A program made the translations under genes and the position numbers. A DNA stretch of 64,000 nucleotides from Schizochytrium sp. TIO01. Taxonomy: Eukaryota > Protista > Bigyra: Labyrinthulomycetes. Below the pieces are notes generated by a model. That model worked only from the letters and a program-made list of their open reading frames with translations, did not search any database and was not told the DNA's origin. This document shows, piece after piece, positions 1 through 64,000 of the stretch (position 1 is the stretch's first letter; each line of letters begins with the position of its first letter). The stretch spans positions 5,496,862 through 5,560,861 of the forward strand of contig SMSO01000025.1 in assembly GCA_004764695.1 (NCBI GenBank). Direction: 5' to 3'.

Positions 1-863
1 CCTTGTATTTGGTCGAGAAGGCCTGCAAGGAGATCTTTGATGAAATCTTGAAGAGCAGACTGAATTGCTTGAAAACGGTTTTCGAACTCTTCGTTTTCAA
101 GTGTAGAGCTCAGCAAGTCCTGGAGCTCTTCAATGAGGTCTTTTGCTTCAGGGCGAATTTCGTGCAATGCATTTGCAATCTGCTCCCCTACGTCTTCAAC
201 GTCTGCCTCGCGTGTTTTCTCACTTGATGTCTTAATTTTGCATGCTAACGAGTGAATAATAGCTCGGACTTCCTCTTTATGGCTCTTTAGTTCTTTATCG
301 CCAAGTGCAAGTAGATCAGAGATCTTGTCTACTACTTCATCGGTCGGTTCTTTTGACTTTGAGGCAAGGTCCTCGCGGAGATCATCGCGTAAATCTCCAG
401 CAGCCTCGCTAGTTGTCTGCGCAGTGACCTTCGCTACTTCCACCCCGATGGCTACCTTCTGGCAGTTCTCCTCAATCCCCTTGACGGAGTTTATTGCACC
501 AGCTTCCACAAGAATGGCAATGGCATCCTTGACCATTCCTTGCACATTTACGTCTTCGATGTCTTCTTTCTCGTTCGCCTCTGCGAGCGTGTTTTGGATA
601 AATTCTTGTAGGCCTTCTAAAGAACTTTTCATTGATGGTGGAGCGTTGCTCAAGGCCCGTGAAATAGGGTCATCCCTGTCAGAATCTGGGGTATCATTGA
701 AGGATTCACGCAAGTTGCTCGCGATGGACTTGACAATCGCATGAACCCGGTCGCGATTCTTCTCAAGATCCGCGTCTCCTCGAATTAGCGATTCTGTGAT
801 GTTCCGGAGTGCCAAACCAGGATCGCACTCCTCAACCACAACCTCGTCCTCGTGGTTCACCAT
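1..863 (-). CDS. Partial CDS (runs off the left edge of the window): acidic, alpha-helical protein with an internal ~159-aa repeat, function unknown
   Basis: Manual translation from ATG at 863 gives 287 open codons to the window edge (MVNHEDEVVVEECDPGLALRNITESLIRGDADLEKNRDRVHAIVKSIASNL...KISDLLALGDKELKSHKEEVRAIIHSLACKI...LQDFIKDLLAGLLDQIQ). It is missing from the ORF track because its stop lies outside the window. The + strand ORFs 3..227 and 325..744 are its antisense shadows. Confidence 0.8.
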   Translation of the reverse strand, partial: MVNHEDEVVVEECDPGLALRNITESLIRGDADLEKNRDRVHAIVKSIASNLRESFNDTPDSDRDDPISRALSNAPPSMKSSLEGLQEFIQNTLAEANEKEDIEDVNVQGMVKDAIAILVEAGAINSVKGIEENCQKVAIGVEVAKVTAQTTSEAAGDLRDDLREDLASKSKEPTDEVVDKISDLLALGDKELKSHKEEVRAIIHSLACKIKTSSEKTREADVEDVGEQIANALHEIRPEAKDLIEELQDLLSSTLENEEFENRFQAIQSALQDFIKDLLAGLLDQIQ

Positions 864-1993
864 GACTACAACGGTGCAACGAGCCTTACAAGTCGAATTT
901 CTCAAATCGGATCCCTCCCTCAACCTACTGCACTTTCGTCGTGGATGATGTATGGAAATAGCCAAGGCTAGCAAGCAAGCCAAGTTGTTGCTCTAGCTCT
1001 TTTTCTGAGGCTTCGTATTCAACCTCCCTCTCGAGTCGCCGAGCAGCAATACAGCAATCAGGTTTTGCAGCAACTTAAATGACCGCAGGGAGCTTCTGCG
1101 CAGCTGAAGAACCCGAAGCTCTCGATGATTCACTTTTGCGCCTCCCGAAGCTATGGGCTTGGAGCGAGTTTGCTGTCTTTATGTTTACTTGGATCTCAGG
1201 CCTCTTACTTTTATAGTAGGTAGCTTTGGGGTCCCATGGTTACTTCATCGTAGTGCTATTTAGATCACCTAGTTACGTAGGTACTTAGTGAGAAGGGAAA
1301 AATATCTGATCAATGAGTTTGGAGATGAGCAGCAAATTCCACAATTCCACGGAGCTGAACGCAGCATTTATGAAATTCGAGATATGCTTTGCAATATCTG
1401 GTACGTGAAAACCAAAATTTTAATGTTAAAGACCAACTATTCATCCACAAAATATTCATTTCTATTATTTCTATGATGAGGACCAAGTCATAAAGGACAG
1501 AAAAGTGCTTCGCTCCCTGCATATACAATAACCCATCAGCCCGCCAGAGACCAATTAAAGGCTACAGAAGAACGTTGATGGAGGCAGAAGATAAATCTTA
1601 TCATTTGGCGCTTTCGTGTTAGCAAACTCTCTACCATATCTCGGAGAAAGTTTCAAGATCAATAGATGCACTTTTAAAATGATAAACTAGGCAACAAAGA
1701 AAGAAAAAAAAAGGGAAAAAACTTGAAAGGGAAAAAAAAGGATCCGTTGAGGTGTATGTTCTGAACTAATATAAATGCCCAGACGAGAGCGCAGCTGCTG
1801 GAGTTCAACATCGCTACCTGCCAGGCAATGCACGAGCTGACTCCTGACAAGTGCTGCCAGCGCCGCCATAACAGCTTGATTCCCGTCGCACTATATCAGC
1901 AAGGAGGGTAAGCTTGTTGTTGTTGCCTTGCGTAAAGCAAGCGCGGTCTGATTTGGTCAAAAGAAATAAACTTAAAACACGTATCAATGCAAA

Positions 1994-4900
1994 ATGAGCT
2001 CACCATCTCCATCATCAAGGTCAGTACAGCGAGCCGAGCTTGTAAACATTGGCTCTGATGCGGTTTTAGAGGAGAAGACAGGCCGTTCAACACCAGCAGA
2101 TTCGAAGATGCCGTCATCAAATAGTAAGCGTGGGAAACGATCGAAACACCAAGCAGAGGGCGCCAAACAGAAGTATGAAATCAGGGACGAAGACGTTGTG
2201 CCACGAAAACATGCGTCTGGATTTTCAAAACTATCAGGCCAGAATCTCTCGAATAAGCTAAGACTTGCACGACTTGGTGGTAATTTATGGAACTCAAACT
2301 TGCCGCAAGCACCCAGCTTGCAAAGCCCTGAGCCGCCTTATCCGACGCCTCATGGAGACCCACTAAGCCCAGATGCATTTACTCGCAAACAACGGCACAA
2401 CCATGACGCAGAAACAGATGATCGGGCCTTGCGTGTGGATCCAGAAGGACAATACGCGCGCCAGACTAAGGAGAAAACCTGGCAGCAAATTGGACGAATT
2501 GAAAGTGCTCTAGAGAGACCTGCAACAAGAAGGGATATCGCGCTACTTGATAAGCAATTCGATCGAGCGGTGCATGCAAGCCAACGCGAAATCCGTCAAA
2601 CTCGTAAGCCGGGTACAGGGCTTATGGCTGAGGCACGAATGGAGCAAGATATTGTCGCAGTTAAAGAGTTTTCGCGAAAACTTGTAGAACGACCTCAAGT
2701 GATGAGCCAAGAAAGTAGTCACGGGGACCATCTCGAAATCCTTCAGGAATCAAGCGAGGGAGAAGACCTCAATGCTATATGTGAAGATTGGGAAGTAGAG
2801 CTAGCCAATGTCCACGGTGTTCAATTTGGTCTTCGATCCAAGCAGCGAGATCTTGAGCTACAAAATATGCTTGCGGCATCCTTCTTTGAAGAGAAATGGT
2901 CCGATTTGATCCTCGGCGAACTACAGTCTCAAGTTACAATTTCATGTCTCGAACAGGGCCAGCTACTAGCAAAGGTTCGTGCTCAACTTGCCATGAGCTT
3001 TTCCACACTTTCAGATGCCCAGAGTCTTTCCTTGCAGGAGCTGCACGACACAGTCCGAGCCATGTTATTCTATAAAGAAAAGGCTTCTGAGCTTGCGCTG
3101 CAGCAACGCACTATTCGCGAAGAGGTTGCAAAGGAGTATCAAACTAAGATTGTGCAAACCGAAGCTCGGGCTCGAGAACGATACGCTGAGTATGAACAGC
3201 AAATCAAACTTGTGAAGGCTTCGCAGAAACGCATGGCGGACACGCTTGCAGCATTGAATGGCATTTATCGCAAAATGCGAGATGATGCAGAGACAATGAG
3301 AAATCTTGATGCAGTGGATGCCTGTGATAAATTAGAAAAGAAACTCATCAAAGCACAGAGCGAGCTTGACGAACTTAGACCCTTACGAGCACAGTGCGAA
3401 GAGCTTACACGCACTGTCGATAGGCAAGCAAGTACTATTGAGGATCAAGTCAAGACTATTGAGAATCTTAAAGAGGAGTTAGAACAACGAAATGGTTTAG
3501 TTCAAAGCCTTATGGACCAACACAGTGCTCACCTCAGCCTTGAAGAGCTCGGCAAAGAACACAGTGCAACAGGAGTCAAACATGCGTCAGATGAGACCTT
3601 TGAGGACTCTGAGGAAGAGGAAGGAAGAGTCTGATGAAGATGATGAGGAAGAAGATGATGAAGAGGCCGATGGAAACTCCGAGGATGAAGAGACAAATGC
3701 AGCAGGTGACCCTGAGGCCGTTGTAGACACCCCCGAAGAGGGTGAGGAAGCTGTACAGGGTGCTCTTGAAACTTCAAAGGCTTCCAAAAAGGGTGGAAAG
3801 AAGAAAAAGAAGGTCGCTAAGAAGGGAGGCAAAGGTGCTGGCAAAGGCAAGAAGAAGAAGAAGGGCACTGGCAAGAAATCAAAGAAAAGCGAGGACACTC
3901 CCTTTATTACCTCGAAGAAACTGCGTAAGACCACTGATACATCTAAGATACCCGACGAGGGAGACATTCGCTTTGGCGTTCCAGGGGCATCCGGGGAAAT
4001 TAGAGAAGGGATGGATCTACCTAGCACAGCTAAAACGTTTCTCTGCCCACGCTGTAATGTGGCATTAGATCGAGCAGGGAATATTGACGAGGCTGCAATG
4101 GCGAATAGTGATAACCGCCTTGCATGCGAGGGGTATCGAATGTTACTGCCCAACCTCATGGGATATCGCCCCGAGCGCTCCCGACAATGGGTTCTGCGGT
4201 GTATGCGCAGCATAATTCGCGCAAAGCGTTGTGCTGATTTCTCAGCAGCTAGAATGGGTAAACCAAAGATGAGATTTCCTGAATTTGTTTACATGTGGTT
4301 TACTCCACGCAAGGAGCGTCTCGATGAGTTGCAGTCTTTTGAGGGTCAAGAAGCCGTATTGCTTGCGAAAGCTGAGGCTGATGAGAGTCGATGGGGCCTT
4401 TACTATGGGTTGAAGCGTTTAGCAAAGGAGCTTCCTGAAGCCAGGGTTTTTTATACCTTTCTTGACGAAAAATACGGTGAGGACGATTTTGCGTTTTACC
4501 TTCACTGTCTGACGATAATGGAGGCTGTTGTGAATGAGCGTCGTGGGAAATTTGATTGGGGTTTTAACACGAATGCATGTGATTACGATGCTATGCATGA
4601 ATTAGAAGAAGAGCAGGGAGGAGCTGATGAAATCGATGACTTCATCTTTGTTGAAATACGCCATGCAGTTGAAGTGACAGAAAGAGTCATGAAGCGGGCC
4701 ACAGAAGACGACTGCAAGCGTGCAGTCAAAACATTGGTAGAAAACGCTGTCCAGGAAGAAATTCGCATCACGCCTACTACAGGTCAGCGAATTATTGATA
4801 TTAACGTTTGTCTTCGGGTCTTGTTGCAAGAATACCGAGATGAACAAGCACACCGCCGTGCAGCTCTACGAGTCATGTTTGGTTGTGCATCCTCTGGGCC

Positions 4901-7286
4901 AGAGGAGCAAATTTTTAACAAAGTGGTTGACCTTGGGCAAATGGTTACCATTGTTCAAACATTGAACTCTCGAGCAGGTCCGGCTGAGGCTGTAACTTTG
5001 TATCGCATGGCATACGAGATTGGCCGTGGAAAGGTCAATATCGACGCCTTCACACAAGCTGCAAACCGTTTGAACTTTTTCACAGATTGCCTTCGACTAC
5101 CTTCACATTTTGGTACTGAAGCCCCGAACACTCTGTCCGCAGCTCAATGCGCCCAGCTGGGTACAATTGTACGAAAACAAATGGCTCTCATTCGTCCTAT
5201 TGTAGATACATTTTTACAACGCCTTGATCCTCCGGCACGACGCCAGCTTCAACATTTAGTGTACGATGTGGCAGACGAATTAGAACGCGGAGGGGTTCAG
5301 TTAGATGGGCGACGAGCCTTATGTGCAATTCGTCGCCTCTTGTTCTTCCTCGTTGGTGAACGAAATGGTCATCGTGAGCTCTTTGGTGAGCAAGATCGTA
5401 CTGGAGATGTGGCAGTGGTGAATGCCAAGCGCGAGCTTGAAGTTTTGTGCACAATTTTGCGCGACTTTAATAAGGATGATCGTGAGGAGCGCATGGAAGA
5501 GCTTCAACTGAAGAGCTCTGCAGCAAGAATTCAAAAGAAATGGCGTGCTCGGCAGGAGCTCGCTCCGAATGTTCCTCATGGAATGCGCAAGTTATTGAGT
5601 GCATGTTTCGAGCCTGGCATCATTATTGAGATTCCTTCGCATGCCAAGATGGGGCCAGCTTCGCCAAGTTCGCCACAGCAGTCAAAGTCTCAAGCAACCG
5701 AAGCACAGCCAAAAGAAGGAGAAGCGGAAGCTAAGGTTCGTCGACGCCTGCTGCGCGCACCTGCACTACCGGAGCAATTTGTACTCGTCTTTTTGGAGGA
5801 TGTCTACCGATTCAAGGTAAATTTAGACACTATGATTGGCCAGACTATGACTTTAGAAGAGGCAGTGCACGGCACAGCAATGTCGTTGTTTGGTATTCGC
5901 GTTTTTGCGGAACGGTTCATTCATGACTTTTTCTTCAGCGTCCATCAACATGCCAAGGCGAATCTTCGCATTCGTCTTTTTGCACGATTTACTGGTGTTC
6001 GTACTCCTGCATTGTTGCCACCCAAACCAAAGTCAGCACTTGACCCCATTTTTGATATGGATAGTATGCGTAAGCTAGAGCACGAAATTGGTTATGGATT
6101 AGAGAATGATTGGTCCCATGAACCCATGACCCGCATTTGGCCAAAGGCTTTGCAATGCGTTGAAGCTGCTCATACTTATGTTGCTGCGTTGACAGCTGTC
6201 CACCAAGCTGCTGGATGCGAACCTTCAGATCCTCTGTTTGTGGACAAGTTGCCCTTACCCAAAGCAATTGGCGTGGTCAAGGCTGTGTTTCGCGATGCTT
6301 GCAATCCTTCTAAGCATCGTCCGTGTGGTCTTCAGCCATCAGCTCGGGTTGTAGAAGAATGCATGACCCGGTTGGAGCGATTGCCAATTTCAGGTGGCAA
6401 AATCGAAGCTGAGAAGCTTATTCTGATTATTTTGCAAGGCTGGCACGCAGAACAAATTTACCGTGCACGAAGTTTGCATGCAATTTATGAGCCAGGTGAA
6501 ACCCCGAAGGACGCTGTAGTGTCTTTGGTTGAATTCTCTGAAGGGTATGCCCCGAATATGCTCGATGTGAATTTATCGGTCCAACCGCTTCATGTTCTAA
6601 GCATGTACCGTGAATTAACGCAATTTAGTGAGCCGTTTACGTCCTTACAGCCGGACATGGTACAGTCAGCACTCCACGCGCAACACAAGAGTACTTGGGC
6701 TCCTCGACCTATTCGTAACTCTGGCAGCGTGGGCAGCAATGGTGTTGCAAAAAGTGCATTGAGCTTGATGGCGTCTGTACATGAAGGCCGTTGGCAGCTC
6801 CTAGTATATTACTGGCAGCCTCTGGAGGTAACAATCAATGAAGTTGTCATGCAGCTGAAGAATGAGCTACCAACACGTAATTTGAAGCTTTCTTCGAAAA
6901 AGAAGCGTGCCAAAATGCGTCAAGAGGACATTGATCGTGAGGATGACGAGTATGCTCGTACGTTGGAAAGAAGACGTATTTTATGCAACCGTTTGGACGA
7001 AGCTTTGGAAATTTTCGTGTACAATTATGGAGAGCTCTTGAATGGAGGTGCGCAGGTTCGGAACGAAACAAACGTAGAGGATGTATGGGTTAATTTGCGA
7101 AGCTTTTTGCACGTGTTACAGTTGGCTCGTTTGGAAATTGATGAGGCTAGCGAGCCCATTGCTGATCGTTGGGATCAGGAGCGTTTAGAGCGAATGAGGC
7201 CGCCTGAGAAGGAGCCGATGCCTTCTCCACCGCAGGGTAACGTGCTATCGGGAAAGAAAAAAGCTAGTAATGCTGCTGCGCAGTGA
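1994..7286 (+). CDS. Large axonemal dynein light chain domain-containing (AXDND1/p28-like) coiled-coil protein with acidic/basic linker and IQ motif; one frameshift at ~3623 joins ORF 1994..3634 to ORF 3525..7286 (~1763 aa)
   Basis: N-terminal motifs PATRRDIALLDKQFD and GELQSQVTISCLEQGQLLAKVR match the p28/Ax_dynein_light pattern (PATRxDV..L; DELIRQVTxxCxERGxLLxxVR). A long coiled coil follows. The acidic tract DSEEEE|EESDEDDEEEDDEE continues across the frame change, followed by a Lys-rich tract and the IQ-like SSAARIQKKWRARQE. Confidence 0.75.
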
Positions 7287-7312
7287 AAACTGGACAGTTG
7301 ATTTTTCTTTTT

Positions 7313-7540
7313 AAATGTAAACTTCAAGATTTAATGTCCTTAACTAAATAAATGTGTACATCTTTTTCTCATAGATATGTAGATATGTTAGCGAACGAAT
7401 CGGACGAAGCAGAATTATTGCACTTTAATTTGCAAATGTAAACTTAGATATTCAACGTCATTGGCTATGATGAATATACATCATTACCTCATGGATCTGT
7501 TGCGCTCTTCTACTAACGGCGATGAAGAAAAATTATTGCA
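7313..7540 (+). repeat. Diverged tandem duplication (~110-bp units at 7313-7422 and 7434-7540) just downstream of the AXDND1-like stop
   Basis: Both units begin aaatgtaaactt, share tacatc...ctcat(a/g)gat(a/c)tgt, and end aattattgca. Confidence 0.65.
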
Positions 7541-9248
7541 ATAGTCTTTCCTACCAAATCAAAAAACCATTTCAGTTGAAAAGAAGAATTATTCTCGGCA
7601 GTTGGTAGCATCGTGGTAGTCATCAACTCTTGTCAAAGGTAGTAGACTATGATGCCAAAGGGAAATTCACAATTAAGCAATCGATGTCGCTGCAACTTTC
7701 ACCTTGCACAATGCGTCTAGCTGGTCTTGTTAGTAGAGCTCATAGATCCTCCAAAGCACAAGGTTAATACTTTACCAGTGATTCAGATCGCTTCATACCG
7801 CCAGTGACAAAACAGGGGTCATAAAGCTCATTTTTGATGGATCAAGCTGCCTAATCTTGTGAAATGCCAGCGGCAGTCATCCCGATCTGCTGTTGAACAG
7901 ACTGGATGACTGAACTAAAATTAAGAAGATAAGCGCAGCAAGGCTACTCTTACTTACAATAATGCCATTTTACCTGTATAAGTTAGGGGGTTGGATAGAT
8001 GCCGTCTATTTACATTTTATGTTTGGATGACGCTTAGTGAGCCCTATCCCATCTTCCATACTAAGTTGAAGTTTAAAATATCGTTGGCCATCTTTCATGT
8101 GCTTGTAAAATGCAAAATGCGAGAAACGTTGAGTTGTGATGAAGATAGGCATACAGATACGAAAACAAAAACACCAAGCGTTAAAAGTGATATGTTTGTA
8201 ATGTTTAGGTTTAGTAGAGAATCATATGTGATATTTAGAGGACCACGTGGTGGTGATGATTACGATGATGATGCAGATTGGAAATGGCAGGTGATGCAAG
8301 ACAAGTCGGCGAGCAAGTTGTGCTTTCACTTAGCCTCACCTGGCGTTTGTGGAAGACAGACGAATGAGGAAGTAAGGCATACAGGGCCATGTTAGGAGCC
8401 CACATCGCAAATGGTTGTCGAAAAGTTGCTAAATTTGCAGTGAAAGAAATGACCTCACCAGAGAAGATAGATGGCAGCGCCCGCCATATCATTCTGAATC
8501 TAGTACATGGTCTTTCACCATGTACTACATGATCAAGCTAGGAAAAGTGAATAGTACACTTTATGATGTATATATGAATGTAGTTGGTTTTGTCAGGGGG
8601 GAACACTAAATGACTATGATCCTTGTTGCATCATCATTTAGACCAATTCCTTAGCCAATGTCGATCCCAGGAGTGATCCACGATAGCGGGGGGCAAATGC
8701 GCTATGCCTGAGGACGAGCTTGGTTTGTTTGCTCCATTCATCGTCGCCCAGAACTACAGAAAAACTTGCGCGGATGGATGGTATAAGCAAGAGCTGGTTG
8801 AACTGATAGAATGAGTGGGCAGTTCTACCGCCCACCGCCCCCTCCCTTTCTTTTTCCACATTTGCAATTGAGATGCCCCTCAAAAGCGAGAACAGCTATA
8901 CATGCTGGCATTTATTATTATTTTTTTTTTTGGGGGGGGGGAGGAGGGGGGGATCTGCAAGCAGTGCGCGAAAATTTGTGAAGTGATGTGATAGTCTTGC
9001 TTTGAAGTCGCCGTGGCCAGCTCATGACAGTTGTGAAACTTGACATCAAAGCAAGTGAGCATCACCTGAGGTATGAGGAACTTGGCCGAGCCACGTCTGG
9101 CGTTGGGTGTATTTTATGTTTGAAATGCTGTTGTTGTGCGTTGTGGTTTGTTGTGTGAAAGAAGAAGAAAGGAGAAGAGGAAGAGGGATTGCGGTCTATT
9201 CGCTCGACGAGAAGAACAGGTTCGTCGGGCATAATGAGGCAGTTTAAT

Positions 9249-10742
9249 CTAAAGGCTCATCAACATGGGCTTGGACATGTAGGCCTGGAAGACCTGAAGG
9301 TACTGGCCAAGAGTGCGGTCATCCACGACGCGACGGTCAGCGGAAACCTGGACAGTGAGAACGTTGACAACACGCATGTCAGCAGGGTCGTCAGTAGGGC
9401 AGACGAACTCCTGGCGACCGCCACCCACAGCCATAATGGCGGAGTGAGGCGGGCTAATGACGGCAGTGAAGTCATTAATGCCAAACATACCGAGGTTGGA
9501 CACAGCAAAGGAGCCACCTTGGAACTCCTCGAGCTTGAGCTTGTTGCTGCGAGCGCGGCCAGCGAGGTCCTTCATGTCAGCAGAGATCTGCATGACACCC
9601 TTCTGGTCGGTGTTCTTGACGATAGGTGTAATGAGACCAGTGGGTGTAGCAACGGCAACTGCAACGTCTACGGACGAGTTCTGCACAATAGATCCGTCAG
9701 GCTCCACGCGGCAGTTGACGGTGGGCACATCACGAAGAGCAAGCGCGGCTGCCTTGAGGATCATGTCGTTGATCGAAGGTGCCGATCCAAGGGTAGCCTT
9801 GAGCTCCTTGCGCATCTTAAGAATCGCATCAATTTCACAGTCAATGGTGGCATAAAAGTGAGGGCGAGACTGCTTTGACTCTGACAGCCTGCTGGCAATA
9901 ACCTTACGCATGTTGGTGAGCGGGATGTCCTCGTACTCGCGCTCCGGCTCAGACTCCGGAAGTCCGTTCGCAGCGGCTCTGGTAACGCCCTGAGGCTGCT
10001 TCTGCTGGGTCTGCTGCTGAGCCTGAGGCTGCTTCTGCTGGGCCTGCTTTGGCTCCTGAGCTTGCTTCTGGGGTGCGGCAGAGTGCTGATCCACGGGTTT
10101 CTTACCTTCCACGGCGCGAACAGCATCTTCTTTGCTCACAATAGCAGTTCCAGAGGGGCTCTTGGCGGAGCCATGGATCTTTTTGGCATCAACACCGAAG
10201 GTCGCAAGAATCGCAGCAGCCGCAGGGGATATGAGCTGCTTATCAGGCACGGGACCTTCATCCGCAGCAGCTTGTGTTGATGCCGAAGAGGTGGAGGTCG
10301 AAGCTGAAGATTCGGATGAAGTTGAAGGTGTAGATGAGGATTTGGAGGTGAGGAAAGAGAGGTCCATCTTGTTGACAGCCTCTGCGATGTCCTTGGAGTC
10401 AGCGATAACAGCGATGGTCTCTCCCACGGCGATGTCTCCGCCCTCGCCAGCGTTAATGAGGATCTTGGCGAGCACGCCGTCGTCTTGTGCTTCGAAGTCC
10501 ACGGTGGCCTTGTCGGTCTCAATCTCGGCGAGCACGCTGCCAGCCTCGAAGGAGTCCATCTCGCGAAGGTTCCATGCGGCGACGCGGCCGCTCTCCATCG
10601 TCGGAGAGAGTGCCGGGAGAGGCACGGCGCTGGCGCCCTCAGGCAGCTTCTGCGCAGAGCTCATGAGGCGCCAAGAGGATGCCCAGGACAACCGCACGCG
10701 AGCCGCATGGCTGCCGCGCAGAGCTGAAGCCGCACGAAGCAT
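9249..10742 (-). CDS. PDHX: Pyruvate dehydrogenase complex E3-binding protein (component X)-like, mitochondrial
   Basis: Arg/Ala/Ser-rich presequence; one lipoyl domain (PALSPTM...EIETDKATVDFE, lipoyl-Lys); E3-binding domain (ISPAAAAIL...IVSKEDAV); acyltransferase-like core with PHFYATIDC and GGSFAVSNLGMFGINDFTAVI. The active-site motif reads DRRVVDD instead of the E2 DHRxxDG, matching the E3BP pattern (DSRVVDD in mammals). Confidence 0.8.
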   Translation of the reverse strand: MLRAASALRGSHAARVRLSWASSWRLMSSAQKLPEGASAVPLPALSPTMESGRVAAWNLREMDSFEAGSVLAEIETDKATVDFEAQDDGVLAKILINAGEGGDIAVGETIAVIADSKDIAEAVNKMDLSFLTSKSSSTPSTSSESSASTSTSSASTQAAADEGPVPDKQLISPAAAAILATFGVDAKKIHGSAKSPSGTAIVSKEDAVRAVEGKKPVDQHSAAPQKQAQEPKQAQQKQPQAQQQTQQKQPQGVTRAAANGLPESEPEREYEDIPLTNMRKVIASRLSESKQSRPHFYATIDCEIDAILKMRKELKATLGSAPSINDMILKAAALALRDVPTVNCRVEPDGSIVQNSSVDVAVAVATPTGLITPIVKNTDQKGVMQISADMKDLAGRARSNKLKLEEFQGGSFAVSNLGMFGINDFTAVISPPHSAIMAVGGGRQEFVCPTDDPADMRVVNVLTVQVSADRRVVDDRTLGQYLQVFQAYMSKPMLMSL

Positions 10743-10960
10743 GCTTGTTTATTTGGAGGCTGCTGTCGAGCTGCTGCCGGTAGTGTGCTGTCGAGCGGAG
10801 TCCGCAAGGGTCTCGGCTTTCTTTGTTTGCCTTGCTCTGATTCGATCTGGAGATCGAAAATGAGTGAACGAGTTTTAGTTAGTTTTTACTTCTTTTTTTT
10901 TTTTCTTTCTTTCTTAAAAAAATAAAATAAATAAGTAGTAGTCTTTTTTCAATTGGTTAG

Positions 10961-10969
10961 CCCTGGCTA
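10961..10969 (+). repeat. Left terminal inverted repeat CCCTGGCTA, preceded by TSD TTAG (10957-10960)
   Basis: Reverse complement of 15441-15449. Confidence 0.9.
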
Positions 10970-11201
10970 AATTCAAAATGTCCCGAATTATGTCCGCAAA
11001 ATATTTTTGACTAAAATCGCCAGAAAACCCTGTAAAGATCTAAAATCGTAAATTTGATTGTATGATCATGTTGAAACAACTGTTTCCCTAAACTGAGCAC
11101 GATTTCTTTGCAGAAGCAAGCGTATTGAGCTCACGCTACTCGTCCAAAAATTGGCTCACAACCTCGATAAAACGGCCTAATAGGGCAAATAGGCCTTTAG
11201 A

Positions 11202-11228
11202 TTTTCAGGACGTAATACGTCCTGAAAA
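11202..11228. repeat. Subterminal palindrome TTTTCAGGACGTA-A-TACGTCCTGAAAA (probable transposase-binding site)
   Basis: Perfect 13-bp arms with a 1-nt centre; homologous to the palindrome at 15411-15441. Confidence 0.8.
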
Positions 11229-11421
11229 ACTGAACTTTGCATTAGCGAAAACGTATAAGAGTTTGGGTATTTTGGTTAGTTTAATAGTTTAGTTAATATA
11301 AACAATAGTAGTTTATTTTTGCGTTGCTCAAGTCGGAGAAACATCTAAAGATGAAGATTTCGCGATAAATGAAGATTTTATATAAGCTAAATGTAATATT
11401 AATTTTTTGTGTGGATAATTT

Positions 11422-14400
11422 TTATGTATGGAAATGAGGAATCGTAATTTGCTCCTCGCTATGAAATTTGATATTGCAATGCTTACAAATGTAAGCATTG
11501 CAAGTTTGGCACCATCGAGTGGTCTTCCGTGGATTACGATATGGATGGTCTGGCGCCGATCCCCGTTCGCAATCAACACAACACATAATGCAGGCTCCCC
11601 TCTTCTTGAACTTGCCCACGCATTCATGCTGTCCAACTAAACGAGTTTGTAGAAGTTCTGGGAGTCGTGACTTACTGTATTGATACTGTTGCGGCGATTC
11701 TAGCGAGGCTGTAGAAGTAGGCGAAATGGTGTTATCAGTTGCTCTCCAGCAGAATTCTATGTCAGACATGGAACAAGTATTGTCAAATGGGTAAAGGGAT
11801 TCCATTGAGACAACCCTAATTTCTTCTGCGAGACTACTTAGATAGCCTCTATAGCAGCACAGATTTTTGCGTAGCATTGACCATTCCGTAATTGTTTTAC
11901 ACTTCGATGTGAGGTTCCGATGCTCCATTGAGAGGAGCTGATACGCTCGAAACGAGTTGTATAAAATATAGTCAATGAATGTTAAACAAACCAAAGCATT
12001 AGGAGTCAGCTTTGAAGTACGAATGCTCGCTCCATTGATAGTTTTTCTAGTGATATCAACTCCGCCCATCATCTTATTCCAGACACTAACAGTCAAAGGC
12101 AGTAGGCGTTTGCAAGGCGGTGGGGTTCCGTTGACCAGCACGTCGTCACTATGCCTCCGCCAAAGCTGCAAAGCGAGTTCGGCACTGTGTAAATCCACAG
12201 CATAACCCCAGTCTGGTGATTGGTCTGGTGCAAAACGAGGAAACCTACCAAGTTGATTGCCATAAGCAAAGCCCATGTATTCATCACTCAACGCTTTGAA
12301 ATACTCACGCCATGACTGGCGCTGGGCACATGAGACTTTGATTAGCACTCCTTGCATGATTTCCTCAGTTGTGGCATATATAAGGAGGGTGTAAGGGACA
12401 TCTAAAGTAGCTGCATGATGGATACACTGAGTTCGAAACGACGGATTTGGGACTAACGACTCGAACTCACTTGTTCCACATTTGCATTCGTGCCACGCAC
12501 TCTGACCAGCAACTCGAGACTTTAACTCATCTATAGTTTTGGCATTTGTACTTGTTTTGATTTCTAAGGCAAATACATCATCTATAACAAAATTGTTTCC
12601 TTCTAGCTCTGTATTCCTCAAAAGAACAGCTGCACCGTCGGGTGAGTCTGCTACAAATTGGACTTCCCGATTAATAATCAGACCATATTTGCGTAGCTGG
12701 AGAATACAGAATTTATTGGAACTTGCTTTCTTAACCCATCTGGAAAGATCTTTCGCCACGTCTGCCTCATTTTCAATCCCCAAAGCCAGTGGGTTTTTAT
12801 GATTCGAAAACCCATTTTGAATAGGCTTCATAAACCAACTTGGTGTGATTGTTCTAAGAAATGATTTCTGGCGTTCCTCGAAAGTGCATGTATGGTTATC
12901 ATCAATCGTTTCAGAATTGTGCAAGGGAAAGCTGTCCCCAATGTCACTACTGTCACTCATTTCCAGCAGGTCTTGAGTAGTGGACTCCTGAGATGCATGC
13001 TGAGGGTGTATGTCTTCCTGTAAGGAAGATAGTTCTCCGTTTGAGACCGTTTCATGATCTATAGTTCTTGATAGGATGTCTACGATCCGCTTGGCTAGTT
13101 CGATCTTTTTGCCATCAGTCTTTGCACCTACATCCAAAGAAAGTAACTTTTGGATAAGCTCATTTTTGTTCATACGTTGCATCCAGTATGTATATTCAAG
13201 AATAAGACCCTCCCCTTGACGCTTCCTTTTATATTGCTTCTGAGCTCCTTCAGATGAATAAGAAGAACGCTTATTAGGACGGGGGAATAATGAGATAATT
13301 CGTTGCGGGTCAAGACAAGCGAACGATTTCACATCGTGGTGTAAGGCCATAAGCTCATCCGAATGAACGAATGGAGCATTTTTAAAGTTGATACAGGTAA
13401 AAGCACCGGTGCTTGTAATTCTAAATTGCCGAGCCATAAACCAGTCAGGTGTTCTTTGGGAAATTGTCATTGAGAAGATATTGGCGTTCACAAGGTTAAT
13501 TTTATGATTAGCTTGTGCCTTCATCTTATATGTACTCATGTCACACGGCTCTATCTCAATCTCAGCATGTGGAACGCGCTTTACACCACCTGGTGAGTTC
13601 CAATCTACTCCAGCAGGAAGTACTTCGTAACTCCAAACTTGGTCAGCCAAACAACGGTCGTTCGTGATGAGTTGTGCAACTCTATGCTTTCCCGCACCGT
13701 GACGCATCATCATCGCAGCAACAAAATCGCCATTCTGGTATCTTTGAGCGGTGTAGGTGCTTCGACGGCCATTCCTGTTAATGATAGTTTGACTTCCCCT
13801 CACAGGCGTAGCAGGAACTGGTCCTTCAACATCTATAAACGGGAATGACGAGGTCTTGCGACAAGTTCCAAGAAATTTGACTCCCTTTGACTGAAGAATT
13901 TGAGTTATGTTTGTTGCACGATCCATATCCTGAGGTTTCGATAATGCCAGATAACCACGATCAATGAATACACGAAGCTCTGAAGACACAGACGCATCAG
14001 GGCTTTCTCCTGACTCCCCCTCATTCAGAAAATCTATTGCCTTGCTTACAATTTTATGAACAGGTGAGTGGGAAGTCTCTAACCGTGGTACTAGGAGCAG
14101 ACCTGTACCCACAGAGCACACAAGATGTATCACGGGTTTCTGTTTTTTTGTTTTCGTTGGAATGGTACGAATTCCAAAATTCTCCCACTGAGGAGAACCA
14201 TAGGGAAGCTTGTCGTCATCAAGATCGATCCAAGTGGTTTTAGGGACAAAGAACATCTTCACCCAATGGCGCTGAGCAGCACCTCCCATTTCATGGATGA
14301 TCGGACTTGAGGAGCATACTCTAGCCTCGCGTGACCCTTTTGTTGCCCGATTGGACTTGTCCAGGCTCATTGCCTTTCGAACTTTTGAATAGGATACCGT

Positions 14401-14937
14401 ATGGGCTAGATTCCAATGACCTGGTGGGTCCTCAAGACACTCCGAGAACGACTTTCCTGCAACTCGCAGAGAAATTTCAACGAGAAGGTAGGCACGGAAA
14501 TCTTGATCCGTGATAGAAAATGGCGGAGATGCGTTTGAGCTAAGACTATTCAACCATTCCTTAACTGCAATCACCCAGCCTGGCGGCAAACAAATCTTGA
14601 AACTATCAAGCCTGGTAAATTTGTAGTTATTGTCAACACGAAGAACCTTTCGAATCCTTTTAGTAATCTCCGAACTTTCTTGTTGAACCTTGGGGAGCAT
14701 TAATTCGCTTGAGCAATTGTACTTGAGTTGGACTGCGTTCATGCCAAGTTGAGACCCAGATAGGTTGCTGTGGTACTTTGCGCCTTCAGTGGAGTAAGAT
14801 TGAAAGGTCCAGTTTTCATGGCCAGGAGTACTTGCCGATGAACACTCATAGAGATCGTTCTCGTCTTCATCAGAAGAAGACTCATCAGAGGAAATGTAGA
14901 TTGAGTCCTTGTCATTCTCGACGTCATCTAGAGACAT
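11422..14937 (-). CDS. piggyBac-type DDD transposase with inserted YqaJ/lambda-exonuclease-like nuclease and SAP-like domain, C-terminal Cys-rich zinc finger
   Basis: Acidic N-terminus. piggyBac core motifs: WIDLDDDKL (D~240), VFIDRGY (D326), LQSKGVKFLGTCRK, WNKMMGGVD (D961), DYILYNSFRAY, and C-terminal RGACIMC...RKTTRWCQTCNAYICKHCNIKFH. Between D326 and D961: QRTPDWFMARQFRITST, LGIENEA, GLIIN...ADSPDG, LEIKT, FRTQCIHH (YqaJ/lambda-exo motifs) and MNKNELIQKLLSLDVGAKTDGKKIELAKRI (SAP-like). Confidence 0.9.
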   Translation of the reverse strand: MSLDDVENDKDSIYISSDESSSDEDENDLYECSSASTPGHENWTFQSYSTEGAKYHSNLSGSQLGMNAVQLKYNCSSELMLPKVQQESSEITKRIRKVLRVDNNYKFTRLDSFKICLPPGWVIAVKEWLNSLSSNASPPFSITDQDFRAYLLVEISLRVAGKSFSECLEDPPGHWNLAHTVSYSKVRKAMSLDKSNRATKGSREARVCSSSPIIHEMGGAAQRHWVKMFFVPKTTWIDLDDDKLPYGSPQWENFGIRTIPTKTKKQKPVIHLVCSVGTGLLLVPRLETSHSPVHKIVSKAIDFLNEGESGESPDASVSSELRVFIDRGYLALSKPQDMDRATNITQILQSKGVKFLGTCRKTSSFPFIDVEGPVPATPVRGSQTIINRNGRRSTYTAQRYQNGDFVAAMMMRHGAGKHRVAQLITNDRCLADQVWSYEVLPAGVDWNSPGGVKRVPHAEIEIEPCDMSTYKMKAQANHKINLVNANIFSMTISQRTPDWFMARQFRITSTGAFTCINFKNAPFVHSDELMALHHDVKSFACLDPQRIISLFPRPNKRSSYSSEGAQKQYKRKRQGEGLILEYTYWMQRMNKNELIQKLLSLDVGAKTDGKKIELAKRIVDILSRTIDHETVSNGELSSLQEDIHPQHASQESTTQDLLEMSDSSDIGDSFPLHNSETIDDNHTCTFEERQKSFLRTITPSWFMKPIQNGFSNHKNPLALGIENEADVAKDLSRWVKKASSNKFCILQLRKYGLIINREVQFVADSPDGAAVLLRNTELEGNNFVIDDVFALEIKTSTNAKTIDELKSRVAGQSAWHECKCGTSEFESLVPNPSFRTQCIHHAATLDVPYTLLIYATTEEIMQGVLIKVSCAQRQSWREYFKALSDEYMGFAYGNQLGRFPRFAPDQSPDWGYAVDLHSAELALQLWRRHSDDVLVNGTPPPCKRLLPLTVSVWNKMMGGVDITRKTINGASIRTSKLTPNALVCLTFIDYILYNSFRAYQLLSMEHRNLTSKCKTITEWSMLRKNLCCYRGYLSSLAEEIRVVSMESLYPFDNTCSMSDIEFCWRATDNTISPTSTASLESPQQYQYSKSRLPELLQTRLVGQHECVGKFKKRGACIMCCVDCERGSAPDHPYRNPRKTTRWCQTCNAYICKHCNIKFHSEEQITIPHFHT

Positions 14938-15352
14938 GACACACAGCTGACGTTAAACTCAAGCGCCAATGGACCTCTTCGCTGAGGGAAGTGCTGATAG
15001 ATCCCAAGTAGACTAGCAAGTGGACGATGAAGTAAGGTATGATGTACTTTTGTTGGTACTGCTGGCACTACATGCTGGCGCAAGATATTATTGATGTTTA
15101 TCAGTATTAATTGTCTGGTAGAACAGGTACCGTGGGAGAACCTAACGACCATGTGTCAAATACCTGTTAACCTAACCACCACCTAACCGCCACTGAGAAT
15201 GTCATTGTTTGGTCCTAAACTCAACTATCAATCGGAGAATCATGAGAACATGATAACATATGGACAGGTGAGGTCGGGGAGGGTAAACTAAACGAGTTTC
15301 ATCCCGAACAGAGCTAGACTGTTGAATTGATCAATGACTCAAGTAGGTACAT

Positions 15353-15381
15353 ATTTTTCGGGACGTAATAAGTCCTTAAAT
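15353..15381. repeat. Degenerate second copy of the subterminal palindrome (ATTTTTCGGGACGTAATAAGTCCTTAAAT)
   Basis: Left arm identical to that of 15411-15441; right arm decayed. Confidence 0.7.
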
Positions 15382-15410
15382 ACTCTACCGGGAAAATTAA
15401 AGTTTATCCG

Positions 15411-15441
15411 ATTTTTCGGGACGTAATACGTCCCGAAAAAT
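15411..15441. repeat. Perfect 31-bp subterminal palindrome ATTTTTCGGGACGTA-A-TACGTCCCGAAAAAT abutting the right TIR
   Basis: 15-bp arms are exact reverse complements. Confidence 0.88.
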
Positions 15442-15449
15442 AGCCAGGG
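15441..15449 (-). repeat. Right terminal inverted repeat TAGCCAGGG, followed by TSD TTAG (15450-15453)
   Basis: Reverse complement of 10961-10969. Confidence 0.9.
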
Positions 15450-18400
15450 TTAGTTTCGTTCTTTCTTTCCTTTGATTAATTAATTAGTTATTTCTTATAA
15501 AGTTCACTCAGATCATGATGACGAAGAGTGACGGGCGGTGGAATAACAGAGCAAGAGGCACATCAAGATGGGGATCTAAACGGAGTAATAGCGAGCTAAT
15601 AATTGAAGCAACACATGGAGGGAAAGGTTAACAAAGGGAACTGCTTTCATCCAGTCACCTTTAAGTTCGTCGCGCTGATGCTTTAAGACTTTGTTGATGC
15701 ATATAAATATAAATTATATATATATAAAATCTTCTTTAAAATAAAACAAAAGAAAAGAAAGGATGGAAACTTGTAAGAGACCACAGAAAACCAAACCAAA
15801 ATGACTGGAACCATATTATTCTTCTAGCTCGGCGCAGGGCATTAGCAAGTTTTGCTCGAAGGACCATCGCAGCAGCTTTAGGTAATATGCCTCATCAGGA
15901 TCCCAAGTTGTGCTTTGCTTTTTCAGATGTTCTTGCTTGCTGTTCTCTTTCTATAGTGGACTGGACTACTATGCATTCAATTACAACAAAGTCTTGTTTT
16001 TCTTGTTTTGAAGTTCAAGTTATAAAAATCAAAACATATATTCATAAGGCAGTAGAACAGCAAAACTTGATACATCAGCGCCAAACTCGACACAGAAAGG
16101 AGTGAAAGCCGTGAGCAAAGAGCATTCGGAATCTTCGGACGTAGGAAATGCTTATTGTTTACCTTCGTGATTCTCCAATCATCTTTCTAACTTCTATTGA
16201 AGCACGAGAGCCAAAAACCTGCCTGTTTATTCGGTATCGATTCATCCATAACAACGCTACAGTGCTCTAGAGCTTTTGCGGATGGTCCTCCTAACCCTTG
16301 AAATAGGACTCTGCTAGGGACATTTGCGCCTGTGTTTGCCACTAAACATCATAGTTATCCCTTTTTCTCTTTTCTTTTCTTTTCTTTTCTTTTCTGAAAA
16401 AAAGAAACCAAAACATTTTCCTTTCTTCTGATTAAAAGGTGACGAAACATAATACCGCGGTTACGAAGTATAATGTGAAGGCCTTGAAAGCCTGATGTGA
16501 GGCTTAAAGGGAGCTCTGTCGTTGGCTTAACTGCAGCCCGAAACCCTCGCATCACCTCAGCGGCGTCATGGTCGGCGGGTATTTATGCAAGGACTCGGAA
16601 GCGAAGGATATTTATCTACCTTTTTTAGCCCGCGTTCTAAACAAAATCGCAGTGATATTTTTTGCGGGTCTTTTTTATTCTGTAATTTTCTAATTTTCAA
16701 TTTTCAATCTTCAATTTTCAATCATAATAATTAAAAAAAAATAAAAAAAAATATATATATATATATAAAATATAAAATAAAGGGGAGGAAATGCGAAATT
16801 TTGCAGATTAGCCATATCCCTTTCGCATACGCCGTACGGTACGCCTGGTCCTTCGCATGTTTCTCAAATCGCAGCCGCCGCACCGCACCTGCTGTTCCTC
16901 TGCATCCCTCTTTGCCCCCTCTTTCCCCCGCCCTGCTCCAAAGCCACAAGGTTTCCTCCACGGCGCAGATCTGCCTGGCTTCTCCTGGTCCGCTATCATC
17001 GCGCACGCTCTCTCGCCAATTTCTGAGGCGCTCATTCACGACCATACTAACGCTACAGTCTGCTACCGCACTCCTACTACGCCCTCCTTCAACTTCTTCT
17101 TCTTCTTCTGTTGAGCTGTTCCGCTTTGAGGAGTGTTCTTTATTTGTGTTTATTTATAATTTATATAGAGGATGCACTCACTGACAGCTCAAGGTAACCA
17201 AAACCTCCTATCTATCTATTCATCTATCCATCGATTGATGTGTTGACTGATGATTGATGTGTTGATTGATGATTGATGTATTGATTGATTGACGTATTGA
17301 TTGATTGATTGATTCATTCATTTATTTGATTTTGATTTGATTTGATTTATTGATGGCGCCTTCCGCGTCATCCTCCCTATTATTCCCCTTGCGCGGCACA
17401 AGAGCGCGGTTCTGTGGTGGGCCTCTCACAGAACCCGACCACGCGCATTATAAAGTACATCAAGGTTGGAAATGCGCGCGGTCTGGTGGCAAATGGGGCG
17501 ACCCGCGGCGGGCTCCACGAAATCGTTCACGATGGCGGCAAAAGCGGCGACGATGGTCCGCAGGAGCAAAGAAAGACGAGGCAGGGAGGGCGGGCGGAGG
17601 GAGAGAAGGCGGAGAGGCCGCCGCAGAGGGCACGGAGGCGCCGAGGAGGGAGAGGGCGAGCTCCAGCGCGCCGGCCTCGCCTGCTGCGCTGAGGAGAGCG
17701 CGGCGCAGCGGCACAGCACTCCCTGCGTAGCACCTTGTTTGTTTATCGATTCATTTTGTTATTATTATTTTTAATTGAATTTATTTATTTTTTCCATTAT
17801 TTTAATGTCTTTATTTCTTTATAAAGTTTGTTTTCATTTCATTTCTTTCTTGATTGCTCTAAAGTACGATTGTTTGATTGTTTGATACTCTTAAGTCTCT
17901 CCTGCCCAGTGCGGTTCTCGTCCTAGGAAGTGGTATACATAGATACATACATAGATACATACATACATACCTACCCTTTTCTACGCCCATAAGTGGAGAA
18001 TTCCTGCCACAAGTGGGCCTATTAGAGGCGCAAGTAGACTATAGGAGCCTATACTTCACTTGCCCCCGCGCCAAAGATGCCGCAGATGTTCTAGGAGTTC
18101 CCCAAGTTCCACAAGTTCCCCGGCACCGAACTGAAAGAGAGAGAAAGAGGATTCAAAATGCGCCCCTCTTTTGTTATTTGTGGAGGAGTTCTTTGAGGTC
18201 CATGAAAGTGGTTTTTATTTTGTTTTCGACTGATGAAGTAAAAACGAAGAAGTAAGGAGTGCCATCACATATCATCATACACATACATATCATATGCGCG
18301 TCGCCTGTACGTAAGTGCGAGACTTTGAAAGATAGATCGAGGAGAGAATGAAAGATTTACTATGCCGCTTCTTCTTTTTTTGGAGTCGTGCTATGCAGAG

Positions 18401-18970
18401 GGTAGATACTATTATGGCTACGCTGAAGCTCATTTTTCAGACTCTCTCCAGAGAGAGGATTGAAAAGAAGATCTTTTACACACTCATGAAGGGCAAATCA
18501 TGAATAAACACGCTCTGATCTGCTTCGAATCGTCCTGAGGGACAGCAGGAGAATCTGTCAAACTTCATCTGCTTGCTTGCTTGCTTGCTTGCTTGATCAC
18601 CATGACCTCAAGCGTAAGCTTTGCAAGGTCTAAGTCGCCTGCAGAGTTGTCCTTGTCAGAGCCCCAAGGTCTTGCTTGTTCCATTCAGATTTATGGTCGC
18701 GATCGATCGTAGCACTCTTCTTCGCTTAATTTGCCATCGCAGCAGCTGTTCATAGATCTCAAGGGATTATCAGTATCATTTTTTAACTGTAAAAATAGTG
18801 TATACAGTAGCGAAACAAACAGCGAGAGCACGAGTGTTCCTTTCGGCCCCCTTCTTCTTCTGCTATAAAAAGAAGAACAGTCATCGATGCTTTCTTTCTT
18901 TCTTTATTTCTTTCTTTCTTTCTTTCTTTCTTTTCATAGTTCTTTCAAGAATGCAGGTTCCAAAAGGCGA

Positions 18971-18973
<3 letters not shown>

Positions 18974-19013
<40 letters not shown>
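18974..19013. repeat. (TCA)n microsatellite
   Basis: About 13 perfect units read directly. Confidence 0.9.
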
Positions 19014-19311
19014 GCAATTATTCATTCATCAGCGATGGTTCGTGATTCATCGTCTCCAAAATAAATCAGAAACAGCCATCGCATAATCAGACACACCTTC
19101 GAGAGCGCTAGCGCAGACCAGGGCCGATTGGAGCGTGCATACCGCTCTTCGAAAGCCTCAAAGGCCTTCACGCGAACAGGATAGCAATTTCCTTCTCCAG
19201 GAGGCGCCACTTTTCGAAAATGGGAATTTATCGTTTTCCAGGTCTGGTATCTCCGCACCAGACAGACCCGCAAACCTGCGATGCTTGAAAAAAGAAAAAA
19301 GAAAAGAAAAG

Positions 19312-19347
<36 letters not shown>

Positions 19348-19687
19348 TTGTCAATCGGAATCCAATGCTCCCAAGGGTTCTTTCATTCTCGCAAACCTCG
19401 AAGCTTTGATCTTCTATTTCCTCAGACCTTCTCCTCGCAAATATAAAACGTTGGTCGAATGGGGCGGCTGCTCTCCGGTCGACCGCCTGCTCAGCTTGGC
19501 ACCACAAGCGTGCGACATACATTATCTTCGAAATGGTGCATCTTTGGCGATGACCATCTTCTTCATTTGTTTATCTGCCGTGGCATAGTTTTTTTATTTT
19601 TTTTTTATTTATTTTTTAAAATAAAGTAAAGTTATAAGAAAGGATAGCGAAAGAAGTATTGGAAAGAAGGAACGAAAGAACGAAACC

Positions 19688-19850
19688 AACTAACTAATTA
19701 ACTAGTTTACTAGTTAACTAATTGACTAACTAACTAATCAAATAAATAAATAAATAAATAATTAATTAATTAAATAAATAAATAATTAACTAATTAACTA
19801 ACTAATTAACTAACTAATTAACTAACTAATTAACTAACTAATTAACTAAC
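19688..19850. repeat. Compound (TAAC/TAAT/TAAA)n microsatellite, ending in TAACTAACTAAT 12-mer units
   Basis: Read directly. Confidence 0.85.
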
Positions 19851-22240
19851 TGGAGAACCGCGGATGGCAACAAAAGCGGCGCAAGGTGCACAAATCCGCA
19901 CCGTGGCATCGTCATCATTGCAGATGGCATCATCACCACCGGCAGCAGCGATCAACAAGCATCTCCGCGACCACACGCCGCTTGCGGTGCTCGGCTCTCC
20001 CCGCCTGCACCGCGTTGTTTGCCCATTCTTGCACTGGCAAGCTTTCGCCAAGGCGGCGAGGAAGATGCGCATCACCTAGGTTTCCCAAAACCAAACCAAG
20101 GCACCTCTTTTGTCAATACTTCTTCTTCTTCTTCTTCTTCTTCTTTCCAGCTACTACTTCTCCTCTGCCCAAGGCCCTTCTGCCTGCAACGTCCACAGCG
20201 ATCGATCGACCTCTGGCCACCCGGTGAGCTAGCTGCTCTCAGTCTCCGTCAACCTGCAGGTATCGGCGATGGCCCTCCACCATCTGGAGATGCTCGCTGA
20301 GATGCTCGAAGAGATAGATAGATCATGGAGCCCGGCTGGAACCGCGGGAACGTCCAGAACAAAACGAACGTTGGGAACAGCTGGAACGGCACGGCATCGT
20401 TGAGAATTGGGCAGTCTTGTGGTTGCGCGATCTGCGGCTTCTTCCTTGACGGCCTCATCACCGGCATCTCCTCCGCACGCTTCCACAAAAGCAACTTCAA
20501 TTCGACGTCAACAACTCAAGTTGGGCATACATACATACATAGATACAACATACAACATGCATGCATGCATGCATATGCATACATAGCGAGCTGCTTGCGC
20601 TTGGAACACGGAGGCGAGAGACCATCGATGGTAGCGATCGATCATTTGACCATGGAATCTGTCCTCGAATCGATGCCAAACCTCCACTGAGCGCATGAAT
20701 AAATGGAGACTACTTAGGTCGGTACCCAACCGTGCGCTCTGAAGATCATTAGTTTGTTTTGGGATTGGGTTTGTTTGTAGTGCCTCGCATGGGTTTAGGA
20801 CTCGGACTGCTGCAGCGCTAGAGGACGCAGGTATGTGTGTATGTGCGTATTGGATGCTCGCTCATTCTTGCAGGCATGTGTAATTGATTGATGTATTTTG
20901 ATGTATTGATTGATTGACTGATGCATTGATTGATGCATTGATTGTCTTGAGACCTCAGATGACATCATATTGCATGACACGCGAAGCTGTATTTTAGTTC
21001 AAGAGTGAAAGGCCGACTAATGCAGAACTTGAAGACGTGTTGGGAAGTCGTCGTCTGCCACTGCAGTAGAAGGCACATCTTGCAACTGCACATGTAAGTA
21101 GTAGGTACCTAGCTAGACACCTAGACTTGTTGTCTTTTTGCTTTATAATTTTATTTTCTAAAGCGATGTAGCATAGTATAGGCCATAATGGGACCTACTA
21201 CTTTCTGATGGCTAGAGAGAGACTCTTTCAAAGCTGTTAACCTTTTTTTTTCTTTTTTTTTTTTTTTTAAATTAAATTTCAATCCAATATGTAGTAGCCT
21301 GGGTAAAGATTTTACCTTTTTCTTCGAAGTTCTTTTGGTTTTAACTGTGATATTGGACAACTGCACATGGTGGCAGCATCAGAACGGAAAGCTCAGGAGA
21401 AGCAGAAGAGGTGACCTTTGCTTTGTACCTTCCTACCTGTTTCATTGCTTTGCTTACTCTGTGGCCGACGCTGACGCCGATGCTGGTTCAGGATCTGTTC
21501 TGTCTTTTCTAAACCCGTGTTTTCTTCAACCTGTTTTTTTAATTTTTTTGAAGAGTTTTCGTTCTCCTTTTCTTCATCGTGAGCATTCGTCTTCATCTCA
21601 TTTCCAGTCCCATTTTCATTAACATTTTTTTAATTTAAATAATATATATATATATTGAAAAGTGATGTTAAAAAATTGTTCTAACTTTAACCAAATTGAT
21701 AACGAAATAAAATCAATTGTAAATACCTATCTATCTATGGGGTACCATGTTTCATTTGTCCTTTTAGTAGATTTATAGATTCAGACTAGGCCTATAAATA
21801 ATAGTAAATACATAACAAAGCCCTAGGCACTGCTACCTACCATATCTGAGCACTTGAAGTCGTGGCTTTTCTTTTGTGCCCTTGCTCAGTGAGTCACTTC
21901 CCGACCATTGCCCTCGCCGCATCATCTTCGGCGAGACAGCTCCGAGCGAAACAAGGCACCAGTCCATAGTCACAGCAGAGCAGAGTTTGATAACTTTAAT
22001 CAATAATAGCTAACTAACTAGCTTGCTATAGAGATATGCGGCACCTGCTCTGGATACTACCTATGCAATGATTTTGGTACGGGCCCTTACGTCTGCACCT
22101 GCTCCAGCTTATCAATAGACTAAGGCCTCTATGCGATTGACAAAAAAGCAAATTTGGTGTACCTAGGTACCTACTACCAGGCTCTGTTTTTTAGATTTTT
22201 AGAAGAGGTGGCAAGCGATGCGATAGCAGGAGGCAGCAGG

Positions 22241-22278
22241 CTTTGCAAAAGTTCCTTTGCAAAAGTTCCTTTGCAAAA
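22241..22278. repeat. 14-bp tandem repeat (CTTTGCAAAAGTTC) x~2.7
   Basis: ctttgcaaaagttc ctttgcaaaagttc ctttgcaaaa. Confidence 0.85.
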
Positions 22279-24140
22279 TCTCCAGGGAAAGAAATGGAGG
22301 AGTTATTGGCTGGTGTTGAGAATGGAGGGAAAACATGTAAAATGTCCATGCTAAAAAGGACAACTTATTAATGGAGATTTTCAAGCACTGGGCACTGCTA
22401 AAGGTTATTAAAGCATGTATGCGCTTCGTTTGAGAGAGGCATACGTCGTTTCTGAAGTGATGGAAGGAGTTTTGTTGTTATGGCCTCACGACGACATTTT
22501 GAGTCCTGCTCATACCCACCATGATCATAGTCATTCGGACGATTTCGGATGGACTTTTAAACCATAGGAGCATATGGAGCTAGACTTTATGAGGTAGGGT
22601 CCTTTTCCAGAAGCTACCGTTCGGCAAAGTAAAGATCGGTGCTGAGACAGCCAAAGCGATACGAAAGAAATATATACTTGCGATGTTAAATGGATTAAAC
22701 ATGCCGAGTACATTCCCGATTATGGAAAGACATATCCCTTGTCATTTATTTCTCTTTCAGCGCGACAATATCCATGTTTGTTTGTAAGGAATGAGCAAAT
22801 TGAACATCACTTTCGATGTATGACTTGTATGCGCTTAAAACTTAGAATGAATATTTAATCTTAGTCACTTTGAAAAACAGTATTCACCGATCTACTGAAG
22901 AACCTATTGAACACCACACCACTAATAGCTAGTCTAATGCAATAGATGTGAAGCCACTTATTATTCTTTACGTGTAAACATTCAGAAGGGAGGCATCGCA
23001 ATCTGCAGGCGGTCGTCAGTCCCTGATATGTGTAGTAAACCCCTAAAAATATCTTCTACTTAAGGTAGTAATGATATTTTCATATGCATTGTATATTGAA
23101 GTCATCGTTCCTGCGGAGGGTATAAAGTATCTCTGATATTTAAACGTTTTTTTGAACATTGAAAGCTACTAAAGAAGGAATTAAGCCCACCGTATCTTAA
23201 GACGCTTACGACTATGGCACGAGAGCAATAGATGATGTGATAAGCATCACCTGAATAGGTTATCACTTACGTAAAATAAATCTACAAAGAGTGAGAGCAC
23301 CGCGTAAGCCTCCATTTATTTGTTACATTACCTGGTGCATCACCTAATGATGATCAAGTCAACTCTTTGATAGTTTTACGGTGTTTTCGTAAGGCTTTCA
23401 TTATTTTTATATCGCCATGCTCGTCATAGATTATGCACTGCTACATTTACAGGTTGGGCTTAAGGGTATTGTGGAATCTAATATTACTTGGATGGAGCAG
23501 TCTCGTTCCTCTGGCAACATCATTAAGCTTTTTAGAGGAAGCGTCCGTTGACCTTTATTTATTGGTATTTGCAAGACTTGCTCCATTATAATTTTTTTAA
23601 TCATAGCTGGTTTCGCAGTGTACTTCTTTCCCTAGCATAGGAATAACAAGTGCAGTAATTAAAAAAATGAGATTTCTAATGGGATCTCTATGTGTCTTAC
23701 ACCGATACTGTTTTTATTATGTTCTCTCCATGGCGCTCCTCCTTCAAATTTCGTGATCGAACGAGTACCACTTTCTGTGCTCTGGCCGCAAGAAAGGTGA
23801 GTTGCTTACTCGTCTAAGTAGCATAAGTTTGCAATGTGGCATGCTACTTGTTGCTCCATACGACGATTAAGTAAAAAGAGGTGTAATCAAGGAGCATCTT
23901 CCCAGCACAGCAACATTGTTTTCAATGATAAATACGCCGAATTCAAGAATAAAGAGGTGCGACGGTTTCACAAACTCTGCAAATCATTCTCCAAAATGCC
24001 TAAATTTACTGCTAAGATCGCCTACCGAAGGAAAGATAATGTAGATAACACCACTGATAACGTTTTTGATACTCTATTGTAAGTCCTAAAGCATTCGGAG
24101 CCTTAGAGAATAAGCACGAAATAACCATGTGTGTGTGGTG

Positions 24141-24560
24141 GTGCTGAGATCTCCAATCGAAGGGGCTAGTGGACAAGACATTGCTCGAGTTATTAGTGTT
24201 CCTTTGTAAAATCCCCGTAGATATGAGCTTTACAATAGAGCAATAATAGGCAGCCAGACTCAAGTGGCTGCCAGAGCCAAGAACTAGAAGTGTGAATACC
24301 CATTACCTACATCCAAGCATGGTGTAACTTAAATCGATGGTTGAAGAAGTTGGATTAACCTACCCCATCGATTATCTCTAGCCACTTTCAAGAATGTCTT
24401 AATCACCCTCAATTACTACATGAATCCATCTGTCCTGGAATTCATTCTCCAGGACAGCAGTTCGCTAACTCGTAAATCAACCTTCTTAAAAGCCTTCATC
24501 AAGCATCTTGCCTTCATCTTTACAGTCAACCTCAAGCTAATTAGCATCACCTTTCAGTAG
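24141..24560 (-). pseudogene. Decayed coding fragment, copy A of a 3-copy dispersed family (weakly ankyrin-like N-terminal part)
   Basis: Aligns by eye with 25185-25596 (opposite strand) and 31392-31819 (same strand), e.g. gtgctgagatctccaatcga shared with copy C. Translates as LLKGDAN*LEVDCKDEG..LMKAFKKVD..RTAVLE with stops and frameshifts. Confidence 0.6.
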
Positions 24561-25184
24561 GCGATAAAGTAAAATGACTCAGAAATGAAAGTATACTACA
24601 TATTTAAGGGTATGCGCGTGGGTGAAATCTGAACAGTAGTTGACCTTTTTCCTTTTTTTCCATTGATGTGCAATATAGGTCAATTTTCAGAAGAAATTTA
24701 TACGGGGATTTGAATATACTAGATATCAATATTCTTTTTTATAAGCTTTTTACAGAATTCTGTCTTAGCTTAATGAAAATAATATGAATAGGACTATTTT
24801 GGTATTTTGAGCAGACCTCTAACTTAACAAGTTTGCAACTCATGCTCAAGACTTCCCTAGGTGCTTTGCCTTTCATTATTGGTCATCTTGAACCTAATCA
24901 GGACACAGCCCTTCACAGCCCACACTTAAACATTGCTTGTTACTTTTTGGCCTCTACAAAGAACTATGACTAATCCCCATTTAGAAGTTAGATTCAGATG
25001 GAACCTTTAGCAGCGCAAAGTAAACGCAGTCACCCCCCAAGAGAGTGGCGATATCGCTGATTCAATTTTCAAGCATTTCACTTGTCGAAGTTGTCTTCAT
25101 TCCACTGATATCACTCGCCTTTCTGAATAGCCCCCAAAATATTCAAACGATTGACATATAATTTTAAGGGAAGGCTCAAACTCC

Positions 25185-25596
25185 CTGCTGAAGGATGGAT
25201 CCGGTCAGCTGAAGGTTGACTATTAAGATAAAGGTACACAGCTTTTGATGAAGGCTTGTAAAAAGGTTGATTCTAAGAGTCAGCGAACTACTGTTCTGGA
25301 AATGATTTTAAAGAGAGACCGATTCATGTAGTAATTAGGGGGCTACGACATTCTTGAACTGTATTAGATATACTTGACGGGGTTAGGCTAATTCAACCTC
25401 TTCAATTATCGATCCCTGTTGTACCATACTTGTTCTAGGTAATATTTAGTCACATTGTTTATTCTTGGCTTCTCAACCACGTAAGTCTGGTTGTCTAGTT
25501 CTGCTCTTTGCTATGTCCATGAGGTCTTTACTAAGGGATGCCAAGAACTCCAGCAATATCTTGTCCACTAGTTCGTTCGATTAGAGATCTTAGCAC
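25185..25596 (+). pseudogene. Decayed coding fragment, copy B (inverted relative to A and C)
   Basis: One frame reads LLKDGSGQLKVDY*DKGTQLLMKACKKVDSKSQRTTVLEMIL...KGCQELQQYLVH*FVRLEILAL with multiple in-frame stops; homologous to copies A and C. Confidence 0.6.
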
Positions 25597-28500
25597 TCTC
25601 GCTGGCAAAAAAATACACATAGGACATGAATATGATAATAATTGAATAAACATATTCCACTATGCAAAGATTTGTAGCATTTTCGTATTCGTTCTCTGTT
25701 GCTAAGTCTTCACTTTGGTGTTTGAAAAAGTCTGAAGTATGATGAAGAACTCATATTTTGAGTCACATAAGTCATTGAGATGGAAAAAAATCCCGTAAAA
25801 AGTAAGGCAGACTTCACTTTCAATCTTTCCTCTTTGACTTTTATCAAATGCCTTTCCCTATTTCGAGCTTTCCATTCAAAGGACCCTTTGAACATGTTTA
25901 GTTATACATACTTCCTTAGCAATCCGGTGTCGGCTAGGAGTGCCGAAGGGCAGAACCAAAAAACGATTTAGCAATCAAAACTTTAGTTCACGAGGCTTAA
26001 AAAACCCGAGGACCAGATAGCCGAGAATTGAAGCAATTATCCAAAATAAACACTAACTGGCCTCTACATGCTGCGCAAAGTATTATATGCACCTTATCGT
26101 AAAATCTTACGCACCAGTCTTTCTGCTTAGTTTGCAGACCTCTGATTTCTAAAGCTGGTGTCGAGTTCAAAGCATTTACCTTCATCTTTCCTTGCAGACA
26201 AAGCGACCCTGAGCTGGTTCCTCACCTCAATCGTCCTGGTAACATGCAAGTACTGTCTTTTTCAAGCTCCAGGCAGCTATGTTTTAGTACGCCTGCTGCC
26301 CTGGGTAAACGACTATCAGACTCTTTATACATTGTCTTTAAAGGTCATTCATTCATTCATTCATTCATTCATTCATGTTATTGAATTGGTCGAATCCACG
26401 TTGCCGCTATAACGAGTTAGTACCGGTTTCAGCAAAAGCCGTTCTGCTTTTCCGAGTAGGTAGTATCTTTTGTCTGATCCAAATCTTATACGATCCATCC
26501 ATGATACGCCTTGCGCCGTATTGAGCACAAGTTCGCTGCTCAGTCATTGAGCCACTCCGATTCTGGCCTCTGGCTCCTTTCCGCCCATAAGAAGCCCGAG
26601 TAAATGCAGGCGGCCGTGTCCTCAAACCTTAAGACGAGACCACGCAACAACCATTATGAATAGGCGAGGTGGGCGGACTTTAGTTAGAACCCAATTAATT
26701 CGTCATCTTCAGATCTCCGTTGAATAAACAAAACTCCGTTGCTGAGTAAATAACCATAAAGTCCAGTTTCTCTCCCCACTACGCAACGAGTCGCGAAGAC
26801 CGCGATTCGGTGGTCGCTCCTGCGAACGAAGCATTCTCCTGTCGTCGGCATTTCATGCACTGCGCTCGTTTCACGCACTTCGATTCAGGCAATGCCACCG
26901 CTCGAAATGAAGTTAGGAATTTAGTGAAGAACTCGAAAGAGCGGACTTAAATAAAAGAAAGAATGAATGAAAGACACAAATGCGTTTTCCTGGTTCTTGT
27001 CATGTCACGGTCGCTCACGGGTCCACGCCCTGGGCCCCAGAGCCCGCCTCGCGCCCTCCCTCACGCTGCAGCACGCAGGCCCTGCGCTTGACAGGATCGC
27101 TGCGAAGGGTTGTGGGGGGAAGGAGAGCACAACGCCATCGTGCTGCTGAGCCCGCAACAGCTGCCTCGCTGCCGAAGCATCAACGACGTAAACCCGCGAC
27201 TGTTTCGGCCTTTCGAGATCCGGTCCTCCGCGCCAGCATGAACGAGCGAACTGTCTTCGACACGGACAACGTCTGCTTGTGTCGGCCGACAAGATCGCCT
27301 GCGAAGTAAATGCTCTCGCTTGCCAGCCTCGCGGCATGGCCTCTTCGGAGGCAGTCAAGCTCAGCTCGCAACCTCAAAAGCAGTCGCGGCGATCCACACA
27401 ACCAACTCAGGGCACGCACGTACGTTGGAAACTCCCGCGCAGTTCTCGACGCGGCTATCTAATCTATCTCTGGAGCTCGTTTTGGTAAGGGCACCTGGTT
27501 TCCTTGACCGGTTTTACGATAGTTGCACGTCAAATTTATGCCGAGGGATCGATTGAATTTCATTGCATTGCATTGTATGGAATTGCATCGCATTGCTTTG
27601 CATCTCATCGCATTGCTTTGCTTTGCTTTGCTTTGCATTGTCTTCACAGACTAAAAAGTTGGCCATGACCAACTGTCGAACTCGCAACGTGTCATTTGCG
27701 GAGGGTGGGATGGACGTCTTGGGGTGGCCCATCTCCGTTTCCTGCATTGTTCAACCCTCCTCAATCAGGCCGCGCCAGCGACGTCGGGGTTCTGCACCGA
27801 GCCGAGGCCCAGGACATCGCCGTGGCCATGTCTTGCAATGCAGTTCCCGTGCTCTCTGCACAGGCAAAGAGGAGGCCGAAGAAAGCTAGCTGGCTCGACC
27901 CATCGAAAGACTCTGCCTTCTTGAAACTAAACTAAAACTAGAGAAGAAGGGTGTGCGAGGGTCCTCGTGGGTCCTCGTAAGGCCCTAGAGGGAACCCGCA
28001 GGGGTGGGCCCAAAAAAGCCTGATCTAATTGAGTAAAAATAAGTTCTTCTTTCTGTCACTTTCGTTTTTCCGCTCGTCGAGTTCTTTTCACGGGTGTTTC
28101 TCGCGGCAGACCCTGAACTGGGCTGGGCGCTCCTCAGGTCCTTCGGTCGCGACCACCGTCTGGAAGTCACTTGCTTGAATAAAAGGTGCTGGCAGTTCGA
28201 CGCGCGGAAAGATCTTCTTTGCTTGCGTTTCGTGGAAGAAGTCTGAACGAAGACGCACTCCGAACAACGTACGATTGGCATATTTCTCTGGAGGTTTTAG
28301 TTCGCCAAGGTCGATTCCTTCGAACTACGTTCGGAGGCATAGCTGCGAGAGGATTGGGGCTACGTACGAACCGTGCGGGGCTTTAGAGGGTCGGGGAGAG
28401 CAAGCCAGCTCGTTTGTTTGTTTTGTTGTTGTCTTTGTTGTTTTTTTAAAGAGCCGAGGCTTCGCGTGCGCTTTTTTGAGGGAGGTTTGTTGAGGCGGAA

Positions 28501-28957
28501 GTTTTTGCGAGGTCCTGGTTTTCGACTCTTCTTAGTTTGCACAATAAACGAGGGCCGTGAGAGCAGGCGTCAACGGCATCAGGCACATCATCACACCCGC
28601 AAAGCAATAGCGACCCGGGTTCACCGCTGCGACGGCGTGTGTGCGTGATCTCATTCGAGGCGTTGGGGGCTCTAGCCAACCTCGAGAGAAGCAAAAGCCT
28701 CCAGCTTCCAGAGCTGAGCCGAAACCATATCTGACGAAGCGAAGCGAAGCGGAGGGCAAGCTTTGCAACTTAGCAGGCAGTAGCGACTAGAGCCATTGCC
28801 GGCAGCAGTAGGCAGCCTTGAAGACAGCATAAAAGCATCAGTGTTAGTATTGTGAAATCTTTGATAGTAGGAAACGTGGCGTGGTGCATTCGGAGAGATC
28901 TTGGAGCCAAATTCAGAAGGGCAAAACCTTTGTTTCAGAGCAACGTGATATTTCAAA

Positions 28958-30331
28958 ATGGAGGAAAAGGACGAGCACCTGCTGAGTGAGAGCAGGTCTC
29001 TAACCGTAGAAAACGCTGGGTCCAACTTTCCCTCGTCAATCAATGTAGCAAATGGATCGTCAACGGCAATCTTACGTGAGGTTCCAGTTAATGTTCTTGA
29101 AGACGTTGAGTCGCTGCGTAAGGAGAGGATGCTCTTGGCCAAGGAACGCGCAAAGCTCGAAACTCTTCGCGCAGAAGGCTTTGTGGGAAAGATTAGTGGC
29201 ATGGAGAGCCAGCATCGTGTCGTTCATCTTAATGTAGGGGGTAAATCCTTTGTGACATCCATGAACAGTATTGCTTCATGCAATGGAAGCTTGCTGTACA
29301 GTATCGTAAAGCATAGTTCTACAATGAGAGCTTCCGTCCTCGAGGGAGAGCACGATGAGGTTTTTATTGACAGGGATGGAGAACATTTTGCGTTCATCCT
29401 TAATTGGCTGCGTGCGAAGGCATGCTGCTCAGGGTACAAACCTCCCCCAAGTTCGGTTCGAGAGGATGTACTTATCGAGGCTGAATACTTTGGACTCGAT
29501 GATCTCGTGGACTACTTGAGGCACTTCAAGTCTGGCGGAGCTGATCGCATGGATGGAAGTCGTCTGCTGGAGCTTAAAGCTATGGGCGCGAGAGATTTTG
29601 ATGGTGCGAATTTCTCTAATGGAATGTATGATGGCATTTGTTTTAGCTCAGATCAAGCTCGTAGACACGCACGCAGCGCTCGGTTCACTGACAGCAGTTT
29701 ACAGCGTGCTAGGTTTGAAGGCATGGACTTGAGCGATGCCGACTTTACTGGTAGCTTGTTACAAAATGCTAACTTTCATGGGGCAAAGCTGTCAGGGGCT
29801 TGTTTTGATGGTGCAAACTTAACAGGGGCCGACTTCTCTGGAGCGGATTTACGAGGTGCTATCATCGAACGAGCTGAGTCTTTGAGCAGGTGTAACTTTG
29901 CTGGATCAAGAATGGATGGTCTAGAGTTACGCCACCGGCACGATCTGCAGCATGTCTGTATGGAGCGAGTATTTGGTCCTGGTGCGGACCTTCGTGGGAG
30001 TAATATGCAAAGTGCAAACCTTAAGGGTGCAAAGCTACAAAATGCTCAGCTACAAGGGTGCTGCTTGAGATACTCCTCCCTCCAACCCTCTGAAAAGCCT
30101 GTCTTAAATGGAGGGAGCCCAGAGCAAGAAACTGATTTGGAACAAGCAAACCTTGAAGGCTGTGACTTTCTTTGCGCAACATTGCAGAGGGCAAACTTTC
30201 GGTCTGCAAAGCTTGGGGGGGCTATCTTTTCTGGTGCCAACACACGAGGTGCGTGCTACGAGCAAACTGTTTTTCAAACTCTGCGTGGCGGCCCAGGCTC
30301 GAGCTCAATGCGGCGTTCATCACTTGGTTGA
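28958..30331 (+). CDS. BTB/POZ (T1-type) domain plus pentapeptide-repeat protein, KCTD9/FIP2-like
   Basis: VVHLNVGGKSFVTS...VFIDRDGEHFAFILNWLR...EAEYFGLDDLV (KCTD-type BTB), followed by many A(D/N)(L/F)xx pentapeptides (ADFTG SLLQN ANFHG AKLSG ACFDG ANLTG ADFSG ADLRG). Confidence 0.9.
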   Translation: MEEKDEHLLSESRSLTVENAGSNFPSSINVANGSSTAILREVPVNVLEDVESLRKERMLLAKERAKLETLRAEGFVGKISGMESQHRVVHLNVGGKSFVTSMNSIASCNGSLLYSIVKHSSTMRASVLEGEHDEVFIDRDGEHFAFILNWLRAKACCSGYKPPPSSVREDVLIEAEYFGLDDLVDYLRHFKSGGADRMDGSRLLELKAMGARDFDGANFSNGMYDGICFSSDQARRHARSARFTDSSLQRARFEGMDLSDADFTGSLLQNANFHGAKLSGACFDGANLTGADFSGADLRGAIIERAESLSRCNFAGSRMDGLELRHRHDLQHVCMERVFGPGADLRGSNMQSANLKGAKLQNAQLQGCCLRYSSLQPSEKPVLNGGSPEQETDLEQANLEGCDFLCATLQRANFRSAKLGGAIFSGANTRGACYEQTVFQTLRGGPGSSSMRRSSLG

Positions 30332-31391
30332 TCTTATGAGCTGTTTACATTCCTTATTGCAAAACAAGAAGTCTGCACCTATTGCCTTGCCTGTAATAAC
30401 GTAATCACACTGCTGTCTCGAAACGACACATCTGTGATGAGATATACCTGTACGACTTGAACGATACGGTCGCCTGTATTCTGCAAGTCAAATCAATTAA
30501 TTTGAAATTTCATCGTATCACTCTGTGCCAAACAATTAACACTTTTATCGCCTTTTCTCACTTTTCATATCTTGCTTTGACAATCCCTTGGGCTTTCGTA
30601 GTCATGATCATGCTTTTGTATTCTTCGATTTTTATTTTTATTAAAATAGAAATAAAAATGGAATATTGAATTGAACCAAAGGTCTGCAAGACAACGGGAA
30701 GGTTTGGTGAGCCGAGATAAGATGATAAAGCTACTGGGAAGATCATCATTGAATGATTTATCATCTTTTATTTTTTGGCAATCCTATGTTTTTGAAATAT
30801 ATATGACTTAGTTTGGCGAATTTTAATAGTGAGAAGGCCTTGTTCAATCAAGAACAGTACACTCTATAAGGCCTAGTACATTCATTAAATGCATAAATAT
30901 ATTTTTATTTTTTAACACCTGAAGCGAGTGTTCAATTCACAAAAGAGACGATGCTCACGTCCACGATGGTTCACACATCAAAACTAAATGATCATGGTGA
31001 CCTCAAAAAATTAACTTCCAAGGTTAAACTCTTTTGAAGCATTTTAGCTCACACTCAAAATTCTACTCGTTATTTCTCTTGACAAAATTATATCAACTTT
31101 CGGTAGTGGCAGAACTTATCTGATTCACTATAAAAAGAGAAGAAAAGAATTCTGGAGCGTTCATTCCATTCATCGACCTTCAGTTGGCTTTGCTGCTCGG
31201 GAATGAAAGAAATCCTAGTATGAGAACACACAAGATTCATTGGTTCAAATGAAAAAATATACTCGGCTCTTCCATTATATGGTCAACATTCGAATTTCAT
31301 GTAGCCCAGGCTACACGATTTGTCAAGAATAAGTATTATGAAGGAACACCAGGTGAAGGTTTCTTGGTAGACCAATTGAGCTCGTATGGTA

Positions 31392-31819
31392 GTGCTGAGA
31401 TCTCCAATCGAATGAGCTGTTGGACACGACATTGCAGGAGTTCTGTGCATCCCTTTGTTAACTGTCAAGGATTTAGGGTTTACACGGAAGAGAACTAGGT
31501 AACCAGACCTCTATACTTGAGAAGCCATGATTCAAAATGTACATACACCTATTATAGAGTTAAGTGTGACGGAGTCCAAGTTGGTGTTTGAAGAGTTCTG
31601 AATTAACCTAACCCGATCAATAATGTCTAACAAAGATCAAGTATGTCTATCCTAATCTAAATACAACATGAGTCATGCTGCCTTGGATTGCAATTTCCAG
31701 GACAGCAGATCTCTCACTCTTCAAATTAAAGAATGTCTTTCAAGCCTTCATAAAGGCTGAAAAGTCCTGCTTTCATCTTCATAGTCAACTTAAAGCTGAG
31801 CAGATTCATCTTTCAGCAG
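31392..31819 (-). pseudogene. Decayed coding fragment, copy C
   Basis: Reads LLKDESAQL*VDYEDES...KGCTELLQCRVQQLIRLEISALPYEL with stops and frameshifts; homologous to copies A and B. Confidence 0.6.
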
Positions 31820-32111
31820 TTACACCATACAGAGTAGCGGAGTGAACTGTGGATAGGATCAAGATCTCCTGCATGAAATATGTCTAAATTATTCTGCACA
31901 ACACCATCCTTTGAGTTAGTTAAAAATAAAGCTACAACCTGGTGCCTAGAAGTAGGAGTTCGACAGAGCTGAAGATCAATAATGAGCAGAGATTTGGGTT
32001 AATGTATTACCTTGAATCAAGGTAAAGTGTTGAAATCGTATTAGGTGTATATTAAAATCACTAACCGACCTCCCTTCAACCAGCAGCAATGAGCTCTACA
32101 GCTCAGGGCCA

Positions 32112-32183
32112 GCAGGTGTAGCTCAGTGGTAGAGCGTCCGCCTGACACGCGGAAGGTCACGAGTTCGATCCTCGTCATCTGTA
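32112..32183 (+). tRNA. tRNA-Val (anticodon GAC)
   Basis: Full cloverleaf: acceptor GCAGGTG/CATCTGT, D-arm GCTC-AGTGGTA-GAGC, anticodon arm TCCGC-CTGACAC-GCGGA (GAC at 32144-32146), variable loop AGGTC, T-arm ACGAG-TTCGATC-CTCGT, discriminator A. No intron and no encoded CCA. Confidence 0.93.
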
Positions 32184-32192
32184 AAAGATTTA

Positions 32193-32199
32193 TTTTTTT
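32193..32199 (+). terminator. RNA polymerase III oligo-T terminator of the tRNA gene
   Basis: T7 run about 10 nt after the discriminator base. Confidence 0.7.
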
Positions 32200-33878
32200 C
32201 TACTTTCAAATAGTAGAAACAGAAAAGAACATAATAAATCATATGACTCTTATGTTCGCATTTACTTCCAATATACTTCTGTTTTTGTTACTTAGTTAAC
32301 AAAAACAAAATTTTTGGAATGAAAAACGTTTTTTGAATAATAAACAATATAAGGCGCTTTCTTTAAGAATAAAAAAGGCATATGAAGAAAGTAAGGATGA
32401 GAAATTCGTTGGAAAGCAGCATTGATATATAATGATAGGAAAGGACCATGCAAAGTTACTTGAAGTGTTCCTTTGATTGACGACTCTAGCATTGTGATAT
32501 TTGGAGCTCATTGTGTATCGTGTCGAGGAAGACACCGTTACTTGCGATCATGGATACCTGCATTTTACTTTAGAAGCTATTTGTGTATAAGTAAGAAGCC
32601 GCTTCAAAGTAAAACTTGTCTCACCTCCGTGTACACCGCCGCTTTAGCTGTTGTTATCGCTTTGGTCTCTCTCCTGATGGTGCCACCAAACAAAACATTA
32701 GCCATGAGTATTTTGTCGCCCTTAAAAGTCTTTCTTCACCTTTTGCAAGGATGGCAAACGCCACTCCATCTGCTGGGTCGTGTAATTACGTATAAAATGG
32801 AAATTGTTATTCGTAGATTGTGTTTCAACTTTGTCAGGATTTTGAACATCTGAGATGTATAAGAGTTGATAAATGGCTGGCTAAAAGGAAGGAAGTAGAG
32901 GAGGGAGTTTTCGGTCGCCAACTTGTTGATTATTAAATCTTTTATAGTTGTTGACCAATCCTTAAATTGAAGTTTAAGCATTGCCTGCTTCTTATACAAA
33001 CATCGTACATGACAGCTTTTACCTTTAAGAATTTGAGAAATGAAATGTAGCGCTCTGTAAAGACGAGTGGTGTAAAAAAGGCGGCTTATTTTCCAACATT
33101 CAAGCCAACTTTCCTCACATACTATTATTTTACGAATTCGGGTTCCAAAAAGCACTTGATGATTTTAAGATTATGTTTATTAAAATAAACAAGACCTAAC
33201 ATGCGAACAGAGAAAGCATTGCTCGAGCCTGACCGATTCTCAGTTCACAATACTTGAAAAAATGCCGTTTACTTTATAACCAAAAAATTAATCAAATAAA
33301 GACACTTTGTAGACCACACAACATGTTTCTGTATCTCTACCTGCCTACTTTAAAGCGAAACCTTTTCTCAGTCCACTGCGGTCCGGGCCTTGAGATACGT
33401 TAGGGCACAGCTTTTTATTAAACATGGCGTTACTCCACACACTTTAGTTTGTTTCATTTGTTTCATGCCCAAAGAAAGTGTCAAACTCTCGCATGTGCTT
33501 TATTTTACAGGCCTAGCGTTGGCCGACGAAATAGGCGAGTACCTATCATATCTCACTTTGGCTTTGCTAGTCCTTGGGCAATACAAGGCGATAGAAGCAG
33601 CGAAAGAAGGAAGGTTGTCTGGGCCATCCATACCTATTATGGCACTGGTTGATGTTTGTTTTCCAGTTTTCATGAAATAAACAAGAACTCGAATCATTCG
33701 CTTGCTTGCTTGCTTGCTTGCCTTCATTAATAGATTCTTTGCTTTCAAGGTTGCACTTTCCAACGGAAGTAGTCGCACTGTCGACTTCGTTTACTCTGAG
33801 ATTGATCTCGTTCAGTGCCACTAAGCGCTCGTTCGCGGTTCGACTTTCCATGGTGGTGCTTCCGCTGTGCTGCTACAA

Positions 33879-33948
33879 TTGTTTGTTTGTTTGTTTGTTT
33901 GTTTGTTTGTTTGTTTGTTTGTTTGTTTGTTTGTTTGTTTGTTTGTTT
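33879..33948. repeat. (TTTG)n microsatellite
   Basis: About 17 units read directly. Confidence 0.9.
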
Positions 33949-34020
33949 TCGCGACTGCAATTGGGCCATCTGAGAAGCGATGACGCCACAACCATCGATG
34001 GCGGGCATTATTCTGGTTGC

Positions 34021-34150
34021 ACCACACCTCATCACACCACATTACATCACACCACACCACATCACAGCACAGCACATCACAGCACAGAGCAGAGCAGCAC
34101 TTCGCTCACAACACAACACAACACAGCACAGCACAGCACAGCACAGCACA
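34021..34150. repeat. Degenerate pentanucleotide repeat (CACAC/CACAT/CACAG)n
   Basis: Read directly; produces spurious His/Thr/Gln-rich ORFs. Confidence 0.8.
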
Positions 34151-37100
34151 GCGCCGCACGGGCCGCTCGTCCGCGGCTCTGGAGCAGCCTCCGCCCCATT
34201 AAGTTTCTCGCTGTCATCGAGTATTGCAATCAAGAATGAATGCACTCACTCACTCACTTCCTTCCGTGCTTGCGTGTTGTGTGCTTGCGTGCTTGCCTGG
34301 TGTGGAGTCCACCCGTCTCCAAGGCCGGGTCATTTCCCTGTTACCAGCAGAAAACATGGCCAGAAGGCCGCCCTCGCAGAGGAGATCCATCGGTTCTATC
34401 CGCTGCTTGCGGAGCTGCCGTCGCTGGCTTCTTCTGCGGGCACTTGCACAGTTGGCAATCTCGCCCAGCGGGCGGGCATCTATTTTATCCATCCATCAAT
34501 GAATGCATCAATCAATCAGTCGTCGATCTCTTCCGATTGGTTCGACTTTGTCCTCGAGTCTGGCTTCTTCGCCAAACAAAGGGCCGTGCAACAGCTGCAA
34601 TTCTTACTTGCTTACTCACTTACCTTCATTCTGATTCCTGTTCGCTTGGATCTTCCCTCTTCTTTCTGCGGTGGTCGCTTGCACAGTGGAGAAAGGCGAC
34701 GAGAACCCAAAGTTTCCATTGTCGATTGATGTTCGCTCATCCATGATTAGTGGTGTCATTGTTCGAACTTCTTCTTCTTCTTTTCCTAAAGCTCCTTTTT
34801 AAAATAAGATAAATAAATAAACGAATTAAAGTTATAAAAAGTTCAGAAAATAACAAAAGAACTTCAAAGTTGTTAAAGATTGGTTAGTCACCACACTTAC
34901 TTATGAGGTAGTGGGCCTTCATTCATTCATTCATTCATTCATTCATTCATTCATTCATTAGGGCGAGTACGGGCATGCATATATGGACTCTAGAGGAAGA
35001 GAATGAATGAATGAATGGATGAATGAATAAATAAATACGACACGAAGTAAGCGGGGTCCGGAGCTCGTTTCTTCCTGGCGAGAGCCTGCTCGGCCGTCCG
35101 CTCGCACGCTCGAAGCGCGACGCTGTAAACGCTCTCGGCCGAAGGGCTTCAGCCCCCCTGCCGCGGTGCGACAGAACCTGGTGGTATTTCTAGGACCAGG
35201 AAAGGCGCGAAACGCGGAAGAGGCAAGGACCAGACGGGAAAGAGAAGAAAAGAGAGCGGGAGGATTGATTCATTGTTATTACTATTATTGTTTTGATTAA
35301 ATCTAAACTTAAAAAAAGATTTAAAAAATCGAAATTAAAAGAACTTTTAAATTAAAAAAAAGAAAAAGAGAAGAGATTATGATCAGAATTTATGGTCATG
35401 CGACTGATGAATTAATGAAATTCGTCATCGCGAGAGCGTCTAAGGTTCGCAGGGAGTACTCGGCGCCGGGCCCTTGCGCCTACTTGCTGATGGTGCTGAT
35501 TTGACTGGGAGGAGTTTGGCTCCTATTTTGTGGTCGCTTTGAGGCCTCAAAGGTGGCGAAGTTCTACGTTCCAAATTTCACCTTGTCGACGGTATTGGCG
35601 GGACCAAATGGGACGGTCAAAAGTGCCTACATGAGTCTTGGCAATCTCGTGCGGAGACAGATCAGAATGTCTTGCCGCCGAAGCGGCGTGGAGTGCTAGA
35701 CATACCAGCTACCTCAAGTGGTGCCCAGGGCCTTGCAGGGAGCTTGAAGAGGGCTTCCACCTCGGAGTGGATGGATCGTCTTCTGAAGTTCTCAAAGCGC
35801 TGCGTGTTAGATTTTGTGAGAACTGAAATCCCCGATCCCGACCCTGCTGCATGCATTCATGGGACAAAATTCCCGAGGACTTTGGCAACGTGATCCGAAA
35901 GCAAGTCCTCGCGAACGTCGCTTTCCGCAACCCAATTAGATACCATCTGTAAATTTCTAGTTGCTTTACTTCTCGCCTCAGTGGTAGGCAATAGAATAAT
36001 AAAAAACATGATCTCATCTTGAAGTCCTCGGAGTCTTACATACACTAGCTCTGGAATTTGCTTGTCTTCTAAGATATGCACTAGCAGAAGATCGTCTATT
36101 GATATCATAGGAAAGTCCATGCTGTGAAATAATGATAGCTGTCACGCCTTCCAGCTCCACTACAAGTAAAACAAGACTTGTAAATTAAATCTACGTGACA
36201 ACGACATTTGCATTGCGTCACGCCAAGTGTTGCTTCCGTCGATCGATTTAAGTCGAATGAGAGATTCGCCCTTTCGGCAATTCTTGTTTTTGTCTCCAGA
36301 GATGATGATGATGATGTCAGGCGTTTCCGAGACTAGCCAAACATTCTTTGAAAGTGATGCCGCCCACCATTGTGATTGATTCACTTTTGGAGGCGGTAAA
36401 CCCCACGGTTTGGCTTTTGGGGTTTCCGCATGCGAGAATACCCCCTGAAAACGACCATGTGTTAACCTCGCAAGATGGCGTCGGCGCGGCCGAGGGGAAA
36501 TTTTACAGGGGAGCCGAGAGCCATGTCTTGGAGCGGAGCGGTCGAGTCGGTTGCACAAAGCATCTTGTCGCAGCGCTTTGGGTCATCTTTGCGGAGCCAG
36601 CTAGCTTCAGGCATCCAGAAAATGCAGCCAGGTATCTCGGCGTCTATTCGTTTGTCGAGGCCGGCATTCATGCCCAAGATCGCTCCGCACGAGCTCATGC
36701 CGCTGCCTGAGACCCGCTTTGAGTCCGAGTCATTCTGGCCGACGCCCACACACGCACGGATCTCTCAAACCTGCTCTGCTAAGCTCAGGCCCATGCGACG
36801 AATGCACGCATCAGCGCCTGCGACGCCACGCACGGCTACTGCACAATTTGGTGCAAGACTTGGTTCAAACTTTGCATTGCAGCGCATCTTCCCGGGCATA
36901 AAGATAGACTGGTTGGCGCATGCATGCACGCATGGACGGAAGCGTCGACCGGCTGGCCACAGACGGGTCCGTCCGTCCGTCCGTCCGTCCGTCCGTCCGC
37001 AGAGTGGTCTCCCGGCCGCCCTGGTTTGCGCCACCATCATGCCACACAGACGTTGGAGCTTCTCCAATGCTCGGCTTGAATCCTGCTCCCTCCCTCATTC

Positions 37101-37776
37101 ATCGATTGATTCATTGATTGTTTCATTCGTTTCCGAATGCCGTGCTGGCGTGCTCGCTTCTAAGACGGCGCCGAGGAAGCTCGCCTACCTCCCTGCGTGA
37201 AGGAAGGGCAGCGGGCCTGATATCGAGGGCGGCAGTCTCGCCGCTGCGAGGGACGCTTTGAGCAGCTGGCTGCGTGAAGCAGCATCGACGCAGAGGAAGC
37301 GATGCAAAGGCACGCAAATCTTGTCACAAGCTCACAAATCTTCTCACAAACTCACAAACTCACAAACTCAAGAACTCACAAAAGCTTACAGACCTGCAAA
37401 AACTCGGGTTCGGCTTGCGAGGGGAGTTTGTTCGTTTGTTTATCTGCCGTCGATGTTGAAAGCGCGGACGGCCTGCCTGGTCTGCTGCTTCTGCTGCTTC
37501 TGTTTGTGGCTTGCTTGGCTGGCTCCGGGACCCAGGGGCCTGCAGCGTAGACTTCCCGTTGGGTTTCTTGGGCGATATGACCTGGAGGCGAAGGAGGGAG
37601 CTTCGGTCGCGCGTATCGTCATGTCGAAAGCGCTTCTTTGCTCGTGTCGTGGCGGTGAGAGGTCGATCACAAACTAAAAGTCAGTGTCCCTGGGCCGACT
37701 TGACTTCGATCGGCCTGAAATGAAGCGAATCGAAGCGAAACGGCGCCGCATGAAACGGGGCGTGCAACGTGCTACA

Positions 37777-37809
<33 letters not shown>

Positions 37810-38779
37810 AGCATGCAGCAAACCAGTTCAGCCAGGGCAGCTCAGGGACCAACGGCGCGAAATCCAAGTGCAAACCAGGCGACCGGGATGCAATGCCGTC
37901 CCGCGAGTCTCCCTAGGCAGACAACACGCGAGTCCGTTTGCTTGGCTGCGCTGCGCTGCGCTGTCGATCAGCCGGCACCGCCGCCCTGCATCTAAGATCG
38001 AAGGAAGCCGCTCCTCTGGTGGCGCTAATGGAATGGAAGCGTGTCAAAGCTTCCCGGCAGCGGCGATGCCTTACGCACGGCCATCCCTAATTCCGTGCAC
38101 AAATACATACATCCACACGAAGCAGCGGCATGAAAGCACGCAAATACGCGTGCCTACCGCGTGGACCCCTCGCGAAGGCGTCCCTCGAGGCGTCCTTCGA
38201 AGCGCCATTGACCTCGTGCGCTGTAAAAACTTGGTAAATTAATCTCCATCTTTCTTGCTTCCCTCTAATTCCCCGCTCTCATTGCAGATGCCGCAGCCGG
38301 CTCCTAGTGGCGGCTAGGCGACTTCTAGCGGGGACGCTCTTGACTCGAGCGAGGATTTCGATCGTCGCCGTGTTCAACGATGGGCGCGATGAGGTCTGCC
38401 GAAAGGTTTGTTCGTTTTGGCAGACTGACTGTCGTTGATGCGTGGCGTCGCTGAGGCCGCTGGAGCAGAGAGAAAGAGGCCCCGGATGACTCGCGTGGTC
38501 GCGAGCAGCGACGACGACGTCTGTTGTGCTGTAGTGCAGTGGCGGCTTGGTCCTCTTTTGGGGAGTCCTCCGTTTCCCGAGACGCGGCTTCTTGCTTGGG
38601 CGTGTGCCATTTATTTACTGATTCATTCATTTGTTGATTTGTTGATTTGTTGATTTATTGATTTGTTTAGTTATTGCTTCGTTCATGTGTTGTTGATTCA
38701 TTTGATGATTCATTTGTTTGCTTCATTCGACCCTCCCGACCTTGGAAGAGAAAGCAAGAAAGTCTTAACATACATAAAT

Positions 38780-38929
<150 letters not shown>

Positions 38930-39287
38930 GAGCATATCTTAGGTACAGAGAAGCAGCGGTGCGTTTTGCATTTCTCTGCATCCGTCGCCGTCGCAGTGGA
39001 GCTTGAAATGGACCAGCAGCAGTAGGAATTGGCCGCCTGTGAAATTGGGGTCGCGCGTGGAGAGAGGGTGAATCTTGCCCATTTGCATTCTCATTTGCAT
39101 TCGCATTCACTTCCACTGACGCATTTTCTGTCAGCGACAAGATATCTTGAATGGCAGAGAGATCAATCAAAAGACACAGACACCAATAAAAAAGTAAATA
39201 AATTTATAATAAATATTCACGAAATAGCTAAGTTAATGAATGACTAAATCGATAAAGAGAAAAGAAAACGATAGGAGGCCGTAGGTG

Positions 39288-39318
<31 letters not shown>

Positions 39319-42300
39319 TTGCCTTGTAGTTTCGGTGTGTGCGCATGGAAAAGCTCGAAACCAAGAAGATCGAAGGGCCGCTTTTAGGCTTCGAGACGCG
39401 GCGTGGTCCGCGAAGCATGAGCAAAAGCAGGTGCACATCGAGCTAGCTGACTATAGCTAGCTAGCTAGCTAGCTACTGCTGGCTGGCGACCGGCTGAGTG
39501 ATTGGATCTTCGTGATGCAGAAGAAGAAGAAACGCAAGTAAACGTCCGCCGCATCGGTGTTTGGCGTCACAGGTGATCGCCATTTATTAATTATTAATTA
39601 TTAATTATTAATTAAATTAATTAATTAATTAATTATTCGTCATCTCTCAATTACGAGAGAGAGAGAGAGAGAGAAAAAAGGATCAGAAGAAGATCGAGAA
39701 AACAACTCCATCGCCCATATTTGAGGATTCTGCTCGTGGACGCAAGTGAAAGTGAGTGAGTGAGTAAACTCGACGAGTGATAGATAAGTAATGCCGTGGC
39801 TCAGTCTCGAAACTGAAAATGAAGAGGAGGAGGAGGCAGCTTCTCACTCCCTCCCTCCACCCCTCCGGCTCAACCGAAGTCGGAAACGGGAAATGGATGC
39901 GCCAAAATCTTCTTTCTCTTTCGAGTTTCCAGCGCATTGAGACTTTCTTTCTCTCCTTCCTTCCTTCTTTCTTTCTCTTTGTCTGTCTGTGAAGCCATAG
40001 ATAGATAGATAGCTGAACCGACTTCGGCCCCTTTTCTGGCTTCCCATAGGTTTTCATGAATCAGTGGATCAATCACAAAATAGTATATGCGTAATGCAGA
40101 ATCGAACAACATTCTGAATGAAGATTAGATCTCTTGTTGACTTGTTCTTTCAGGGGCGCAGAGAGGGGAGAAAATTCACATGTGCGCGAGACTTGCCTTA
40201 GATCGATGTTGCAACAAACAAACAAACAAACAATCAAACAATCAAACAATCAAACAATCAAACAATCGAATGAGTGAATGTGAGAATGAATAATTGAATA
40301 TAACAAACAATGAATGAATGATGTATCCTGAATCCAAGATCGCCAGGCAGGCACTCTTCGGAGGGCTTCGGACGCCGGTTCTGCACTAAAGAGAAGAAGC
40401 ACATCCATCCTTCGGGTCTGTCTGAACATGGCGCAAGCAGCAGCAGCAGCAGCAGCAATAGCAGCAGCAGCAGCAAACTCGACGGGAGTGAAGGAGCGAA
40501 TGGATGGTGGATGGATGGATGGATGGATGGATGGATCGTTTCTCTTCGAGCGCATCGACACAGCGCAGTCCCTCCGTTTATGGCGCAACTGATGGAGGAG
40601 TGAGTGTTCGAAGGTGCTCTTTTGCCCGCCACTCTTAGGCGGCGCTCTATGTCCAGTTAAAGCAGGGATCGATTAGTACTAGTTTGGAAATGAATCAAAT
40701 AAATAAAGAAATAAGTAAACAAACACATGGATGAATGAGAAAACAAGGAGGGAGTGAATGAATGATACGAAGCTTTTATTGTTGTTTATCTGTTATCTAG
40801 AGTTTAAAAAAGAAAAAGAAAAAGGGGGAAATAGCAGGCCAGGAACGTTAAGTAGCAAAGGTGGTCATGAGTGGAGCATAAACTACTTTGTGGCACGGCG
40901 GACACGTTCCGTCTAGGTCCCGGAAAGGACAGAAAGAAAGTAAGAAAGAAAGAGAGAGAAAGTTCCGCCTCACGGAAGCAAAAGCTAAGTGTGGAGAAAG
41001 AGTGCCGGACAGCCATTTAACAGGGAAAGAAGATTATATAAGCGATAGTGTACCCACACTGACCTTACCTTCTAAAGTCGATCTTATCGTCTCATTCTTT
41101 AAATTGAAAGAGAGGGCGTTAACTATTCAACCCAATCAAGTCATTCTTTTCAAAATGAAGAAATAAATTAAAAATGTTTCTTAGACGCCAGAAAAAAAAA
41201 AAAAAAAGAAAAGAAAAAAGAAGAGAAGAAAAACATGCCCACCCAAAAATATGTTTGCAAGGCAGGCAGGCCTCCATAGCGAATCATATTGCGATAGATG
41301 GGGAAGCTGACATCCCCAGTGAGAGAGGACCAGCCATTCGCTCTTGTGTTCGTAATGAAGCGTCCTTAGAGGCAATCTCGTCATTCTCGCTTATTAGCAC
41401 ATACCATCTGATCAACAAACAACGCGAGCAACTTCAAAATAAATCTTAATTTTAAACAACAAAAAAACTTCGTGCTGCCTACTATTCTTATTGTTGTAGA
41501 AGTAAAAATAACTATTAAAAAAAACGAAACTAAATAATATTTTGGCGGCCGCAGACACTTCTGGAAGCCGATGTTTTCAGTTCACTGTGGGGATACCACG
41601 CGACGGATCCGTCCCCATGCCCTTGCTGGACTCATAATGTGATGAGGTGTCCGCGACCAGTACCTAAGCTACTAGCTTCAAGTTTGTTGGAAGCGGGACT
41701 AACATTCTCACCGACTTCCACACTCTCCCCTCTAAAGCGATTTCCTTCTCCAGCAAACCAAAGCTACAGCTTTCGGTTGTTTGGCGCCTTACCCACAGCT
41801 ATGCCAGCAAGCGGGGACGTTGAGCTCCGGTCTTTCGTGCCTCTCCGGAGTAGCAGCCTTAATATGGCAGCGCAAGAGGGAAAACATGATCAGAGAGTCT
41901 GTTGTGTGGCGCACTCTTTCGGCCAAAAACACGGTTTGCAGGAGCTCTCTCTCAGTGAGGTGGAAGAGGAGCTCAATTTGGCAGCGAAGTGAAGTCTCGA
42001 AATCGCGGAATCATGTGTCTCGCTACCCTTTTCAAAACTACAACTTTGCATAACTTTGGACAAGATGCATTTGCTTTCGTGATTAAATAACAAATTCAGT
42101 ATTTTTATTTACAACTTGAAATTTAGGTTTTGAAATACAAATTGAATAGTTTTTTTTTTTCAAAATAAAAATAAAATAAAAAATTAAACAATTTAAATTT
42201 AAACTTAAAGAAGTTCTTAATTTTAATTTTAAATACTATTTTTAATTTTATAAAAAAAGTATGTATATTTTAAATCTTAAAACTTTAGTATAATAATAAT

Positions 42301-43325
42301 AATAATTGAAATAATAAATAATGAAAAGTTTTGAACCAATTATTGTTTGTTCGTTCAAGTTTGTTTGTTTGTTTGTTTGTTTGTTTGTCTAAATTTGCCT
42401 TTCCAGCGTGTCATTAAAGCTGTACGCGATACCCAGTTCTGACCTTCGCTTGCGCGCTCTCAAGCTCTTGAATGCATGCGGCTTTTGTCTCAATCGATTG
42501 CTTTTCTTGCCCTCCTTCTTCTTTTCCAATGATGAAGAAGGCCCTTCTTCGCCGTTGACTTTCCCAGTCCGAATGAATGTACGTACTTCTTCATGTGGCG
42601 CGGACGTGATTCGTTCTTGTAAGTGTGCGAAATGCGCTAGCTAGCTAGCGATTAGGCTAAGAGGCGCCTAAGTAGCTTCTGGAGACGCACATGGGTGGGC
42701 ATCCTTGTGCCCTAAGATGGTGCTAGTAGGGAGGTAGCTAGGTAGTACCTTGAAGGGCCCATCCTATCAATCCTGACGATCAATCCTAACAATGAATCAA
42801 AGACTCAACGAATCACCAATGGGTTTTGGATAGCTTATTTGTTCTAGTTTGAAGTATTGCTGCTGACCGGAGAGATTGTTCGCGCTTTGTACCTACAGAC
42901 AAGGAATCTTGGACTTGGGATGTCTATCGAAGCTGCTGTTGCGCAGAGACCTCCAGTTTCCTTTCCCGCTCTGCAGACTCTATCTAATAAGTTGGCCAAT
43001 TGCGTTTTCAATCGATCGATCGATCGCCGTTGAGGCGTTTTTGGTGCATTCATTCCGAGGAAAGAAAATCTTGGGTGGAGTTGAATAAAATGCGATTTGC
43101 CAACCAATGAATTCAGAAGCAGAGTATCGGATTGCGAGCGCCCTCAGATTCGATGACAGCGCCGTAAGAGAGGACCGATTCCTAGAGAGAGGCGGAGTAT
43201 TGTCTGCCTTCATGCGAGGTCACGCATTATGCCATCATATGTCTGGGTACAAACAAACTCACCATTTCGGCAATAACTGCGCTGTTTGGCCTTCGATCTT
43301 GAGATAGAGAACAATGCATCGTTAA

Positions 43326-43378
<53 letters not shown>

Positions 43379-44098
43379 AGGAATAGCCCCAAAACCGGCT
43401 ACATACAAACAGCGACTTTTGCAATTTAATTAAAAACAAACAAACAAACAAACAAAAAAGAAAACAGAAACACACACGCAAAAAGATTAAATATTAATTT
43501 ACAGCAAACAATCAAAGCGCCTTCAATCAGTTACTTATACTTCCAAACTAACTAACTAACTCTTCAGCAGATGAACACATGTATTTTGGAAATGCTCGCT
43601 GCCATGAAATGCTCCTCAGTCAAGACGTAAAAAGGAAGGGGAAAAAGGCTGAAGAAGAGCAAAATCATTAACTGATTGAAATTATTGCTATCATTCATTC
43701 TCTACCTGAACGAGAGACTTGGAAACTAACCAAGTAACAAACAAACGAACAAACAAACATAACATAGCTTAACATAACATAACATAAGATGCACAACAGA
43801 GCAAAAGAGGCCTGGGACGCTTCCTTGGCCGCGTCCGGAATTAATTCCTCCGTGTGGTGAACTGCCGCCATCTCCGCCGTGGTCCTTCCTCTCTTTCAGC
43901 CTTTCGGGCGCTCCCTCCCTCCCTCCCTCCCTTCTTTCCCAGACAGAGCCTCTCTGTCAACTGCTTTATTTCTGGTCCAAACCGGGGCGCTCTCAGGACG
44001 GAGTCCGAAGGGGTACGAGAGTGAGAGAGGAAAAGAGCGAAAGAAAGTCTTCTTCACTTCATTCATGCTTCGTTCATAAGTAAACATAGGCATAATCG

Positions 44099-44138
<40 letters not shown>

Positions 44139-44428
44139 ATCATTGACTGGCCCGTTCTATTCGGAGATGGAACGTTCCACCGTGTCTTCTCTCGCAATTG
44201 CACGCACGGTGACAATTACGCGCAATTGTCACAGATGAGCGAGCGCGGCTCCTACCGCGCCTAAGAAAGTGCTACCGGCTCCTCTGCGCCTCGGTGTTTT
44301 TCCTTCTTTCTTTCTTTCTTTCTCTCTGCTCGAGTTCGTGCTCGTTTTGGCGACTCGAGTCCGCCCAACCCACTCGGATACCGACCTGCCGCTGTCTCTT
44401 GGCAGCAGAGAGAACGGCGGTGGCCGTC

Positions 44429-44471
<43 letters not shown>
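44429..44471. repeat. (TTAG)n microsatellite
   Basis: About 10 units read directly. Confidence 0.9.
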
Positions 44472-44472
<1 letters not shown>

Positions 44473-45197
44473 GTTTGTTTGTTTGGTTGGTTGATTCCAC
44501 GCGCTGCGTTCTTGGCCGCTCTGCGAGAGAAAGAGAGAGCTCGTGGCATCCGCACATTTGTCTCCCGGTGGCCGGCGCTTCCTCCTCTTTCACGATGAAG
44601 TTTGCTTATCTCTCTATCTATCCATCCGTGTATTTCATTTCTGAAGCCTCTTTCGCCGCAGCTCATCTTCTCCAGGTCTGCGGTAGATAAAGCAGACTCG
44701 AACCATGAAGCCGCTCTTCAGAGTTTGCAGAGACGAAGGTAACGTGAAACACATCGCCTGAGAAAGTAAAGTAGTGTTGGAGGGATGGATGAGCCGCGCC
44801 AAACGGACTGAAAGGAGCAGGACCGTTCCCCACACGATCTGCGGACCACTTGCGGAACCGGCGGCTGATCCAGCCGTACGAGTGCCATCCATCATCATTT
44901 GACTTGCAATCAATCTCTCGCTCATACCCCGGCAATCAGTTCGTATCAACTTACTTACTTACTTACTTACTGACCCACCTACCTGCCAGGCAGCCAGGCC
45001 ATCAGCCAGCCAGCTAGGCACCAGGGCAGGCGTCTGGTGCTTACTTCCCATCCATGCCATCCACAGAATCCTAAACCAATCACATTCACACATACAGACA
45101 TACTACTTCTCTCCTTTCCATAGTCAACGCCCAAAGCATCGCCAGTACACACCTGAAGAAGAAAAAGAAAAAGAAAAGAAAAAAAAAAAGAAAAGGA

Positions 45198-45281
45198 GAA
45201 GAATGAAGAATGAAGAATGAAGAATGAAGAATGAAGAATGAAGAATGAAGAATGAGGAATGAAGAATGAAGAATGAAGAAT
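45198..45281. repeat. (GAAGAAT)n heptanucleotide repeat, ~12 units
   Basis: Read directly; one variant unit GAGGAAT. Confidence 0.9.
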
Positions 45282-46310
45282 GGAAAGGCAGCTAGTTAGT
45301 TAGTCAGCGGAGTGCCTGCGCGCCTGCGTGCGGCTGGAGATAGTAGCGGCTGGCGTTCGCGTCGGCTGGCGGAAGCTGAGGCAGGCAGGTACTAGGGCGA
45401 CCTGCGAAGGAACGTGCGTCCCCGATCGCGAAGGCCGCGGTCGACGCTTCCCTCGAGGCTTTCCGAAAGCACTGCTGGTTTCCCTCCCTCCTTCTCCTTC
45501 TTCCCGTCTGCTTCTCTTTGGTCCTCCTTTGGCGTTGCTGCGATAGGATTATTGATCTTTATACAGACAGGGATGCCGTAGCTACAGCTACCGTCAGCTA
45601 GCCAGAGACTAGCCATCTAGGAGGGGACTAGCGAGGCAGGCAGGCAGGGGCCAGATAGGCGTTTGTGTAGGAAGGGCTACCTACAGAGTACCTAGGGGTA
45701 CTAAGGGCGAGGGCTGGTGGTAGCTGGTGGTAGGCCGGTGCTAGCGGTAGGGGCTACTAGGTGGAGGATAGGAGGCGGTAGGGTCGTGCGATCGGGATTT
45801 TCACTCGTTTGTTTACTTTAAGAGATTATAAAAATATCTGTTTGCGATTTGGAAAAAATGAAAATTGAAAAACGATAAAAAGTAATAATAGAACAGGTTG
45901 GCTGATTTGTTGATCGGTTTTGGGCATTTGGTTGGAGTTTCTTCGCCTTATTCGGCTCAAGAGACGCCTCTCAGGCAAACAGACTCAGCTCGACACGGGT
46001 GTGGGCTGTTAGGATGGCGGCCTCACAGACGTCTATATACACAACACAAACAGAAATACATACACGTACAAGTAGGCATGATAGAAATGCATGGATGAAT
46101 TCACGAATGAGTTCCGCTGTCAAAAGGCGGGCGACGCTATGATTGGAGTTATTATTATTATTATTATTATCTAAATAAATTGAAATTATTAGGTAGTCCT
46201 AGAGGTGATAATGATACTTTCTTTCGTGTAAAGTTACTAACTTACTTTAAAAAACCAAAAAAAAACCAAAAAACAGGAACTTGTGAAAGAAACTTTTACA
46301 AAACCAAAGA

Positions 46311-46346
<36 letters not shown>

Positions 46347-46935
46347 AATCACGAGAAAAGAAGAGAAAGTAGAATATTCATCTATCTCATAATAGCGTAC
46401 CCTTCGCACCTACTTCTCTCAAGAAAGAAGCAGCATTCGCTTTTGATGGATTGACTCTAAAGGCCTTCATTTTTCGTTTCGAGAGCTTGGGCCTCAGACA
46501 GAGAGAGGCAGAGCGGCGTTGAGGCCGCAGAGACAGAAGCATAAGAAGGAGAAGATACTCAGGGGCCTGCGCCTAACTTGAGGACGCGGTCCCACTTTGC
46601 ACGCGAGCGCACGCTCCGGGGCTGTCGGGACTACTGCGTTACATTTCGATTAGTTTATTTCGAACGCATCGAATCAAGCTGTCCTTTCTTTCTTTCCACG
46701 AACTAATTCGAAATTGTTCAAATGAAAGAATGAATGAATACGAATGAGTGAAGGAGTGAGTGCGTGAGTGAGTGAGTCAGGAAGGAAGGAAGGGAGGAAG
46801 GAAGGAAGGAGTGAGCAAATAAAAGGCCCTTCGCTCTGTCCTCTGTCCTCTGTCCTCTGTCCTCGCGGTTTTTATCCTGAACGAACTCGAACGAAACGAA
46901 AAAGTGGACCGAAAGGAGGAATCAGCTTTAGCCTT

Positions 46936-47006
46936 ACAAACAAACAAACAAACAAACAAACAAACAAACAAACAAACAAACAAACAAACAAACAAACAAA
47001 CAAACA
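46936..47006. repeat. (AAAC)n microsatellite
   Basis: About 17 units read directly. Confidence 0.9.
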
Positions 47007-50000
47007 GACTATCTATGGTAGGTAGTAGTGACACTGTACTACTATACTACTTCAGAGCACCTAATTACCCATCATCGTCTCTTGGAGAATCGCGATATTC
47101 AAACGTTCAAGACGGGGACAGGCACTTGTTATTACTTATTGGTTTCGTGGGTTGATATGTTTGATACAGGTTGGTTTCCAACGATTGGGAATTTATAGCT
47201 TCGGGATGGCAGCATATCATGAGATAGAGATACTTATTTCTTTGGTAGATCTCATACGAAGCAGCAGTACCGTGCGTTCTCCAAGTCAGTCAGGCCCATC
47301 CGTCAATGCCAATGTCCTAACCATCTATCCAATCAAGTCAGCTATCGAAGTACTCGAATCTGGCTGAGACTTCCGCCTTCTCAAGAAAGCTTCCTTCGTG
47401 GCAGAGCATTGATTGCACAATTGATTGGTCGTACAATCGATGGATGGACTGACTGAAGGATTGACGAACTAAACCAATGACTGCGATGGGCGAGCACACC
47501 AACACCTACTTACTTATAGAGCGTCACTCCTCTGCTATGGCCTTCTCTTCTTCTTCTCCAGTCGCGAAGTCTGTTCATGGCCACAAAGCGATCGGCCGTT
47601 ACTCCGCCGCCAAGAAGAGAGGCCGAGTCAGGAAAGGGTCACCAGGGCGGAGATGCGCTGGGATGCCTAAGTAAGCGTGGGGTTCGGGAGGCGTTTTGCC
47701 GCTTCTTGAGGTAGCTTCAGCGACAGAGGAATCAAAGTCTTTTCTTGTGTGTTTGTTTTCTCGAATATATGAAATAGACTCTTGAAAGAAGGAAGGGCCT
47801 CTTTCGCCCTCAGAATCAGCACCTGAGCTCTTGAAAGCTCTTGAAAAGCCAAGGCAACAAACAACATGTAGTGAAACGAGGTCGGCCGCCGTACATTCAT
47901 TCCAAAGGCCCAACAACGGTCTTACTGCTCAAAAGCCAAACAAAGCAAACGTTATTGCGTCTTCATTATAAAAAACTGAAAGAACCATATCCAGAAAAAA
48001 AAAAAAAAATCTGCTGCGAAGGGTATTCGTTTAGAGCGAAAAGTACGAGAGCGAGTAAGAGAGCTAGCTAGCTTTGTCAGAAGAAGAAAAGAATCAGCGG
48101 CGAGAGTGGTTTTTAATCTACTTTAAACTAACGTAGTTAAAAGAGCCACGGAAGAAAGGACTCCTCCAAGGACAGACTCTGAGAGGGAGAGCGGAAAAGA
48201 GCAAAATACAGGCCTCAAAGGGGCCGCCTCGAGCGTAGATAAAACTGTGCCTGAGGCTGCTACCCTTTGTGCTAGCAGTCGCGTAGGCCCGGATGTGCCT
48301 GGCTCGCAGCTGGCTGGTTGGTTAATTCATTTCGTTAGCTCGCCGGTGCGTTAGTTTTGCAGGCCTTCTATCATACCTCACTATACAGCTTCTTACTACT
48401 TACTCTTTATCAAAAGTGAAAAAAAAAATAAAATAAAATATATATATTTTGAAATGGTACTATATATGTAGAATAATCATTAAACTAGCTATCTTCAAGG
48501 GAGAATGTTTTGATCTTAGCATAGTAACAGCAATAAAACCTCGTTCCTGCTATCAAGCAGCGTGCAAATAAGGGGGAAGGGAAAGGAAGCCATGAAGCTC
48601 TCTCTCCAAACAACTGCAAAAAGAAGAGAAGAGAGCGGCGGTATGCAAAAATATGGGCAGCAGGAGCTACTTAGCAGTACTAATTGGCTAGCCGCTTGCT
48701 AGGTTCTAGCTACCCACACCTTGCAAGATGATGTAAGATGTGTACCTAAGGAAGGCTGACCCTGGGTTAGAAGATGAGAGTTGAAGCTGAAGAAAGAGAT
48801 TGAATATTGAAAAACTCGAAGAGGCCAATGCTCTCCGGCGCATTCAGAGCTTCTCAGTCCAAACCATCGACGTCGCGCTCCGCTCCAGGGTTTCCGGCGA
48901 GAGAGAGGAAAACAACGACCGCTGTACCCATCGATGCCGTCATGTGCTTGCTTGTTTATTGATCTTTTTTCTGATCATCTCTTGTTTCATCATTTTCCAT
49001 TGGAAAATCATTCAAAGAAACAAGAAAAAAGAAAGAAAGAAAGAAAGGCCTTTTCCTCATATCTCTATCATTCATTATAGACAGACATTCATTCAAATGT
49101 CCGCTGTCCGAGGAAGACCGCCTTCTCCAGCGAAGTCATAAGCGCGGTATAAGCGCGGCGTGGCCGCCTTGGGGAGCCATCCGGCCCTTCGCAAGCCTGT
49201 CTGTCTCGCAGGAAACCTGTCACAACGCCAGGTCCTTGGGCGTGCGAGGCGTGTGCCGAGCTGGTTCGGAAAAGAGAGAGCGGCGGCCACGCTGCGGCGG
49301 CCCGAGTTTGCGGCGCTCTCAAGTCGCTCTTCTTTGACCTTTGGCCTCCTTCTGCTCAATAAGATAGCAGCACAACCCATAAACGAAGGGTTGACTGATT
49401 CTTTTCTTTCATTGCCTTGAGTTGCTCATGGGCGCCTTAACTTACTGCCTCCCGGCAATAAGAGTACAGACAACCCTGAGTTGGTCTTCGACGATCTCAG
49501 GGCGTCTCCAGGGATACGAAGTGAAGGCTTCCAAAGATACATCGCCGCGGCGCTTTTCAAAAGAGACCGTCGAGGTCCTCGAAACCTCCATCAGAGAAAC
49601 CAACCCATAGAAAATGCAGCAGCGATGCCTTCCTTCGATCGCGATAGAGCGCCGTCGGGACCCAGTAAGCAGATCAATCGTTCAATCATTATCATTGAAT
49701 CGATCATTGAATCAATCAGTCAAATAGTGAACGAGAGCAGTCGGCATTTTCATAATTTCGTACGACAATGAGATCATCGCGCAAAAAAAAGTGGGATGAA
49801 AAGAAAGAAATAAGAAAACAAGCACGCGTAATAAGCAACCGCCGCCCTCTCACAGGCGTGCGCAAGAAGGCCCAGAAGGGGTGCGTAACCACTGCGATAG
49901 CTACTACGCATCTATCTCTCTGGGCAGGAAGGCGGAGGAGTCCTGGAGAGAGAGAACGAGCGGACAGCTCAAGAGGCAGCCTGAACTCTGACGGATGGAT

Positions 50001-53000
50001 GCACCGCTGATTCGCGATCGATCGATCGACCGATCGACTTTGATGAAATCCTCGTTGAACTGACTGACTGACTGACTGACTGACTGACTTCCATCGATTA
50101 TGGGCTTCAGAGGCGATGTCTGACGTATGAACGAAAAGAGTTTAGGCGGTTCGTTCTTTCTCGAGGTGGAAAGGCATATATATATATAGTACATGCATAC
50201 AAACGTACAAACAAACAAACAAACGTACGTACGTACATACTACTACTCTGCCTATGTCGCAGATAACTGGGTACTAGGAAGTGCTGAGGTAAGGTCGCTT
50301 AGCGTTGGACTAGTTAGTGAGAAGGCAAAACAAGCGGAAACCCAGCCGCAGGAGTTGGAAGACCCACAGCACGATCAGTGTGGGCGTTCCTCCTCACAGG
50401 GAAATCAAGTTTCTAAGAGAGTTGCGGGGCGGGTCTTTCCTTCCCTGAGGAAGATTGAGTGTGGGTACCCTTGATGGGTATTCCCTTTCGCCAGGACAAT
50501 TCTTTATATTCAGTTCCCCACGTTTGCCTTTTATATGCAATGGAATAAAGCTGGAACGCACTGTGGAGGGGTCTTCCATTTTGAAAAGGAGCACGTAGTC
50601 ACTCCAGGCTGGCCTTATCGATTTATATAAGGTGAAACAAGCGTACTTTTATATTCATGTTTAGAGATTAACCATGCTATTTTTACTACACATATGAGAT
50701 TTATATATTTAAAGTCTCTTTTTCGCAATGTCCTGATCCTTCGTCATTGTTGTTGTCGTTGAAAGCTTTCGTTTACATTGTGTTGATTTAATAATTTTTA
50801 AAAAAAAAAACGTTTTTGTTGCTGTTCATGCCAACATATAAAGTTTATTTGAAATCCCTTTCAATTGAAAATTCATTTAAATAAATAAAAGAAAATAAAA
50901 GAAAACTCAGTAAAAGAAAAACGTAAGACTTCCTTTCCTTCGAGTCGACACTTTACTTCAATCGCACGACTAGTTCAGTCTTAATGACGGCTAGCTCAAA
51001 TATTCTAACCTACGAGTTGCCATACCTTTGCGAAACAGATGCGCGCCCTGAGAAGAAGCGTCCTTGTGGGACCGGAACCGTCCCTGTGATCAGTACCTTC
51101 ACCGTAGCCCTAAAGTGCCCCCTTTTGAGCCTGAAACTATGGTCCCTCTCTCTCTGAAAGGGTGTACACTGTGACGCGCATAGTTTTGCCGTGACCCCCT
51201 GCCTCGCGCTGTTGGACTTGTTGTAACCTGGCTGCGCGTGGGAGAGGGGGGTACAACAGACCGCCACACCTTCTGTCTGTCTTTCTCCCTGTGCACACCC
51301 TCCCGCTGCTTTGGGTGCTGCGAAGTTAGTCCTGCTCTTTCTTTTCGGCAGCGCTCTCTGCTCTGCTCCTGCCTCGAAGAGAACAGACAGACAGCAAAGC
51401 CGGCGGTCTTTTCCCCTCCGGCAGCTCAAAATTAGCCTCCAGCAGCGCCCGAGCCTTCTTCTCCCAGGCACTCAACGAAACATTGGCAGAGAAACAGACA
51501 TCTGAGATACATCCTGAGAGATATACATACAGATATTCAGAGAGAGAGGGAAAAAGCTTTTCCTGCTTTTTCCTGCTTTCCGCTTTCCAACAGTAATCGC
51601 CATAGACCCATACACACATATACACATACATATATATACTTTCTTTCTTTCATTCTTCTACCTACCCAGGTGCCCACGAGTCCTACATGTATCTCCTAGC
51701 AAGGCACAGAGAAGCCTCAACAAAGGTCCGTTCCCGAGGCGCCTCGGCCGGGCCTAGCGGAGTCCTACCGGCGCGCCCTAGCCGGCGCCCCCCACGCAGC
51801 CCCGAGGCGTTCTGTTCCACGGCGTTCTGTTCGGTCCCCGACCCCTGTTCTTCACAGGCGCGAGTCGCTTGACCCGTCTGCTTACGGCGCACGGAGCGGG
51901 CGGTTGTTCTTTGTTCTGTTCTTGTCGTTGCTTCGTTGCCGCTGCCTGGCTCTCTCTCTCTCTCTCTCTCTAGAGCTCCACAGGACGGGGAGGCGGCGCT
52001 GCTGCCTCCATTCCACGACGAGAGAAGAAGCCAATGCCACGATGATTTGATGATGTTGTTGTTGTTGTTATGGTTGTTATTTCTTCTTCGTTTTCTTTCT
52101 TTTCGTCATGAAAAGGCGTTGACAGAGAACGGCGAAGAGTTAATAAAAAGTAAACTAAAGTAAAATGAAAAACAAGTGAAAATAAAAGGTATAAACAGAA
52201 AGAAAGAAAGAAAGAAGGGGAAACAATCCCAGGCCTCGAACTCCATCGCGATAGCGCATCACTATCATTCATACGTACACCTGGATGCGCCAATACAACC
52301 CAAAGGAGGACGGCTGTGACCCCTTCAATGGCTCCTCTTCTCCCTCCCTCCCTCCAAACAAAGACCCAAGCAGCAGCAGCAGCAGCAGCAGCAATCGAAG
52401 AAGGCTGCTTTACGGCGTATGCTCTCGAAATGTACAAACCAACGCACTCGAGGCTAGGTACACTGGTATGGTGTCCCCAGCCAGCTGCGGCCTTTCTTCT
52501 GCGGTCGCCACCCTTAGGAAAGGGAGTAGGCGCTGGTTAGGCGCCACGAAAGCGGCAAGTCTGCTTATGAAAAGAAGGTCGCTGAGTGGAGAAGAAGAAA
52601 ATGTACGATAGCAGAAGATTATGGCTGTGCTTTGGATGGACTGAGTGTTTCTTTGCTGGAGACCTCATCACAGTAGGAAGCGTCAATGACGGACGCAGAA
52701 GCGAAGAAAGAAAGCAAACAAACACACAAACAAAGAAACTGCGATATCGTTAAGAAACGATGAAGAGGGAATGAATCCTAAGTGCACTACTGTTGTGGTT
52801 TATCATTCATTGCTTGTTGTTTGTCTTTAGAAGGAGAAATAGAAGAAATAGAAGGAGAAGAGTGAATGAATGAATGGGTTAAGCAGAAAGGAAGCGACTG
52901 CCTGAATCCTCGCTCGTGAAGACCGTTTCAGGCATGCGCAGAGGATGCAGATTGGCACGGGTGAGACGGTTAAGGAGGCCTTGAGCTGGCAGGGACATGG

Positions 53001-54093
53001 CCTTTTACAATTCGCGATGCAGCGAATGCGTTGAGAGTTCCTGATGGCTCATTCGTTTTTATTCTTCTTTACTGAGTGATTCACTGGTTCATTCATTGGT
53101 TCATTGGTTCATTCATTTGGTGCATTTGCTGCTGCTTCAAACTTCTGTGTTGTCTGTGTGTCGTAAAGGGGCGAAAGTGAAAGAAACAAAGAAAGAAAGA
53201 AAGAAATCAGCGCTACGTACACTTATTAGATGGCTGAGTTTTTTTTGTTTCTGGATTCGAGATTGCAAAGGCCTTTGGAATCCGGCGGTCGATTGGTTCT
53301 TTGCTCGTGTTTGTAAAGCTCAGGCTGAAAGGAGATGTGCTTAAGCGGGGCGGGATATCCTCGACCGTGGACGTCCGTCTGAGTTTGGGCCTTCTTAGGC
53401 TTGGCTTCTCCGAGTAGTTTGCTGATAACGGCAACGCCATGAATTGAGACTTGTGAATCGTGATGCGTGTAAATTACGATAGTTCCGTATTACTAACAGG
53501 GCCAATAGAATCTTTCTACAATCTAGCGGCCGCAGACTTTTAGTCGCCGTTTGCTATTGCTGTTAAGAAGAGTGAACATATCTCGACTTCGAGGTCTTCT
53601 TAATTTTTAGTTAATTTGGGATAAGGCAAAATGAAGAAGAGAAAGAAGGAGAGAAAGAAAGACAGTACAGAGACATAAGGGTCCGCAGCAAAAGGAAGAA
53701 GAGCATGTATAGGGTAGCAAAAACAATAGCTGGCGCTAGCTGTGAAGGAAGCCGAAGAAAGCAGAAAAGTTCCTCTTCTTCTCACTTATCAGAGGAGTAT
53801 TAAAAAATAAAAAATAAAAAATGTATATATATATATGTTTTGTGTTTTTGTTTTTCAAATTAAAGAAATTAATTAAAAAGGCATCAGATAAATCCTTAAA
53901 TAAACACAAAAGAGTAAAATCAGCAAGAGGATAGAGGACCGAGTAAGGCCTGCTACCAGTTAGCATTGATCAAACATAAAGAATATGGCGACTAACTTGG
54001 GAAACAAGCAGGGCTAAAGAAGTAAGAAAGAGGAGAGAAAGAGGCAGAAGGAGATGCTCCTTTCTCTCTAAAAGAATTTGGAGCGAAATTGGA

Positions 54094-54145
<52 letters not shown>

Positions 54146-55313
54146 AGGAAGCAAAAGAAAGAGTGTTTCAGTTAAGTAAAAAGCCGCCCCACCGAGTAAG
54201 CCAAGAGGCCTCACAGGACATAAAATAGCAATATATGTTAAAAAAGTAAAAGTCTCAACAGCAGATCAACTTTTCTGGAAGTCAAGCTTCACACATGAAA
54301 TCTAAAGATAGCATCGACGCCTTTCTTTGAATAGATATCTTATTGAGAATTACAAGCGAAGCCCCTAAACCCGGCGGCCATAGTATCATGGTTGAAGAAT
54401 AAACGAACGACTTTAAAGGTAAAATGATTGAAACAATTCAATTGTCCACTCTTCACATATTTTGTATTTTAAATTTTTACATATACTGAGAAGAATAAAA
54501 CATTTTTTATTTCAATTATTAGTATGAAAATGAAAATGAAAACCGTCAAACTATCAAACTATCAAATGGAAACTAGGGAGAAAGGGTGGGAAAAGATGGG
54601 GGAGTTGCGTATAAAGTTGGAAGCAGGCCCCGTCCCTTGAGGAAAGAAGCACCTTTTAAGTTGCGTCTTTTCAACTACTATCTTACTGTAAAGTGATTCA
54701 TTCATTCATTTATTCATTCATCTTCTTTTTGCGTTTTCTTTTTAATGAACGGCCTTTTTCTGTTTTTTGTTTTTTTTTAATTTTGTTTTGGCAAGTCAGT
54801 CTGTCAGTTCTTCGATCGTTGAAGCGTCCAGCATGGTCAAAGCAAAGAGCTCAAAACGTGTCTGTGCAGAAAAAGGTCACTGCTCCAGGTTCCCACTGCC
54901 TTGGCACTCAGGACAATTGTGTTTTATTTACCTTCGGAGTCGTGAGAATCTTGGCACGAAAGAAATCTTGACATAAGAACGACGATGCTGATATTAAGGA
55001 AACCGCAGTTGCTGTTTCATCCTTCTGTTCGCCTGCCACTTTACACCGACAAGTATTTATTATAAACAGGAATCTCATTCGCATCCTTCTCTTCTCTTTT
55101 CTTTTCCTTTCTTTGTTTTAAAAGGCGGCTAAATAGTTTTCAGGCAACAATTTTAAAAGTTATACATACACATCCCGAACAGAAGCTGGGTAGGCCTTCC
55201 AGTAAAAGTCAGTAAATAATTAATTGAATAAGTAAGTAAGTAAGTAAGTAAGTGAGTAAGTAAGGAAGACATTCATTCATTCAATTCTCTCAGTTCGCAA
55301 AGCAAGAAAGACT

Positions 55314-55394
55314 AACAAACAAACAAACAAACAAAAAGAAAGAAAGAAAGAAAGAAAAAAGAAAAAAAAAAGAAGAAAGAAAGAAGAAGAGAAA

Positions 55395-55438
<44 letters not shown>

Positions 55439-55509
55439 AGAAAGAAAGAAAGAAAGAAAGAAAAAAGAAAGAAAGAAAGAAAAAAGAAAGAAAGAAAGAA
55501 AGAAAGAAA

Positions 55510-55545
<36 letters not shown>

Positions 55546-55549
55546 AAAA

Positions 55550-55589
<40 letters not shown>

Positions 55590-55591
55590 AA

Positions 55592-55623
<32 letters not shown>

Positions 55624-55627
55624 AAAA
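55314..55627. repeat. ~300-bp (AAAG)n polypurine tract preceded by (AAAC)n
   Basis: Read directly; shorter (AAAG)n tracts also occur at ~43327-43378 and ~54093-54146. Confidence 0.95.
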
Positions 55628-56931
55628 ACTTCGATCAAACAACAAAGAAAAACTAAAGAAAGTAAAAAAACAAAGAGCGGAGGTGAAAAGGCGTCGAGAA
55701 GACCTCCTCCAAAACCCTATCTCCGTCGCGCACGGTCGCCGGCGGCATCTGCAATATAGGCCACGCGAAACCCACGCAGGCAGGCAGGCAGGCAAGCAAG
55801 CAAGCAAGCTGCCCTGACAGACAGACAGACAGACAGACAGGCAGCCGCTGCTCCCTTGCCCGCGGCTCCACGGTACTCCGGTTCCATCCCATCGAAGCGA
55901 GACTGAGGAATTTCGCCATCTTTCTTCTGTGATACTGTAGATAAACAAACAAACGGAGCGCGAAAGAATCAATACTTCAATCAAAATCATTCAGTCAATC
56001 GATCAATCAGTCTATTCATTCATCCATTGTAGCGCGTTCTAATTTACTGTGTCGCGTTGGAGCGGTCTGTGGCGGAGGCCGAGCATAAGGCAGAGCAGCC
56101 AGCACGGAAGGGCCGTCGCCGAGCGATCCCTGGGAACGACGTCTTGAATTGAATTGGATTGGATTGAATTGAATTGATTGTTGTTGTTGAGAAAGTTGCT
56201 TCGTTTGCTGTCTGTGTTCGTTCTTTTCTTTCCTCGTTCTATTGCTCAAGCGGAACATAGAAAGGTTGCTCTCTCTTTCTTTCTTTCTTTCTTTGTTAGT
56301 GTTGGTCTGCTGCCGCTAGAAAGGCAAAATTCTTCCTCCGCTGACTCCACAGATCATCCTTCGCAGGCAGAGAAAGCGGAGAAGGCCGCGAGGACATCAC
56401 ACAGAGGAGGAGGAGGAGGAGAGCCTTGCGAAGCGCAGACGCTCGCTCGAAGAAGGGAAGAGACAACAAACTGGCTGACTGACTGAGTGAGCGACGGATC
56501 GATCGATCGATTCGATATATATTTTTATTAAGTTAAAAACATTGTCGATTGATTAGAGCTCGACGAGAAAGAGAAGAAAAGAAAAGAAGGAAAAAGGCCT
56601 TTCTTCTTTCTTTTCTTTTGTTTTCTTTGTTTTGTCTTGTGAGAAGAAGCACAAGAGGAGAGAGAGAGAGAGAAAGAAAGAATTCTGCTTCTTCTCTCCT
56701 CCTCTGAATTTGTTTGTTTTTTTGTTTGTTGTTTAGGCTGTTTTCTTTTTTGATCGCGTGAGTGTTACTTACTTACACTTACTTACTTACTTAACTATCA
56801 ATCGATTGATTATTTGACTGATTGATCGATTGATTGATTGATTAATTATTTAGTTAATTGCTTACTTAATAGTGTGAGTGAGTGAGTGAGTGAGCGATTG
56901 TTGTTCTTGGCGCAGCAGTGCGGAATCAGCA

Positions 56932-58071
56932 ATGGCGAGGAAAGCCTCGTCGCGGCGCAACACAGTGAGCGCAGCAGCTCGCGCGCGGAAGGCGGCGGTG
57001 GCAGCGTCGACCACGAAGACGGCGGAGCGTCTCCTCGCGGAGTCGCGGCCGGCGGCATCGCTTCTTCACGCCGAAAAACTCATCGGAGGCGACCCGGCCC
57101 TTTCCGCCGCCCTCGCAGCAGCAGCGGCCTCGGCGGCTGCGGCCCAATCTTCAAACCCAAACCTGGCCTCCGGCGCGAACCCGAACAGCAACTCTGCGAG
57201 GGCAAGCGCAATGGCGGCAAGACGCGCAGCAGGAAGGCTCCGGTCACCGGCCGTGCAGCGCCTCGTGCGCGTTATTGAAAACGTCGCACGCAGAGAGCTC
57301 GTCGGAAGGCCCGACCTGCTCACACCAGAGCTCGTGGCGCCCATCCTCGAGGCCCTCCAGGACGTCTCCAAGCGCGACTTTAACCTCGCAGAGCCCTGGC
57401 ATTGGCGCCAAAATGCAGGCGTCGTCGGCGCACCGGAGCACCACCGGGCCCTCACACCAGCACCACACCCACCAATGGGCCTCCTCGCGAGGCGCGAGCC
57501 GGAGTCATACTACTATCATGTCCACGAGACCTCGCGATATTCCATCGGCATCTTCATCTTGCCCCCAGGAGGACGCATCCCCACACACGACCATCCTCAC
57601 ATGTGCGTGCTGAGCAAGGTGCTCTTCGGAGACATGGACGTTTGGTCCTACGACTGGGCGTCTCCGCCTGAAGATCTCGACAGAAATCGTCGCAGTGGAG
57701 GCATTGCGGATATTGTAGACAGAGGATCAAACTACTCAGAGGGAATGACCAAGGTTCTCTTTCCCTTCAGAAATGGAAACATGCACGAATTCTGCACCCC
57801 CGCGATGCCGTCTCCCGGTGGATCCAAGGGAGTTGGAGTCGCCATCTTGGACGTGATCTTGCCGCCATATGATGAGCCTGCAGGAAGGGACTGCACTTAT
57901 TACATTACGAGACCACCCTCAGAGATGGCAATAAGCGAGGATGACGATGCCTCGAACGATAGGGACGAGGTGTCCTCGGAAGAGTCCGCCGACCACCACC
58001 CGCCCAGGCCCTCGCAGGTTTTCTTGGAACCCTCAGAGCCGGACCAGTTCTACATTGAGAACCTCAACTGA
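56932..58071 (+). CDS. ADO: Cysteamine dioxygenase / plant cysteine oxidase family (PCO_ADO) thiol dioxygenase with Ala-rich N-terminal extension
   Basis: YSIGIFILPPGGRIPTHDHPHMCVLSKVLFGDMDVWSYDW (HxH Fe ligands), GNMHEF (third His), AILDVILPPYD, RDCTYY. First in-frame ATG is at 56932; the ORF track starts at a GTG inside a GTGA microsatellite. Confidence 0.9.
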   Translation: MARKASSRRNTVSAAARARKAAVAASTTKTAERLLAESRPAASLLHAEKLIGGDPALSAALAAAAASAAAAQSSNPNLASGANPNSNSARASAMAARRAAGRLRSPAVQRLVRVIENVARRELVGRPDLLTPELVAPILEALQDVSKRDFNLAEPWHWRQNAGVVGAPEHHRALTPAPHPPMGLLARREPESYYYHVHETSRYSIGIFILPPGGRIPTHDHPHMCVLSKVLFGDMDVWSYDWASPPEDLDRNRRSGGIADIVDRGSNYSEGMTKVLFPFRNGNMHEFCTPAMPSPGGSKGVGVAILDVILPPYDEPAGRDCTYYITRPPSEMAISEDDDASNDRDEVSSEESADHHPPRPSQVFLEPSEPDQFYIENLN

Positions 58072-61000
58072 AGCGTCTTACGGCTTTGTTTTTTGTTTTT
58101 TTCTGGCGATTTCACCTAAGTTGTCTAATTTGGGACCAAAACCGGAGCAGACCGACTTTGCCATGTGTAGCGAGCGATGGTGACCGCAGATGGATGACAC
58201 GATTTGCTCCTTTCTCATTCTCAACCCCCGCAATGTATGCATGCTCCTGATGATGAATCTGCACACCACATATCCGTGGTGCGTAGCTCAACTCGAGGCT
58301 TTTGATCCCAAGTCTGTCTCTCGACGGTTGCTGCTGCCCGCTTTGGTTGGAGACGCAAGAAAAATTTCAAGCCTGCTTACTGGCTGGGATTTTTCTTTCT
58401 TTTCTTTTTTACACTATTCGCGTCTCGTTCTTTCTTTTTTTCCGATTTTTATAACCAAAGGCACCACTGCTCGCCCAGTCTCGCGCGCACTCCCCCCACC
58501 TCCTCGTGCACCCGATCAACCAAACAAACAACCCTTTTTGTGTGTTCTGCCGTCCTCTCGGCCAGATACATAGATGGATGATAGATGGATGGGCCCGTCA
58601 GTGTCGTCGTCGGCCCATCAAACGAATCATCCATCCCACTTCGCCAAGAGAAGATCTCAGTCAGTTCCTCTCTTTCGTTCAAATGCCGCCCATGAAGCGG
58701 CAAAACCTTCGTCACAGCAGCACCTGAAGAACTCGATTCGTACCATAATCTCCTCCGAATGCTCTGTGGCGGCAGGCCAGCAGAGGCCCGCAAGTGGCAT
58801 CGTCGATAACGTTCATCAACGGAGGGACCGAATCCACCACCCCTGGGCCCGCTCGCTCAGGAAGCCCTCATTCACATTCACTCACTCATCGATGAACCAA
58901 TCCCAACAACAACAACAACTCGAAGGCCCCATGGAGGGAGGGGATGGAAGGAAGAAAAAAAGGACAGCAAATACTCTCACGAATGGGCGTCCGCGCTGTT
59001 GTGATTGATCTCGTCTTCCATCTCTTTTCTCGATGGGATTTCTGGTTCCCACCTTCCCGCACTAGCCCTCCCTCTCTCCTTCCCTATCAAGGGAGCGAGA
59101 AAAACAGTTTTATTTGCTCGCACGAGGCTCCTCTGTATCTGCAACCTGCAACTGCTGCTGCTGCTGCTACAGTTCGGAGGACCTGGAGAGAGGAAGAAAA
59201 GCCTACTATAGGCGGGGCTGGCAGAATCGTCATGGTCGATGCTCTGCTTTGTTGTTGCCTGCTGTTGCCTGCTACTACTGCAGTACTAGGAGCGCCTTAT
59301 TATTTCACCTCCTTCCTTTCTTGCATTCTTTCTTTTCACCATCATGTTTTTGCGAAACGCCCGTGGAGGCGCGAGGGTTTATGTTTTCCTTCCTGGAATA
59401 CTCTCGAAGGCTCGAGCAAGACGAGCCTCGGAAGCTTCCTGCAGCAATATTTGCCTGTTCGAGCGAGCGTTTGTTCGTCCAGTATACTCTGATTTCCATC
59501 CGCCACTTTGTGGCACGGCGATCAAGGGGAGGAACCGCTCCGGCTGGACAGACAGACATACATACATATATCATTTTGTCAAAAGACATAGCCCTCGATC
59601 GCCACGATTTTCTACATTTACGTACACACGTACATTCATCAATTGCACGCGCATGCGCCGACTCTTTACTTTCTGCCGGCATTTGCACTCGTACTAGACC
59701 CTCGCGACGCCGGCGAGCATGGCCGTCATGACGATGGCCAGCACGCCGGCCGATCTCGAGGATATCAACCTTTCTTTACCCATCCATCTGTCCAGCTAGC
59801 TTGCCAGCCAGCCAGCCAGCTCTACCTTTTACGACCCACCCCTCTGTTTGCGCTCAGCCATTGCAAGCTTCTCGATGTCGCAGCAGTGGCTCGCACGCAA
59901 GTGAGATCTTGTTCGCCAGAGCTCAAGACTGAATTTGCAGCGCTCCGCCGATCGAAAAGGAGCCAAGTTCAACAAAAGCATACGGGGAAATCGGCAGACA
60001 GGAGTGGCAAATTTCTGGGTAGACGGCGGCCAACCGCGTGGAGGCAATGTACATATTCCTGCTCAGCACGATTTTTTTGACTCGCGCAACTCGCCGCCTG
60101 GCACAGCTGAAGAAATACATATCAAGCGATATCGAAGCAGTAACTGTGCAAGCACAAGCACAAGCAAACGTCAGTGCCGGCAAGTTATCGCCGGTAGCTT
60201 GCACAGACCTATCAATCTATCTATACCTTTAGCAAAACCAAAATAGCCTGCCACCGCAATTGATCACTAATCTTGATTCATCTACTCTGTTCTTGTTTGT
60301 TGCTTCTTTCTGTTCTTGATCCCTTTTTGCGATGCGCGGCCACCATCATGATAAGCATCATCTGCACGCAGCAGAGTGTCCAGCCCTGACGAGAAGGCTG
60401 CGCCACTAGAACCAAGACAAGTTGAAAACATGACTTCTTCAGGCAAACAAATCGGGTGGATGGATTCCCCGAGGGCTCTCAAGTGCTCAACAAAAGCCAA
60501 TCAATCCAAGACAGATCAACGGAAACGATCGATTACGATCAGTGCAAGTAAGTAAACCCCCCTCCGCAAGGAATTAAGTAAAAGCCTCTTGAAGAATCCA
60601 GCTGTGCACAGAATGTGAAGACGAAGAAGAAGAACAAGAGCAAGAAGAAGAAGAAGAAGCCCAGTCATTCACTATTAATGTCGCCGCAAAGCTGTGAAGA
60701 AGAAAACATTTGCACAATAACAAAACGAGCCGACCTTGTCGAGGAAAACAGCGTCGTCGCCGCCGTCCGCCTGCCGAGCGAGCGAGGACCCAATCTCCCG
60801 CAGGCCGAGATCTGCAAAAGGAGCCTCGGCGGCGTCCCTGCGGCCTGTCCTGAACGAACTGGAGGCAATGGTGCTTCTGCTTCTCGGCGACTCTTCTGTG
60901 CTCACTTCCTGAGTACACACCCACAGAAGGCAGGAAGAAAGAAACAATCAAACAATCAAACAATCAAACAATCAAAGAGCGCGGACTTCTTCTTCTTCTT

Positions 61001-63189
61001 CTTTCTCACTCACTCACTCACTCACTCACTCACTCACTCACGTAATTGACGGACAGGGCTCATTAGAGCGAGCTCTGTGCGATGCGCGACGAATGCCATC
61101 GCTGCGAACGAAGGTTGGTTGGTTAGTGCAAGCAACGCGCTCGAGCAAGGCGTTTGGTCTCGTTCGTTTTGCAACAACGAGAGAAAACACGCGCGGGAGC
61201 CAAAGTGGAACGAATAATGGGAGGGGAAACCTGCGAATCAAAATGATCGATTCGAGTGCATCGAAGCCGTCGTCGTCCTCGAAAGCGTAGCTAAGCAGGC
61301 TTCCTGTAGGTAGCGAGCTTCCTGCAGTTGGTTAGCTTCCTTCAGAGAGGAAGCCCTGCCTGCATGCTCACAAACTAGTTGGAAGCGGCCCGGCCACACA
61401 TGCTTTCTGTGCAAGCTTTGGAAGCTTTGGAAGCTTCGAAAGCTTTTTGAGCTTTGCGAATCGAAATCAAAGCCAATCGATCAATCAGTCGAGTTCATCC
61501 TTGTTTTTTTAATTATTTTAATTATTATTATTAATGGAAAGGCGAATGTGCATCGTTTGACGAGCCAGACGATTGGACGGTAAGGTGGGCTGGTTTGGGG
61601 CCGAAACAGCGCTCGTGAGGCAGAAGAAGAACGAAGCGACGGCGTCTCGAGATGGTCTTGAGCTCCCTCGTATGAGACATGGAGGGATGGAGGGAGGGCT
61701 GCTGTTTTGTTTGGTTTTTGTTTTTGTTTTCAGGGATGAAACGAAAGAGGAGAGGACTTGAAAAGAGTTTTTATTATTGTCGACTTTTAGTTTTTTGTAA
61801 AAAAGAGGGGAAAGAATGAAAAGTCGATCTTTGGGTTTTACTTTTAATTGGATAAAGCTTTAAGTCTTAAAAGTCTTAAAGAAAACAAAAACATTTTGTT
61901 ACAAAACATTATGCTTTTGTAAAATTGTCGCATTCACATTTACAATCTAACTTAACACCCCCATTCAAAATTATTCTGGTTTGGTGGGTTAGTTTCTTGA
62001 ACTTTGATTTTTATTCAATGAAGAATTGCGAGCACTGGCCAGCGCTTTGGCGAACCTATCTCTAGAGATTTTGAATCAAAGGGGAGGGAGGAATGCTGGA
62101 AGGACCGAATGTAGACGTCACACTGTATCATGAACAACTAATAAATTGTGGCATATGCAGCAAGGTTTTGAACAGACTTATACAAATGCTGAAGGGGGTC
62201 GCACGTGCAGAAAACGAAATTATTCACCATATTACTTTTTATTTCCGCATGTATGCATTGATTCATTACCTTCAATATATTTATGCAAACTCGCCTCTAT
62301 TGATTTACAAAGAATGTTGCTGGCATGCCATGCATGCATACATACATATATGCCGCGGCTCTCTTGCAAAGTGTTCTCCCTCCTCTTTCTGCTTCTGAGA
62401 AAGAGCACCTGCCGACCTAGGCATTGAAGCCTCCTTGTGCGAAACCTGGAGAGCCTGTTTGTTTGCACGTCCATCCTCAGCTAGAAATTTTGCAACGTCT
62501 CTTGCTCCACGTTTGGTCGCGAGTAGAACGCCTCGAACCAGCCATTGCACCTGCAACAAATATCAGCAGCCGTCAAGAAGAGTGAAGTCGCCCGCCTGTC
62601 TCTACCTGCAGACCAAAAGGACCGGGCATCTCAGGAGGAGGAGGGGCGGAAGCCTTCCCTCCTTCCCTCCTTCCTCCCTTCCTTCCTTCCTTTCGCCACT
62701 TCCATGGTGCGATGAATGGATCAATCATCGATGATCAACACCGCCACAACTAACTTCAACAATATAAAAATAGGTACGGCTACCTTGTGCACTCTCTAGA
62801 GTAGGGGTTCCCAAGTCGCAGACGTCTCCCCTAGGAGCGCAGAGTGCCACCCGAGGCCCCAACAAAGACTCAAGCGAGGTTCCCGAGCTCGAAACCTCCT
62901 TCGCCGCAGCTTCGAATCAACCCCGGCGAGTCTGAACGGCGTAGATTGGTTGTGGAATGTAGCACCAGAGAGCCGAGGAAGCCAACCATTCGTTCCCTTC
63001 CTCGTGGACCCTCAAGTCCTCGCTCTTGAGGCCGATGCCTGAGTCCTCAACGCATTGGCGATAACGAAGACCTCCTCAGCCATGGCTACCGCGCTACTCT
63101 CTACCAGCATCGCGGGAGAACGAACCGCGTCGAAAACGTCGCAGCGGTCGACAGAAGGAACGCCGAGCAGATCAGATCGGGCTGGAGGC

Positions 63190-63220
<31 letters not shown>

Positions 63221-64000
63221 CGCTCTTCTTGCGCAAGCCGAACCGCGAGGTCGAGCTGCATCATCAGCCTGCATGGAAGCGTCCCTGGCCATGGAAGACT
63301 TCTTCGATGTCGAACGGAGAATGAGGAGGTGCGGCGAGAGGCACGCGGAAGCGGGGAGGGGACGAGAGCAGGAGCGAGGCTCCTGAGGAGAAACAGGAGC
63401 AGAGTCAGATGCTCCAGGCCCGGGACCCGAACTGCAGCGCCAAGACTCCCGAGGAGAGGCGGTTTGAGAGCGAAGAAGGAAAGTTGAGAACGCTCAGACT
63501 CTGCAACGATGCAGGCCTGAGTCCACCTACTACCACCCACTGCAGGGCAGGAGGAGAGCGCGCAGCAGCGAAAGAGGAAATGGAGAAGCGCACTCAAGCT
63601 GGTACCGTAGGAGGTGAGCATGCGAGGGAGTGCGTCGCGCGGGGAGCGTAGTTTTGGAAACCCATATGGTGTCAATTGTTGCGAAGGCTTTCCATTTCCT
63701 AAAAGGATCCTTTTATTTAGGGTTTTTGAACTTTGAATCACAAACTTTAAGTTACGATTTGTTCAAAGATAGAGAATTTGAAATTTAAAAAACAAAATGT
63801 TTTCGTATGGACTACTTTAACTAGAACCATCAAATCTACTTTGTTTTAAAAATACATTCTAAAAAATCACTTTTCAATGTAAAAATTAAAAGAAGAACGC
63901 AACGCACACTCTTTTTCACTGTAACTAGATATGATATTATAGATAGAATCATGCGATGGAATGAAAATTAACAAGAAAGGGCGAGCCACCTATAAATCCT

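What the first reader, a model, noticed from the sequence alone, without database searches (positions are those of the whole stretch)
11422..14937. Two-nuclease transposase: complete YqaJ/lambda-exonuclease inserted inside a piggyBac DDD catalytic core, in an intact element
Seen: one uninterrupted 1171-aa ORF whose piggyBac triad (D~240 in IDLDDDK, D326 in FIDRGY, D961 in MGGVD) is stretched by ~630 aa between D2 and D3. The insert (aa ~494-860, nt ~13458-12360) has the YqaJ/lambda-exo motifs in order: Q..xxW...R..RITS, G..NE (E724), SPDG (D767), E792-I-K794, and a downstream Q motif. Both active sites look intact, as do the TIRs, TSD and C-terminal zinc finger, so the element looks recently active. 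Established: lambda-exo/YqaJ enzymes are PD-(D/E)xK 5'->3' exonucleases, and canonical piggyBac has no such domain. Inference: a cut-and-paste system that processes its own DNA ends or resects the donor break to steer repair, e.g. toward homologous repair that restores the donor copy. It could also serve as a native genome-engineering tool for this lineage. Caveat: YqaJ domains accompany some other eukaryotic DNA transposons (e.g. ISL2EU), and I have an unverified recollection of a Repbase group called piggyBacX with a similar fusion. The architecture may therefore be catalogued, though I know of no mechanistic characterisation.
Basis: partly seen in the sequence, partly recalled or inferred. 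Interest (0 to 1): 0.9.

Follow-up and report, generated by a model that had tools for sequence, protein, structure and literature searches.

The report
piggyBac transposon with nested exonuclease
This is an intact, very recently active piggyBac-type jumping gene whose single 1171-residue enzyme has a complete second DNA-degrading enzyme (lambda-exonuclease type, with a small SAP DNA-binding module inside it) built into its catalytic core; many unannotated protist proteins share the design, and it inserts at relaxed nTAn sites rather than strict TTAA.

Summary
Window 11422-14937 (-) is one 1171-aa ORF inside a 4,489-bp element (10961-15449). The element has CCCTGGCTA...TAGCCAGGG termini and a TTAG target-site duplication. 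The genome holds 7 copies, 100% identical, at different sites.

The protein itself has no significant Pfam or PDB sequence hit. A profile of 47 relatives (983 found in public data) matches piggyBat/piggyBac transposases in two separated blocks, SAP domains, and lambda-exonuclease-family nucleases. The AF2 model (pLDDT 83.7) aligns to piggyBac transposase (Z 25.2, residues 83-1047) and to lambda exonuclease (Z 12.7, 202/228 residues, within 489-928).

The nesting is piggyBac[lambda-exo[SAP]]. The insert sits between the beta insertion domain and the helix carrying the third catalytic Asp. D240/D326/D961 and the exonuclease residues R503, E724, D767, E792 and K794 are each kept in at least 90% of relatives at about 20% identity.

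All nine TSDs from two families in this genome are HTAD; only one is TTAA.

I infer, but have not shown, that the exonuclease processes 5' strands at the transposon ends and so frees the element from TTAA.

A RepeatMasker class 'PiggyBac-X' may already catalogue this group. No paper I could search describes the architecture. The scan has already followed up other copies of this element in this genome, with the same reading.

The parts
10957..10960 (.). Left target-site duplication, TTAG
   Evidence: Identity among the 7 copies ends exactly here. The 4 bp on each side of the element are identical within every copy but differ between copies.
10961..15449 (-). Complete 4,489-bp piggyBac-type transposon (7 copies in the genome, 100% identical)
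   Evidence: Boundaries come from comparing copies L001-L007.
10961..10969 (+). Left terminal inverted repeat, CCCTGGCTA (the 5'-CCC terminus typical of piggyBac)
   Evidence: I16
15441..15449 (+). Right terminal inverted repeat, TAGCCAGGG
15450..15453 (.). Right target-site duplication, TTAG
11196..11234 (.). Subterminal palindrome TTTTCAGGACGTA-A-TACGTCCTGAAAA; candidate binding site for a dimer of the C-terminal zinc-finger domain
   Evidence: D1, I2. The role is inferred by analogy with the 19-bp palindromic CRD site of T. ni piggyBac (PMC7351741).
15352..15442 (.). Two more copies of the same about 30-bp palindrome (15355-15384 and 15413-15442), the outer one 7 bp from the right terminus
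   Evidence: D1, I1, I7
11422..14937 (-). Single-exon ORF for the 1171-aa transposase (stop codon included)
   Evidence: The AF2 model has mean pLDDT 83.7 and pTM 0.79.
13588..14820 (-). aa 40-450: piggyBac N-terminal helical (DDBD) part, the first part of the RNase-H-like core with D240 and D326, and the beta-stranded insertion domain (about 361-450)
   Evidence: The profile matches piggyBat 29-364 (mapping). VIA alignment to 6x67 gives Z 25.2. Strands 354-439 appear in the model. DDE_Tnp_1_7 is above Pfam's cut-off in relatives at this position.
13270..13587 (-). aa 451-556: N-terminal part of the lambda-exonuclease/YqaJ domain (Q494, W499, R503, ITS motif)
   Evidence: HMMER aligns this stretch to LHK-Exo 3syy residues 2-67. 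The residues are conserved. The fold range is 454/489..928.
13051..13194 (-). aa 582-629: SAP helix-extended-helix DNA-binding module, inserted inside the exonuclease domain and flanked by disordered linkers (557-577, 630-679)
   Evidence: The profile hits Ku70 SAP 1jjr (E 3e-8), DEK and THO1. Pfam SAP is above cut-off in 13/42 relatives and maps to window residues 584-621. The model has helices 591-601 and 611-628.
12133..12885 (-). aa 685-935: PD-(D/E)xK core of the lambda-exonuclease domain (G720..N723-E724, S765-P-D767-G, E792-I-K794, R835/Q837/H840)
   Evidence: VIA: lambda exo 3sm4_B Z 12.7, LHK-Exo Z 11.7, R354 Z 11.4. The profile matches R354 over residues 746-795. This is the best-conserved region of the protein.
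11788..12132 (-). aa 936-1050: return to the piggyBac core; W953-N954...G-G-V-D961 (third catalytic Asp) and the C-terminal helices of the DDBD
   Evidence: HMMER aligns this stretch to T. ni piggyBac 433-533, with D961 opposite D447, and to piggyBat 409 onward. The roles of D447 and Y439/N440 are taken from PMC7351741.
11425..11667 (-). aa 1091-1171: C-terminal Cys/His cross-brace zinc-finger domain (C1116, C1119, C1143, C1146, C1151, C1154, H1159)
   Evidence: Aligned to the piggyBat C-terminus. Pfam zf-Tnp_2 is weak, in 3/42 relatives. The residues are conserved.

Best explanation
Window 10961-15449 is an autonomous, recently active DNA transposon of a divergent piggyBac lineage. Its one protein is a three-level nested fusion. 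A piggyBac DDD transposase (D240, D326, D961; C-terminal zinc finger) is interrupted by a complete, catalytically intact lambda-exonuclease/YqaJ-type PD-(D/E)xK nuclease. The interruption lies between the beta insertion domain and the helix bearing the third Asp. The nuclease is in turn interrupted by a SAP DNA-binding module. These points are shown here: the architecture, the joint conservation of both active sites across a large protist family, the mobility, and the use of 4-bp HTAD targets rather than strict TTAA. The mechanism is inferred, at roughly 40% for this specific version. The DDD core does the piggyBac chemistry at the 3' ends. The exonuclease is tethered next to the residues that hold the 4 flanking nucleotides, and it removes the donor-derived 5' nucleotides from the excised or newly joined transposon ends. 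The gap is then filled from the new target. This would free the element from needing the old and new target sites to be the same palindromic TTAA.
For: ORF and copies: the ORF is real. There are 7 copies at 100% identity over 4,489 bp, each with its own perfect 4-bp TSD. Other sequencing samples hold the element with different flanks.
Family: 983 relatives at E<=1e-3, from a diatom and Plasmodiophora and an oomycete-labelled cluster.
Sequence profiles: piggyBat 9c0f E 8.9e-12 in two blocks (window aa about 7-389 and 951-1163). T. ni piggyBac E 1.6e-7, with D961 opposite D447. SAP domains down to E 3e-8. LHK-Exo and R354 at about 6e-4 on the exonuclease motifs.
Pfam on relatives: DDE_Tnp_1_7 and SAP pass the curated cut-off at the homologous positions.
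Fold: 6x67 Z 25.2 (372/478 aligned); lambda exo Z 12.7 (202/228 aligned).
Conservation: both catalytic sets are kept in about 40 of 47 relatives at about 20% identity. The exonuclease core is the most conserved region.
For the mechanism: 9/9 TSDs have central TA and variable outer bases, only 1/9 is TTAA, and all 9 pairs are perfect duplicates. So donor-derived overhang bases did not persist at these 9 insertions. In canonical piggyBac the excised ends carry 4-nt TTAA 5' overhangs, and Y439/N440 beside the insertion domain contact those bases (PMC7351741). Here W953/N954 are conserved and the exonuclease is inserted about 20 residues upstream of them. R503 is conserved at the position of LHK-Exo's Arg in the Q..W...R..T(A/S)S motif. 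From my memory of the lambda-exonuclease literature, that Arg is the 5'-phosphate-binding residue.
Against: No biochemical data exist for any family member. Host FEN1 or gap repair could trim mismatched 5' overhangs without a dedicated domain. The Pfam YqaJ model stays below its gathering score in every relative scanned (best 15.6 bits against 22), so exonuclease membership rests on fold and motifs. TSD statistics come from only 9 insertions of 2 families in one genome. I could not obtain termini for relatives elsewhere. Expression is only suggested: the two runs that look like RNA are labelled RNA by guess. I had no model coordinates, so the distance between the two active sites is not measured.
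Confidence: 0.8

Rival explanations
1. The architecture is the same, but the exonuclease acts on the donor chromosome. It resects the double-strand break left by excision, so repair goes through homologous recombination from the sister or homologue. That restores the element at the donor site and makes transposition effectively replicative.
For: Lambda exonuclease in its native setting makes 3' tails for recombination (established knowledge). The element reached 7 identical copies. The SAP module, found in Ku70 and other chromatin and repair proteins, could tether the enzyme to chromosomal DNA.
Against: piggyBac excision leaves complementary 4-nt overhangs for any directly duplicated TSD, so the donor can be sealed without resection (PMC7351741). 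This reading does not explain the relaxed target site. Copy-number gain is common to all successful transposons.
Confidence: 0.25
2. The PD-(D/E)xK domain acts as an endonuclease. It cuts the 5' (non-transferred) strand or opens the hairpin, as the restriction-enzyme-like TnsA does beside the DDE protein TnsB in Tn7. The DDD site would then handle only the 3' ends.
For: The structural neighbours include nucleases from the wider family: Cas4 SSO0001 Z 8.8, R354 Z 11.4, MGME1 Z 8.7, Dna2 Z 7.5. From my own knowledge, several of these also have endonuclease or flap activity. A 5' cut exactly at the transposon end would also explain why donor bases are not carried to new HTAD sites.
Against: The closest folds are the processive exonucleases: lambda exo Z 12.7 and LHK-Exo Z 11.7. 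The Q..W...R..T(A/S)S motif with its Arg is kept. The piggyBac residues that hold the hairpin bases, W953/N954 (Y439/N440 in T. ni), are conserved, which suggests the hairpin route is retained.
Confidence: 0.2
3. The exonuclease-like insert is catalytically inert and serves only as a DNA-binding or oligomerisation scaffold.
For: No activity has been measured. Some paralogues in this genome have lost the catalytic residues yet keep long ORFs.
Against: E724, D767, E792, K794, R503 and Q837 are each kept in at least 90% of 47 relatives at about 20% overall identity, and this region is the most conserved in the protein. The paralogues that lost them also lack transposon termini.
Confidence: 0.04
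4. The ORF is a chance chimera, for example a nested insertion or an assembly artefact, and is not a functional protein.
For: The window protein has no direct Pfam hit.
Against: There are seven identical copies with TSDs at independent loci. The element is present in 20 runs of 10 studies. Hundreds of relatives share the domain order. The single-chain model is confident.
Confidence: 0.01

Closest known systems
Canonical piggyBac / piggyBat transposons (T. ni piggyBac, PDB 6x67; piggyBat, 9c0f)
   Same: RNase-H-like DDD core with a beta insertion domain, helical DDBD, C-terminal cross-brace zinc finger, 5'-CCC...GGG-3' termini, 4-bp TSD with central TA, and subterminal palindromes.
   Different: The D2-to-D3 spacing is 635 aa rather than about 101 aa, because an about 485-aa lambda-exo+SAP module is inserted just before the D3 helix. 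The target is HTAD (1/9 TTAA) rather than TTAA. The window protein does not reach Pfam DDE_Tnp_1_7 significance by itself.
KolobokE lineage of Kolobok transposons
   Same: [quoted passage not shown]
   Different: It belongs to a different superfamily. There the nuclease lies downstream of the transposase domain, not nested inside the catalytic core.
ISL2EU transposons
   Same: A DDE transposon accompanied by a YqaJ exonuclease domain (PMC4122938).
   Different: The YqaJ protein is a separate ORF in a different superfamily (IS4/PIF-related, with a THAP domain), not an intramolecular insertion.
Tn7 TnsA/TnsB
   Same: A functional analogy only: a PD-(D/E)xK-fold nuclease working with a DDE transposase on the two strands of each transposon end (established knowledge).
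   Different: In Tn7 these are two separate bacterial proteins, and TnsA is a restriction-endonuclease-like enzyme rather than a lambda-exo-type one. No homology of the system is implied.
RepeatMasker/Dfam class 'DNA/PiggyBac-X'
   Same: The label exists and is applied to repeats of Plasmodiophora brassicae (bioRxiv 10.1101/2025.07.30.667784). That organism encodes a member of this protein family (P0025/P0151).
   Different: I could not inspect any PiggyBac-X consensus, so whether that class equals this architecture is unverified. No searchable paper describes its domain content.
Lambda exonuclease (Red alpha) / LHK-Exo / Mimivirus R354
   Same: The fold (Z 11.4-12.7) and the Q..W...R..T(A/S)S, G..NE, SPDG and ExK motifs.
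   Different: Those are free-standing phage, bacterial or viral enzymes. Here the domain is split by a SAP insertion and embedded in a transposase. Its oligomeric state is unknown.

Membership tests
piggyBac superfamily (transposase homology) | RNase-H-like DDD catalytic core homologous to D268/D346/D447 of T. ni piggyBac | tested here: met
   Profile against PDB: 9c0f E 8.9e-12 and 6x67 E 1.6e-7, with D961 aligned to D447. VIA Z 25.2, 372/478 aligned. D240/D326/D961 are >=90% conserved.
piggyBac superfamily | Pfam DDE_Tnp_1_7 above the gathering score | tested here: inconclusive
   The window protein has no hit. Relatives P0040 (40.7 bits) and P0043 (28.3 bits) pass the 22.4-bit cut-off at the homologous position.
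piggyBac superfamily | [quoted passage not shown] | tested here: not met
   The 4-bp length is met and central TA is 9/9, but only 1/9 TSDs is TTAA. The TSDs are ATAT, ATAA x2, TTAA, TTAG, CTAT, CTAA x2 and CTAG, which is HTAD. I treat strict TTAA as a typical property, not the defining one. Membership rests on transposase homology, and this is the main reason for calling the element a variant.
piggyBac superfamily | 5'-CCC...GGG-3' termini with short TIRs | tested here: met
   CCCTGGCTA/TAGCCAGGG in the window family and CCCTGGATA in the L009/L010 family.
piggyBac superfamily | C-terminal cysteine-rich cross-brace zinc finger (CRD) | tested here: met
   The Cys/His columns are >=90% conserved. 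The region aligns to the piggyBat C-terminus. Pfam zf-Tnp_2 is weak, in 3/42 relatives.
Lambda-exonuclease / YqaJ PD-(D/E)xK nucleases | Lambda-exonuclease fold | tested here: met
   3sm4_B Z 12.7 with rmsd 3.7 and 202/228 aligned. 3syy Z 11.7 with 178/194 aligned. 5yeu Z 11.4. Foldseek probability is 1.00 with TMt 0.48-0.49.
Lambda-exonuclease / YqaJ PD-(D/E)xK nucleases | Catalytic motifs in order: Q..W...R..T(A/S)S, G..(N)E, (S)PD(G), ExK, Q motif | tested here: met
   All are present in the window protein and kept in about 44/47 relatives. The N-terminal motif and the SxDG region align with LHK-Exo and R354 in HMMER output.
Lambda-exonuclease / YqaJ PD-(D/E)xK nucleases | Pfam YqaJ (PF09588) above the gathering score | tested here: not met
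   The whole-protein scan of the window protein, listing hits up to E 1, shows none for YqaJ. 5/42 relatives hit with a best E of 0.006. P0044 scores 15.6 bits against a cut-off of 22. So this is a remote branch, recognised by fold and motifs only.
Lambda-exonuclease / YqaJ PD-(D/E)xK nucleases | Mg-dependent 5'-3' exonuclease activity on 5'-phosphorylated duplex ends; toroidal trimer | not testable with these tools
   This needs biochemistry or a structure. No oligomer prediction was run.
SAP domain | Pfam SAP above the gathering score at the position in question | tested here: inconclusive
   The window protein is not significant by itself. 13/42 relatives have SAP (best 2.2e-10; P0025 scores 35.6 bits against 23.9), mapping to window residues 584-621. 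The family profile hits Ku70 SAP at E 3e-8. The model shows helix-linker-helix at 591-628.
RepeatMasker/Dfam 'PiggyBac-X' | Similarity to a PiggyBac-X consensus or seed | not testable with these tools
   No Dfam or Repbase library is available here. I found only the label's use in P. brassicae.

The most novel reading that the evidence does not exclude
A self-contained two-nuclease transposase in which a built-in 5'-3' exonuclease removes the donor-derived 5' overhangs of piggyBac ends. This would uncouple integration from the palindromic TTAA and create a naturally TTAA-independent piggyBac. It would be a new end-processing step in eukaryotic cut-and-paste transposition and a template for engineering piggyBac tools with relaxed targets.
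Probability: 0.3. Interest if true: 0.8.

Novelty: new variant of a known kind. Interest (0 to 1): 0.65.

Why it matters
piggyBac is one of the most used genome-engineering transposons, and its defining limits are TTAA targeting and a single DDD active site. Here a large natural lineage, found in diatoms, oomycetes, plasmodiophorids and this stramenopile, has carried a second, strictly conserved nuclease inside the catalytic core over long evolutionary distances, and it inserts at HTAD sites. That makes a concrete question testable: how the 5' strands and donor-derived overhangs are handled in piggyBac-type transposition. It also offers an intact, evidently active element, with 7 identical copies, for use as a native genetic tool in a lineage that has few. 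Finally, it is a clear case of three-level domain nesting that standard Pfam annotation misses entirely. The deposited relatives are named 'hypothetical' or 'SAP domain-containing protein'.

Tried and rejected
- Direct Pfam and PDB sequence searches with the window protein gave nothing significant. A 5-paralogue profile gave only noise against PDB and one weak zf-Tnp_2 hit.
- The search for homologous proteins (word-indexed) found only the protein itself. The exhaustive HMMER search was needed.
- A profile of the exonuclease core built from fragment hits (A4), and the isolated core sequence, gave no lambda-exo sequence hit in PDB. The fragments mostly cover the region after ExK.
- Non-autonomous derivatives: none found. 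Only the 7 copies, one old copy and two end fragments exist. The old copy L008 has a degraded terminus, so its TSD is unreadable.
- Internal control with a mobile canonical piggyBac: the genome's three DDE_Tnp_1_7 genes have no termini or TSDs, so no control was possible.
The second scan gave 5 loci, none with recognisable CCC...GGG termini.
- Literature: 'piggyBacX' appears in 0 papers. 'PiggyBac-X' appears in 1 paper, as a label only. Combinations of piggyBac with YqaJ, lambda exonuclease, SAP, Kolobok or ISL2EU turn up no description of this fusion.
- I did not run a complex prediction, because the report claims no binding pair. I had no access to model coordinates, so the geometry between the two active sites is not measured.
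- The host's identity was not tested.


Full report
**1. The observation**

Window 11422-14937 on the minus strand is one uninterrupted ORF of 1171 aa. The same protein is encoded 7 times in this 64-Mb, 37-contig genome at 100% identity. There is also one older copy (93-97%) and several diverged paralogues at 33-40% identity with long open frames.

Comparing the copies with their flanks puts the boundaries of identity at window 10961 and 15449, a 4,489-bp unit. It starts CCCTGGCTA and ends TAGCCAGGG. Each copy is flanked by its own perfect 4-bp duplication: ATAT, ATAA, TTAA, TTAG (the window copy), ATAA, CTAT, CTAA. Zero differences among 7 x 4.5 kb means the copies are very young.

**2. What the protein is**

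Alone, the protein has no significant Pfam hit and no PDB sequence hit. The word-indexed protein search finds only the protein itself.

The exhaustive HMMER search, run with a profile of five paralogues, finds 983 relatives at E<=1e-3, of which 75 are at E<=1e-30. Many are 1,000-1,400 aa long. Named sources are Skeletonema menzelii and Plasmodiophora brassicae ('hypothetical protein' and 'SAP domain-containing protein'). An ESM-Atlas cluster of 56 eukaryotic members has Oomycota as its commonest taxon.

In an alignment of 47 full-length relatives, at about 20% identity to the window protein, these columns are conserved in at least 90%:
- D240, D326, R327, T358
- Q494, W499, R503
- W701, G720, N723, E724, G752
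- S765, D767, E792, K794
- R835, Q837, H840
- W953, N954, D961
- six Cys and one His at the C-terminus

A profile of that alignment, searched against PDB sequences, gives these matches (mapped to window residues):

| PDB match | E-value | Window residues |
|---|---|---|
| piggyBat transposase 9c0f | 8.9e-12 | two blocks, about 7-389 and 951-1163 |
| T. ni piggyBac 6x67 | 1.6e-7 | 947-1038; ...WNKMMGGVD961 lies opposite ...YNQTKGGVD447 |
| SAP domains (Ku70, DEK, Hcc-1, THO1) | down to 3e-8 | within 561-691 |
| LHK-Exo 3syy | 5.6e-4 | 493-561 (QRTxxWFxxRxxxxT(A/S)S motif) |
| Mimivirus R354 | 6e-4 | 746-795 (SPDG through ExK) |

Scanning the relatives one by one against Pfam gives SAP in 13/42, DDE_Tnp_1_7 in 5/42, YqaJ in 5/42 and zf-Tnp_2 in 3/42. 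DDE_Tnp_1_7 and SAP exceed Pfam's curated cut-offs. YqaJ does not: it scores 15.6 bits in P0044 against a cut-off of 22 (best E among the relatives 0.006). All of these hits map to the homologous window positions.

**3. Fold**

AlphaFold2 with the 47-sequence alignment gives mean pLDDT 83.7 and pTM 0.79. Low confidence is confined to residues 1-39, 557-577, 630-679 and 1052-1090.

Foldseek against PDB ranks piggyBac, Tn5 and piggyBat transposases first. Lambda exonuclease, LHK-Exo, Cas4 and MGME1 follow.

VIA-align gives these alignments:

| Structure | Z | Aligned | Model range |
|---|---|---|---|
| piggyBac 6x67_C | 25.2 (rmsd 3.8) | 372/478 | 83-1047 |
| piggyBat 9c0f_C | 23.1 | 360/466 | 86-1044 |
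| lambda exonuclease 3sm4_B | 12.7 (rmsd 3.7) | 202/228 | 489-928 |
| LHK-Exo 3syy | 11.7 | 178/194 | 496-898 |
| Mimivirus R354 5yeu | 11.4 | 219/381 | 467-911 |

Both folds are therefore recovered from one chain, the exonuclease inside the transposase.

The published piggyBac structure places the catalytic domain at 263-457, interrupted after the fifth strand by a beta insertion domain at 372-433. D447 sits on the following helix, and Y439/N440 contact the flanking TTAA bases (PMC7351741). In the model, D326 is followed by a beta-rich stretch at 354-439. The exonuclease module occupies about 451-935. Then comes PPPCKRLLPLTVSVW953N954KMMGGVD961.

So the insert lies at the C-terminal edge of the insertion domain, about 20 residues before the residues that hold the four flanking nucleotides. 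The exonuclease itself is split between its N-terminal motif region (451-556) and its core (685-935) by two disordered linkers and a SAP helix-linker-helix (about 584-626). The architecture is piggyBac[lambda-exo[SAP]].

**4. Is the second nuclease functional?**

About 40 of the 47 relatives keep all three Asp residues together with R503, E724, D767, E792, K794 and Q837. The exonuclease core has the most columns conserved at >=80% (22) of any region of the protein.

The exceptions are informative. Three own-genome paralogues, L011 (=P0002), L013 (=P0003) and L014, have substitutions in one or both sites. They also show no CCC...GGG termini or TSDs. By contrast the L009/L010 family keeps both sites, has CCCTGGATA termini, and has TSDs CTAA and CTAG. 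This is the pattern expected if both active sites are needed for mobility. It is correlative evidence only.

**5. Mobility and expression**

There are no MITE-like derivatives.

Twenty public runs from 10 studies hold the element nearly unchanged. In two DNA runs the element's ends continue into sequences unlike the window's flanks. This shows different insertion sites in other samples (table 7).

Two runs guessed to be RNA have contigs covering 11403-15452 and 11508-14738. They have little or no coverage of the 3' non-coding 10961-11443. The DNA runs cover that part fully (tables 2 and 8). This fits a minus-strand transcript ending just after the stop codon. The run type is a guess, so I call expression suggested, not shown.

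**6. Target site**

Nine insertions from two families give the TSD consensus HTAD. Position 1 is A3/T2/C4. Positions 2-3 are TA in 9/9. Position 4 is A5/T2/G2. Only one is TTAA, and no extended flank pattern is visible. Each of the 9 TSD pairs is a perfect duplicate.

**7. Mechanism (inferred)**

Canonical piggyBac excises through hairpins that are opened to leave 4-nt TTAA 5' overhangs on the transposon. These overhangs match the TTAA gap at the next target (PMC7351741).

If this family uses the same chemistry with HTAD targets, the overhang brought from the old site will usually mismatch the new site at its outer positions. Yet all 9 TSD pairs are perfect, so donor-derived bases are not retained. 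That calls for removal of 5' nucleotides. The removal could happen after joining, by exonuclease or flap trimming followed by fill-in. Alternatively, a 5' cut exactly at the transposon end would have the same effect.

Three points fit such a role:
- the enzyme type: lambda exonuclease digests duplex DNA 5' to 3' (established knowledge);
- the conserved Arg at the position of the lambda-exonuclease 5'-phosphate-binding residue (from memory of the literature);
- the physical insertion of the domain beside the residues that bind the flanking bases.

I put about 40% on 5'-overhang trimming, about 20% on a TnsA-like 5'-strand or hairpin cleavage, and about 25% on resection of the donor break to favour homologous repair. 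Host enzymes could do the trimming, so the TSD argument is suggestive only.

**8. Comparison with what is known**

Lambda-exo/YqaJ nucleases are known companions of other eukaryotic DDE transposons. ISL2EU carries one as a separate ORF (PMC4122938). KolobokE carries one downstream of the transposase domain (PMC9587614). Neither is a piggyBac, and neither has the nuclease nested in the catalytic core.

The term 'piggyBacX' occurs in no searchable paper. 'DNA/PiggyBac-X' occurs once, as a RepeatMasker label for Plasmodiophora brassicae repeats, and that species has a family member. The lineage may therefore already be catalogued in Repbase or Dfam. I could not check this, and I found no description of the architecture or any mechanistic work.

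I file the element as a divergent lineage of the piggyBac superfamily on transposase homology, termini and CRD. I note that the strict-TTAA feature was tested and is not met.

**9. Status within the scan**

Earlier notes show that other copies of this same element in this genome were already followed up, with the same architectural conclusion. The TTAG TSD of this very stretch was also noted. The following points may or may not be in those reports, of which I saw only short excerpts:
- the HTAD statistics over two families;
- the positional reading against the published piggyBac structure;
- the link proposed between relaxed TSDs and the exonuclease;
- the absence of termini in the catalytically degenerate paralogues;
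- the read-based evidence for insertion polymorphism.

**10. Limits**

Metagenome loci gave no termini. No model coordinates were available. The host's identity was not tested.

Noticed in passing
G000:C6:1872410-1876033 (L011), G000:C30:1537840-1541466 (L013), G000:C30:2808046-2809254 region (L014): Three diverged paralogues of the transposase keep long intact ORFs (1244, 1305 and 1232 aa) and the zinc finger. They have lost residues of the DDD site, the exonuclease site or both, and they show no CCC...GGG termini or TSDs. They are candidates for domesticated genes or old immobile copies.
   Followed up: partly
G000:C31:7606601-7607800 (L015/L018), G000:C13:2563422-2564621 (L016/L019), G000:C13:6427843-6428133 (L017/L020): Three genes match Pfam DDE_Tnp_1_7 above the cut-off. 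In two the match is contiguous over the whole profile, with no exonuclease insert; in the third only profile positions 2-95 match. They lie in ORFs of 986, 846 and 1060 aa with extra N-terminal regions and no recognisable TIRs or TSDs. They are probably domesticated piggyBac-derived genes.
   Followed up: partly
window 9249-10742 (-): An intronless 497-aa dihydrolipoamide acetyltransferase (pyruvate dehydrogenase E2)-like gene. The transposon's left end lies 219 bp upstream of its start codon, in the same orientation, so the insertion sits in that gene's 5' region.
   Followed up: no
window 10979-11000, 11196-11234, 15352-15442: About 30-bp palindromes (TTTTCGGGACGTA-A-TACGTCCCGAAAA) occur once inside the left end and twice at the right end, with two tandem half-sites next to the left terminus. 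The second family (L010) has analogous GTCTACG...CGTAGAC palindromes. This layout is asymmetric, like the left and right ends of T. ni piggyBac.
   Followed up: partly
G000:C24:5429136-5432648: A second identical copy lies about 79 kb away on the same contig, just upstream of this window.
   Followed up: no
window 11164, 14164 (and 15086, 15258, 15377): Other samples share a few fixed differences from the window copy: T>C at 11164, G>A at 14164, and a 3-nt deletion at 15086. Run X3 also holds a minority variant contig. Slightly different subfamilies therefore circulate among samples that carry different organism labels.
   Followed up: no
window 2001-4000 and 54001-56000: Both stretches have strong AT skew (0.25 and 0.315) against a background near 0. 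I did not examine them.
   Followed up: no
window 10132-10863 (+) and 10136-10522 (-): Long ORFs overlap the E2 gene in other frames and on the opposite strand. They are most likely by-products of its composition, not genes.
   Followed up: no
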